Shown: in pieces, positions 1 to 64,000 of the stretch
How positions within the stretch are numbered: position 1 is the stretch's first letter
How the letters are laid out: the number at the start of each line of letters is the position of its first letter
Source: Harriotta raleighana
Taxonomy: Eukaryota
Assembly (NCBI GenBank): GCA_050575255.1
Contig: JBNZDD010013707.1
Location: 2,660,729 to 2,724,728 of the forward strand
Length of the DNA: 64,000 nucleotides
Reading direction: 5' to 3'
Made by a program: the position numbers and the translations under genes
Notes under the pieces: generated by a model
What the model saw: only the letters and a program-made list of their open reading frames with translations
Told to the model about the DNA's origin: nothing
Databases searched by the model: none

Positions 1-360
1 GGGAAAGAGGAGGCGGTCTGAGAACACATACCTGAGGCATTCTCCTTAATATCTTTCCCCAAATAAAACCCTCTACTTCCTTCCCTTTAGCTAATTCTGA
101 ATCCATGTCTTTTCCTTATTTCCGGTGACCAGTTTGCGAATCAGCCTTTCATGAAGTACTTTGTCAAATGTCTTTTGGAATTCTAGATATACTACACCAT
201 ATGGCTTTACATTGTCTATTTGGCTGTCACCTCTTCAAAAAAATCTATGAGATTGGCTGGATAGGACCTACCCTTTCTGAACCCATGCTGGCTGTCAATT
301 CATAGATTATTTTTATGTAGTTAATGATTGATTTAGGGTAATGAGTCTATAGTTGCCAGG
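1..360 (-). mobile_element. Degenerate CR1-type LINE fragment (RT region)
   Basis: Motifs such as tttgtcaaatgtcttttggaattctagata and acccatgctggctgtca resemble the antisense of CR1 ORF2 RT sequence (QHGF.KGRSC / YLDFQKAFDKV region). No intact ORF; boundaries approximate. Confidence 0.6.
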
Positions 361-1042
361 TTTAGTTCTTGAATATAGGAATGTTTGTTTGCTTCCAGTC
401 TTTGGAACCTTCCCAGTGTTCCCACATAATAACTCTCAGTGCTGCACAAATCTGACTTGTCTCCTTCAGTGCCCTGAGGTACAGTTTATTCATGTCAGAG
501 GATTTGATACTTATCCAGAATCTCAATCTCACTTATGTTCAAGTCCTGGAGCTCAAAGAATATTTGCTGGATGTTGGGCGGTGTATTCATTGTCCTCCGG
601 TAAAAAAAAATCTCTAGGATGTAGTCGTTCATTTAATATTGTATGTTTGCTATCATTTCCGACCCACTTTGAATCCTTTAGGATTTCAGCATCTTACTCA
701 TTACCCTTATTGAAAGAATTTGGGGTGAATAATGATGTGAGATCTATTTGATCATTAATCTGATTTATTATTTTTAAAACCAATTTGTAAATGGAGCACA
801 GTCAGTGAAATATGAATAACATTATTCTGGCTTTGTAGGAAAAGACCACTATAGTACATGCCATACTATAAAAATTATACAGAAAGGAAGAATGGGATGT
901 TCGAATCTCATTTAAGGAGATATTACTATTTGGCTGTTGGTATGTCTGAGTTATTTTTTCCTTTCAGTCAAAAGATGTCAAGACACGCACAGAAACCCAT
1001 CATCATACTTAAGAGTTTCTAAATCAGACTGAGAGTTCCACG

Positions 1043-1328
1043 CATAATAATCACCGAGACATCTCAAAGCGATTCACAGAATATATTATCAAGTGAATTG
1101 ACTGTATATTTTGTGGGCGAAACCCGGCAGCCAATTGCGCAAGGAAGGGTCCTACAAGCAGTCATGGATTGAAGACACCAATTTTATTATTCTGTTTTTT
1201 TTCTTGAGGGATTAGTATCAGGAGTGTGGAATAAGGAAACTTGCTTAATATTTCGCCCTGCCTGGAATTGAACCCAGGTCTCTCGCTTGCGAGGCAGGTG
1301 CTCTAACCACTGAGTTGCAAGACTCCAC
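1043..1328 (-). mobile_element. tRNA-derived SINE
   Basis: Reverse complement of the family copy at 24441-24779, with A-box (ctcagtggttagagc), B-box (gggttcaattcc) and the same body. Confidence 0.85.
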
Positions 1329-1934
1329 AAACGGCAGGCCACCTCCTTGTGAAAATTTCCCCGTGTGTGGGATGAAGTGCTGGCATCTGTAAGCTTCTGG
1401 TCAATTAGCGTCTCAGCCTCCATGCTTGATGTGTCATCGGTTGCCAATGACAACCTAGCAGCACAGTCAGGGAGAGTAAACTTCCAAACAAAAGGACTTT
1501 GCCACAACACAGTACTGCTGTGAGGGGTGTTCTTACAAGGTACTGCACAGGATGCCTATTTATTGTCTGCAATGAGCTTATCACATTGCAAATGTACATT
1601 TGAAGATACATTGTTCATACGCTCAGATGACAATGAGTATGTCATCCATNTGGGAGAGTAAACTTCCAAACAAAAGGCTGGACTTGCAGGGACTTTGCCA
1701 CAACACAGTACTGCTGTGAGGGGTGTTCTTACAAGGTACTGCACAGGATGCCTATTTATTGTCTGCAATGAGCTTATCACATTGCAAATGTACATTTGAA
1801 GATACATTGTTCATACGCTCAGATGACAATGAGTATGTCATCCATTCACTTGTATTTCTCTCTTTGATCACCTCCTATGTTTCAATGGGCCCGTGCATTT
1901 AGATTTGCTCTTGTGTTAACATTCTCCTTCTCAG

Positions 1935-2138
1935 CAAATCCAGGAGTTGGAAGCTACGCTGTACAATACATTGCAGCAGTGCCCTGGAAGCCGGGTGAGC
2001 GAATCTCTGAGCGACAAGCAGAAGGAAGAGCTGAAGCTGGCTGTGGAGAAGTGGAGGCGGCAAGTGCTGAGGCAGAGCCGGGAGTATGACGGTCAGATCT
2101 TACAGGAACGTCAGGAACTACTGCAACATGCAAATCAG
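1935..2138 (+). CDS. JAKMIP1: JAKMIP1 internal coding exon (QIQELEATLYNTLQQCPG...QERQELLQHANQ)
   Basis: ttctcag acceptor and cag|gtact donor; 204 nt, phase 0-0. Translation matches my recollection of the JAKMIP1 C-terminal region ([63 protein letters not shown]). Confidence 0.92.
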
Positions 2139-3556
2139 GTACTCGTCCTGCAGAGCTCCACGAGGAGTGCAAGACCTGTTAAGGTTACTTTATTGGGGTG
2201 GAGGCTCATGCGGAGTATAAGCAGTGACACAGACATCTTCAGCTAAATGCCCTGTTTCCGTGCTGCAATGTTCTGTATAATTGTTTGTAAATTATGAAGC
2301 AAACAGTCACTACATTTGACAGCAATTATTGTGAAGCACTAGAGATAGTTTTTCATTTTGTGCGGTTTTCTTGTTCTATTGATAAGCCAACTACTGTGTG
2401 AAATGTGGGATAGGTTTTCCTATTTAAAAGCCAACTAAAAAATTTGCAGTATTTTTTTTCGAAAAACATATCTTTGCTGATGACTTTTCCAAAACCAGAA
2501 CTACTGTAGTACAGCACCAATAATTCTAATCAGGTATTTTATCTGTTCAGCTTGAAGGAAGAGTGTCTGTTAATGAAAATATTGCTGCTTGCAATTGTGA
2601 AGGAAATAAATCCCAGGTCAAGTTAATTTTTGAAATAATGATAATCACTCATTTCTGAAGTTGCTTAAATAGTGCCTATTATTCACCACATTCATCTCAA
2701 GAACACTATTTCAGTGGTAAATATGTTTTAGAAGAGACAATACTTTGACAATGATTTTGACTATTTGTGGCTTTAGAGGGATACCCTATTTTGGGTGGTG
2801 GTGGCGGTGGAATTTAGTGGGGTGGGGATTCAGTACTAAAGAATTCAAGTATGTAACAGAGGGGAATTTGTAGAGCTGAGAAACATAATCTGGTGAGAAT
2901 CTGTATTGACTGCTTGAGTCTGGTTTTTTTTACAATCTGATGAAAGACTTAATTTAGGCTGAATACAATATTGTTACCTCTTTCCAGCCTCAACCATCAC
3001 CATTTCTATGAGGAACAACTTTAGATTATTTTGGGGTGAAATTTGATATATTTTAAGTGTTCGATGTGATAATTATCACAAAGCACTTTGAGATATCCTC
3101 CTGACCTGAAAGCTGCTGTAAAAGTATAAGACAGTTATTGCATATTGCATGTTTAGAGTTCCCAAATTTACCCCCTATGTGTCTCCATCTAGAGTATTAT
3201 TCCTCAAGTTTTAATCCTTGCATCAAATTCAAAATACTTATCCTTGTGTTCGAATCACCCCGTAATTGCATCCCACACTCCCTCCGTGAGCTCTTGCAAC
3301 CATGCACCCACACCTTCTATTCAATGAATGCTGGCTTGCTTCATGTCCCACCCTTTTGGTTACCTTTCCCCAGCATCATCCCAAGCTTCCTCTATCCTCA
3401 GCTCAGACTCTTGGTTGCTCTGTGAAGCACTTTGAGATATCATCCTGACCTGAAAGCCGCTGCAAAAGTGCAAGACAGTTATTACTCCAACGTCTCTGCT
3501 GTTGAAAGAATGCAAAGTATTGTATATAGGAAATCAAAAAGAAGCACATGTTCTCG

Positions 3557-3910
3557 GTGGAGTCCTAGAGCACTCGCCTCTCAAGTGAGAGAGATAGGTT
3601 TGATTCCCGACAGGACAAAATTTTGGCCAAGTTTCCTTACTCCACATGGCTCTGTTTATCTATAAAGTAGGAAACTGGTTAGTAGTCGATTGGCGGATCG
3701 CTTTTCCGGGGCTAATACTTNCTTCAAAAAAATAATAATAATGAATTAGTCACTTCAATCCATGACTGTTGGGACACTGCTGTGCGCAGTTGGCTGCTGC
3801 ATTTTTCCCACAAAATAAACAGTCAATTCACTTTACAGTATATTCTCAGAAGCTCTTTGAGATGTCTCAAAGACCTTATATCAAATGCAAGGATTATTAT
3901 TGTTATTATT
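3557..3910 (+). mobile_element. tRNA-derived SINE
   Basis: Shares the body (gggacactgctgtgcgca...cagtcaattcactttacagtatattc) and the tcaaatgcaaggattattatt tail with other copies. Confidence 0.8.
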
Positions 3911-6900
3911 AACCCAGTGCTAGAGAAGCAGATTATGTGGAAGGGCTCTTCACTGTTTCTGCTACAAATGATACTTTGGGCAGCTCCAACTCATTTACTG
4001 CTGGCTGTGGATAGCCAGCAAAGCACTGACCATAGTGTAGGATATGGAGTGGGTTTGGGGAAATAGCTCTTCTGAGTTTATTATACTAATCCTTGCATTT
4101 GAGATAACGCCTTGTCACATCATTGAAACGCCTCAAAGTGTTTCACAAAATATTCTGTAAAGTGAAACACATTGTTGTAGAGTAAAGCAGCTTCCTCACT
4201 TATCTTATCAAAGCTGAACCTGAACTGAGAGTACTTGATGCTTAGTTGTGTGAAATTCAAAACTTCTCTGTGATACAAAGCTCCCCCAATCCCTCCCCTC
4301 CACACAANTCCCCCCCACACAATCGATACACACAGACCCCAAACAAGTTTTAAAAATCAGAAAGGCAGTACTGGGGCAGTGAGGACTGTGTTCTCAAACC
4401 CAATCTGTTGATGGGAAAAGATAATATGTGAATTNTCCCTCCCCTCCACACAATCGATACACACAAGTTTTAAAAATCAGAAAGGCAGTACTGGGGCAGT
4501 GAGGACTGTGTTCTCAAACCCAATCTGTTGATGGGAAAAGATAATATGTGAATTATGGACTTTTGAAGGTACATCCTTGTATTTTCTGTCTAGTTACCTG
4601 CTTGGATTTAAACTTGGATGGGAGCCAAGCCTCTACTGGAGTTCTCAGTGCTCCTGTGGTGAAATGACCCATCATCAACAACTTGCTTTTACATAATGTC
4701 CTTTGTGCAGGATAGCATATCAGAGCAATAACTCTTCACAATGGACTATAGAGCGGCCTGTTTAGAGCAACGTATTCCACTCATTGATTCCTCTTCAGTA
4801 CTGATTCCTCTTCATTCAGGCCTTTTGCCTCCGTCCCAATTCTCTCCCTCCCCCCTTCTCTAACCCTCCCCCTTGCTCCAACCTGGCTGTTCAGCGCCTT
4901 GAGATGTCCTCCCGATGTGAAAGAATCTCTATAAATATAATTTTGTTGTTGTTGTTGAATTCCTGGTTCTGCATACTCCAGGTTAGATCTGTTATGTGTC
5001 AGCCTGGCGCAGTTGGCAGAATATGCACTCTCTCCCTAGGGGAACTAATTTCTGCTATTTCTGGAGAGTATTAGACGAAGGCTGGCATGAGCCAAGGCTT
5101 GGGGGCTCCAGAGTGTGCATTGGGGTAATTACTGGATTTAACTAACAAAACTGAATAGTTTAGCAATGAGAGCACTGCCTGTCTGAGATGCCTGTGGGAG
5201 ACTAGCTTGTATTAGATTAGTGGCGTTGCAGCAATGAACTGAGATGCAACAAGTGGGCAGGCAGAAGGTCTGCAAGAAGCAACAGCCCAGTGCTCACCTC
5301 TCAATGTAACACAGTCCTACGGCGGGGAATTGTAAAGGTATATTATATATTTTGCAGTCATTTTGCACAGTGTTAGAGGACACAGAACGGTGGATTAGGA
5401 TAGCTTTTAAGTGTGTGATGTCTCACACTTTTCTTTTGAAATGCAATCGGAATAAGGGAATGGATCGTCTCTAGGTGTTGTCTGAAAAGCCCTCACTTGC
5501 TCAGGGCTTCTAGGACCAAATCCTGCTTATTCTTCTGTTTGCAATTGCGCCAACATAGAGAGACTGGAAAGCACTTACCCTTTCTGCAGCGGATAATATC
5601 ACCGACTTGTACTTTCACATTTTGTTCCCAGTGACAAGTAATTTTCATTCGCAACACCCTGGGCCAATATAAATTGGGATATTTCATGTGAGTATCTTGG
5701 TAGCAGCCTCGATTTCTGTTCCCTGTGAAAATCTCTTCCATAAAACATATTTCAACAGTTCACTGATCCAAAAACACAGATTCATGGATTCTTGATTCCC
5801 TGCTTTGAGCAGCTTTATCTTGTTCCCCCACTGAAAACGAGGCAGGAAATCATTGCTGCTGCATTTACTGCTCGAATTTAAAATCCATCCATTATGTGCC
5901 ATGTGAGCAAACAAGTGGTGCACTGTTCCAGTTAGATTTCCCTTTGAAATTATAAATCATGTTTTCTTGAAGACAGGGACATTTCAGATGTGAATCATGA
6001 CTTTGTGAGCTGAGTTAAAGTGAAATAACACTTTGCTTTTTTACTCACCTGCAGAAACATCACCATGCTTAAGAATATCCAAACAACAACAAAATTACAT
6101 TTATAGAGTGCTTTTTACATCAGGAGGACACCCTAAGGCACTGAAACTAGACGGGGAGGTCCACATAGACATTTCACCCACACATGGAAATTACCCTGAG
6201 TGTCTCTCAATTGGAACGTACCCTGCTTTTCTTTTTCCAGAGTGTACCTTGGAGTTACTGCTGGTATTTAATCAGCTAAACCCACCTAGCTTGCCATTGA
6301 AAGTGTTGTCTGACAAATCTTTCTGCTGTTTATCCAATTAGTAGTACCTTACCCATAAGGAATTTGATTTGCAGGATTAATGGGATTTGAGTGGGATCAA
6401 TCCCTAATCCCATTGACCAGTCTGATCAGAGCCAGGGTGGCTGGGTTGTCATCAGCAGTGCCTTGGAGGATTGTAGACCTGGATCAGGAACTGGACTACT
6501 GACCAAGAAACACACGACTAGTCTAATCAAGGCTGTCTTGATTCCAACATTCCTTTGTCAAGCACATAACCTTGGAGCCAACCCAGCTCCAAGGAGATCT
6601 CCCTTAAATTCTCTCTCCCACACCACCAAGGAAGATAGTTACCACAGTAGTTGGTTATTTGAAAATTGACAACACAGATTGGAGCTGAATACTAGGTGGC
6701 TGGAACTCCCTATGAGCTGCCTGGTGTGCAGCACAGCTCAGCCTGAAATGCACAAGTGCACTTCCACCATTTTCTTTCTCATAACTCAGACACACATCCC
6801 TACCCACTGAGCGATGGTTCCACCAGTGGGAGGTGCAGAGCATGATCCCTGGATATGTGAATGGATGTTCATAACCCTGAACTGCAGGTCAAGTCTTCCA

Positions 6901-7439
6901 GCAGCTGTTGTCCCAAACCTCAGAGATTTCAGGTATTTGACAGACGTTCAGCATGGTGCAGAGACCTTTAAAGTACTGTACTTGGATTAATCAGTCGGTA
7001 CAATAAACGTGGTGTTGAGTAAACATGGTATGTACCACTGACTTAATCCAGGATCTCGGGATCCAGGTTTTGAATAAATGTGCCTGCTATGAAGCCACAT
7101 CTGCCTCCAGTGTGCTTAAAAACAGAGCTCAGTGTAGCTCAGAGCCCTCCCACCTTTAAGATGATTCCCTTTTGTGCTACAAATCCATGCTTGGTCCAGG
7201 ACTTCACAAATGGGCCAAAGGAAATTCCTCTTCTTTATGCTCAGCACCATGAAGGAGAACTGACAGAACAAACATTATGCACCATGAGTTTACCTGTATT
7301 GGGACATTGTAGCACTTGAAGAGAAATGAGAACAACCAGAATAACATTTGCAGCTCCACAGAACCGTGACCAACAAAATATTGTGTCCCCAACCATCCCT
7401 GATACTAACAACAAGAACACCAAAATTATACTTGTGTCG

Positions 7440-8390
7440 CGTCTTTCATGTCAGCAGGGCTGGACAGTCAGTGTTTCAGACCCGAGCCGGGGTCGTGGGC
7501 GGGGTGGGTGGAAGGAAAAAGGATTTGTGATGACTGATGGGACCATCAAAGAGGAGGGTCTTGAGGCGGGACTTGAAGGAGGACAGGCAGGGTGTGAGGT
7601 GGAGGGACTGCGGGATGTATTTCCAGAGGTTGGTTGCAGGGTGGCTGAAGGCTCACCCACTAATGGTGGGGTGGGTGGATTGGGGGACTTGGTGCAGGCT
7701 GGAGCCTCCTGAGCTGAATGGGGGGTGGGAGGTTGGTAGGGGGTTAGGAGGTGGTAGATGTAGAGTGGGGCGAAGCCATGGAGGGCTTTGAATGTGAGGA
7801 CCAGGATCATGAATTGGATCCTCTGAGTGATGGGGAGCCGATGGAGTCGGGCAAAAATGGGGAGATGGGGTCACAAAGCTTGGAGCGTTAGAGGATACCA
7901 GCCGCAGAGTTCTGGAATATCTGCAACCTATAGAGGGAGGAATTGAGAAGGCTGACAAGCAGGGATTGGCATAGCCAAGCTGGGATGTGAAGAAGTCGTG
8001 AATGAGGGCTTCAACGGGCTGGGGGCTGAGGTAATGGTGGAGTCGGGCAATATTGTGGAGATGAGGGAAGGTAGAGCGTGTCATTGCTTGGATGTGGGAG
8101 ACGAAAGACTGTTGAAGATCGAACAAGACACTTAGGTTCCTGACTGGCTTGGTGAGGTTGAGTGTGCAACCATGGAGGTTGATGCTGCTGGTGAAGCATG
8201 AAGGCGCAGGCACGAGCCAATTAGGAGGGCCTCGGTCTTGTTGACATTCAACTGTAGAAAGTTAGCTCTCATCCAGAACTTGATGTCTGACAGGCAGTCT
8301 GTCAGGACAGTATGTAGTCCTGGAGTTGAGGGGAGAGGGAGAAAGATAGAATTGGGTGTCAACTGCATAGATGTGGAATACCAATAGGAA
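7440..8390 (-). mobile_element. 5'-truncated L2 LINE (RT C-terminus and 3' end), frameshifted
   Basis: Minus-strand ORF pieces [46 protein letters not shown] and [11 protein letters not shown] are typical L2 ORF2 motifs; similar to 49436-52900. Confidence 0.9.
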
Positions 8391-11300
8391 TCAATAAATT
8401 TGGATTGATGCACCAGTAATTTTGAATCACTTCAAGCGCGGTTCCCAGCTTGAAGATTGGGAGGATTCTAGGGTCATCTGTTGAAGGCATCGATTACAAA
8501 TTGTACCTTGATCTGAATCATCCCTATTTACGACCAAAGTGACTTTCTGGAAATAAATACTGTACCTGGTAAACTTAATGTTGTTCAGCTAGGAGCAGAG
8601 CTTTGTACATGATTCCAGTCATAGGAAGATGGGATTGTACAGGACCAAAGGAGACTAATACAGTCCATTTAGCCAGATCCAAATTACAATAAAGACAATA
8701 TATAGTTCCACACTACCCCTATTACAGCTGGTAAGACTATTTACATCTTCAAAGTCTCTTAGTATTTTAAAGACTCACATCATGTCTCCTTTAATCTTTT
8801 CCCTGGTGAAAGCAAGTTTAGCTCTTTTTACCTCTGCTCAAAGCTTTAAGCCTGGAATCATCCTTGTCCCTGCTCTTTGAACCCTTTTCGTGGAACTTTT
8901 CCGTGTGTAAGAAGGGGGGTTACAATTGATGCAGCAAAATTGATACTTTTGCTCTTGTAAATGCAAACTGTGAAACAATTAAAATCTTCCAGCTACCAGA
9001 TTTGTTGCGTGAGAAAAGATTATTTGGCTGAACTAACCCAGCTTATCCCTCAATGCTATTAAAGTAGTGAACAAGCTGCACAGCCTTTCTAATCTCGCTG
9101 TTGATCCCAAACGCATGCTTTGAATTTAAAGTGGTCACAAATGAAGGATGAATCAGCTGAATTATTCGCACTTAGCAACCACACACTGTTGTAAATGGTT
9201 ACCAGTACCAGAGGATACTCACCATTAGCTACTCACCACACAAATGAGCTGGACGCCTCTGCTCATTGCTCTTGCTAGTAACAGTAACATATCATTTCTA
9301 GCACTGGTAACCAGCCAAAGAAAAAGTACACTGTAAAACACCAAACTGTATAAAAGGCATCTCGGCAGCCAGGAAAAGCTTCTCACTGTAAGTTTCACAG
9401 CAGCCTCCATCAGGACCTCAATGTCTTTACTCACTGAAGTCAACTGTCAGTTTAACTTAGTTGGTAGAGCGCTTGCCTGTTACCAGGTTGTGGGTTCAAG
9501 CTCTAAGTTTAGATTTCAATGTTCTACTGTGAAGCTGATACTCCAGAATAACACTGCATTGTCAAAGTTGCCAACTTTCAGAGAAAATGTTGTTATAATT
9601 CGGTCCGCCTGTTCAAGTGGACTTTAAAATTCTTACTTTGCAAAAGGGGAAACCAATTTCTCTTGGAGTCCTGGCCTGAATGTTTCTAGATTCATTAATT
9701 GATCATTCACCTTGAGGTTGTTTTGGGACATGAAGGCCCAAATTGGCTGCCATGAGATGTTTCAGTGCAAAACTGCAAAACTGTGCTGCAAAACTGCAAG
9801 GTTTTAATTAAAAGTTGGAAAATATCAGAGAAGCTATAGAAGTAGACCAAGTCAGACTAACGACTGGCTATTGAATAGTTTGTTTTTTTCCTTTCAAACG
9901 TATGGGTCATCATCTTAATTCTGCTTTAAGCTTCATGCGAATTCGAAGGAGGAAGGGTTTTACATCTTAATTAAACCCCTTTATTGCATTTGTCAGTCAC
10001 GTCAAAACGTACACGTCACAGATCATAATTTAGACTGGAGACCCAATGATGAAGAAAGATTAAATCATTTAAGTCAACTTACTGTAAAGAACAAAAGACA
10101 TCAGGAAATTGGAGAAATACATGCTTTGGAGTTTGTTCACTTTAGATACCCTCCTATTCATCTTAGTTGAATGTAACCCTGGGGGAAGCTTGTGTTCTAG
10201 GAAGCTCATCGTAGAACAGGCATATTAGAAAAAAGTGAAAAAGAAAGTCCATGAATGTTATTGAACTTGTCTTCAATTGAACCAGGCAGAGACCAGGAAT
10301 ACATTGAGTGAGCAGTCTTAACAAATGCTATTGATTATGGATGATTTATGGATACGCTATGTGATACAGAGCAGACCATGTTAATAATGCATCACCAGCC
10401 TCCAAATGAAATTATTGACATACGGAAGACTGAAGAGATACATTAAAGCATCTATCGAAGCATAATCAGGCATCATTTAAGGGAAAGTGGATTGGAGGCT
10501 GCTCAATGAGATTTGAGAAAGTGCTTCTCAAGAAAGTCCTACCATCCCTGGACCAAATACCTTGTAGTGTACAATGCATTCCTAAGTGCAAATTGTTGTT
10601 GCTGTCTCTAAATGGAAGTGATGATTTCTGGAAACAATTCTCCACTCAAATTACTGACGAGAGCTGGGTTAGTCAGACACAAGGTATCCTGTGTTCTTAA
10701 ACATTTACCCAAAGAATGTCTCTTTTTAATCTTTCTCCACAGTCTCTACATTCACATCTCCTTCAGAATTGCTGACATGACTCAGATTTATATAGATTGT
10801 ACAGCGTGGAAGCAGACCACCTGGCTCAACTAGACTGTGCCAGAGTTTATTATTCCACATGAGTCTCCACCCACTCCTTGCTCCCTTCCATACCTTCTGT
10901 TCCCTTCTCTCTCATGGGTATATCTATCATCTGCTCAAATGCATCAATACTTACTGATTCTTTTAGTCCCATTTCCCTATTCCCATATTATCCCTGATCG
11001 ATCTCACTTGTAAATATCCCAACTGATTCTGTCTACATAATTTTCCAGGAAAGTCCCATGCACATTTTCACAACCACATGTGGCGGTGTTGTGTTGCCGT
11101 CTTCATATGTAAGACAAAGTTTAACTTCTTCACGGGCCAGGTAAATTCAGAGAAAATGTTACTTCCTCATCAGTGTAAAAAAAATTGTTTCATCACTTTA
11201 TGGCTGTTTGTGGGACCTTGCTATGCGCAGATTAGCCCACAAAACACAGACTCTTTAATGCACTTTACAATATATCTTGTGAATCGTCCTCTTGACGAGA

Positions 11301-12553
11301 AGGGTGCTACATTAACTGTTCCATTAAAAGTGATGTTAACAATCAGCATTTCCCATTAAATGTGGAAGAAGGGATGCATTAATTGCCTTTCTCTAGACCC
11401 AGTCATCTCTGGATTGATCAAATGAATCACCAGGCACTGAGAATGATGCACAGTATTTACCATTCTTGGAAGCGTGTGCTCCCCATGGTAACTGGGTGGC
11501 CTCGTCTACAGGTATCCAGGCTTGGTTTGTTCTCAAGGTGGCTTACGACTAACTCAGCATCTGATTCACCACATGGAGGGATGAAAGCAAGCTAAATGCC
11601 AGAGATTACAAAATATACAGTCAATTCACTTTACAATATATTCTATGAAGCGCTTTAAGACGTCTTGACAATGTGATAATGCCCTATATCAAATGCAAGT
11701 ATTATTATTATGATTATATTTATTATTTTGCACCCTTTCCCAACACATACCTTTTAAAACGACAGTATCATGTTTAGCTCTTACAAATGAGCATTTTTAT
11801 TGTTTTTAAAACCATACAATGTGCAGGGTGCTTGTCATGACTATTTACAGTATAAAGTATGTTGGGTTTGTACTGACGTTTTCTCAAGGTCAGGATATGT
11901 TTCCCTGAAATAAGAAAATGAAACAAAGAGCAGAACGAGCATCATTTTCAGGGGGCAATCTGTTTGTGTTTTAACACTCGAATAGTCACTAACTAAGCAG
12001 CTGCTGGGAACATTGGCCTTTGTCTTCAAAACGGATTATCAAGCAGACTTTTAATCTCCATTTGTAAGCACAGTGTGGAACGTAGCCCAATCTCACCAGT
12101 GTTGCCTTGCTATATCTGCGTTTCTCTGTGCCTCTTGTGTGCATGCTGTAGCTCTGTTTCCCCGGGATCAGGTACAATTCGTTAATGCTGAATCACTGGT
12201 AAATAATGAAATGTGTGCTTTTTAAAAATGTTTTATAAAAGAATAAAGAGTTACAATTCTTTGAGCCTGTTTAATATTAGTCAAGTGCATTTCTTTTAAC
12301 AAGTACCAAATGACTGTATTTTTGTTGTGCAAATACATCTACTGGTGTTCAGGCAGAAAGATCAACTGTGTTTGCTGGTTAGCACTTCCATTAAGAAAAT
12401 CACTGACTACTCAGCTATGCTGAGAAACGAATGGGAAATTTAGCAAAATCATAATTTTCTGCCAAATTGTGGATGCATAAAAATGAACAGACTATCATTT
12501 CAACGCCCACCTTTGCTGAGTGTCTAACAGTGTGTGGCCTCTTTGCTTTGCAG

Positions 12554-12619
12554 AGAATTCGAGAGCTAGAAGACAAGATAGAATTTCAGAAAAGACAAAT
12601 CAAAGAAATAGAAGAAAAG
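12554..12619 (+). CDS. JAKMIP1: JAKMIP1 penultimate coding exon (RIRELEDKIEFQKRQIKEIEEK)
   Basis: ctttgcag acceptor and aag|gtgagg donor; 66 nt, phase 0-0; matches JAKMIP1 RIRELEDKLEFQKRHLKELEEK. Confidence 0.93.
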
Positions 12620-12916
12620 GTGAGGTGTTTGACTTTGACAGTGTAAACTTTTGTTCGTCAGCTGTACAAAATATTTTGCATGCTTTCAAATGTTCGACTG
12701 GCATTATAATTGCATGAAGCAACTCATTGTATTGATTGTATTGCAGTAGAGTACTGTATTCCCTTTTAATATGTAATTCAGTAAAATCATTACAGTAGCA
12801 CACACATTCACTTTGTACTAACATTTTTATCCTCTTTAACTTATTTTTCTTTCTCTTCCCTTCTCTTGCTTATTTTGTTTGCGTCCTTTATGTCATGGTT
12901 TATTTTATACTTTTAG

Positions 12917-12967
12917 TTTTTGTTTTTGTTCCTGTTTTTTTCCTTAGCCTTTATCCTCTGGCCCTGA
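12917..12967 (+). CDS. JAKMIP1: JAKMIP1 terminal coding exon: hydrophobic tail anchor FLFLFLFFSLAFILWP*
   Basis: ttttag acceptor at 12916, phase 0; translation is the known JAKMIP-family C-terminal TM segment; TGA at 12965-12967. Confidence 0.93.
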   Translation, partial: FLFLFLFFSLAFILWP

Positions 12968-13789
12968 GAGACCATCTCCTGAGATACAGGTGAGTGCAAG
13001 CATCTTGTCTATTGAACAACTGTGCTTGGTGCTGAAGGAGAAATTACCAGGGGCTGTCCAGCTTATAATGTTTCACATGCAGTGAAAGTGAGCCATGTTT
13101 TGTGCATTAGCCTGAAGCCTGAATAAGCTCTGTCTGGCCGACTCAGCAAATCTGTTTACACCACTGTGCAACTCTTATTGCATTCAACTACAAAACCCTG
13201 CTTTCAAATAATCCGTACAATTCCTAACTAAGGGCAAAACTTGGTAAAATATTGCTGTTGAGTGCTGGGAGTGTACATTAAATTAGACTGGCACATTCCC
13301 CTATCCCAATTTAATCTGGTCAACTGAGGAAGCTAGTGTATTATTGTAGAGGTTTGTTATCCTATACTTAAGAGAGAAAGGAATTCCTCCCGGTTTCCTG
13401 GCCGACAACCCTCCAAAATAAAAAGTTGTCACTCACTTATTGGCTCTTTGTGGGACAGTGCTGTGCGCAAATTGGTTGCCGCTTTTGCCTACAATACCCA
13501 CAGTCACTGCACGTTACAGTACATCCTGTGAAGTGCTTTGAATGGTTCTCCTGACATTAGAGGCACTATACCCAAAACTGTATAAGGATTGTTATTTTAT
13601 TGTTATTATTACTTAGAGGTTTGTAATCTGTGAAGACATGGACTCCGTTTAAGACACTGCTTGAATGCTGTGGCTGGATGGTGGCAGGGTGGGTGGGATT
13701 GGTCAAATCAAGTTGCCCAAAGGGGCATTTCTTTCGGACCTATTTTGTGACCTTTTACTTGTGACTTTCTACTCTTTACCTCTCACCAG

Positions 13790-16700
13790 GCTGCAAGAGA
13801 GATAACTAAAGATAAAGCTGAGCTGACAGAGCAAATTTCAAAGTGTACAAAGCAAAATGATTACATTGAAGAGGAGGCATTGACAAAATTCATGGTTTCC
13901 GCTAAAGACAAAAATGAAAATGAGCAGAAAATATACATAATCACACATCTGAATTCAAGCTGGAGGATGCCAGTCACATTTTTCCAAAACAACTGCTCAC
14001 TAACGTGAAGGATGATTCCAATATAAAATTGAATTCAACCAATAAATTAGATCCAAATTCCAGTTTCTGTGTGATTCAGAAATGATGGAGGATAAACTCA
14101 CAAAAAAGCAAAGCAACCAGGAAAAAAAGCAAGTTACTGGTACAAAGAGTAGGGTACAGTTACAGAAACTGCATGCATCAGGGGAGCAACTGGGAGCACA
14201 GCTGAATCCCACACAACAAAAGAGAAAAAAAGATTTAGCGTCTGTTACAGAAGAAATCACTGCAAATTTAAATATAAAATCTTTACAAACACAACTGATA
14301 AAAGTAAATGCAGAAAACAAGCTGAAGAATGACAGAATATCAGAGCTTGAAGGCCATATTTTTCAATTCCAGAAATCCCAAACTTTAAGAGGAACTGAAT
14401 CCCAAGCAGATCAAGGTCTTGACGAATGCAAAATTTTGGCAGAAAAATTGAGGGGATATGAGGTTATAGTGGAAGAAAAAGCTGAAGAGTCGAGGAGCTT
14501 GAGGAAAAAACTAAGTGAAATGGAACGGTCATATCAGCAAGTACGATTTGAATATGATGCCCTCAAAGACAAACTGGCCTCTGTGAGGGAACTGGAGTCA
14601 CTTGATTCTCACAGTAGTGAGGAGGAGACTGAACGTAATGGTGGCACTGCCAAATCAGAGCTACTTCAAAGAGTCAAGAACCTAGAAGGACTTTTACGGA
14701 TTAAAGAAATGAGTGAAAAGGAACTAACAGAAGTGTCGAAAGAACTGGAAAGCCAGCTCTCGCAGAAGAGGGAGAAAGAGAGGCTGCTTAACCTGCGTTG
14801 TGCCAAATTTGACCAGTTAACCAAGCAGAAGGAAGACGTGGAAAGGAAACTGGAGGAGAGGTACAGTCAGGTGGAGCAGATGCAGAAAGAGAGGGAAGAA
14901 TTGGAGGAAGAGAACCAAGAACAAATGAAGATGCTCCTCAATGAGATCAAGGAGAGGGATGAGGCTTATGCCCAATTTGAGATGATTAATAAAGACTTGT
15001 CAAGGAAGACAAGAGAAATGGAAGAAACCAGAAACTGTCTTGAAGCTAAGATTGACCAATTAAAGATGGACTTGGAGGAGGGTATACACAGAGAAGTGAC
15101 AATAAAAAAGCAACTTTCAGATCTAGAGCAAACTGTCCGAGATTGGGAACACTTTGAGCAACAATTAAAGGAGCAGTTTAAAAGAGTGGAGGGTAAGCTA
15201 AATACTAAAATTAAGAGACTTCGCAAACGGCTTGAGGAGAAAGATGAAGCTTTAGAAAGAAGCACACAGGCGATTGAGGAACTCAAGAAGAGCGGCAAGG
15301 AGGCAGAACATCTGCTTCATGAAAGACAAAAGATTCCTCCAGAGATTCTCCAAGAGAAGATGAAACTTGAGGAAGAGCTGAGCAGGATGGCAGAGGCTGA
15401 ACTGGTCAAGGCAGGATCCATTGTAAAGATGACAAGCAGGTTTGAAATGGAGTTGAGTAAAAAAAACAGAGAATTGGAAAAGTTTACAGATGAGATTGAA
15501 AGCCTGAATGAAGAAATTGGTGAACTGCAAGAGCAACTTAGACAACATAAAGAGTCTGAAAGGAAGCTCCAGGAGAGGAACAAGATGATGGAAGAGTTAC
15601 TACAAGATATGCAGGAAGGCGAGTCTAAGATGTTACATGACAAGATAACCCGAATGGAAAAGCTGCTGATGATGAAAGAAGAGACCGAGGAGAAACTGCA
15701 GGTGAGAATCGGCAAGCAGGTGTCCTTGCTGAAAGAAATGGCGGAGACTCAGAAAAGGCTGGCACAGCGTAACGAAGAGCTAGGTCTCAAGCAGCGAAGA
15801 CTGAGCGAGGATCTGCACCAATGGAAAGTCAAGTGCTCTGACCTTGAGAAAGGTGAACGGGAAGTGAGAAATGAACTAATATATCAGAAGGACCGGGTAA
15901 ATGAGTTGGAAGCAGCCAACAGCAACCTCAAGGTGCAACTTAGAAAGAAATCTCACGAATTTGAGGAGCTTGACTTCTTGAAGAAGGAAGAAGAACATCT
16001 GATGGCAGAACTGAACAAGAAAATCGAAGAGCTGGTGTTTAAGGAGTCCGTCTGCCAGGCAGAAAATGCAAGCCTAGAAACTCATTTGAAGAAGAGAACC
16101 AAAGAGTTGGAGGCTTCTGAGGAAAGCAACAATCACCTGAGGAAAGAACTTGAGAAAACACTGGAGGGCAAAGAGCACGAAGTGAAAAAAGTCAAAACCG
16201 CAAGTGAACAAGAGAGGAGAGTGCTGGAAACTCACCTGTTTCAGAAATCTCTGTTGATCACATCTTTAGAAACAATGATTCAAGAGGAGCGGCAACTCTC
16301 TGTTTCATTAAAGCACGAGGTGCAAAACAAAGAGATAGCTGTTAAGAAGTGGCAAGAGAAGTGGTTAGAGTTGCAGACAAGGATTCAGGGTTTCAAACAG
16401 GTATATGCAAAGTGCAGCATCTTTATTTGTGTTAAACATAAACATCATCTAAATGCTATTAGTTATCGCAGAATTATAGCATCACAGAAGTTTGCAGCAC
16501 ATAAAGAGGCCATTCAGCCCATTGCGTCTGCACCAACTCTCAGAGCAGGGTGTTCATTCAATCTCACTGCCCTGCTGTTTTCCCATACCCTCTCAAGCTT
16601 CTATCCTCCGTATATCTGTCTGTTTTCCACTTGAAAACTTCAGCTCGGTTTTAAAAATTCAATGGCACTACTCAAATGGGGAAGAGATGTTTTCCTGCTA

Positions 16701-19700
16701 TCCAATAATCTCCCCGAGTATTGGGTCATTCACTTCATGCCTGTTTGCAGGACATTCCAATTTGCAAATAGGCTGCTGTATTTGCTTGCAAAATTCCACA
16801 GTGGATAGAAATTCCCTATGAAGTGCTTTGAGATATTTTTATGTTACAACCGCTATATTATTATATAAAAATGAAGGACTAATATTACATTAATCAGTAT
16901 ATAATATATATCCTTGCATTTGATATAGCGCCTAGCCATGTTGAGATGTCTCAAAGAGCTTCACAGAATATATGTACAGTGTATTTGACTGTATATTTTG
17001 TGGGTGAAACGCGGCAGCCAATTGCGCACAGCAGTATCCCACAAACAGTAGTCGATTGATGATCCACGGAAAGCGAATACTCACGGAAACTGATCCGCCA
17101 ATCGATTAACAACTGGGTACCCATTTTCTGCTAGTTAAACAGAGGCATGTGGAGTAAGGAAAATTGCTTACTGTTTATTATATTGATTAGTGTGAATATA
17201 TTAATGTTATGTTAACCTATGCAGTAAACTCAAAACATTGAAATTTAAATAGTGTTTGCTGCAATTGCTTTAAAGTATTGTCTTGGGTCAATGGGCTCCT
17301 GCATATTCTTTGTGTGGATATTTGAAGCAAACTGCTAGCTAATATGATATAATACCAAATTACATTTGTATAGTGCCTTTCTTATTGGGGGGACATCCCA
17401 AGTCAGGGATTTGGACCTGAGCTGAGGGTTGGGAACTGGGAGCTCAGAGGATAGGGAGGGTAGGAAGGTGGCCAAAGACCAATACTAGATTATTTCCCAC
17501 CTGTTCATCTGCATTGCCGTGCCACAGCCACCTTGTGAGGAAGATTGAAGCATCTTTGCTGAACTTGCCACATGTGGAACTTACAAGCGTGAGACCTGTT
17601 TTAGAATCCAGGCAGATCAGGGCGAAACCTTGGGCAAATTTCCTTACTCCACACGCCTAACAATAATCCGTCCAAAACAAAACTACTATAATAAAATTGG
17701 TAATTTCAGTCCACGACTGTTTGTGGAATTCTGCTGTACGCAATTGGCTGCTGCATTTTGCCCACAAATAAACAGTCAATTCACTTTGCAGTATATTCTG
17801 TGAAGTGCTTTGAGACGTTGATAAGATATGAAAAGCACTATATCAAATGCAAGGATTATTATTATTATTTCCTCCGTTAATGTAACATTAAAACTGTGAT
17901 ACTTCCCCCTAGCTTAGGTAAGACCTGACAGAATGAACCTAAGCTCTGAAACAAGCTTGAGGTTTTGATTACCCTCCCAGCAAAACCGTTTCAGAGAGAC
18001 ACGATGAATTAAAATGAGACATGAAATATTTAATCTGGAACGTTACGCAATATTGGGTTCTGGAAGGCTGATACTCACGATTAGGACCTCTCATGTGGTG
18101 CCATTGTTGGAATCTGTTAATATTGCATATCTGTTTGTTAAATAAAACATGCAGTACTTCTCTTCCAAATCATGAATAAGTCAGTGCATCTTTCCCACCA
18201 TGCTGAAGAGCCTGTCATTTGAGCAGCAGAAAGTAGTAATCTGCGTTGAGCCAACCTGAAAGGCGAGCCTTTATTTAGATGCTGAAGAGTTCCCAGCTGA
18301 AGCACGTTCCATAGTGTTCTTGATCCCCAAAGTTCCCTTTCCTATAAATGGAGTCCTCAGTTGACCAAGTGAAGGAGATCAGTTACCATGTTTCCTCACC
18401 TAGTAGTGAAGGGCTCGATGTCCTCAATGTGAATGTGACCATTGGTACCTCCTGGACTTCACAGGACCTGGAGGAGGCAAAGATTGAACGGACAAGGCAG
18501 GCATCTCAGAACGAGCTTGACACCCTGAGGCAGAGACTGGAGGAGTGCATGCAGTCTGAGAAAACACTGAAAAAAACTATCAGCGACTTCATAAAAGCAG
18601 AGGCTGCTTTACAAAGCAGGTAAAGAAACTGTGCACTTTCAGCTGTTTTGAAACGGATGCAAACAGTATAACATTACCTAAGTGTTGCAATTGAGATGTT
18701 ATTTGATTGTTCAATGTCGGGTGTCAACCAGGCTCAGTTGGTATTGAGCTTGACTTTAAGACAGAGGGTTGTGTGTTCAAGCCCAAATGTCGAGACTTTT
18801 GAACTCACAGTTTAGCTGACACTCCCAATACAGTGCTGGGGGTCTGATTCATTGCCTGAGGTGCTGTCCTTCAGATGAGTTGTTAAACCAAAATCCTGGT
18901 TGCCTGTTCAAGAGGATGTCAAAGATTGTATGGCATGATTCAAAAAGAGAAGGGAGTTATCATTTGTGACTCAATACACAACTGTTTGCGGAACACTGCT
19001 GTGCGCAATTGTCTGCCGTTTTTTACCGACAAAATATAGAGTCAATTCACTTTACAGTATATTCTGTGAAGTGCTTTGTCTAAAAGACACGGAAAGAGAT
19101 ATATCAAATGCAAGGATTATTGTTATTATAATCATTGACTTCATATCTATTTGTGGGTCATGCACAAATTGGCTGCATGGCTTGCTACAAAAAAGAGTCA
19201 CCTCACTTTACAGTGAATTCCTATGAAGCACTCTGAAACATGAAAGGCATTAAATTAAAAGTAAGGATTATTTTTTATCACTATGTGATTATACGGAGAC
19301 ATTGACTTGGGGAGCATTTGGCAATTTACAACGGATTACAAGAAATGTGCTTGGATGGCAAAGGAACAAATAACTTATTGTCATCTTAAGTCTCTTAGCA
19401 CTCTTTTTTTCCATTAGCTGACACCAGGTAATTGATCTAAATACCAGACAATGAACAACAGTTAGCATCCAGCAATTTTATGTGAGGTACCAGTTTGAGA
19501 ATGCCTGCTGATTGCTCACAAGTGCATACCTGCGGTAATACAGGCGTTCATGTAGATGTGCTGCACTAAGGAATTCATTGAGATGAAGGGAAGCAGTAAT
19601 AGAATATTTCTGAGTTATTTGAAGAGTTCACACAAGCATCACATGAACAACACCAGTGAGATTCATGTAGACTAAGGTGAAATGCAGGCGGTAAAACCTG

Positions 19701-20415
19701 TTGCTTCTAAACTGGTTCCATTTTTTTAATGTAGACAATAGTGCAAATTAATGTATTCTGGATTTCCAATTACTTGTAGAATGAAGCAGGTATCATATGA
19801 CCATGCAGGGGTTCTTTCTTAACTAGTGAGAGCTTCTGGTATAGGCAGCAGTAATACAGAGAAGGATAAAAGAGGAAGAGAAATAGAAATGAAGGAGGGA
19901 GAAAAATTTTTTTTTACTCAAGTTCCGTTGAGCACCCAGCCTCAGATGACTCATACAAGATGGCTTTGTGGGTTCAGTTCAGGAACATTTCTGACGGGAA
20001 AGGTTATAAAGGAAGTCAATAAGATATACTTCTGACATGATTGCGCTGTATAAATATAAATTGTATTCTATGATAAGGCATGTATAGTATTTATTAAAGG
20101 TGATCTGGAATATAAAGGTAAGGAGTTGCTTCTCCAGTTACATACTGTACATTAGTCATAATTCATTTTATTCCATTCAGTCTGGAGCTAATTTTAGAGA
20201 GGATAAGAAAGCTTTGGAGGGAGTCTAGTGATGGCTCATCAAATTAATACCTGAGATGAAGTGGTTCAGCTACAATTAGAGGCTGGCGTTATATTCCTTA
20301 CAGGGGAGGAGATTAAGGGTTAATTTGAACTAAGTAATTAAAATGTTAACAGGTTAGATCGTGAATGATTCTTCCCTCTGATAGAGTGATCCCTTATAAA
20401 GGGGAAGATGGATAG

Positions 20416-20447
<32 letters not shown>

Positions 20448-23400
20448 AATTACACTTATAGAGCGCGTTTCACGTCAGGAGGACGTCCCAAGGCGCTGGG
20501 TCAGAACTAAGGTCAGAGGGCATTAATTCACACAGATTGTGGCTCTTATTTCAGTTAAGATAAAAACAGAACACAAAAGTGCTGGTCATTTTGTTGATGT
20601 TCAGGAATGTAAAGTTGATGTTTTAATGTCAAAATGTCAAATTTGTGAATTGCAAACTACAGGTCACAATTATCACAACAAATCCAGTTTGCAAATCACT
20701 CAAATTGGACCCAGTTAATATTGTCACAGTGTAAAAGTGTACAGCTTCGTTGAGAGCTGCTGAATCCCTCACTATTCCCCACATCTTGCTGGAATGCCCG
20801 TGGTAACTTTTATTGAACTGTTTAGAATTCAAGACTTGGAAAGGGCCGAGAAGCAGCTACTGGGTAAAATAGATGAGCTGAATTCCAAGTCCCTACAGCC
20901 AGAAACCAATGATCCCCACCTGACAGGAAAACTCCAAAGTCTGCAGGATTCAGAACGAACTCAGACAGCTGTGGTAAGAACTTCATTTTCATTCCATTTC
21001 CTTCTATGAAATACAACAGCAACAATTTTGATTTATATAGCATCCTCTACGCCACACAGCGTCTCAGAGCCCTTCACAGTAACGGATCTCAGTCACCAGA
21101 AATCACTGAAATAATCCTGGTCAGACATTTGACCAGATGACAATGAGGCTTTGCTATGTCTGTCCTCAATGGGTGTTCCATTCCGACAAAAGTTTTTTTA
21201 AAAAACAATTGATGCGTTTCCAATCTGTGTTTTAACCGTTATCCTATTGCATAAACACTTGCCACAGTTAGTTAATGCGATGATCATCACAACTTCCAAA
21301 CTAGAATGAATGTAATATAACCTACAGCATACCCCATGATATTTTTATTCAAGTTTGTAGCCTTCTCTCTTACATGCATTGATTACTTTTAGATACCTTG
21401 ATTAATTTCTTATCTATGGCTCTCCTGCTTGATGTCTGTAGTTCAATGCTCTGAGACGCTCTCCTGAGCGCCTCTTGCTATATAAGTACAGAACGACAAC
21501 AATTTAAATAGCTTTCACATCGATAGGACGTCCCAAGACATGGTATTACAAGCTTTTTGTAAAGTGCTCCGAAGTGAGAGCTTGTGAGTGTTTATGTGAC
21601 TGGGACCCTACCCTGTGCTACATAAATGCAACTTGCTGTTGTTGTTGCTTGTGTGAGAGAAGCGGTGATGGGTTTTTGTTGACTAATAAAATCTTGGATG
21701 GGTTAGTATCACTAATTAGCTGATCTAATCATATTGTGTATGTATGTATCATATTATTGTGCTGGTTAACTCATCTCTCAGACAAAAAAGCATCATCTTA
21801 CCCGAGTAAAGGGGGGAATGAGTGAATTATTTAAAATAAAGGATCTAAAATAACTGTCCAAGAACAAACTCGTCTTTGAAAGCTTGTTTTAAAAATTACA
21901 TGGAATTCATTTTATTTTCATATGACAAGATCATGTTCTTCACCTACGATTTTATTTACAGGAGCGACACCTAGTGGTGTGTTCAGTGCAACTACAATTT
22001 ACACTGAAGGTACCACCAGGGATGAAAAAAACTTTAGCTCAATTAAATGTCTCAGCATAGAACTGTGCACAATGTTCCATCATGGAAATAGGCCATCCAG
22101 TGCTGGTGTTTTTACTCCAAGTGAGGCTCCACCCATCTTAGTACTCTTTTCCACACCCCTCTATTCCCTTCTCTCTAGGTGATTCATATTAATTTCTCTT
22201 GTATGTCGTTTCTGCTTTTATAGATAAATGTGACACTGTCAGTGAGACTGTTTGTGTAGAGTAGAGGAGTTTAACACTGACAGTGACTCTGTATGTATAG
22301 TAAGGGACTGTGACACCAACTGTCAGACTGTGTGTGAAATAGAGGAGTGTGACACTGCCAACAAAAACAACAAATTACATTTGTATAGCGGCTTTCACAT
22401 TGGGAAGATGTCTCGTGCTGGACAATGCTGGATGTGCACCTGAGCTAATGGTTGGGATCAGGAGGGGTGGAGGGCAGGGAGGATGGTGGTAGAAGGGTAA
22501 ACAAAAGCACGGTCGAAGAGAAAGGTCTTGAGATTGGCTTTGAAGAAGCAAGGGAGAGGCTGAGGCAAAGNGATTGTTGGTGTGAAGTTCGAAAGTTAAA
22601 GGTCCATCTACCAATGATGGGGTGTGCCAGATGGAGGATGTGGNTCTCAGTTAAAGGTCCATCTACCAATGATGGGGTGTGCCAGATGGAGGATGTGGAG
22701 TAGGCCAGAGTCCATTGTGGAGGGAGTGGACAGGCGGGTATTAGATTAACAGGTCACAGAGTGACATAAGTTTTTATTGTGTACTGATCTTTATACTGTA
22801 TTTGGAATGTGGTCCCCTAAACCAAATTCCTGTTGAAACCATCCTGTTTCAGACCCCGTTATACACACCTTCACCATTTTTTTCCAGCTTGCAGAACGGG
22901 AGAGGGCAGATGCGGTTGTGAGGAGGAATCTGTGGCACTTGGAGAACCAGCTGAGGACGAAAGAGGAGGAGGTGAAGAAGCAGTGCAAGTACTTTGAACA
23001 TCACCAACAGAAGCAGCAGCAGCAGCTGGCAGAGCTGAGGGAACGCGAGCACTGGATGCAAAATCGGGTTTACGAGCTGGAGCGAGGAATGGTCGAGAGC
23101 AAAGCCACCAATGCAGTGCTAAGAGCTAAGCTGCAAAAGGCTACAGCAAAGGCCGCCATTGAACTCCCTGAGGAGGGAAGTTTTCCGCTGAATGAGTTGG
23201 ACGACGTCAAGAACCACATTGAGACGCTGGAGCAAGACCTGAAGAGGATCCTGGAGAGGGAAGAGGCCGGAGACCAGGAGAAGGAGAGGCTCCGCCACAG
23301 CCTCCAGCAGGCAGAGGACAACGAGGACTTCCTTGGCCACAAGCTGGAGGACTTGCGCTCGAGGATCCAGCAGCTCAAGCTGTCGGAGGGTAGTCTACAG

Positions 23401-26400
23401 GAACAGGTGGAGGAGCTGGAGGGCGAAAGCCGCAAGCTCAGAGCAGAGTTGGAAGCCAAACAGGAAAGTGAAGAGTACCTGAGGGAAGTGCTGGAAGAGA
23501 ATGAAAAACTGAAGCTTTTAGTGGAGGAAAGTTGCCAACCACCTGAAAGCGCACTGGTAAGCACACAAACATCAGTAAGCATCACTTATTGGGAAGGTTA
23601 AGTACAGTAAAAGCCCGTTTATCCGGCATCCTTGGGACCTGGCCAATGTCAGTTAAACGCCTTGCCGGATATTCGGTCGAATATCTGACTCCGAAAACCC
23701 AACACCCCAAAAATTAACTTATTTTAACACTTATTAATAATAGACTGAATAATAACAGATAATAACAGACCTTTGTTATTCACCTAAAAATTACTTTTGC
23801 TGGTAGATGACTGGTTTGAAGCCATGATGCTGGGGTACATGTGTACAGTCTATTGATAACTTCCGCAATGGCGGACTCGACATAAGGGAAAAAAACTGCA
23901 GCGCCACGTTAAGGCACTACTAGCAGCATTAAATACCGATACAAGGGGAATAAATGCTCCACCGCGATTATGCCGGATAAGATCCGGTTATTTGAATGGG
24001 GACCTTTTTTTTGAGGTGTTAAGTTACGGTTGATCGCGTCACGGATAAACAGGCTTTTACTGTATTAGAATACACTGCTTATCATGTCTTCCCTTGCTGA
24101 AGTGTTGTCATTTCAAAAGACTCCCGTCATCTTATTTTTTCCTCTTAACAATTTTTCAACTCCAATTTTCTCGACTTGTCTATCCCATTAGGTGGAATTT
24201 CATGTCTCTAATGTATATATACTCACACACATGTGTGTATATGTACATAATGCCCATTAATGGTCTATGGATAATGATCAACAATCATCCACTTCTTAGC
24301 CTTGGGCACTAAGGCCAATTTTAACACCTCAGTTGCTGCCCCAGCTGAGATCAACAACTGAGCACACACTGGGAGTTGAACCTACAATCTTGGGTCTGTA
24401 TGGACTAGTGCTGGCCCAGGTATTTATTTGCCTTTAACCAGTGGAGCTCCTGTGGCTCAGTGGTTAGAGCACTCGCCTTACATGCCTTACAAGCATGAGG
24501 CTTGTGTTCGAATCCAGGCAGATCAGGGCGAAACCTTGGGCAAGTTTCCTTACTCCACATGCCTAATAATAATCCCTCCCCAAAAAAACTACAATAATAA
24601 AATTGGTCATTTCAATCCATGACTGTTTGTGGGACACTGCTGTGCGCAATTGGCTGCCGCGTTTCGCCCACAAATATACAGTGAATTCACTTTACAGTAT
24701 ATTCTGTGAAGCGCTTTGGGACGTTGATAAGATGTGAAAAGCGCTATATCAAATGCAAGGATTATTATTATTATTATTACTCTTAACAGCAGTGCTTCAA
24801 TATGGACTGTGCTTCATGACTTTTAACTACACAGAGAAAACATGTGTTACCTGCTCTAATGCAATCCTGTTTATTGTCTGTTCTAGAATGATAGTGAACT
24901 CCACTTCAACACAGGTGAAATGCAGCTAGATCAAGACATTGCACAGAAGGTGAGAGTAAAAGGCATCTTCTGCACATGACTCGTGTTTACTCCCATTTCT
25001 GATCACTATGAGATTGTAATTTAGAGAATTCTGCAGTTTCTTGTTATGATTTTATTCACACTTGTCTTCCGATCACATATTTAGGGATAAATGGGTCATT
25101 CCCGAATTGGCAGGATGTAACTAGTGGAGTGCCACAAGGCTCAGTGCTTGGGCCTCAGCTATTTACAATTTACATCAATGATCTAGACGAGGACATTGAA
25201 TGTAATGTGTCTAAATTCATGGATGACACTAAACTAGGTAGGAGAGTGAGCTCTGAGGATGATGCAAAAAGATGACAACAAGATATAGATAGGCTAGGGG
25301 AGTGGGCAAGTAGGTGGCAGATGGAACTTAATGTGTGGATATGTGAAATTATTCACCTAGGTAGCAAAAATAAAAAAAAGATTATTTTCTAGAGGGGGAG
25401 AGGTTAGATAGTGTTAGTATTCAAAGGGATTTGGATGTCCTTGTCACCAGTCTCAAAAAGTTAGTTTGCAGGTGCAGCAAGCAACTAAGAAGGCGAACGG
25501 CATACTAGCGTTCATTTCAAAATGTTTAGAGTACAAGAGTAGGGAAGGCTTGCTGCAACTGTATAGGGCTTTGGTGAGACCTCACCTAGAATATTGTGTG
25601 CAGTTTTGGTCTCCTTATTTAAAAAAGGACATACTTGCCTTAGAGGCAAATGCAGCATAGATTCACTAGGTTAGTTCCTGGGATGAGGGGACTGACCTAT
25701 GCGGATAGGTTGAATAAACTAGGGCTGTATTCTCTTAGAGTACAGAAGAATTAGGGGGGATCTTATTGAAACATATAAGATTCTTAAAGGCCTGGATAAA
25801 GTAGACACTGAGGGACTGTTTCCCCTGGTAGAAGAATCTGTAACCAGGGGTCACAGTCTTAAAATTAAGGGTCAGCCTTTTAGAACAGAGTTGAGGAAAC
25901 ATTTCTTCACTCAGAGGGTAGTGAATTTATGGAATTCACTACCCCCCAGAAGGCTGTGGATGCTCAGTCCTTGAACATTTCCAAGGCTGAGACTGATAGA
26001 TTTTTTTTAAAATAGAGGGATTAGGGGATATGGGGATAGGGCAGATAATTAGAGTTAGGTCAGAAGATCAGCCATGATCATATTGAATGCTGGGGCAGGC
26101 TCGAGGGGCCGAATGGCCTATTCCTGCTCCTAATTCTTATGTTCTTATGTTCTTATATTTAAGATGTGATGGCTGGGGAAAAAAAACAGCTCAGGAATAA
26201 GGTTGGAAATAACAGCATTCCTGACTTTTCACTGTGTGATTTCTATTGGCACAGTAAATAAAATGCAGTTATTTGTATCAGTGCTCAAATACGTCAAATC
26301 ATATTGAATTCATGACTGTAATTTTTAAGCCAGAATGCTATTATGCACCTAGGGACTGAATATACTTTGTGCAATTGAAATAAATGGTTCTTGCCGCAAG

Positions 26401-29400
26401 ATGACCATAGTGTGCTTTTCAGTAAAATATGCAACAAACAGCCAGCAACTTCCTTGGGTTCTAAGCTAACTACATTTCATACTCTAGTTGATGAAGAATA
26501 AGAAAGGATGCGTGAGGTTGAATGAGGTTTTTAGTCTCGAGAATGCTGCTTCTTGAACCTATTAGACAGCTGTAGAAAGAGTGACATGAGTAAACATTTG
26601 TTTGTTGCTGGATAAGGCATTTTATGGACTTGTTCTCATTTCATTCAGATAGCCATTGCTCCCACAGCAATGCCGTAACTTATTCAGGTCAATTTTCTTC
26701 TCAGTACAAAAGTATCCTAAATCATGGCACAAATTTTGTGTTTTAAAAAAGACATCTTGAGTAATCAATTTAAGATTGGTTGATTTTGTTCCAAGTTTCT
26801 AAGGAACGATGGATAACCAAATAACTGTTAATGTTTGATTACACCTATTGCATTTTTCAGTTGATTCCATGCATTTTCTTGTGTTTAAGTTAATGAATGA
26901 TCAATTATTGAATTAATTATCAATCATTGAAAATTGCTCAAAAGAGGAAGTTACATGAAGTTGCACCATTGGGAAGTAGACTTGACCAAATTACCTTACC
27001 CAATACTGACCAACCTTACTCATGGCATAAGTGACTCGCCCACTGTGATCTATCAAGCAGCCAATTGCTAATGCTCGGGAACATTTTGTTCCATGTTCAC
27101 AAGCGGATTTCATATGACCCATGTGTCATTTGTGATAGTGATTATGATAATGATAGAGCCCACAGTGCAAGATCATGTTGTACTACCTCGTGACTCATAG
27201 AATACCAACAACAGTGGGGAAATCTGTACTTTATTTCCATCATTTAAAGCAAATAAAGATCTTCCAAGCAATATTTTTTTATTTGCTCATAGGCCCCAGT
27301 TGCCAGTTCTTTTTGTGTATAATGATTTTATTTTTCAGGTCATTGAAAACTTAGAGACTAAAAAGCAAAATCTACTTGAAGAGCTTGAAGCTTTGAGAAA
27401 TGAGCTTTGGAAGAAAGAAGGGTTACTGGTTAAATACGAGGCTCTCGGGATCAGCTCTGTGGATGCAGAGAGCATGCGGCAAGGGCTGGTGAAAGACTTT
27501 CACACTCTTTTGGAGAGCATGAAAGCCATAGACCAGAAATTAGAGGAGGCAGAGACGAGAAGGCTGCAAACCGAGATGGAGAAGGAGAGAGTGGAGGAGG
27601 ATTATGAACTAGTTGTTAGGGAACATGAAGAGCTGCAGCTTAGCTTCAATAAAACCTGTTACCAGTATGTAACAGCTGTGTGCCAGCTTCACGAGTTTAC
27701 TGATGGTGGCTCAGAGGTAGACATGCTGCTTGTGAAACTTAGTGAGGTGGTGCGACAGGTAACTTGAGTGAGTGCTAGTGAGCAATTTCATTCCATCCAA
27801 GCCTTTCTTTTATCACGTTTTTATATTTGTATAAATGATGAATTATTCTATTGATTCTAAATAGAATCATTTGTCAGTTCATTGTCACGTATGAAAACGA
27901 ATTAGCTTTTGATAGCCTTGTATCACTCATTGGGACGCTTCAAAGCACATCACAGCATTTTACTGTTCAGTATAGTATATTTTGCTGGAAAATACAGCAG
28001 CTAATGTTTGCATAACATGTTCCACAAACAGCTGTGACGTGAGAGACCAATTTTGTTTAGAGGTTATTAGCCAGGACACTATGAGAAACTCCCTTCTTTT
28101 TTTAAGAAGTCCTGTGGGATTTTTAATGTCCAGCTGAACAGGCAGATGGGCCCTTCGTTTAACACCTTAGGAAGGAGAGTTGCTGTAAGTCTTCTGGTAT
28201 CTGAGTCAAAGAAATGGCTGGATGGAATGAGGCCTTTGTGGGTCTGTGGTCTTGTGTGCATGTTAGGGGTGCTGTGTAGAATTTTTTGAAATATTATTTG
28301 GAATGAAATATGTACCATTCAATATCATGGTTGTCTGGGTTTTCTGAAATATCCCTTGATACTGGAATTTATTACATTTCAACAAAATGTAAGAAAAGCT
28401 CATTAAAATCTAAGGGACTATAAGACAGCAAGGAAGTCATACTCATTGTAGAACGATTTGGATCAATGAACCATTAGCTTCTCAGTTACAAACAGGATAA
28501 CAAGCCCCAGGATGCAAAGAGCATCAAAACACTCTTGTGCCGATTCCCTTTGTTCTTGTTCCCTGTCCATTTTGTAAAGGGCGGATTGATAATTGGAGAG
28601 AAAAGACATAATTTAAAATAGTCTATGCCGGTGAGGAGATAATTAGAATAATTAGATGCATCTATTAAATTTGTATAAAATAAATTATCTTCCATTACAG
28701 TGACTACAGCTTATTGCTGCTGAGTGTTTATCCTCTTATGCTGGAAATGTAAATGTGTATGTTTTTGCTGATGTTTTCTAAATACTCAGCAAAATGTTGT
28801 TCTATGTTTGTGTGTGTGTGTGTTTGTGTGTGCATGCAGACATCTTAAATCTGCATTTCCCCATACAAGCGGAGGAGGAAATTAGATCTAGTGTAAACAT
28901 AATAAAACAAGTACAGATATTTGCAAACTAGCTAGCTGAGAGGTAGCGGCTGAGAGTTGGCAGATTTCTGGGCAAAGCAATTTTTTGGGGAATGTTTGAC
29001 CAGCGAAATTGAAATGGGCGGCTGGACTGCAGTGAGTACCACATGTTGATGCCAGCATCGCCCTATAAATGTTTTACAATATATTAATCTCTCTTCTACC
29101 CTGCAAGAAGAGCGCTATATAAATGAAAGTTGCTGTTGTTAAAGCTATTCATTGTCTAAGGGGGGAGGGGTGTATCACACTGGAGTTTTGCCTCGAGCGA
29201 CAGATTGTTGTGAGCGGCTCCTGTTGCACAGTTGGCTAAACACACTGTGTAAATGCAGTAGTTCCTCATTCTAGCTCTGGTTGTGAGTAGCATCCTCTCT
29301 GCCCGTTTGATGCTTTCTAATCATATTTTTCTCCTTCTCCTTCAGGAATCTTCAAAGCTTAAGCAGCTGAGCAGCCTCTGTAGTGCAATCTTTCACCATG

Positions 29401-32400
29401 TGGTGAGCTCACAGTCTGGCCATTGCACAACAGTAAGTCAGTGCATAATCAATGCAAGTTTTTATTCTGTATCCAGACACAGGAGGCACTATTACAGTCT
29501 CACAAGAAATGAATCCCGACATGCAAAGAGTATAGGAATGGATGGATACAGAAAGCATCACATCGCAGGTGTAAAATAATTAATACATGTATGAACGAAC
29601 TATCAGTTTGCTTTCCCTCTTCTAAACTTGTGCATAGGTGGCATTAGCACTTGATTTGTTAACACCAGTGTGAAATGCTGGCACCAAAACAAAAAGTAGG
29701 TACTTTGACAAACAGAAACCACTAAATCGTTTCCCCTTTTCTAGTTTGTTACATTTAGAATCCATGGTATCTATCAGGGAAAAAGCATATTTTTCAGCTG
29801 TACTTAATTTGTCTAGTTTATTGGTTTAAACGGAGACATTTATAATTCATTGCCTAAGAGGATACAAAATTTAACAGACTCTTCAATGATGCTGATTGTG
29901 CCCTCCTTGTACCATTGCAAATCTCACTTTCCTTTATATCCCCCCTGGTTACTGTACATCCTAACAAAAAAAACCTTTGGAGTCTGTAAGTCTAATCAAA
30001 CATTCATCACTCAATCGAAAGGAAATTTCACTTTCAAATCATAGGAATGAACACAAATCAGATTGGAGTAGAATCCTGTGTTATGTGCTTCTGATTTCCT
30101 TATTAAGGAATCCCATTAGCAATTGTCATATAATCAAACTCAGTATCCTCCCATTAAATACATTAATTTAGTTGCAAACTGATATAAAATTTACTGTCCT
30201 GGCGTTGCTCACTACTGTGTCAATTTGAATACTAACTTTGCAGATATTAACTTTGCAGATATGTTCTCCATATGTTGTCATGGAAATTAATGCTTTAAGG
30301 ACGACTCTTATGCAATCATTGGGCAGATATATTCAAAAGAGGCACAAGTGAAACATACTGGTCCACAAACTAGGGTCAATTTGCCTCATACAAGTCAAGT
30401 TATTTTAGAATCCCTTCAGCAATGTTGAAATGTCTTGAAATTAACTGAAGTTCTTGTAATTTCAATTAGTATTTTCAACTTGCTTTTGTTTCCTCTCACA
30501 GGAGGAGCAGAGCTCTCCCAGCAGATACAGAGACTTGAAGAACTCTTTGAGCCACTTACGATCTCAACTCCAGGTAAAATAATACATTGGCTTTGTGGAT
30601 GCACAACACTTCCAGCTTGTCACAACACAAATGGATTTTGTATCCTGTCGTCCGCCTATTTAGCATATACCGGTAGGACTGGTACAAAATACTGTTCAAA
30701 TTAACTGTATAAGAATTGTATTGTGGTGTCCTGTAGTTCAGTGGTTAGAGCACTTGCCTTACAAGCAAGAGACCTGGGTTCAATTGCAGGCAGGGCAAAA
30801 TTTGGGGCAAGTTTCCTTGCTCCACACATCTAATAATTCCTCCAAAATAAAACAGCACAAAAAATTGGTCATTTCAATTGACCACTGTTTGTGGGACACT
30901 TGTGTGCACAATCATCTGTGTTTTGCCCACAAATACAGTCAATTCACTTTACAGTATATTCTGTGAAGCGCTTTGAGATGTCTAGAAGACGTGAAAAGCT
31001 CTATATCAAATGTAAGGATTATTGTTATAAGAATCATAAAATAATATAATTCAATACAGAGCTGCCTCATTTGTAAGGTGGCTGGTTTATGGACTCCCAA
31101 CATTCACAGGGTGACTTGATAGTTAAGAGTTTTGCTAGAGTATGGGTCCGCTTTCATCATGAGTGCCCCATGACTGGTGGCTACCAGAAATGTGATTGCA
31201 CCCTTCACAAGGAGCAGTGCCTCAGGGCACTTTGCACCTATTCTCTATTCAGTGAAGAACAGATGGATATCTGATTGGGGGTAGAATGGAGCAATGACTC
31301 CTTTTTGTTCTTCTATTTCTATTTAGTTATGTACACAATAATAAAAATTGGTCATTTTAATCCACGACTGTTTGTGGGACACTGCTGTTCGCAATTGACT
31401 GCCGCGTTTCGCTCACAAATATACAGTCAATTCATTTTACAGTATATTCTGTGAAGCGCTTTGAGACATTGATAAGATGTGAAAAGCGCTATATCAAATG
31501 CAAGAATTATTCTTCTTATTATTTGTAGTCAATAATTTCAATGCTAGAGCATCAACTTCAGCTCTGAAACAAAATATTAAACTCGGGTGTCTCGATTCTG
31601 TGCAGAACGGGGATATTTTGTTTCGAGAAGAGTTGCTGAGGGAGAAATGGGCATCTCTGTTGGATCCATCTCGTAACAAGGCAATTCAGACCCCCTCCAT
31701 TGGGCAGTGTGTTCAAGAGGCCATGATCATTGCAAGTATGGTGTTACACACAGATTTACATGCTTTGATTGATCTTTCTACATGTTTAAATTACACTGAC
31801 TATCCAATAAGAGTGTGCTTTGCTCTTATGATGGTGCAAGTCAAATAAACCACATATTTGTGTGCTACTTAACAGAGTTGGCTTCTGAATGTATCTCTGA
31901 TTACCCAAAATTCTCGGAGGCGATCAAGGAAGGCCGTCTTACACCACTGATGGAATCACATTCCTCTCCATTGGCAGAGATGATGCAGGCTCTTAGATCC
32001 AGTGATGTGGAGCAGGTGAGAAAAGTCTCTTGTATTGGTCATACTCAATGTAGTTCATTGACTCGGGTTTGAACACCATTCCATACTAAATTGGCTGTTG
32101 TCAGATGGTTTAAGATAGGAGTTGAACAAGTAGCCTAGATTGGGGAAGGGAAAGATAAGAGTTTTGTTTTCTGATTACTAAAACAGCAACAACAGCTTGA
32201 TTTATATCACGTCCTTCACAGAGGATAGTGCTTTGGATGTGCTGACATCATTGTTCCATGATGTTTGATGTGCTGTGTTCCTGATCATTCTCCCATGGGT
32301 ATGTGTGGTGTGAAGAAAGGACAGGATTATGCTCATGTGTGATTTTCTCCACATCCCCCCCCACCACCAGTTGCTTAACTTGCTGACCATCAGTGTTCAG

Positions 32401-35400
32401 GCTCATACATAAAGAATGAGTACCCACAATGATGTCCTTCATTTACTTTTAAGAAGTTGTACATAACTGGGACTTTGAGCGATTGTTCACACATCACAGT
32501 ACCTGTCTAGCTAGGACCATCCTATTCATTCGGGTTTTGAAGTTATATCTATAATAATAATCTTTTAAATTTCATATGGTGCCTTTCACACTGGAGGACA
32601 TTGCAAAGCACTTCATTGGATTTGCTGTGAAGTGTAGGACCTTTATAGGTGAACATTTGTAGGTGAATGTTTGCACACAGTCTGTTTCAAGCTCCTCTCT
32701 CAGTGCGGTAAAGCTCACGGGACTAACAGATGAACCGTAGTAACTCCCAAACACAAACCTGTATTTGATAATATTCATTTATTAATTATTGTAATTTAAA
32801 TGCCAGTTTGTTTCACTCATTAATTAGATAAGTACGGGCCTCTGTACTGAGTTACACATTTTGCACATCTCGCAAAATGTACCTCGGGATTGAAGGCTGA
32901 TATCTCTAATGTGCTTTATAACTTTTATCAGACTTGAGATTAACTGATTTACAATTATAGTACTCAAAATTTAGAATTGACCACCACTCACTGAGCAATA
33001 CATGTTTGTCCTTACTTTATCCACAGGTCAGAGTTGTCCTTAAGAGACCTGAGACTCAAAAAGAGCTGGCCAGATTGTTGGACTGTGAAGGAGAACAATT
33101 GGCAAGAGAAGAGGATATCTCTTCACCCCTGGAGGAAAAACTAGGTGCCAGTGAGAGAGCGCAGGAGTACACAAAATACGGAGATGACATAATTAACACC
33201 AAAGAAACAAAACACCATGTTGTAGTTACAATGGATCCTGATACCAGTCAACCACAGGCTGCCCTTGCAGAGTTTGCCAATCAGAAAGTCCCTGGCACAA
33301 AGTCAAGCAGCACTTCTGTACATACACGTAGCATTTGTGACCACAGTGAGCCTGATGGTCACAATTTGTCAAGCTCACAGTTCAACATGCATAGAGAATC
33401 CTCCAGCACAGAGGCCATGACATACACAGGTACCATCGCAACACTTGAAGCTGAGATACAAAAGCTGCAGACAGAGAAAGCAGAGCTGGACCAACATTTG
33501 CAAGGCAAACATAGCCTGCTCCTCAAAACAACTGCAGAAAGAAGTGAACTGCAGAAAAAACTGTGCGCGACAGAAAGTCAAGTCAACGATTTGTCCCAGA
33601 AACTTGATGTGGTGATGCAAGACAAGATGAAGGAAGAAGAAACGATGAAGAACAACTTGAGGAAGGAGAATGAAGTTCTGGAGAAGAGAAACAAAGAGCT
33701 ATGCAATAGAATAGCGAAGCAGGAAACAGAGTGGAAGGAAATGGAGGCAGAGTTTCAGGAAGAGAAGGAGAACAGTTTACAGAACGTTTTGAAGCTGGCC
33801 GAGGAGAAGCAGAAACTGGAAGAACAACTTACCTCTGTCCGGACAGCGAATGCACAGCAGTTATTGGAATGCCATCAGACTGCTCAAGGAATGGATGCTC
33901 AAAATGAGGAACTGAAGAAAAGAATAGCAGAGCTGGAAAACAAAGATAAAATACTTATCGATGCAATAACAGGGCTGAAGGAAGAGATAGAAAAAGGAAA
34001 GCAAGAAAATGACCTACTGCTCAACAAGATGAACAGGCTGGAGAATGAGAAGGCAGAGGCAGGTCACCGAAATGCACAGATATTAAAAAGAGAGAATGAG
34101 GAGCTTTCAGAGAAGGTCAATATATTAGAAAGAAAAGCAGAACAATATGATGCTCAAATTATTGCCCTGCAGCATAAATTGAATTGTTTGGAGCATGAAA
34201 ACAGCAAATTGATGAGATTGAAAGAAAATCAAATTGAAGGGATGGATGTGGAAATAACTGATGGAAAGGGGAAATTGGTGGAGGCTGCTGAGACTCTCGA
34301 GCAACCAAATGAGCAATCACTGCAAGATACTCCTTTGGTAACAAAAGACGGGGAGGCAATATTGAAAACTGAACAAGTATTTTCATTGAGCAAAGGTCTG
34401 GTAGGGAAGAAGTATGCGTTTAATGATGCATTGGCTGAGTCACCTGTAGAGAAAGATATTAGAGGAACTGCTGACGATTCAAAGCTGGAGTCTAATAAGG
34501 TCTCGAGACAGGAAGAATGTGTGGCCAGGCTAACCAGAGAGGTGGTGGGACTATCCTCAGCAGAAGGCTTGGTTATGATTGATGCTGCTCCAGAAGTTGT
34601 TAATTACTGTGACCAAACTGAACTGCTGGAATGTGCTACTCAGGTAAGCAGCAACAATATTTATTTTCAATCTAGGGCTAGAAATTTGTCATTCATTTGT
34701 GGTCTGGCTTTTTAAAAGGTGAATTATTTTCAATTATACCCAGCAATATATTTGTTATGGATGGAATCATAAAGTGAAGGCTCCATGAAAGCACTCTATT
34801 TCATCAAAAGCATCTAATTGTGCTTCACAAGTATTTGGTGCTTGCTTTTAAAAAAAACTTCAGTAATAAACCCTTGTTAATCTAGACCCAAATATCCAGA
34901 ATTTGGAATTAACCAGACTGCATCCCCTAAAAATCTGTGATTCAAAACTCCTCTCCATGTTTTTAAACTTCCACGAGCTTATGTGTTGTCAACAAGTTGA
35001 CACTGATGAGGTTTTTAGCTGACGGCATCCACAGAGCTGTATCACATCAGTTCTGACAAAGGGTCGTGGACCTGAAAAGTTGACTCACTTTTTCTTTCTC
35101 CATAGATGCTGCCTGACCTGCTGAATGTTCCCGGCAATTTCTGTTTTTGTTTCAGATTTCCAGCATCTGCAGTATTTAGCGTTTTTGTATCACATCAGTG
35201 GTGGTTATAGAATTATTGTTATTTTTTGTTTTTCTTTTTGTCTATTATTTATTTAAACTTCATTTTTGTTCATTTTAAATGTTAGGGGGGATTTNTCACA
35301 TCAGTGATGGTTATAGAATTATTGTTATTTTTTGTTTTTCTTTTTGTCTATTTTATTTATTTAAACTTCATTTTTGTTCATTTTAAATGTTAGGGGGGAT

Positions 35401-38400
35401 TTATTTTTACTCATTTAATTTATGTTAAATGTTTGGAATTAGGATTAGCATTTAGCCAGAAAATCCAAGTTGCTGGACTGTAACTCTCCCCCATTTAGTT
35501 TGGTTAGCCAGGGATTAGTGCATTGTCACTATGTTAATATATAGTACTAAGTAAACCCAGTTTATAATAATAATAAAAAATCCTTGAATTTCTCATGAAG
35601 GAAAAAGATGAGTTCAACAAAGTTCAGCAAAGTGTTCTGATGGAAGCTGAGGCCATGTTTACAGCTGGAGATGTATCATTAAAAACTACAGAAGTGGATT
35701 CACATGCAAAGGAGGTTCCTGTAAATCAGCCCAGGATAGAGGTAATATTAAAGTAACAAGCTTGAATATTACAGTTTGTGGCATATTTCTGGGACCTTGA
35801 GTCTGCACTGACTCTCAGAGCAAGGTGTTCATTCAAGTCCTGTAGCTCAGTGGTTACAGCACTCGCCTTACAACTATGAGTCTTGTGTTCGAATCCAGGA
35901 AGGGCGAAACCTTGGGCAAGTTTCCTTACTCCAAACCCCTAATAATAATCCCTCAAAACAAATTGGTCATTTCAATCCACGTCTGCCATGTGAGTTTCGC
36001 CCACAAATATATACAGTCAATACACTTTACAGTATATTCTGTGAAGCACTTTAAGACATCTAGAAGACGTGAAAAGCGCTATATCAAATGCAAGGATTAT
36101 TATTATTATTACTTCAAGCCTCTGTCCTTCATAAACCTGTGTACTTCCCACTTGAAACACACAAAGGACTCACTTGTACTATCAAAATGAGACGTCTCAC
36201 ATTTCGCTTCATTAAACTTCAGCTGTCCAATGTGCTTATCTATTTAACCGTCCAGCAGTCTCTTGCTGTTTTCCTCACTATTTGCTATAAACCCAAGCTT
36301 GGAATCATCCGTACACCTTGATATTGATGTAAGCCGAGGAGGTTGGTGGGAGAGAAGGACTGATTGGGAGTAGCAGAGAGTTGGGAGTAGAAGGGGGAGC
36401 ATTTTCAAGAGGGTAGCTTGGGTCAGGCCAGCAGCGAAAACTTGCACACAAGATACGGGAGAAGAACGTTCAGCAGGACAGGTCAGCCCACAGGCAAGTT
36501 GGGAGCTGAGGGAAACAGCACAGAGGGGAGAAAGAGGGGATAACACTCATGGCTTACTTTGAACCAGAGTCAGAGAGCGAGAGAGGGATGGTGGACAGGG
36601 TGGCAAAGAAGGAGATCAGGGAAGTGATGAGGAAATAGAAATGAAAAAAATATACTTAGCTTGGAGGATTTGAAAAATGACAAAATTGTAAAGTGGATTG
36701 GCTGTGTATTTTGTAGGTGAAACGTGGCACCCAGTTGCACCTAGTAATATCCCAAAACAGTCATGGTTTGAGATATCAGTTTATTATTATTATTTTTTTG
36801 AGGGGATTATTACCGCTGGAAAGCAATCCGCCAATTGACTAACATGTCTTATTATTACAAAATAAATCCTAATCCCCTCAATAAATACAAACAAAAATCA
36901 GTGAAACTTTATATGTGCTCACTGTTTTGTTTCTTTCTTCCTGTTCATCTTTTCTTCCTCTATTCTAGCTTTGCCTATAAAATCTACACAAGGTCAGAAT
37001 ACTGTATGCTTTATAGTACAGTATTCTGTGAGGAGTTTTGAGTTGTCTCCACAGTATGATAAGGTTCTATATTGAATTCAAGGATTATTGTTATTATTTT
37101 TCTATGGTATTAAAACCCCAAATGTTTGACGATTGATGATGACACACCTCGACCTTAATGCGATCTTGTCTTTCTATGGCATGCGCTTTACAGAGAATTG
37201 CTGTCAAGTGTAGTGACTGTATATTTGTGGGTGAACGTGCCCCAATTTACACATGGCTGAATTCATGGGAAGGATTGAGCTCCTGGCGACAGCTACGCTT
37301 TCGATCCTCTATTGTTTGGAATCGTTATTGCAGTAATTCTGACCTGAGGGGTTTGATCTGCCTTCACAAGAGGAAGCAGAGGTACAGAAACCGTGGACCT
37401 AGCTTGAGAACTCTGTCATTAGACTTGCCCTGCCGGAGAGGCCAACTGGGTGGCTTGCTCGGTGGTAGCAAAGACAGGTTTCACTGGAAGAGGAAAAACT
37501 TAATGAATGAGAGGGCAAAAAATCTGTTTGATTTAATCATTCCAATAGAACGATGTGATGAACTGCGCAAGAAAAGAGCTGACACTCCAGATGCAGGTAT
37601 TGCCGTTGAAGTCTTGCCTCAAAGATCAGACTTTTCTACAGAAGAAATTACAGCAATTACATCAGCAGCTGGGGGTCCTCCAAAACCAATTTGATGAGAA
37701 GGTAATCGTGTGGGAATACATGTCTAGCTTTTAAACTGTTCAACGTGATAATTATCACTGTTTTGTTGACTCCCATTAGCTCTAATTGTCACAAGAATTT
37801 GTGATCATTTGGGGTTTAACACCATATTTCCACTAGATGGCAGCATATTCTGCCATTGAGTGATTTCTCCCAGCTGTTAGTTTGGGAATGGTAGACAGAG
37901 AGGGAATCAGCTGCTGCCTAAACGCCACACCTCCAATTGGTGGATTAATCGTTCAATGGGAAGGGATGTGCTTCCGAGCAGTGGGCAGGAGGATGCTGAG
38001 GATGAGTTCACGCATTTCGTGCTGAGCTGTGTTGCTCATCAAGAAGCTCCCAGGTCCTGGGACTTGCCATCGACCAAGTGCGGGCTCAAATCTCAAATCG
38101 CATTAAAAGGCTGCAACAGCCATTTGTACTTTCTCGTGACCAGCATTAATCTGGACACGTTTCATGAAGTGTTCACTGCTCACTTTTCAAAAGCTTTATG
38201 GGAGACATTATTTTGTAAAGCACAAAGATGTGTTAAAACAAGAACAACAACAAAATTACATTTGTGTAGTGGTGTTCACGCCCGGAGAATGCCCCAAGGC
38301 ACTATAACTGCGATGTTAGCAACAGATGTTTGTAGCAACATAACCTCTGGGAGGCCTGCAATATTTATGTTCAAGAGTGTCAGAGCAGATTTTCTGTTGG

Positions 38401-41400
38401 TCAGTGTGTTACACATCTGGCTCCCAGCCAGAAGGCTGTATCCGTGACTTACTGGTGCAAATGCTGAGTCTTGACCTTGGCTGTGATTCAGTGGGAATAA
38501 TGTTACACATGCTGACTCAGTGTTCTGTGTAGTCTAAGGTTGAAATAAGTCTAAGAGCCGACAATTCCCAATTGAAAGAACAACTTTGTATCTTGGAAGA
38601 ATGGAGCTGGAAAGCACAGGCGCGAGAAGCAAGTTCTGAGCTGATGAAGAGAGAGGTAACTGCTAAACACCAAACATTTAAGACACCCTTCCAATCTTAG
38701 AGCTCCAATCCTGATTGTGGAGTGCAGGCAAATATTGAATTGTGGAGAACTGTAATTAATTGTGAACATAACATTGGTTATAGATCATAAGACAGCACAA
38801 AGCCAGAGCTTATTAAATCTTTGGAAATGGCCAAAGTGACACCAAGTCACCAAAGTGTTCGGGAAGTTATTCCAAATGTCTGTGGAAAATAGGAATTGAG
38901 CAGTGGCTCAAAAAATATATATATTGGCAATCATGGATCAATCTAGAATGTTCGAGGGTAATTGGGAAAAAATGTGACCTTTGATATGTTGATTGCCAGC
39001 ACTGGAGATAATTATCACATTGACCAGCACATTACTGTCAGAACAGTTTGATTGAGCTAAACTAATATCCCCAAACTCTTCCATGTGTGGAGCAACAATG
39101 GTGGCTTTAGAAACGTTTATGGTAAGGGTTATCTTAATAGTTTTAAAGCAATATTATATTTATTATGTCATAAGGGGTCAATGAATAATTTGATATGTGA
39201 CAACAATTTCAATAATGTTAAATCTAGGAGGCAGTAGTTTGAAATTAATTCTTGATTCACTCTTTCTGACATGTACGTTGACGATGCAAGTTGTGCAAAA
39301 AGGATTGTAAGAGTTGGGATAAAATCAAATACTAAATTATATTTGTTTTCTCTTCAGTTTGAAAAGATGGGAAAGAGAAAAACAGAAGCCGAACTGCTTG
39401 TAGCTCCATTAAAGGTAGCACCCAGATTCCTTAAACAATTTTATTAGTTAGTGAGTCTTTGTTTTATCCAATACGTACCAACACACCTCACCATGCTTAA
39501 AAATATCCAAAGCAGACAATGTTCCACATATGCATGCCACGTGAAAAATGTCCTGTCGGGACTGGAATGCACACTCTCTTCCTCTTCAGAGATACGCCCT
39601 GCTTTCATAGTTCCAGAGAGCATTAGCTGCGGGTTGACAAAAGCCAAAGTCAGTACCTGTGGGGTACTGCACAATCTAACCAACTAAAACTGTGTAACGT
39701 GATATCGAGAGCATTCTTTGGCAAGCTTCCTCTTTGGAAGCCCATTAGGGCTTTGGTTTGCGGGGTTAACGAGAGCTTAGTGGTCTGTTCCTTGAAAATT
39801 TACAGATGAGCCAGACTGTCATCAGCAGTGTCCTGGAGTACTTGTCTGGCTCAGGATCAGAACTACTGAGATGCCACATAGAGGTAACTCAAATAAAACA
39901 TTCTTTTTCCAAGCACATCACCTTTAGAGTCAGTTCAATTCCTGGGAGACTCTGCTTATCTCTTGCCCATCCCCATCAATAGTTTTTGCATCTTTGGTGA
40001 TTCTTCTACCAGTAAACTGATTTGTCAAAAACAAATACATAAAATTAAGTTACGATTCAATTTTCTGTTTCTCTTTTCTGTTTGGCTATGAGTGGTTTCT
40101 GTAAGTATACAGTATAAGAGCTAAAAGACTTTCCTTAACTGACACACTCAAAATCTTCCCATTTGCTTGCTGTCAATTGCAGGTCAAAGTGTCCTGTCTT
40201 GTTCAGAAGTGCCATGACAGGAACAGCCTGATTATACGGCTAGTGAAGGAGCTCCATGGATGTGGCTTTATCAATATAGACCTGATGGAAGAGGCTGAGG
40301 ATCTGCTGAATGACACTGCTGTGCTAGAGTATACTAAGAACTTCCTGCCCTCTTACAGCCAAGTGGTATGAGCTGAGAAGTTCCCATTACTATTCTGTAG
40401 AAATCGCAGAAATTTGCAGCACAGAAGAAGTCCATTGTGTGTTTGCAGGCTATCCTTTTAAAGAGCAATCCTTTCGGTTGCTGCCTTTTCCTCAAACTCA
40501 TGTATGTTATTTCTTTTTTAAATCTACTGCTGGTCATCCTACAATTATGCTTTTTGTTCAGTTAGGTATGCGCAAGATTTACTTTATGAAAATGTTTGAC
40601 TGCATTGGTTCATATTTTTCACTGTTTTATGGTCACGGGGAAAGAATGAGCTTGAGCAGAGACATTAGGGTTGAAAGTGTGGAGATCATTGCACAAATTG
40701 CAGAACTAGTTTGGACCTGAAATTACACAATTTAATGTAAAATCGACTGAAACAAAATCAATGATTCTGTTCCTGAAAACTACAGCTGTTGGTTTGCATA
40801 GAGAGGCCGAAACCCATTCCCTTGGCATATAGGGATCGACTTCACCAAGACGCTGTCTAATTTCTCAAAGTTAATTTTCTGAGCCTAGTTGGGTGAAGAT
40901 TTTGGCTCTTTTATGCAGATGGGCCTTGGGAATGCAATATTAAACAAAAAAGAAGCTAGAGCTAAATTAGGTCCCAATGCTCATAAAACAAAGGAACTCA
41001 TTTCAGAGACTAGGAAGAGGGTGCTAGTTGGACCATCGAGAGTAATCCTCCACTTAACTGCAGAGAGAAGCNGATCGACTTCACCAAGACGCTGTCTAAT
41101 TTCTCAAAGTTAATTTTCTGAGCCTAGTTAGGTGAAGATTTTGGCTCTTTTATGCAGATGGGCCTTGGGAATTCAATATTAAACAAAAAAGAAGCTAGAG
41201 CTAAATTAGGTCCCAATGCTCATAAAACAAAGGAACTCATTTCAGAGACTAGGAAGAGGATGCTAGTTGGACCATCGAGAGTAATCCTCCACTTAACTGC
41301 AGAGAGAAGCACCCACTGGCAGCTTTAAGGAATGCTGCAAATGTTATCCCTAAATGGAACCTGATTTAGGATTGTAAGATTAATTTTCTCTCACCAACTT

Positions 41401-44400
41401 GCATTCCTTCGTTCTAGGGGAACATGAAGATTAGTGGAAGCTCAGCTGGAAATCCTGACCAAGGTTAGCTATAGCATTCACAAATATTGGGGTCAAAATT
41501 GTGGTATTCCTAAACTCATTTGATTCCTTTATTAGGATCAGAAAGAGTTAAAGAATGCTTTATAGATGGAAAATTGTGCTTAATGACAGGTTTGGGACTG
41601 AACACCTGAAGAAGGGACTCAGGAAGAAGAGATTCTTCCTCAGATTTTTCACTGATCTTTCAGTTGCTTTTACAGCTAGGCCAAGAACATAGCCATTCAA
41701 ACCTGCTTCACCCATGCGCTGTCTCCAAAAGAATTTTAACAAATTCATTTTAAAAGGCAAATGTTGCACTGGGCCAGGAAAGATGGTTTTAGACAAAAAA
41801 GAATGCATTCAGAATTCTGAAAGCGTGGGAATGTGAAACCATTCTACAAATGTTGTGGAAAACAAAGTGCTTAGTCCAAAAGCTGTTATTAACAACAGAT
41901 TTGGAAGAACAAGAACAATAAATGTACATTCATATCACTCTGTCACATTGGGAGAGTACATCAAAGGGTTTGCCACAGCTAATGGAGAGCCTGAGCTGGG
42001 GTGGAGAAAGTTGACTGAAGGGGTGGTTTGGGTGGGGATGAGGGGTAAATTGGAGGGATTATGGGATGAAGTGCTAAAGTCCAGGGGAAAATGACTGCAT
42101 TTCTGTATCCTTGGGACAATTATTGCCTATTAGCATTCATGATTTGATCATAATTATCATAACTTGCATTTTTAATTTGATGTATATTTCATGTTTAATT
42201 TTAGGCTTGGGCCCCAACGATCTGGGCTCTATTTCCAGTGGAAGGGAAACAATTATGGATTCCGGTCCATCGTTAATCTACAAGTCATGTGTGGCCAATG
42301 CTGACTATCACCCTTCTGCTAATATGCCCCATACAGTGCTGCCTGTTGTGAGTGATCTTTTGAAGTTGAAATGGAATCCTATCATGTTGTGATTATCACA
42401 CTCGCCTCGCAAGCGAGAGGACCTGGGTTCAGGGAAAAACGTTGGGCATATTGTCTTACTCACACCACCTCAATTTACCTAGCAGTAGGTAGGAAACCAG
42501 TCATTAGTTGATTGGCAGATCGCTTTTCTGTGGATACAACAACAATAACTTGCACTTATATAGTGCACGTCATACATGGTAGTTTCTTAAAGTACTTAAA
42601 TTTAAAAAATAAATTAAAATAATTTTAAAAAATAATTTGGTCACTCAATCTGATTGTTTGTGGGACGCTGCTGTGCGCAATTGGCTGCTGTGTTTTGCTC
42701 ACAAAATAGTCAATTAACTTTACAGTATATTCTGTGATGCACTTTGAGACATCTCGAAGACATGATAAGGCGGTATATCAAATGCAAGGATTAATAATGT
42801 TAGTCATGTACTTCATGGAATAGGGATTAAATCTGGGATGCTCAACAACAACAATAGCTTTCTTTTATATACTGTAGCACTATCCATACAGGCTAGCATC
42901 TCAGAGTAGTGCTCAGGGTCTGTTGGCTTAATTTCACATTAATAATGCCTTTATCAACTGAGCTAACCAATGATACTACTAGTTATTGTTGACACCAATG
43001 TTTGGGAAAGCATGTTATTGTGTGACACATTCGATCTAGGGAGCAGAGTTTGTCAGTATGCAAACAACCAGGGATTTAAATGAAAGACATTGTCTTAAAC
43101 CTTAAGATCGTGCAATATTTTGGACCATTCTGAAATGCACTCTTAATTTGCAATAATAATCCTTGCATTTGATGCAGCACCTTTTCCTTGGGGAAGGGAA
43201 AGTATATAAAATTGCTTCAAATAATTTACCATGAACTGCAGTGACTGGGTTTCGCACAAAACCACATTTTCACAGTTCCATCTGTAGAAAAACAGCTTCC
43301 AAGTTGTGTCTTAAATGTATGAAATTTCCAAAATTCTGCACATCTTAAATCTGGATTGCTAACCTTTCAAACCATGAGTGAATTCAGCCCTCTGACCTTT
43401 ATTCTTTATCATTGTCATTCTCAGCAACACTTGTGAAGCACAGGTGACTGACCTATTACAGGTTTATCTTGTAATACTTTGAAAATGTTTCTATACTCAG
43501 AGGACTGAGAGATACAATCGGTAAGTGGCTCGTTTTACCTTTCTGAGATTTGGATTTAAATCCAGCCCAGATACTGATTGTGTCCTCTCAGACAATTAAA
43601 TGAAATTAAATCAGGTTGACGAGTTGTCAGTGAATCCCTTTAGACTTGACCCAGGCACATTATTAAACCGAAAGCATGCAATTCCACCCAGTCCCTTTAG
43701 AACCATTTTGTCTTAAAATTGAAGAAAAAATTGCAACAGAATTATAGAAAATTGATCAATTCAGTTGGATGACCTCCCAGGATGAAAGGTGCTATACAAG
43801 TGTAATTTTGCTGATGTTGTTGTAAATGTAGAAGCTTTTTTTTAAAAGAACTGGTGGAAAACTTGGCCTCAAGTGCTACTGATTCAGATTGAACTGAATA
43901 ATGGGAGGGGAATAGCATGGGCTCCTATACTAACATGAAAGGTCATCAAAGAGGATTAGCAAAGAATTGTCCAGATTTCACATTTTCTACTGTCACACCA
44001 TGTAATACACTTGCCTATGAATAGTTTGAGATGAGTTAATTCAGTCACTATAACAACAACAACTCAGATTTAGATAGCACCCTCCATGCCAGATGGTGTC
44101 TCAGATCGCTTCAAATATTAGAGGACTTGTTGTTCTATCTGTTTCCATTTTTCAATACTGTTCATCACTCCAAGCCTTCTGTTCTATGCAAACTACAGGA
44201 GAATTGCCTGGGGTGAATCTATTTATTGTGTTACTAAACCTGGACCATTTGTTCACTATATTGGGAACCTTCATCCTATATCTCAATGGCATAATAATAA
44301 TAATCATTATCTTGCATTTGATGTAGAGTCTCAAAGTGCTTCACAGAATATAGTATAAAGTGAATTGACTCTCTTCGAACGCGACTTTATCGATTGTGAA

Positions 44401-47400
44401 TTCAAATACGCGACAAAACAAAAGCATCACTTTTTTGTGCAACACGGGTAACACTTGTGTAGACATGCTGGCTGGCCCCCACATGCATGTGCACGTGTAA
44501 GGACGCCAACCGCTCCCGACTAAATCTGATGACTCGGCTGGTTGGTCCCGCGCGCATGTGCACTTTTGATGAGGCCGGCAGATCCCAACTAAAGCCCACG
44601 ATTCCTCGGCTGGCTGGCCCAACATGCAATGCATCCTTCGGTAAGTTTTCAATAACAGAAGAGACAGAGAGAGAACAGTAATGTCGCCTAGCTGTGTTTT
44701 TTTTGCTTTTTTGCTTTTTATTGCTTTACTGCTTCGTTATCTTTTTATTTCTGTCAAGCGATAACAAAGCAGTAAAGCAATAAAAAGCTTGACTTTTTAA
44801 GTAAACCTGTGGCTCTCTGCTCACCCCACCGGCCCCGAGCAGCTCTCTGCTCCCCCCCACCAAGCGCTCTCTGCTCCCACATCCATTCCCTCCCCCCCCA
44901 TCTCGAGTGCTCCTCTGCTTCCACACTCCTTCCCTCCCACCCCCAAGCGGCTCTCTGCTCCCACCCNNNNNNNNNNNNNNNNNNNNNNNNNNNNNNNNNN
45001 NNNNNNNNNNNNNNNNNNNNNNCCCCACACCCTCGAGCGGCTCTCTGCTCCCACACCCCCCCCACACCCTCGAGTGGCTCTCTGCTCCCACATCCCGCCC
45101 CACACCCTCGAGCGGCTCTCTGCTCCCACACCCCCTCCACCCTAGAACTGTTCTCTGTGGCTTGAGGTAGGTAGCCTGTGAGTGGATTCCCTTAAGCCCC
45201 CCTTTTCCCAATACTTCTTAAACTTCTCCAACGCGATTTTGTTGAGTGCGCAGTTTTCCAGNCCCCACACCCTCGAGCGGCACTCTGCTCCCACACCCCC
45301 TCCACCCTAGAACTGTTCTCTGTGGCTTGAGGTAGGTAGCCTGTGAGTGGATTCCCTTAAGCCCCCCTTTTCCCAATACTTCTTAAACTTCTCCAACGCG
45401 ATTTTGTTGAGTGCGCAGTTTTCCAGGAACGTAACCACCGAGACAACGAGGGTTAACTGTATATGTGGGTGAAACGCGGCAGCTAATTGCGCAAACAGTA
45501 GTTGATGTTTATCATTTTTTTTTGAGGGATTATTATCAGACTTGTGGAGTAAGGAAACTTGTCCAAGGTTTCACCCTGCCTGGACTGAGCTACAGTAACT
45601 TTGCCCGCACACACGCGTGCATGCTCACACACGCTCACACTCACACACATACACACACAGCGAGTTTGATCATGGAGGCACTGAGCAGTAAAAGCAGACA
45701 GTGTGTGAGAGAGAGAATTCTTAATAATGCATAATAATATATAATACATGATGATAATAATAAAAATAATGCATAATAGTAATAACACTAATGCACTAGA
45801 TCCACAGGATCTTCATCAATATTCAATGAAGAAAACCCTTCAGTCACCTTACAGAATAATAAGGTGAACCGACATATGGTTTCCTTTGATGAAATTTGAT
45901 TCTAACTGAATATGCTTTAACATTACAGTTTTCCTCCTTGTCGTATTGTCTTATCAGTTGCCTCTCTCTGTTGGAGATACGATCCGGGTCACTGGGTTCC
46001 CTGATAGCCATGGATTGTACCACACTGAGGTGAATGGAATATTGGGGCTGGTTCCAGCCAGCTTTCTGGAAGAGTCAGATGATGTCTATCATGCACACAC
46101 ACCTCAGAGCAAGTCCACTCTGAATCCACAGCTGAGTAGCCCAGAAAGGATCCTAAAGTTCTACCAACAACTTCAGCAGGGACATAGCAGTAACTTCCAG
46201 GTAAACTTCACCACAAATAAAATCTACTCCAATGATTGCATGTGAAGTAGTCTTACTTTGATTTAAAAAAAAAATATTTTGAAAAGTTGAGGAATTGAAT
46301 GTTTCATAACAGATTCCAAGTGGTAGTTATATATTGAACAATCCCTTTCTTCCACCTGTCTAAGGACTGTCTGCAAAGTAACTCTCCCCCACCCCTTAAT
46401 GAACAATGGAGGTGCGGAGAGCTGGGTTTAGAGTCACACTTGCAGCCCTTCTGAAATATATAGAATCATACTTCAAAGAAACAGGCTATTCTACCCAAAT
46501 AGTCAGTGCCTGCATTCTTCTCCCCATCTCCCTCAACCACTCCTATTTCCCAAACCTGTTCTCTTCTCACTCATGTATGCATCAAAGTTTCTCTTAAATA
46601 CATTGAAGTGCTTAAATTCTATGAAATGCTTTGAGATGTCCTCCCAACGTGAAAGGTTGATAACAAATGCTACAATTATTTACTCCTTGCTTATAATGCT
46701 TATTTATTATTACTATCCAACACCTTGGTTTAAAAAAAGCTTTTGGAAGTTTTCTATACAGTTAACTTAAGAAAAATGGGGAAATACTTGTGACCTTTTC
46801 ACCGCTTGTTAGTGCTAATTAACAAAATTGGTGGAGTCCTGTAGCTCAGTGGTTAGAGCACTCGCTTTGGAAGTGAGACACCTGGGTCTGATTCCTGCTA
46901 AGGCGAAAAGTTTCCTTACTCCTCACACTACTGTGTACCTAGCAGTAAGAAGGAACCCAGTTGTTAATCAGCGTTTCGGGTGGTAATCATTCCTCAAAAA
47001 AAAAAAATTGTCACTCAAACTACAACTATTTGTGAGACACCGCCGTCCGCAATTTGCTGCCGATTTAACCAAAAAATGTACAATCAATTCACTTTACAAT
47101 AGATTCTATGAAGCGCTTTGGGATGTCTCAAACACATGATAAGACACTATATCAAATGCAAGAACGATTAAAATATATGCTTTAAAATGTCGCAAACTTC
47201 TCTCTACAGGTAACCCCTTCTGTGATCATTTCCTCACCAAATCAAGAATCGGTGGAGCGTCCTTTGGTATCAAGGCTACACAATGAACTGGAATGTCCAA
47301 TTAGTGAGACTCGCCGTCAAACTACAGGAGAAAAGCACGAGCAGCACCACTTACTTCCGTCTGCTGACCCCGCTCAGTGTTGCTCAGGAGACTGCAGTGC

Positions 47401-50400
47401 AGATGACCTAAAAAGCAGACAGGTTTGCAGGGAAAATACTAATGAGACATGCCAGCTAATAGCAGCAGGATGCAATCTAACAGATGTGTTGACACTAAAT
47501 TTTAGAGAAGACCATGAACGGTGTACAACAGCTACTGCTATGCACGGAGTAGGAGGACCAACAATGGCACAAGGTAAATTAACAATTATAATGACTTATG
47601 CAAACAGACATAGTTGCAAACAAAAATTATGATTTCTTTTTACTAAATTCAAGTTTTCTTTTGTTCTAAATGCAGAAGCTTGATAGTCGCAATCACAAAC
47701 TTTAAAAACAACATTTTTTTTGTCTGTGCTCTCTTTAGCTGAATATTGTTCCACACTATGTGGCACAATGTACATCTCTTAAAGCTTTAGTCAGTTGGTC
47801 CTCAGTCAGTTAGATAAAATAATGAAAAATTTTGATAGCAATGTATCCACATTGTCAAAACATATCACGATTCAATATTCCACAATTGGACTCCTGAGGC
47901 AAAGTCTGACACTGCTCCCACTGCTGTGGGCAAATTAGCTGCTGCGTTCACCTACAAAAATATATTCACTGCATTTTACGGTAAATCCTGTGAAGTGCTT
48001 TAAACTTCCAATGTGAAAGGCGCTACATCAAATGTAAGAATCATTGTTATATTATTGCTTTAACGGTATCTTAATGCAGGCACTAAGGCTGAAATACCTT
48101 GGTTGTCAGTAAGATCATTTGAGAGAACTCTCGCATGAGATACTAGGAAAGGAGATGATCAGATTCAGGAGGTTGCCCTGCAGCACTCTCAGTAGAGAAT
48201 ACTCAGTGCATCACAAAGATGTCAGAGAGGAAGTGCAGAAAGCAGCCACAATTCCTTCTATGATGGTCCTTTAATACATACCTGTTGAAGCCAATCTCCG
48301 CAGTCAAAGAGTAAAACTTCTTCAAAGTTCAGAATTTTTTTTGACGAGTGCTATATTATAGGTGAATAATAGTGATTCTAAACACAATTTGAAAGTAAAT
48401 TTCTTGAGGGGATTGTTTTGTGCCCGAGGCCATTACAAAAGAAAAAGCAGTCTGTCACTCCAGATATCATCACCATTTTAGTGCAGTTTGTACAGTTGGT
48501 ATGTCAGAAAATTTATCCTGAGGTTGAATTGATTCAAATGTAGTGGTCTATCCAATAGTGGCCAACCTTTTTGATCAAATCATTTTCTTCTTCATTGCAT
48601 TGTTATTTATTTATGGTTGATTTGGGTTACTTTCTGTGTTGCCTCTCTGTTAGTTCTAACTATTATTTCTAACCTTGGTGAAGTCCTGTGTTATGCGCCT
48701 TGACTCTTCACCTAGGTTCTCTCTGTCTATATTTTGTAAAAAGTCTCTAATTGCCATAAGTAACATTTGGTCAGTAACATGGCAGCATAATCATCCCCAT
48801 CCCAGAAAGTAAATGCTTTCAAATCAATGTTGAGTGAAAACTAATTTTCAGGGAGATGGAGCGTTGGGATTATCTGATAGAACAGATGCTCCAGGATAAG
48901 CACAGTTAAGAGCAAAACAGTTTTGATATTTAACAGCGCTTATCAAATCCAGTAGAACTTTCATCAATGTGTTGGCATGTTGATATATATGAACAAATGT
49001 GAAGAACATGCGCACAAGAGCTGCTTGCTATTAAAGAGTACTTTTTAATTGAGCTCTAATTTATATTTATAAGTAAATTGGGGAAAATACTCAGAATACT
49101 TCAAATAAAGGACAGCATTTAATCTCTTTTTCTCAAGATCTTGGTGTGTATGTGTCTAAAGGGATACAGCATAAATCTATGGGACTTTACGCTATATGTC
49201 TTTTCTGGACCCTTGTAATCCGTTCTATGCCATTTTAATCTTTTCAGTTTGGGGTTAACTTCTATTTAGGTCACAAAAATGTTAGAGCATCATAATGATT
49301 GTCAAATACTTTTCAACATTGATTATATTACATAGAACGCATTGATTTCTCAAGCAATTGTCCTCTTTCTTTCTGTTACTACCCTGACAATTTTATCTGC
49401 ATATCAATTAATCTTTTAGTTCAGACACTGACTAACACCAACAAAATTACACTTGTATAGCGCCTTTCACGTCGGAAGGATGTCCCAAAGCACTGAACAG
49501 TCAGGTCGGGACCCGAGCATAGGGGGGATTAGGGGGAGGGGGAAGGAGAGTGGGAAGAGTTAGGGTGGGGGGGGATCCGAAGTCGCGGTCGAAGAGGAAG
49601 GTCTTGAGACCGGCCTTGAAGGAGGAAAGAGAGGAAACAAGGTTGGACGGACTGCGGGATGGAGTTCCAAAGTGTGGGGGCAGAGAAGCTGAAAGCCCGG
49701 CCACCGATGGTTGGGTGGTTAGGGCGGTGGAATGCGGAGCAGGCCTGAGTCTGCTGAACGAAGGGTGCAGGCAGGCTGATAGAGAGACAGCAAGTCAGAG
49801 AGATTGGCGGGGTCAAGGCCGTGAATGGCCTTGAAGGTGAGGACGAGGATCTTGAAGTCGATCCTCTGGGGGATGGGGAGCCAGTGGAGGAGGGCAAGGG
49901 TGGGAGTGATGTGGTCGCAGACCCTAGTGCAGGAGAGTACATGGGCTGCAGAATTCTGAATGATCTGCAGCCTGTGGAGGAGTTGGGATGGCTGACGAGG
50001 AGAGAGTTCCCATAGTCAAGCCTGGAAGTGATGAAGGCGTGAATTAGAGTTTTGGCGGTATTGGGGGTGAAGTAGTGGCGGAGTCTGGTGATGTTGTGGA
50101 GGTGATGGAAGGCTGTGCTCGTCATGGAGCGGATGTGGGACAGGCAGGATAGTTCGGGGTCGAACAAGATGCCCAAATTCCTGATTGGCTTTGAGAGGTA
50201 GAGAGCAGCTTTGGATGCTGATGTTGTCAGCGCCTGAGGTGCGGAGGCGCTGGCGTGAGCCAATCAGGAGGGCTTCTGTCTTGATGACGTTGAGCTGTAG
50301 GAAGTTTGCCCTTGTCCAGGATTCGATGTCGGTCAGACACGCAGTCAGGACGCCAGTAGTCCTGGAGTCGAGAGTGGACACAGAGGTAGAGTTGGGTGTC

Positions 50401-53400
50401 ATCCGCATCCATGTGGAAATTGACCCATGTCTGCGGATGATGTTGCCCAGGGGGAGAGTGTATAGGGTGAAGAGCAGGGGGCCGAGGACAGAGCCCTGGG
50501 GAACGCCGCATGTGACTGTGCGGAGGCTGGAGGAAAAACCATTAGCAGAGACAAAGTGAAGGCGGTTGGAGAGGTACGACCGGAACCAATCGAGGACAGA
50601 GGCTTGGAGGTTGAGGAGGGAGGGGAGGCGGTGAAGGAGGATTGTGTGGTCCACTGTATCGAAGGCGGCAGATAGGTCAAGGAGGACGAGGAGGCAGAGG
50701 GAGCCCTGGTCACAGATGGTCAGAATGTCATTTGTGACCTTGACCAGGGCAGATTTCGTGCTGTGGGAGGCGCGGAAGCCAGAATGGAGGGGCTCGAGGA
50801 GTGAGTTTTTGGTGAGAAAAGAGCGGAGCTGGGAGGCAAACACTCTTTCGAGTACCTTGGAAAGGAAGGGGAGGTTGGAGATGGGCCGGTAGCTTGATAG
50901 CTGCGACACATGGAGGGAAGGCTTTTTTAGGATGGGGGTGATGGTGGCAGTTTTAAGGGGAGTGGGAACAGTGCCGGATGAGAGGGAAAGGTTGATGGTG
51001 TCACTGATTAGAGGGGCTAGAAGGTGGAGCTGGGTGGTGAGGAGAGGGGTGGGAATGGAATCAAGAGAGCAGGTAGTGAGTTTTATAGTGGAGATGGTCT
51101 TAAGGATGGAGGATGGGGAGATAGGGTCGAAGGTGTGGAAGGGGGGATGGGTGGGAGGCGGGGTGTGGGGGGGAGATAGGGAGGGGGTGAAAGTTGGAGG
51201 GACATTGACCATAGAGCGGATTCCCTCGATCTTGGACTCGAGGAAATCCAGCATCTCCTCACAGCAAGAGTTTGAGGAGAGGATCTGCGAGGCGAGGCGG
51301 GGTGGACGGCGGAGCTGGTTGATGGTGGAGAAGAGAAGCCGGGGGTTGTCCTGCACCTCCAGGATTATCTTGGAGTAGAAGGACGATTTGGCAGAGGATA
51401 GGGCGGAGTGGTAAGCTGATGTGAGGTCCAGCCAGATATGCCGGTGGACCGTTAGGCCGGATTTGAGCCATGTACGTTCAGCAGCCCATACCTGGCCCTT
51501 AAGTGAACGGAGGTGGGTGGTGAACCAGGGTGAGGTTCGGGAATAGAAGGCAGTTTGGGAAATGAGGGGGGCAAGAGTGTCAAGTGTGGTGGAAAGGGTG
51601 TTGTGGAGTAGAGTGAGTGCGACGGATGGGTCAGTGCAGGAGGTGGGCCAGAGGGAGAGGAGTTCAGAGGACTCCAAGGCAGCGGAGAGAGTTTGTGGGG
51701 GCATCTTCTTCCATGAGCGGTAGAAGATAGTAGTGGGTTTGGGGGCGGAGGGGAGAGGATTGGGGGAGTTGAAAGAAATGAAGTGGTGGTCGGAGATGGC
51801 CTTGTCAGAGATGGTGACATCCGAGACACTGAGGCCTCGGGTGATCACCAGGTCGAGTGGATGGCCGTGAATGTGAGTGGCGATGTGGAGGGAGAGGTTG
51901 AGAGACGAGAGGAGGGAGGAGAATTCTGAAGAGGTGGAGCATGAGGGGGTGAAGTGGAGGTTGAAGTGGAGGCCCAGGATGATGAGGCGATCAGAGGAGG
52001 CATAGAGGGAGGCAAGGAAAGTGGAGAAGTCAGGGATGAAGATTGGGGAGGGTTTTGGGGATGGTACACCAGAAGGATTTTGAGGGAGAGATGGAAGGAG
52101 TGGGAGAGGGTGAGGTGTTCGAAGGAGGGGAAGGAACCAGAGGAGTAGGGGGATAGGGCAAGTGGTGCCCTAGAGATGAGGGCCACGCCACCGCCACGGC
52201 GGTTGGGGCGAGGGACGTGGTGGGAGGTGTAGCCAGGTGATGTGGATTCTGTGAGGGAGAAGGTGTCCTCTGGGGTGATCCAGGTTTCAGTGAGGGCCAT
52301 GATGTCAATGTTCTCATCGAGGATGAGATCATTGATGGCCAGGATCTTATTACAGAGGGAGCGGACATTTTGGAGTCCAACATGGAGGGAGCAGTTGGCA
52401 GAGAGATGTGAGGGGAGAGAGGAAGGACCAATTGGTCAGCAGCGGTGATGGGGATGGGGATGAGAGAGGAGAGGTTAGCACCCTAGATCTGTGTCCGGCG
52501 TGGCTTGCGGCAGTGGTGTGGAATGGGGCAGTCGGTGTGGCTGCTGCTGGACAGTCAAAGCCGAGTGCCACAATGAACCCGGCGGAGGATTCCCAGGCTG
52601 GAGCAGAGGGGGACTGTGGGAGGGTCGAGTGGGGATAGGAGGTGGGAAGGGCAGAGAGAGAGCAGGGCAGAGCGGGAGAGTTGCAGAGGGGGGCAGGGGA
52701 GGGGTAGTGGGAGAGGAGGACAGGGTGGGAGTAGTGGATAGAGGGGGCTGGGTGGACAGACATTTAGTGGGATGGGGGAGGCTCGGGTCGGGGCGGCAGC
52801 CAAAGAGCGCATGTAGGGAGCCGAGAGCGAGGGATCAGTGGGGCGGCATCATCCCAGAGGTTGTGTGGCCATGGCTAGGGGGTGACTAGCCAAGTCAGTC
52901 CTGCCATTGTCACCTATCGTGAGGGAGGGTGGGGGGTAATGATCTGAATGTTAGAGGTGCTAATGATCTAGTTGTTAATGCGCTGTTCGTGGTGACGGGG
53001 TGTTAATGCTGTTGTACTGCTATTGTTTGGAGGTGATGCGCTGTTAATGTGGGGGGTGGTGGGGGGGTGTGTGGGTTAGTTTTTTTTGGTTGTGACGCCG
53101 AGCCGACGTCACTTTTTTAGTTTTAGCTGGTGGCGTTTCCCTTCCTGTTTTACTAACCCAAAATGGTGTTTCTTAAACTGAAGGACTTTTGGTTAAAAAT
53201 AGATGCTCTAGCCAAAAGCAAGTATTCAATTCCAGTCTGTGAAAAAAAAATACATTAGACTAATTAATACTTAAGGATGGCCAATAAAATATAGTGGCAG
53301 AAGAAATAAGATGAACTGGTAATGCATTGTAGAGTCCTGTAGCTCAGTGGTTAGAACACTTGCCTTACAAGCGAGAAACCTGGGTTCAATTCCAGGCAGG

Positions 53401-56400
53401 ACGAAACCTTGGGCAAGTTTCTTTACGGCTAATAATAATCCACATGCCAAATAATAATCCCTCAAAAAAAAAAAAAAAATTAGTCAATTCAGTCCACGAC
53501 TATTGTGGGATACTGCTGTGGGAGAGGGTGAGGTGTTCGAAGGAGTGGAAAGAACCAGAAGAGTAGGGGGATAGGGCAAGTGGTGCCCTTATTTATAATT
53601 TACATTAATTATTGGGTTTCTTTCTCCAGAACCCCCTCCACCACTTGTCTCAGTTCGGATTATAAAAACAGTCGGCCAGAGCAGCCTGATGATTGATTGG
53701 GAGAAGCCTCGTGTGGATGAAAAGGGATCCAGCAATGATACATCTGTCCAAGGCTACAGGGTATGTTAGAGACTGTCGGCGAACAGCTTGCAACCACAGC
53801 ACAGAATTTTTTAACGTCAATGTAAACAGCAATCTGTTTCATAGAATTAGCTAATGTCTATTCATTAGCAAAAGAGAGACATTATTAATAATAATCCATA
53901 AATTCTGTGTTGTGCCTTATCATGTTGTTCAGACTCTCAAAGTGCTTCACAAATTCAGTGTCATAATATGTGAGCTGAAACCACGGTGGAGTATGCATTG
54001 CTCACACATTATGACATTGAAATTAATATTATTAATGATAGATAATAATGTTATTAATATCAATGCAGTAATTTTACATTAATTAAGCAATTCCTTCATT
54101 ATTGTAGTATTGCAGAATTAAAATGGCCAATTTTTAAAAATTGGATTTCACAGTTGATGCTGTATTTTTTCCTTAATTTCTCTTTGTTTCCACTGTCTCT
54201 CAGTCCTATTTTAACTTTTCACTTCAAATTTTGGGGAATGTGGAAAGGATTACTTCTAATGACACGTGAATTGGATTGTGGTGTTGAAAAGTTTAAACGA
54301 TGGTTGATAACTTTGCAATGTGGCATGTAAACCTCCAGAAGATAGATCAAATGCAACACCAACAACAATTTGCATTTACATGGCACCTCCATGCCAGCCG
54401 GCATCTCATATTGCTTCACAATGGCAGAGCTCGAAGCTGAGCCAGGGGAGGGGAAAGGTGACTGTAAGTGTGGTAGAAGAGAAAAGTCTTCAGGAATGAC
54501 CTGAAGATGGAAAAAGAGGGGTTGAGGTGAAGGAGTTGAGGGAGAGAGTTCCAAAGTTCCGGGTGTAGTGGCTGAAAACACGGCCACCAATGATGGAGCG
54601 GAGGATTCATGGGACAAAGAGGAGGCCGGACCCATTAGAGCAGAGACAGAGGGTACTGCTATGAGGAGAGAGGAGTTTAGAGAGATAGGGGTTGCAGAGG
54701 AGTGGAGATATTTAAACACAAGAGTAAGGATCTTGAAGTTGATCCACTTTGTGACAGGGAGCCAGTGGAGTTTGGCAAGGACTGGGGTAATCGGGGTACG
54801 GAGTTTGGTGTGGGTATGGAGTTTTGGATGAGTTTAATTTTGTGGATGCTGGAGGAGGGGAGACTAGCGAGGAGGGCATTAGAGTAATCCAGCTGAGAGG
54901 TGACAACGGCATGGACCAGTTTTTTGGCAGTTTTTGGGATGAGGCATTGATGGAGACAGGCAATGTAGTGGAGGTGGAAGAAAACGGTTCTTTTCAAGGA
55001 CTAGATGTGGGGGAGGAAGGATATCTGGGGCTCGAACTTGATGCCTAAGTTGTGCAGGGGTTTGGAGAGTTCTGTTTAATGCAAATATTGTTATCAGTGT
55101 GAAAATTAAGATCGTGGACATCTCTTGAAATATAAATTTGTATTGTATTTTCTCGAAAATCTGTTAAGGGTCCTGCATCATATGCAAGGATTATCTTTTT
55201 CACTCTTAAATTATTTTACTTGTTAGATATTCATTGATGGCGAATTTCACAAGTCAGTGATGGGATCAGACTGCACAAAGGTAAGGAACTATATATTATA
55301 CTGTATAATACTTTTTGAGAAAATATTCTTTGTTTGTTGGACTCAAAGTTGAAGTTCCTAGATTCTCCCCAAAACATCTTTAGTTCATGACAGATTAGAA
55401 TATTGTCCATTCTTTGTAATTCTAATGAATGATGAGAAAATAGTTTTGGAAAGTCCTGTCTTTTGGAATCGTAAACCAGGTGTTAAAACATTCAATAATA
55501 CAGCATAAGGCTCAGTAAATCTGAAACAAAAACAGAAGTCGCTGGGGACACAAACAGCAGGTCAGGCAGCATCTATGGAGAGAGGAAAAGTGAGTCAACA
55601 TTTCGGATCCATGCACCTTTGTCAGAACTGAATTGACGAAGTGTAATGGACCCGAAACGTTGACTCACTTTTCCTTTCTCCATAGATGTGGCCTGACCTG
55701 CTGAGTGTTCCCAGCAACTTCTGTTTTTTATTCAGATTTCCAGTATCTGCAGTATTTTGCGTTTTTTTTTAAGGTCAATAAATCTGCAGTTCTAGTTGCC
55801 TGAACAGCAATCATTAAAATTGCAGGGAAATGTTGCATTGTTACAATTGAGTGCATTTCCATGTGTGGATGGCTTACTTAATATTCGCACTGATATTAAT
55901 ATTTGCATTATGGCATATGTAATGTGGAATTCTCAGTCTGCTTTGAAAACTCATAAGCATGGTGATGGGTTTCTGCAAAAAAAAAAGAAACAATCGGAAA
56001 AATTCTGTGTAAATTCCTAGGACCATAGGAAAATGGGAACATTTCAAGAGCAAACTGAATATAAAAAAGTCGAACTGTAATAAAAAGTTTTTATGTAAAA
56101 TACGCATAAGGTGTTATCATACCGTAAGGATTATTTATTAACTAAGCTTCGTCATTCATTATGATTGTGCCTGAAACATTGTTGTCAACAACAGTTAATG
56201 CTGTCCCATAGCTCAGTGGTTAGAACACTCGCCTTGCTAGTGGGAGACCTGGGTTCAATTCCACCTTGGGCGAAATCTTACTCCACATGTCTGATAATAA
56301 GGCCTCGAAAAAAACCAAGAATAAATTGATCGCTTTAATCCAGGACTATTTGTGGGACGCTACTGTGCGTAATTGGCTGCCATGTTTCTCCCACAAATAT

Positions 56401-59400
56401 ACAGTCAATTCACTTTACAGTGTATTCTGTGAAGCGCTTTGAGATGTCTAGAAGACATGAAAAGCACTATATCAAATGCAAGAATGATGATGATTATTAT
56501 TATTGTCAGTCTGGCTTACTCTCACTTCTGAGTCAGAATGTTGTTGGTTCAAATATCACATTGAGCCTTGAGCTCATAGTGTAATTTTAATACTCCAGTA
56601 TAGTGCTGGGAGAGTCCTGCAGTGTTGGATGTGTGGTGCTGTGGTCAGGCAACCTCTCCTGAAGTGTCTGAAGTTCTGGTGACTCAACATAGGGGAGGCC
56701 TTAGAATTAGTACAGAGAGCAATGAATATGATTCACAGTGTCTGCAGAAAATATACTTTGGAGTATAACATCCAAAGTATAGTTCTGCTTCTTGCTAAAG
56801 ACTATCCAAGCTTCAGTAGCTGTGTTTAATGTGTTAATGCTTTGGTAGATCTTGTAAACTTAGAGATGAGTTTCCTGCATCTCCCATAGGGATATGATTA
56901 AACTTCTTTTCATGTATCACTTTGTTAGGTTAGCATGCAAATTTAATTAAAGACAAGGGCTCAATAAGTTTGATGTCTTTGCAGCAAATGAGCTGGATGA
57001 AAGGCAAATTAATTCCTGCCTTGCGTGCTTACAGAAGATTTTGTTAAAGTGTAGCTAAACATGATGATGGTCTTCGCACAGTATGTGATGTGAGAATTTT
57101 CACTTTTAAAATCGCGTTAAACTGGTATTCCCTGAACTGCTGCTCTCCACCTTGGTGGCAAATTCAAAGATGCCATTCTCTCAAAGAAGGAATTAAAGGG
57201 AATTCAGAAACAAATACTCCACAGAGCACTGGGACATCAGGAGCGGAATGTCTCACAGAGTGTTATTTAGCACTGCACATACCAACTTTTTCACTTTATT
57301 CATTTAATGTTATTATTCACTTCATTTCAATCACTGGAGGAGTTTGATGATCTGCAACAGTTTAACGTGATGGATAATTTTCCTTTCTGTTCTGGATGTT
57401 TGATCTGTGGTTCTGACCATGTGGATACATTGTCCAGCTCTGAACATCAAACAACACGGTCAGATTTTCACAGTCCTTTTTTTCCAGGGTAAATCATTAC
57501 AGGATATCGACCACATCTTGCCATTACATCTCCTTTTATGGGAAAATGACATTCATGTGGGTTTGACGATTACTTTGCCAAGCCCAATTACATTACCTTT
57601 TCATTTGAGTAAAGAAATTGATGTCAAGGGACCTGGCCATTTAATCTTGGCAAGTGAATGCTGAAGCACTGCCGCAGGTCCAGATCAGATTGGTTGATGG
57701 GTGTCAAGGATTTTTGTTGCCTTCATCCACCAAATTCATTGATGCTGGGAACAGGAATGCAGCCCAGTGCTCCCTCGATGACCCTTCGATATGTTTTCAA
57801 GGATTCCGAGATTCTACCCCGCTTAAAGGGGTGCAGTAAAAATATAAGTTATTGTTTTTTCTATATTGTATTTAATCCATCAATTATGCGATCTGTTTTC
57901 TTCCATGTGTTAATAATAGACTGTGCTGGAAGATCTTGATCTAACTGTACCATTCCAAGTCAGTGTTCAGACAGTTGGAGCCAACGGTCTGGTGTCTGGG
58001 AAGGTTACTGTCCTCTTTCAGAATTGCCAACCACAAAAGAAGTCTTTGCCTGAACTGTCCTGTCTTTCAACAGCCATCTATCCTAGTGACTGCTCTGAGA
58101 AATTTCAGGTATGGATTTTTCGCAGGCTTTCTATTGAAACGTTGGCTTCTCCAAGATTGAAAACGCCTGAGGGAGCTAGTTAAGTGAACTGTTTAATCTG
58201 ACTAAAGGCATAAAGGGACTCTGCTGGTAGTAAGTTATCTCACTAGCCAATTTCCCAGATGTATGCAATATGACAAAAGAAAGAACAAAGTTATTGCTGT
58301 GATGTGGTTCTGGCTGCAGGCCCAACCATGTGCTGGATTGTGAGTGGGGGTGGGGTGCAGTGGTTACACATGCAACCAGTCTTTAGTCATCGGCCTCTTT
58401 AATTGCATTGATCCACAATGTGATAATTACCACCAACATCAATCAACACTCAACAGGTTGCAATTTTCACTTTTATATTTTGAAAGGTTTTTATCCTACA
58501 ATTACTGTACACAGGAATGTTTGAATCAGCCTTACAAAAGCCACGCTGGGAGCAAGTATTTCTCCCACTTGGCTCCTGTTAATCCTCCAAGGCAAATCCC
58601 TAAATGGATAGGCTGGTCCTATCTGGAGAAGCAGTGGGAAACTTGCTGTCAATTATATGGTATTTAATACAACAACAAAATTACATTTGTATATAGTGCC
58701 TTTCATGTCAGCAGGAGGCCCCAAGGTGCTGGACAGTCAGAGTTTCAGACCTAAACTGGGGGAATCGGGATCGTGGAGGGCAAGGTTGGAAGGAGGGTGA
58801 CCAAAGGCAAGGTTGAAGTGGAGGGTTTTGAGATGGGTGTTGTGGAGGTAAGGGAGTGGGAGAATCTTAGGTGTTACAGGATGGAGTTCCAGAGAGTAGG
58901 GGCAGAGCGGCTGAAGGTGCGCCCACCAATGTTGGGGTCTTGAAACAAGGATATGAGGCAGGCTGGAGCTCAAGTAGTGGAGGAAGTGGGCAGGTTGTCA
59001 GGCAATCACAGAGGTAGGATGGAACAAGGCCATGGAGGGCTTTGAAAGTGAGGACCAAGACTGTATGAACTGTATCTTCTGTGTGATGGGAAGCCAGTGT
59101 AGTCGGACAAGGGTGGGGGTGATAGGGTCGCGGTGTCTGGTGTGGGAGATAGGGTGAGTGGCTCGGTAGAATGTGGTGTGAGACAGTGGCAGTTTGGCGT
59201 TATTGNGACCAGGGCTGTTTCCGTGCTGTGTGCGATTGGAGAAGGTTGTGAAGCACAATTGGAGGGGGTTATGAAGAGAGTGACTGGAGAGGAAGGAGCA
59301 AAGCTGGCAAGCAATGACTCCTTCCTTGATTTTGGAAAGGAAAGGGAGGTTGGAGATGCAAAGTAATAGATGAAGGCCATTTGTAATGGGGTGGGAATGA

Positions 59401-60804
59401 TGACAGTGTACAGCGAGTGGTTTACGAAGTTGTGTAGAAACCAGCATGCGAGGGGGGATTGGGAGGGGCTAGTCGGAGAGGCAGCTGAGTGGATCCCCTT
59501 GGGTTTGGTGTCGAGGAAGTCCAGCATCTCCTCGCAGTTGGAGTTGGAGGAGAGGATGGGTGAGGTTTGAGTATGTGGATGGAGGTGTCTGTTTGTGATG
59601 GAGAAGAGGAGTCTGGGGTTGACATTAGCCTCCCAAGTTTATATAGGAGTATAAGGATGATTCAAGTGCCCTGAGTGTCTCCATATAAATGCAAGTTGGA
59701 ACGTCTTCCCAACACAAAAGTTGCTATACAAATGTAATTTTGTTGTTGCTGCTATGCGATTTAGGCTGGTTACATTCCAGTAATTTACCAACATACTCTG
59801 GGGTACCCAGGCCTTAGTTCTCCTGGGAAAGTGCACAGACCCACAGAAATTTCTATGTGTAGATGACTTGCGTATGTGGCATTCTCAGTCTAGCTTGGAT
59901 ACTCTTAAACATGGGGATGGGTTTCCACCTGGCTAGGCAATAAGAAAAGCACCAAGTCATATGATGACATCCAATAACTGAACAATCTGATGATGTCCTC
60001 ACTCATAAATAGCTGATAGATTATCATGAGTCATCTGCTGAAGTAGCTGAATGGATAAGTAGCTGAAGTAGCTGATCCATACACATCATATCACTTTGGG
60101 AGGATGTCCCAAAGTGCCTTACCAGATTGTTTTCTTTGAAGTGTAGTTCCTACAAATTGGTTCCTGCGTTTGTCTGTAAAATACACTATACTACGCTTTA
60201 TTGTATAAATAATCTTGATAGTAATAGACCTTACATTTGGAATACCAATATATCATTTTGGGAAGTTGTCCCAAAGTGTTTCACAATATTTATTGTGAAG
60301 TGTAGTGACTGTATATTTTTATGTGAATGCTGCAGCCCACAACGATGGCCTACAAACAGCCATGAAACAAATGGCCAATTTTATATGGGGGATTGTTGGC
60401 CAGTGCTCTGGGAGAAACTCCCTTCTCTTTCGAATAGTGTTATGGGATCTTGAACAGGAAAACTGGCTCTCAGTCTAATATCTCATCGAAAGGACGGTAC
60501 ATCCGACAATGTAGCACACCCCCAGCGCTGCATTGTGCTGAGTGTCATCTGAGATTGTGAGTTCATGTCCCAACGTAGACTTGAACCCACAGCCTTCTGA
60601 CTCAGAGATAAGAATGAAAGCAACTGAGTCATGCTGACACACTGCTGTGTCGTGTGAAGTGCCTTGAAACATCTTTCCAACATGAAAGCTGCAATCCAAA
60701 TGAAGAATTATAATTACAGTATTTTATTTCCTTTTTCAATTTAGGAAATCAAATCATCTCAGGATTGCTCCCTCTTGTCGACACGTAATCCTAAAGCAAG
60801 AATG
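13790..60804 (+). CDS. C4orf50: C4orf50-like multi-exon gene (long coiled coil, DUF4527-like segment, SH3, FN3); 3' end beyond the window
   Basis: Chain of about 23 GT-AG exons with compatible phases, listed separately. [35 protein letters not shown]...[10 protein letters not shown] resembles recalled C4orf50 sequence (AVTPLKAKLASLVQKCRERN.LITHLLQELHRHG...DVALAEY). Position directly downstream of JAKMIP1 matches human synteny. Confidence 0.8.
14082..16400 (+). CDS. C4orf50: C4orf50-like giant coiled-coil exon (773 codons from the first ATG; exon probably starts at 13790)
   Basis: E/K/L/Q-rich heptad ORF. The donor cag|gtatat at 16400 (phase 0) coincides with the loss of coiled-coil composition. 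Confidence 0.9.
16905..17170 (-). mobile_element. tRNA-derived SINE, partial
   Basis: tccttgcatttgatatagcg...tcacagaatat...gcggcagccaattgcgcacagcag is the reverse complement of the family body. Confidence 0.8.
17580..17868 (+). mobile_element. tRNA-derived SINE
   Basis: Near-identical to 24490-24779. Confidence 0.85.
18465..18619 (+). CDS. C4orf50: C4orf50-like exon ([12 protein letters not shown]...EAALQSR)
   Basis: ttcacag acceptor, ag|gtaaag donor; phase 0-2; coiled-coil translation. Confidence 0.85.
18720..18960 (+). mobile_element. Older tRNA-derived SINE (DeuSINE/SacSINE-like), diverged
   Basis: ggctcagttggta...gttcaagccc head followed by a gctgacactcc...cagtgctg...gtccttcagatgag...ttaaacc body. 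Related copies at about 9445-9760, 56510-56640 and 60300-60635 (minus). Family name is inferred. Confidence 0.6.
20826..20973 (+). CDS. C4orf50: C4orf50-like exon ([18 protein letters not shown]...QTAV)
   Basis: tgtttag acceptor, gtg|gtaaga donor; phase 2-0, which matches the preceding exon. Confidence 0.85.
22358..22760 (-). mobile_element. L2 3'-end fragment
   Basis: caacaaattacatttgtatagcg tail and antisense LK..LFDRAF motif. Confidence 0.7.
22888..23556 (+). CDS. C4orf50: C4orf50-like exon ([22 protein letters not shown]...PPESAL)
   Basis: tttttccag acceptor, ctg|gtaagc donor; 669 nt, phase 0-0; coiled coil. Confidence 0.9.
23605..24062. mobile_element. Tc1/mariner (Tigger/pogo-like) MITE
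   Basis: 21-bp terminal inverted repeats cagtaaaagcccgtttatccg / cggataaacaggcttttactg (one mismatch), flanked by TA on both sides; no transposase ORF. Confidence 0.9.
24441..24779 (+). mobile_element. Full-length tRNA-derived SINE (best-preserved copy)
   Basis: A-box tggctcagtgg, B-box gttcgaatcc, conserved body and (tta)n tail; more than 12 copies in the window. Confidence 0.9.
24887..24949 (+). CDS. C4orf50: C4orf50-like small exon ([21 protein letters not shown])
   Basis: gttctag acceptor, aag|gtgaga donor; 63 nt, phase 0-0, open. Confidence 0.75.
25080..26157 (+). mobile_element. 5'-truncated CR1 LINE
   Basis: [30 protein letters not shown] and [19 protein letters not shown] motifs with stops and frameshifts; 3' (ttcttatg)n tail. 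Confidence 0.93.
27339..27758 (+). CDS. C4orf50: C4orf50-like exon ([19 protein letters not shown]...EVVRQ)
   Basis: tttttcag acceptor, cag|gtaact donor; 420 nt, phase 0-0. Confidence 0.85.
29346..29432 (+). CDS. C4orf50: C4orf50-like small exon ([19 protein letters not shown]...)
   Basis: Long pyrimidine tract ending ccttcag; donor aca|gtaagt at 29432, with an alternative gtg|gtgagc at 29402; phase 0-0. Confidence 0.65.
30502..30573 (+). CDS. C4orf50: C4orf50-like small exon ([24 protein letters not shown])
   Basis: tcctctcacag acceptor, cag|gtaaaa donor; 72 nt, phase 0-0. Confidence 0.75.
30723..31030 (+). mobile_element. tRNA-derived SINE
   Basis: A and B boxes, family body and tail. 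Confidence 0.85.
31337..31522 (+). mobile_element. SINE 3' half
   Basis: Near-identical to 24590-24779. Confidence 0.85.
31606..31735 (+). CDS. C4orf50: C4orf50-like exon ([19 protein letters not shown]...MIIA)
   Basis: ctgtgcag acceptor, a|gtatgg donor; phase 0-1, matching the phase-1 start of the next exon. Confidence 0.65.
31876..32015 (+). CDS. C4orf50: C4orf50-like exon ([19 protein letters not shown]...SSDVEQ)
   Basis: ttaacag acceptor, cag|gtgaga donor; phase 1-0. Confidence 0.75.
33027..34643 (+). CDS. C4orf50: C4orf50-like large coiled-coil exon (539 codons)
   Basis: ttatccacag acceptor, cag|gtaagc donor; 1617 nt, phase 0-0. Confidence 0.9.
35048..35188 (+). repeat. One arm of a Penelope-terminus-like repeat
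   Basis: ctgacaaagggtcgtggacctgaaaagttgactc...agatgctgcctgacctgctg; same family as 55518-55765. Confidence 0.65.
35601..35741 (+). CDS. C4orf50: C4orf50-like exon ([20 protein letters not shown]...QPRIE)
   Basis: ttctcatgaag acceptor, gag|gtaata donor; 141 nt, open, phase 0-0. Confidence 0.7.
35836..36112 (+). mobile_element. tRNA-derived SINE
   Basis: A and B boxes, family body and tail. Confidence 0.85.
37830..37844 (+). promoter_or_regulatory. Candidate CTCF site
   Basis: ccactagatggcagc matches the CTCF core consensus CCASYAGRKGGCRS; motif evidence only. Confidence 0.45.
38533..38655 (+). CDS. C4orf50: C4orf50-like exon ([18 protein letters not shown]...LMKRE)
   Basis: ctgtgtag acceptor, gag|gtaact donor; 123 nt, phase 0-0. 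Confidence 0.78.
39358..39414 (+). CDS. C4orf50: C4orf50-like exon ([19 protein letters not shown])
   Basis: ttctcttcag acceptor, aag|gtagca donor; 57 nt; resembles C4orf50 ...EANLAVTPLK. Confidence 0.85.
40183..40365 (+). CDS. C4orf50: C4orf50-like exon, DUF4527-like core ([25 protein letters not shown]...)
   Basis: ttgcag acceptor, gtg|gtatga donor; 183 nt, phase 0-0; the most recognisable C4orf50 segment. Confidence 0.88.
41418..41463 (+). CDS. C4orf50: C4orf50-like mini-exon ([15 protein letters not shown])
   Basis: ccttcgttctag acceptor, aag|gttagc donor; supplies the phase 0-to-1 change needed before 42205. Confidence 0.65.
41536..41589 (+). CDS. C4orf50: Possible mini-exon ([18 protein letters not shown])
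   Basis: ctttattag acceptor, cag|gtttgg donor; 54 nt, phase 1-1; the upstream intron would be only 72 nt. Confidence 0.4.
42205..42347 (+). CDS. C4orf50: C4orf50-like exon, SH3 N-terminal half (...[23 protein letters not shown])
   Basis: attttag acceptor, gtt|gtgagt donor; phase 1-0; CVANADYHP is equivalent to the SH3 ALYDY motif. Confidence 0.82.
42400..42800 (+). mobile_element. tRNA-derived SINE (longer subfamily)
   Basis: cactcgcctcgcaagcgagag head, family body and tcaaatgcaaggatt tail. Confidence 0.8.
44370..45459. mobile_element. Tigger-like DNA transposon remnant with an internal GC-rich minisatellite, nested in a SINE
   Basis: Right end acgagggttaactg+ta resembles a Tigger/pogo TIR. 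The flanks (44290-44369 and 45460-45595) join into one minus-strand SINE. A unit of about 30 bp (ccccacaccctcgagcggctctctgctccca) repeats at 44810-45135. Confidence 0.6.
45958..46200 (+). CDS. C4orf50: C4orf50-like exon, SH3 C-terminal half ([39 protein letters not shown]...[13 protein letters not shown])
   Basis: cttatcag acceptor, cag|gtaaac donor; 243 nt, phase 0-0; LPL..GD.I.V.G..D..G.Y..E..G..GLVP..F is the RIM-BP-type SH3 pattern. Confidence 0.9.
46831..47165 (+). mobile_element. tRNA-derived SINE
   Basis: gtagctcagtggttagagc head with family body and tail. Confidence 0.8.
47210..47573 (+). CDS. C4orf50: C4orf50-like linker exon ([14 protein letters not shown]...PTMAQ)
   Basis: tctctacag acceptor, aag|gtaaat donor; phase 0-1. 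Confidence 0.8.
49436..52900 (-). mobile_element. Near full-length-ORF2 L2 LINE (APE endonuclease and reverse transcriptase), inactivated
   Basis: Endonuclease motif MALTETWI...RGGGVALI; RT motifs [29 protein letters not shown] and [13 protein letters not shown]. Several frameshifts; YADD reads DADD. (ttg)-type 3' tail at about 49436. Confidence 0.95.
53330..53520 (+). mobile_element. tRNA-derived SINE, 3'-truncated
   Basis: Intact A and B boxes; the body stops at gatactgctgtg. Confidence 0.8.
53630..53760 (+). CDS. C4orf50: C4orf50-like exon, FN3 part 1 ([44 protein letters not shown])
   Basis: tttctttctccag acceptor, agg|gtatgt donor; phase 1-0. PP..V...S+.+.W..P....G.SN...V.GY resembles RIM-BP FN3. 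Not in the supplied ORF track. Confidence 0.88.
54355..55060 (-). mobile_element. L2 LINE 3' fragment, diverged
   Basis: [23 protein letters not shown] and LWNSLP motifs on the minus strand; caacaac tail. Confidence 0.85.
55227..55280 (+). CDS. C4orf50: C4orf50-like exon, FN3 part 2 ([18 protein letters not shown])
   Basis: cttgttag acceptor, aag|gtaagg donor; 54 nt, phase 0-0; continues GYR-IFIDG. Confidence 0.85.
55518..55765. repeat. About 240-bp imperfect inverted repeat (hairpin) of a Penelope-terminus-like sequence
   Basis: 55518-55628 is the reverse complement of about 55633-55739 (e.g. cagcaggtcaggcagcatctatggaga / tctccatagatgtggcctgacctgctg). Confidence 0.8.
56203..56503 (+). mobile_element. 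tRNA-derived SINE
   Basis: A and B boxes, family body and tail. Confidence 0.85.
57920..58108 (+). CDS. C4orf50: C4orf50-like exon, FN3 part 3 ([29 protein letters not shown]...EKFQ)
   Basis: aatag acceptor, cag|gtatgg donor; 189 nt, phase 0-0; L.DL.....V.VQ.V...G.S is the FN3 E-F-G strand pattern. Confidence 0.85.
58670..59625 (-). mobile_element. L2 LINE fragment with internal deletions
   Basis: [23 protein letters not shown] and [10 protein letters not shown] motifs; L2 tail at 58670. Confidence 0.88.
60745..60804 (+). CDS. C4orf50: C4orf50-like exon ([20 protein letters not shown]), last one visible
   Basis: ttttcaatttag acceptor, atg|gtaagt donor; 60 nt, phase 0-0. Confidence 0.7.
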
Positions 60805-61309
60805 GTAAGTCAACCTAAATTAGTTACTAGGATTTATAGAGCATCTCAAATCTCTTGGTGTGCTGGTCAAAAGAATAAATAGGTTTTCACCTCAAGCTTG
60901 AGAACTTTGCTGTGAGTAAAATGGCTACAGAATTATTTTACAAAAATGTCACTACATATACTGGTAATTACTGTTCAAAGCTTGAAACGCTTTTTGTGTG
61001 AAAGGTGCCATATAAATGTAAGTTGTTGTGATAGGGGCTTTGCAAGTTCTTTTTGTTTTATAGAATTTTCAAAACCGTGCAACTGTGCCATGTTTCAAGC
61101 ACAAGTGCATTACTTGTTCGGATATAAAGGGATATGGTTTATTACTGATCAGAGGTACAAAAACAGCAACAAAAACTTTTAATTACATAGTACCCTTTGC
61201 ATAGGGCAATGTCTCAGAGAGCTTTTTTGGACACCAAGTGGTAGAGAGGGAAAGAGGAGGTGTCCCAGCCTCAGCCATTGTTTTAAAATTTATATTTAAG
61301 ATTGTGCAG

Positions 61310-62829
61310 AATTCTACCCCTCTTCTCACAGACATTATTAACCTCTCCCTCTCCTCTGGTTCAGTACCCATTCCCATCAAGACTGCCACCATCACTCCCA
61401 CCCTCAAGAAACCTTCCCTTGATGCGTCGCAGCTTTCAAGCTACCGACCCATCTCCAACCTCCCCTTCCTGTCCAAGGTTCTGGAAAGAGTTGTCGCCTC
61501 CCAGCTGCGCTCTTTCCTCTCCACCCACTCACTCCTNNNNNNNNNNNNNNNNNNNNNNNNNNNNNNNNNNNNNNNNNNNNNNNNNNNNNNNNNNNNNNNN
61601 NNNNNNNNNNNNNNNNNNNNNNNNNNNNNNNNNNNNNNNNNNNNNNNNNNNNNNNNNNNNNNNNNNNNNNNNNNNNNNNNNNNNNNNNNNNNNNNNNNNN
61701 NNNNNNNNNNNNNNNNNNNNNNNNNNNNNNNNNNNNNNNNNNNNNNNNNNNNNNNNNNNNNNNNNNNNNNNNNNNNNNNNNNNNNNNNNNNNNNNNNNNN
61801 NNNNNNNNNNNNNNNNNNNNNNNNNNNNNNNNNNNNNNNNNNNNNNNNNNNNNNNNNNNNNNNNNNNNNNNNNNNNNNNNNNNNNNNNNNNNNNNNNNNN
61901 NNNNNNNNNNNNNNNNNNNNNNNNNNNNNNNNNNNNNNNNNNNNNNNNNNNNNNNNNNNNNNNNNNNNNNNNNNNNNNNNNNNNNNNNNNNNNNNNNNNN
62001 NNNNNNNNNNNNNNNNNNNNNNNNNNNNNNNNNNNNNNNNNNNNNNNNNNNNNNNNNNNNNNNNNNNNNNNNNNNNNNNNNNNNNNNNNNNNNNNNNNNN
62101 NNNNNNNNNNNNNNNNNNNNNNNNNNNNNNNNNNNNNNNNNNNNNNNNNNNNNNNNNNNNNNNNNNNNNNNNNNNNNNNNNNNNNNNNNNNNNNNNNNNN
62201 NNNNNNNNNNNNNNNNNNNNNNNNNNNNNNNNNNNNNNNNNNNNNNNNNNNNNNNNNNNNNNNNNNNNNNNNNNNNNNNNNNNNNNNNNNNNNNNNNNNN
62301 NNNNNNNNNNNNNNNNNNNNNNNNNNNNNNNNNNNNNNNNNNNNNNNNNNNNNNNNNNNNNNNNNNNNNNNNNNNNNNNNNNNNNNNNNNNNNNNNNNNN
62401 NNNNNNNNNNNNNNNNNNNNNNNNNNNNNNNNNNNNNNNNNNNNNNNNNNNNNNNNNNNNNNNNNNNNNNNNNNNNNNNNNNNNNNNNNNNNNNNNNNNN
62501 NNNNNNNNNNNNNNNNNNNNNNNNNNNNNNNNTGGCGGCCGGGCTTTCAGCTGCTCAGCCCCCAGGCTCTGGAACTCCATCCCCCAGTGCCTTCGCCTCG
62601 CTCCCTCCCTTTCCTCTTTCAGGGCCGGTCTCAAGACCTTTCTCTTCGACCGTGCCTTCAGCTCCCCTCTCGACTCTCTACCTCCTCCTTGCTCCCACCC
62701 TCCCCCTCCCCCCTCGCCCTGAACATTTCCCCCTGCTCGGGTCTTAAATCATCTGTCCAGCGCCTTGGGACGTCCTCCTGACGTGAAACGCGCTCTATAA
62801 ATGTAATTTTGTTGTTGTTGTTGTTGTTA
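61310..62829 (+). mobile_element. Young 5'-truncated L2 LINE spanning an assembly gap
   Basis: IINLSLSSG...[18 protein letters not shown] before the N gap; GGRAFS...[10 protein letters not shown] and a (gtt)n tail after it. Confidence 0.9.
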
Positions 62830-62849
62830 TGATCAGTCTTAATCTCCTA

Positions 62850-63060
62850 AATTTCCTAAAAGAAACCTTGATTGAAAGAATCAACACTTCCTGCTTCAAG
62901 TGTCTCTCCAGGAAGCCAATTCCACAAGTTCGCTATTCTCTCACTGAAATAGTGTTTGCATAGATTTGTTCTGAATTTAACCCCCCTTTAATTGCAGGCT
63001 GTGTCCTCTGGTGCTAATATTCTGGACAACTTGAAACAGTCTGTCATGATCTTTTTGTCT
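62850..63060 (-). mobile_element. CR1 3'-region fragment
   Basis: Minus-strand DRLFQ...TRGHSLQLKGG resembles the CR1 ORF2 C-terminus. Confidence 0.6.
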
Positions 63061-63539
63061 TGCCCCTAGAATCTGAAAGACAGCGATCATGTCACGTTTC
63101 CATCTTAGAGAAATCGGAGTTTTAAAGGTTGCTGAGATATATTGCAAATCTAACCTGATTATTAAGAATATATAATTTGGAAACATTGCTTGCATGTGCA
63201 ATGGTGCAAGACATGACAGAGGGAGCTAAGCTGGGTGCAAGATGGTTATTTCCAGAAACTAGCATCTAATAATATGATGCAGGTGGGAGTTGATTTGAAG
63301 CGGCAGAATTTGGGCCAGCACAATCTTGCAATCTGGTGAATTATAGATTTAGAACAACTCTATAGAATTATAGAGTGAAATCTGTTTCAAATGGTAATAC
63401 TGTTGAAAAGATTGAGAGGCGATATGATTGCTGACTTTAAGATTGTAATGGGGCTAGGCAATGTAGATCATGACAGGCTGTTTCAACTAGTCAAGAATAG
63501 TAAAACCTGTGGAACAGGCTCCATATGGAGACAACATTA

Positions 63540-64000
63540 AAAAAAACAATTTGCACTCATCATCCTCCACGCAGGGTAGCATCTTGGAGCACTTAACATG
63601 GCGGAGCCTGACTCCGAGCAGTGGGGGAGGTGACCTTAAGCACGGACAAAAAGGAATGTATTCAGGAGGGATTTGAAAAAGGGGAGAGAGGTGTGGCAAG
63701 GGGATTGAGGAAGAGTGTTCCAGAGTTTCGGGGCTTAATGGCTGAATGCATGACTTCCAGCGGAGGCTGCGAGTGACAAGCCAGTTGAGTGAAGGCGCTG
63801 GGTGGTAGATTCGGGAGTGACGGAGATCAAGAGAAGTAGGGAGATGCCAGGGAGTGAAGGGATTTGAACACAAATTCATTGATTGGTTCGGTGATGGAGA
63901 GCCAGTGGAGCTTGGCCAGAACCGGTGAGATGTGGGTATGGAGTTTTGTCCAACAACAAAATTACATTTGTATAGTACCTTTCACGTCAGGGGGACGTTC
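63540..64000 (-). mobile_element. L2 3' fragments, the second starting at about 63950
   Basis: Antisense LHWL, WNTLP and LF motifs, followed by a new caacaacaaaattacatttgtatag tail. Confidence 0.7.

Follow-up and report, generated by a model that had tools for sequence, protein, structure and literature searches.

The described proteins JAKMIP1 (Marlin-1), JAKMIP2 (NECC1) and JAKMIP3 (NECC2), which carry PF16034, have the same exons and the same C-terminal hydrophobic anchor as the upstream gene of the locus reported here. For rat NECC2, membrane and soluble forms are generated by splicing at the anchor exon; the available part of the report (PMC3765260) describes intra-exonic splicing at this exon and a 915-residue form without the hydrophobic region, shown by RT-PCR. 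JAKMIP was called vertebrate-specific in the same portion of that report (PMC3765260), and the family was said to be without invertebrate members in the accessible text of PMC4906994. In contrast, the invertebrate relatives found in this study are the heads of predicted proteins of 3,000 to 4,900 residues.

The second gene of the locus, C4orf50 (DUF4527, PF15030), retains an additional 773-codon first exon and a last SH3 domain in cartilaginous fishes, while no SH3 match was obtained in the C4orf50 proteins of turtles and silversides that were scanned. The RIM-BPs (RIMBP2, TSPOAP1, RIMBP3) share with C4orf50 the SH3 type and the Ig_RIMBP2/FN3 domain. They contain three SH3 and two to three FN3 domains according to the available text of PMC7565545, unlike C4orf50 and most of the bilaterian giant proteins described below, in which a stalk of 2,000 to 4,000 residues precedes two SH3 and one FN3. 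In the available literature on JAKMIP, C4orf50 and RIM-BPs, no description of a JAKMIP1/C4orf50 fusion or fission was found, nor was any link of C4orf50 to JAKMIP ancestry found in print. The accessible portions of PMC9255983, PMC11245434, PMC7393167, PMC7032534 and PMC10138286 contain nothing on the gene structure.

Layout of the JAKMIP1 and C4orf50 genes

The window (the whole stretch analysed, 64,000 nucleotides of contig JBNZDD010013707.1 of the chimaera Harriotta raleighana) harbors the 3' exons of JAKMIP1 and, in the same order and on the same strand after a gap of about 1.1 kb, C4orf50 (Table 1). Human databases presumably draw a C4orf50 transcript across JAKMIP1.

Table 1. Features of the JAKMIP1–C4orf50 region (window positions)
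Feature	Position	Strand	Details
JAKMIP1 coding exon (IQELEATLYN...HANQ)	1935..2138	+	204 nt, phase 0 to phase 0; exon scan
Last common coding exon of JAKMIP1	12554..12619	+	66 nt, phase 0, RIRELEDK...EEK, donor gtgagg
Membrane-anchor cassette exon of JAKMIP1	12917..12989	+	16 hydrophobic codons (12917-12964), TGA 12965-12967
Predicted acceptor within the membrane exon	12948..12989	+	open over 42 nt, begins and ends in phase 0
Acceptor and 72-codon tail, likely JAKMIP1 terminal exon	13790..14008	+	...ctctcaccag directly before 13790, TGA 14006-14008
AATAAA, predicted JAKMIP1 poly(A) signal	14041..14046	+	followed by T/GT-rich stretch near 14063-14075; putative function
First coding exon of the C4orf50 long form	14082..16400	+	starts with ATG-ATG, encodes coiled coil over 773 codons; donor in phase 0
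Second conserved C4orf50 start, into exon 2	18348..18619	+	ATG 18348, stop codon directly before; internal phase-0 acceptor 18465
Middle coiled-coil exons of C4orf50	20824..35741	+	tblastn with Callorhinchus P0020; edges approximate
DUF4527 coiled coil and first SH3 exons of C4orf50	37549..47572	+	edges approximate
Single RIMBP-type FN3 (Ig_RIMBP2) exons of C4orf50	53620..60804	+	

The upstream gene was assigned to the JAKMIP family by four JAKMIP_CC3 (PF16034) matches on the same contig, 27-36 kb upstream (three of them above cut-off), and by its C-terminal hydrophobic anchor exon. The first exon in Table 1 agrees with the corresponding part of Conger JAKMIP1 (P0410), and an exon homologous to the last common coding exon is present in both JAKMIP paralogues (JAKMIP2-like and JAKMIP3-like). 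The membrane-anchor exon has a donor of its own (gtgagt directly after 12989), located 22 nt past the stop. In both paralogues the anchor exon is laid out alike, with a donor just past the stop, and the anchor of the JAKMIP2-like paralogue consists of the same 16 residues. Entry at the predicted acceptor 12948 would add 14 soluble residues to JAKMIP1; the homologous acceptor is used in the catshark JAKMIP3 model P0413.

By domain content and position, the downstream gene is the C4orf50 orthologue: it encodes DUF4527 (40177-40365, E 7e-14), is located between JAKMIP1 and CRMP1 and is 86% identical to the Callorhinchus C4orf50 model. DUF4527 was found at one locus in the genome, and Ig_RIMBP2 gave no match on the JAKMIP2 and JAKMIP3 contigs. 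The middle coiled-coil exons lie near 20824, 22876, 24887, 29343, 30502, 31600, 31869, 33024 and 35583. They are followed by an SH3 (45910-46242, E 3e-4, just short of the curated cut-off) and by Ig_RIMBP2 (at 53632, E 5e-8); the core residues of the C4orf50 SH3 domains are conserved. The last SH3 and the stop are situated beyond the window end (loci L019 and L020), with CRMP1 (L022) next. The methionine homologous to 14082 is the start in 49 of 57 cartilaginous-fish records (13 species), while the second start region (18348, about 45 residues) is 76% identical to sawshark P0061, 51-53% to turtles and 42-43% to marsupials.

An earlier note on this DNA had already described the phase-0 end of exon 12554-12619, the membrane-tail exon and RIM-BP-like SH3/FN3 modules downstream, all of which were recovered by exon reading and domain matches. 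The donor after 12989, the AATAAA and the start at 18348 are additions to it.

Frame break and the exon at 13790

In this chimaera, splicing to 13790 would not connect JAKMIP1 with C4orf50 in frame. The phase-0 frame entered at 13790 encounters stops at 14006, 14024, 14030, 14048 and 14072, and ATG 14082 is located 292 nt (3n+1) past 13790 and thus in a different frame, which itself contains eight stops between 13803 and 14043. No open frame leads from 12619^13790 into the downstream ORF, and none of the single-base deletions across 13790-14090 opens the 13790 frame into ATG 14082. The first residues of the Callorhinchus model suggest a 1-nt difference near 14060, with the 13790-type frame locally in register. 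The earlier note had proposed that 12619^13790 joins JAKMIP1 in frame to C4orf50, so that skipping of the anchor exon would give a soluble fusion of more than 3,000 amino acids; the five in-frame stops and the 3n+1 offset refute this for the present genome. Its underlying observations were reproduced, namely the strong acceptor before 13790 with 72 open phase-0 codons, the likeness of the tail to the downstream ORF (13790-13930, with 45% A, equals the coding start 14082-14400 in base composition) and the lack of CpG-rich sequence between the genes (CpG observed/expected 0.24 at 13001-14000, a value compatible with a promoter). Its wider proposal that both are one gene fails for this chimaera at 13790 and would hold for the ancestor, to which single-ORF proteins of invertebrates point.

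Fused vertebrate proteins were not found either: in a profile search, JAKMIP sequence was detected in none of 216 C4orf50-related proteins retrieved (from one of the searches the best 120 of 242 matches, essentially without placental mammals and birds), while the same profile recovered three of three invertebrate giants. One further homology search returned no vertebrate JAKMIP and has no bearing on vertebrate fusions.

The 13790 exon is likely the last exon of JAKMIP1, because both paralogues have donors past the anchor stop, a JAKMIP3 tail exon matches it, the catshark JAKMIP3 model P0413 ends in a non-membrane tail (128 residues) and a soluble Necc2 form exists in rat. An opening of 72 codons is beyond chance: when the bases of 13790-14081 were shuffled 20,000 times, 0.3% of the shuffles reached this length, as did 3.1% of intron positions. 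The JAKMIP3 tail exon begins with the same six bases and is also in phase 0. In anchored comparison, the two tails scored 23 over 17 codons (0 of 20,000 shuffles), with p 0.00015 over 25 and 0.0023 over 39 codons, the window lengths having been picked once the match was visible. The homology fades past approximately 40 codons (whole-exon DNA p 0.08), and for the middle frame (13924-14082) no significant similarity to the JAKMIP3 tail was obtained (p 0.21). The catshark tail resembled the 13790 tail weakly (anchored p 0.025, 0.024 and 0.10; unanchored 1015 of 2000). A terminal exon of JAKMIP2 was looked for and not found. The 72-residue tail had no match among the proteins gathered. The clusters of vertebrate JAKMIP records (one to three members each) contained no cartilaginous-fish JAKMIP1 for comparison with it. 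The segment 13790..14008 is likely also a relic of the ancestral linker.

Predicted invertebrate giant proteins carrying both halves

In 15 species of four invertebrate phyla, namely cnidarians (corals), a hemichordate (acorn worm), a nemertean (ribbon worm) and molluscs, a JAKMIP head, a long stretch of coiled coil and an SH3-FN3-SH3 end of the C4orf50 type are united in one predicted protein of 3,000-4,900 residues. The C4orf50 C-terminal profile matched all 20 long invertebrate proteins and the JAKMIP profile 14 of these (E<1e-5, 11 species); Pfam JAKMIP_CC3 added the other four species with both halves. These single-ORF homologues from several outgroups are gene models, which can wrongly fuse neighbours, as in sturgeon P0062, which comprises C4orf50 and CRMP1. 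In the hemichordate Saccoglossus, P0373 aligns to residues 16-805 (of 837) of JAKMIP1 (E 5e-69) and runs 3,340 residues past this alignment, which ends at about the membrane exon. The giants share with C4orf50 the order coiled coil, SH3, single FN3, SH3; those of cnidarians have four SH3. For the middle coiled coils, and likewise for the N-terminal stalk of C4orf50 compared with the giants, no homology above reversed controls was detected. An ESM Atlas search with crinoid P0311 retrieved no fused cluster; its matches were JAKMIP clusters of chordates, followed at lower rank by unrelated families of coiled coils. Taken from these models, an ancestor with JAKMIP head, giant stalk and RIM-BP-like end in one gene is supported.

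The C-terminal domains were compared with two or three RIM-BPs, all from vertebrates. In an unrooted tree of three domains (243 columns; two RIM-BPs, both vertebrate; without Saccoglossus, whose first SH3 was undetected), C4orf50 grouped with the bilaterian giants (SH-aLRT 94.7, bootstrap 88) apart from both RIM-BPs. Identity between C4orf50 and the giants was 0.39, 0.31 and 0.47 in the three domains, compared to 0.33, 0.25 and 0.37 between C4orf50 and RIM-BPs. In a tree of FN3 only (103 columns), the neighbour of C4orf50 was one RIM-BP repeat, and a clade of giants and C4orf50 was rejected (p-AU 0.023); long branches meet at this point. C4orf50 and the giants have in common a coiled coil before the first SH3, for which no match was found in RIM-BPs, and an Arg-x-Asp-Gly-Phe motif in the last SH3, a site at which both RIM-BPs carry Asp. 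With two SH3 and one FN3 in Callorhinchus and other fishes, C4orf50 resembles a RIM-BP in its domains but is not assigned to that family. RIMBP3 weakly matched the JAKMIP profile (E 0.001; mixed profile E 6e-20). Some of the giants may be listed among the divergent RIM-BP sequences outside the published tree (Table S2 of PMC7565545, judged from its available part).

Proposed gene fission and competing readings

An ancestral gene fission was inferred because 15 invertebrate species carry the JAKMIP head and the C4orf50-type end in one model. The two separate reading frames of this chimaera likely represent the halves of an ancestral giant gene, which some invertebrates still have as a single predicted frame (probability roughly 0.75). 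In gene fission with a tandem layout, a multidomain frame is cut where a stop exon and start codons newly arise, and the halves stay adjacent. Different from this general case, the cutting exon would here be an alternatively spliced membrane anchor, and the second half is kept at only one of three paralogous loci. The ancestor may have acted as a very long tether from a microtubule- and motor-binding head to SH3 domains binding proline motifs. The membrane-anchor exon with its stop would predate the genome doublings of vertebrates, having arisen in the ancestral frame near residue 820. The JAKMIP2 and JAKMIP3 loci would then have lost the downstream half, while the JAKMIP1 locus retained it as C4orf50, putatively a tether without head, and the linker frame decayed. 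In the chimaera, inclusion of the anchor exon would yield tail-anchored JAKMIP1 with the 13790 exon as 3'UTR, its skipping a soluble JAKMIP1 with a 72-residue tail and entry at 12948 a soluble form with an 86-residue tail; membrane and soluble forms both likely end at AATAAA 14041. The C4orf50 long form (about 2,550 residues) is likely translated independently from ATG 14082/14085, and a short form, the one retained by amniotes, from ATG 18348.

It is doubtful that both proteins are made from one transcription unit, in which read-through uses 13790 internally and ribosomes that have passed the JAKMIP1 stop reinitiate at 14082 to translate C4orf50. The segment 13790-14082 requires no intron and holds no CpG island, the ATG is only 73 nt past the tail stop, and annotation merged the loci in five species, but 13790-14081 includes six upstream ATGs and an AATAAA at 14041. 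Moreover, reinitiation is rare after a frame of 800 codons, and a stop with many downstream junctions makes a transcript a decay substrate (50-nt rule); both count against this reading. Reinitiation is compatible with a fission history. Very unlikely is an origin of C4orf50 as a vertebrate RIM-BP duplicate beside an unrelated JAKMIP1, with the giants fused independently: the FN3-only test and the unalignable middle stalks fit such an origin, while the single-FN3 architecture, the pre-SH3 coiled coil, the Arg-x-Asp-Gly-Phe motif, the three-domain tree and the shared order and strand at a distance of about 1.1 kb argue against it. An assembly error interrupting a true in-frame 12619^13790 is largely refuted and scarcely credible. 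If two A's were missing in short A-runs (near 13926 and 14081), the frames would be connected via the middle frame, which is open for 53 codons between A-runs at both switch points, and the composition of 13790-14081 is exon-like. However, an opening of 55 codons is reached at roughly 6% of the intron positions, the same methionine is the start in the models of 13 shark and ray species, and an error is argued against by two contigs: one of the same species spans 13768-13978, including the first A-run, with 0 gaps, and one of a related species, compared for gap positions, spans 12304-16508 with 32 of 33 gap letters located, all outside 13790-16400. Raw DNA reads over 13900-14100 had a depth of about 0-2, too thin for indel calls.

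A gene that is still single by another route appears unlikely. In this case, the membrane exon and the 2.6-kb exon would be left out and 12619 (or 12989 after the internal acceptor) spliced to the phase-0 acceptor 18465, to give about 2,600 residues in frame; the route from 12619 was not considered in the earlier note. Donor and acceptor phases match (both 0), and the models Mobula P0057, Caretta P0100 and Caretta P0215 place different exons before the 18465-type acceptor. C4orf50-like proteins of three sea turtles and two silversides are named JAKMIP1 isoforms, which, judged by how the annotation pipeline assigns names, suggests shared exons and hints at shared JAKMIP1/C4orf50 transcription in some vertebrates; yet these proteins are without JAKMIP sequence and start at an internal methionine. 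In breast tumours, no gene is more strongly co-expressed with human C4orf50 than JAKMIP1 (r=0.642, PMC13657826), which favours this splice, though co-expression is common among neighbouring genes. None of the 216 proteins was fused, even though 2,600 residues were within the searched lengths. That vertebrates still rebuild the ancestral giant in this way (JAKMIP1 exon joined to 18465, ~2,600 residues), with the anchor exon as a switch between a tail-anchored protein and a motor-to-release-site tether, is rather unlikely; the product would combine a microtubule/kinesin-binding head with the RIM-BP-like SH3-FN3-SH3 end in neurons and secretory cells.

JAKMIP1 is studied in the autism-linked 15q duplication, as stated in the available part of bioRxiv 10.1101/2025.10.21.683757, and for this reason the true set of its 3' ends matters to knock-out design. 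C4orf50 was called poorly characterized; the fission reading, if true, provides an origin and a testable role for it. JAKMIP would then have existed already in the common ancestor of cnidarians and bilaterians, where it formed the head of a giant, so far undescribed RIM-BP-like scaffold, and the membrane-anchor exon would mark the break point. This would raise the questions whether JAKMIP1 and C4orf50 still act together, whether resplicing occurs in any vertebrate and where the giant is placed in Nematostella neurons.

Locus layout and the frame behind JAKMIP1

Exons encoding JAKMIP_CC3 sit 27-36 kb upstream of the window (C13707:2660729-2724728, in a genome of 1.1 Gb), and C4orf50 exons span the window and reach approximately 11.5 kb beyond its end, where CRMP1 is next. 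The ORF at 14082 is 86% identical to the Callorhinchus milii model and 55-65% identical to those of sharks and rays. At least one DUF4527 locus and at least three Ig_RIMBP2 loci are found in the Harriotta genome, none of the latter on the contigs of the JAKMIP2-like and JAKMIP3-like paralogues. LINE-type retrotransposon copies in introns and other repeats are listed in the table.

Features in the window (window positions)
Feature	Position	Strand	Remark
JAKMIP1 exon	12554-12619	+	as the earlier note described
Membrane exon	12917-12989	+	as the earlier note described; has a donor of its own, 22 nt past the stop codon
Acceptor	13790	+	as the earlier note described
LINE-type copy (longest)	50016-52169	-	encodes a reverse-transcriptase domain (RVT_1, E 7e-24)
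LINE-type copies	7451-8431, 49529-50263, 54219-55163, 58867-59638, 61205-62781
Assembly gap	~61500-62550		~1 kb, within LINE copy
High-copy short repeats	~13441-13595, ~16472-16600		read depth hundreds to thousands x background; one within the intron preceding the 13790 acceptor
Short tandem repeat	~44726-45217		with run of N

The earlier note had proposed that a splice 12619^13790, skipping the membrane exon, joins JAKMIP1 in frame to C4orf50. Both exons, the acceptor and the 72 open codons behind it are present, while the in-frame join is refuted in Harriotta. The open stretch exceeds chance (reached in 0.3% of 20,000 shuffles and at 3.1% of intron positions). Its frame closes at TGA 14006, further stops follow at 14024, 14030, 14048 and 14072, and the ATG at 14082, 292 nt behind the acceptor, lies in a different frame. 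Since, in addition, no path is opened by any single deletion, the proposed fusion is not encoded. The break might be an assembly error: the middle frame is open from 13924 to 14082, and it would take the insertion of only two bases, in short A-runs, to connect the three frames. Against this, a contig of a near-identical sample covers 13768-13978 with one substitution and zero gaps, and in a relative's contig covering 12304-16508 (266 substitutions, 33 gap letters) all 32 gap letters whose position is listed, one not being shown, lie outside 13790-16400. The frame break in Harriotta is very likely genuine. In Callorhinchus, the first residues of a C4orf50 model beginning ten residues ahead of the shared Met suggest a 1-nt difference near 14060.

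Predicted single-frame giants in invertebrates

A JAKMIP1-exon query against 1.84 billion representatives gave, among the matches listed (150 of 198), one 3,046-residue protein of the coral Stylophora with JAKMIP_CC3, four SH3 and one Ig_RIMBP2. In a profile search 46 proteins were found, 20 of them single-frame models of 3,000-5,200 residues from corals, Nematostella, Saccoglossus, Lineus and molluscs. The C4orf50 C-terminal profile matches 20/20 of these giants and the vertebrate JAKMIP profile (E<1e-5) 14 of them (11 species), with Pfam JAKMIP_CC3 present in long proteins of 4 further species; in those of Acropora cervicornis and Biomphalaria neither our profile nor Pfam JAKMIP_CC3 detected a JAKMIP head. 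The Saccoglossus cluster comprises 7 records (4,160-4,210 residues), the Lineus cluster 10 (3,655-4,250 residues). Residues 16-805 of the 837 of JAKMIP1 align with the Saccoglossus giant (E 5e-69). The match ends approximately 16 residues before the membrane anchor is reached, and past the match the giant has another 3,340 residues. The giants are gene models, which can misjoin neighbours, as in the sturgeon Acipenser, where GenBank model P0062 joins C4orf50 to downstream CRMP1, probably an annotation error; for the giants a misjoin is unlikely, because the identical join is found in four phyla. JAKMIP-like models without long tail (cockroach P0365, 701 aa; crinoid P0311, 667 aa, partial) could be incomplete or independent splits.

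We read JAKMIP1 and C4orf50 as halves of one ancient gene that was split, with a probability of about 0.75. C4orf50 might instead be a RIM-BP copy: a tree of FN3 alone (30 domains) rejects a clade of C4orf50 and giants (p-AU 0.023), with long branches meeting there, and their stalk middles are not alignable. The three-domain tree (20 proteins) places C4orf50 with the bilaterian giants (support 94.7/88), RIM-BP sampling in the trees being thin and vertebrate-only, and identity in all three domains favours the giants as relatives. Like them, C4orf50 has one FN3 flanked by two SH3, an Arg-x-Asp-Gly-Phe motif in the SH3 following FN3, and a coiled coil ahead of the first SH3 that is without match in the three RIM-BPs tested. 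RIMBP3 of Lemmus (P0402) weakly matches JAKMIP profiles, and a whale JAKMIP1 record (P0226) weakly matches RIMB1_N (E 3e-5, under the cut-off); RIM-BP N-termini and JAKMIP may share ancestry.

The giants' domain combination is already visible in public protein records. JAKMIPs have been termed vertebrate-specific (PMC3765260) and invertebrate members reported absent (PMC4906994), and in a RIM-BP survey (PMC7565545) C4orf50 is named 0 times. No JAKMIP1-C4orf50 fusion or fission was found in the literature on JAKMIP, C4orf50 and RIM-BP covered, most subscription journals lying outside.

Probable ends of JAKMIP1 and starts of C4orf50

Because of its own donor, the membrane exon requires a further exon downstream, and both paralogues have the same layout. 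We infer that the 13790 exon is the terminal exon of JAKMIP1. Catshark JAKMIP3 model P0413 has a 128-residue soluble tail, and the homologous exon of the Harriotta JAKMIP3-like gene shares its first six bases and phase 0 with the 13790 exon. In anchored ungapped comparison with the 13790 tail, none of 20,000 shuffles equalled its score for 17 codons, and p was 0.00015 for 25 codons and 0.0023 for 39 (lengths chosen after the match was seen); the likeness fades farther along. The catshark tail itself scored weakly (p 0.025, 0.024, 0.10). The Harriotta JAKMIP3 tail exon (contig C13726, ~6.2 kb into the reversed stretch from 9010000, L036) is frameshifted relative to the catshark model after ~39 codons.

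The first canonical putative poly(A) signal in the 13790 exon, AATAAA at 14041, precedes a T/GT-rich stretch. The membrane form would escape nonsense-mediated decay under the 50-nt rule if its transcript ended there. For rat Necc2 (JAKMIP3), a 915-residue form without hydrophobic region, arising by intra-exonic splicing, was shown by RT-PCR (PMC3765260); the corresponding internal acceptor of Harriotta JAKMIP1 lies at 12948, open and in phase 0. Approximately 27 kb upstream of the window, JAKMIP1 exon L016:2854-3105 (source genome G000, C13707) stays open beyond the donor until a stop codon, and this extension corresponds to the end of Conger isoform P0218 (635 residues); the short Marlin-1-type form seems conserved in the chimaera.

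The Met equivalent to 14082 is the start in 49 of 57 cartilaginous-fish records (13 species). Of the remaining 8, two are Callorhinchus models whose start lies ten residues upstream, four are fragments or begin farther downstream, and two have other first exons. There is a second start at 18348, and the sequence that follows it resembles the N-termini of proteins from sawshark (76%), turtles (51-53%) and marsupials (42-43%). We take 18348-18464 as a previously unreported first coding exon of C4orf50, an alternative to the one at 14082, with conservation reaching from the chimaera to marsupials. In amniotes this type of start seems to be the only one in use.

The exon-2 acceptor 18465 and donor 12619 are both phase 0, so a splice 12619^18465, absent from the original proposal, would be in frame (~2,600 residues). 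A living fusion by this route or its homologue in some vertebrate seems improbable. The JAKMIP profile matched 0/216 proteins from C4orf50 searches (one of which gave 120 of 242 matches listed, placental mammals and birds being essentially left out) and 3/3 control giants. C4orf50-like proteins are labelled JAKMIP1 isoforms in Dermochelys, Chelonia, Lepidochelys, Leuresthes and Odontesthes, and a profile search found no JAKMIP sequence in them; the naming suggests that the annotation pipeline followed exons common to both genes, the frames being separate. Among the genes co-expressed with C4orf50 in human breast tumours, JAKMIP1 ranks first (r=0.642), and exocytosis genes are over-represented (PMC13657826).

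The membrane-anchor exon is found in all three JAKMIP paralogues and is thus likely older than the vertebrate genome doublings; it would be the likely cut point of the ancestral gene. JAKMIP1 would alternate between tail-anchored and soluble forms, both terminating in the 13790 exon, and C4orf50 would be a product of its own, a coiled-coil tether of long or short form with an SH3-FN3-SH3 end.
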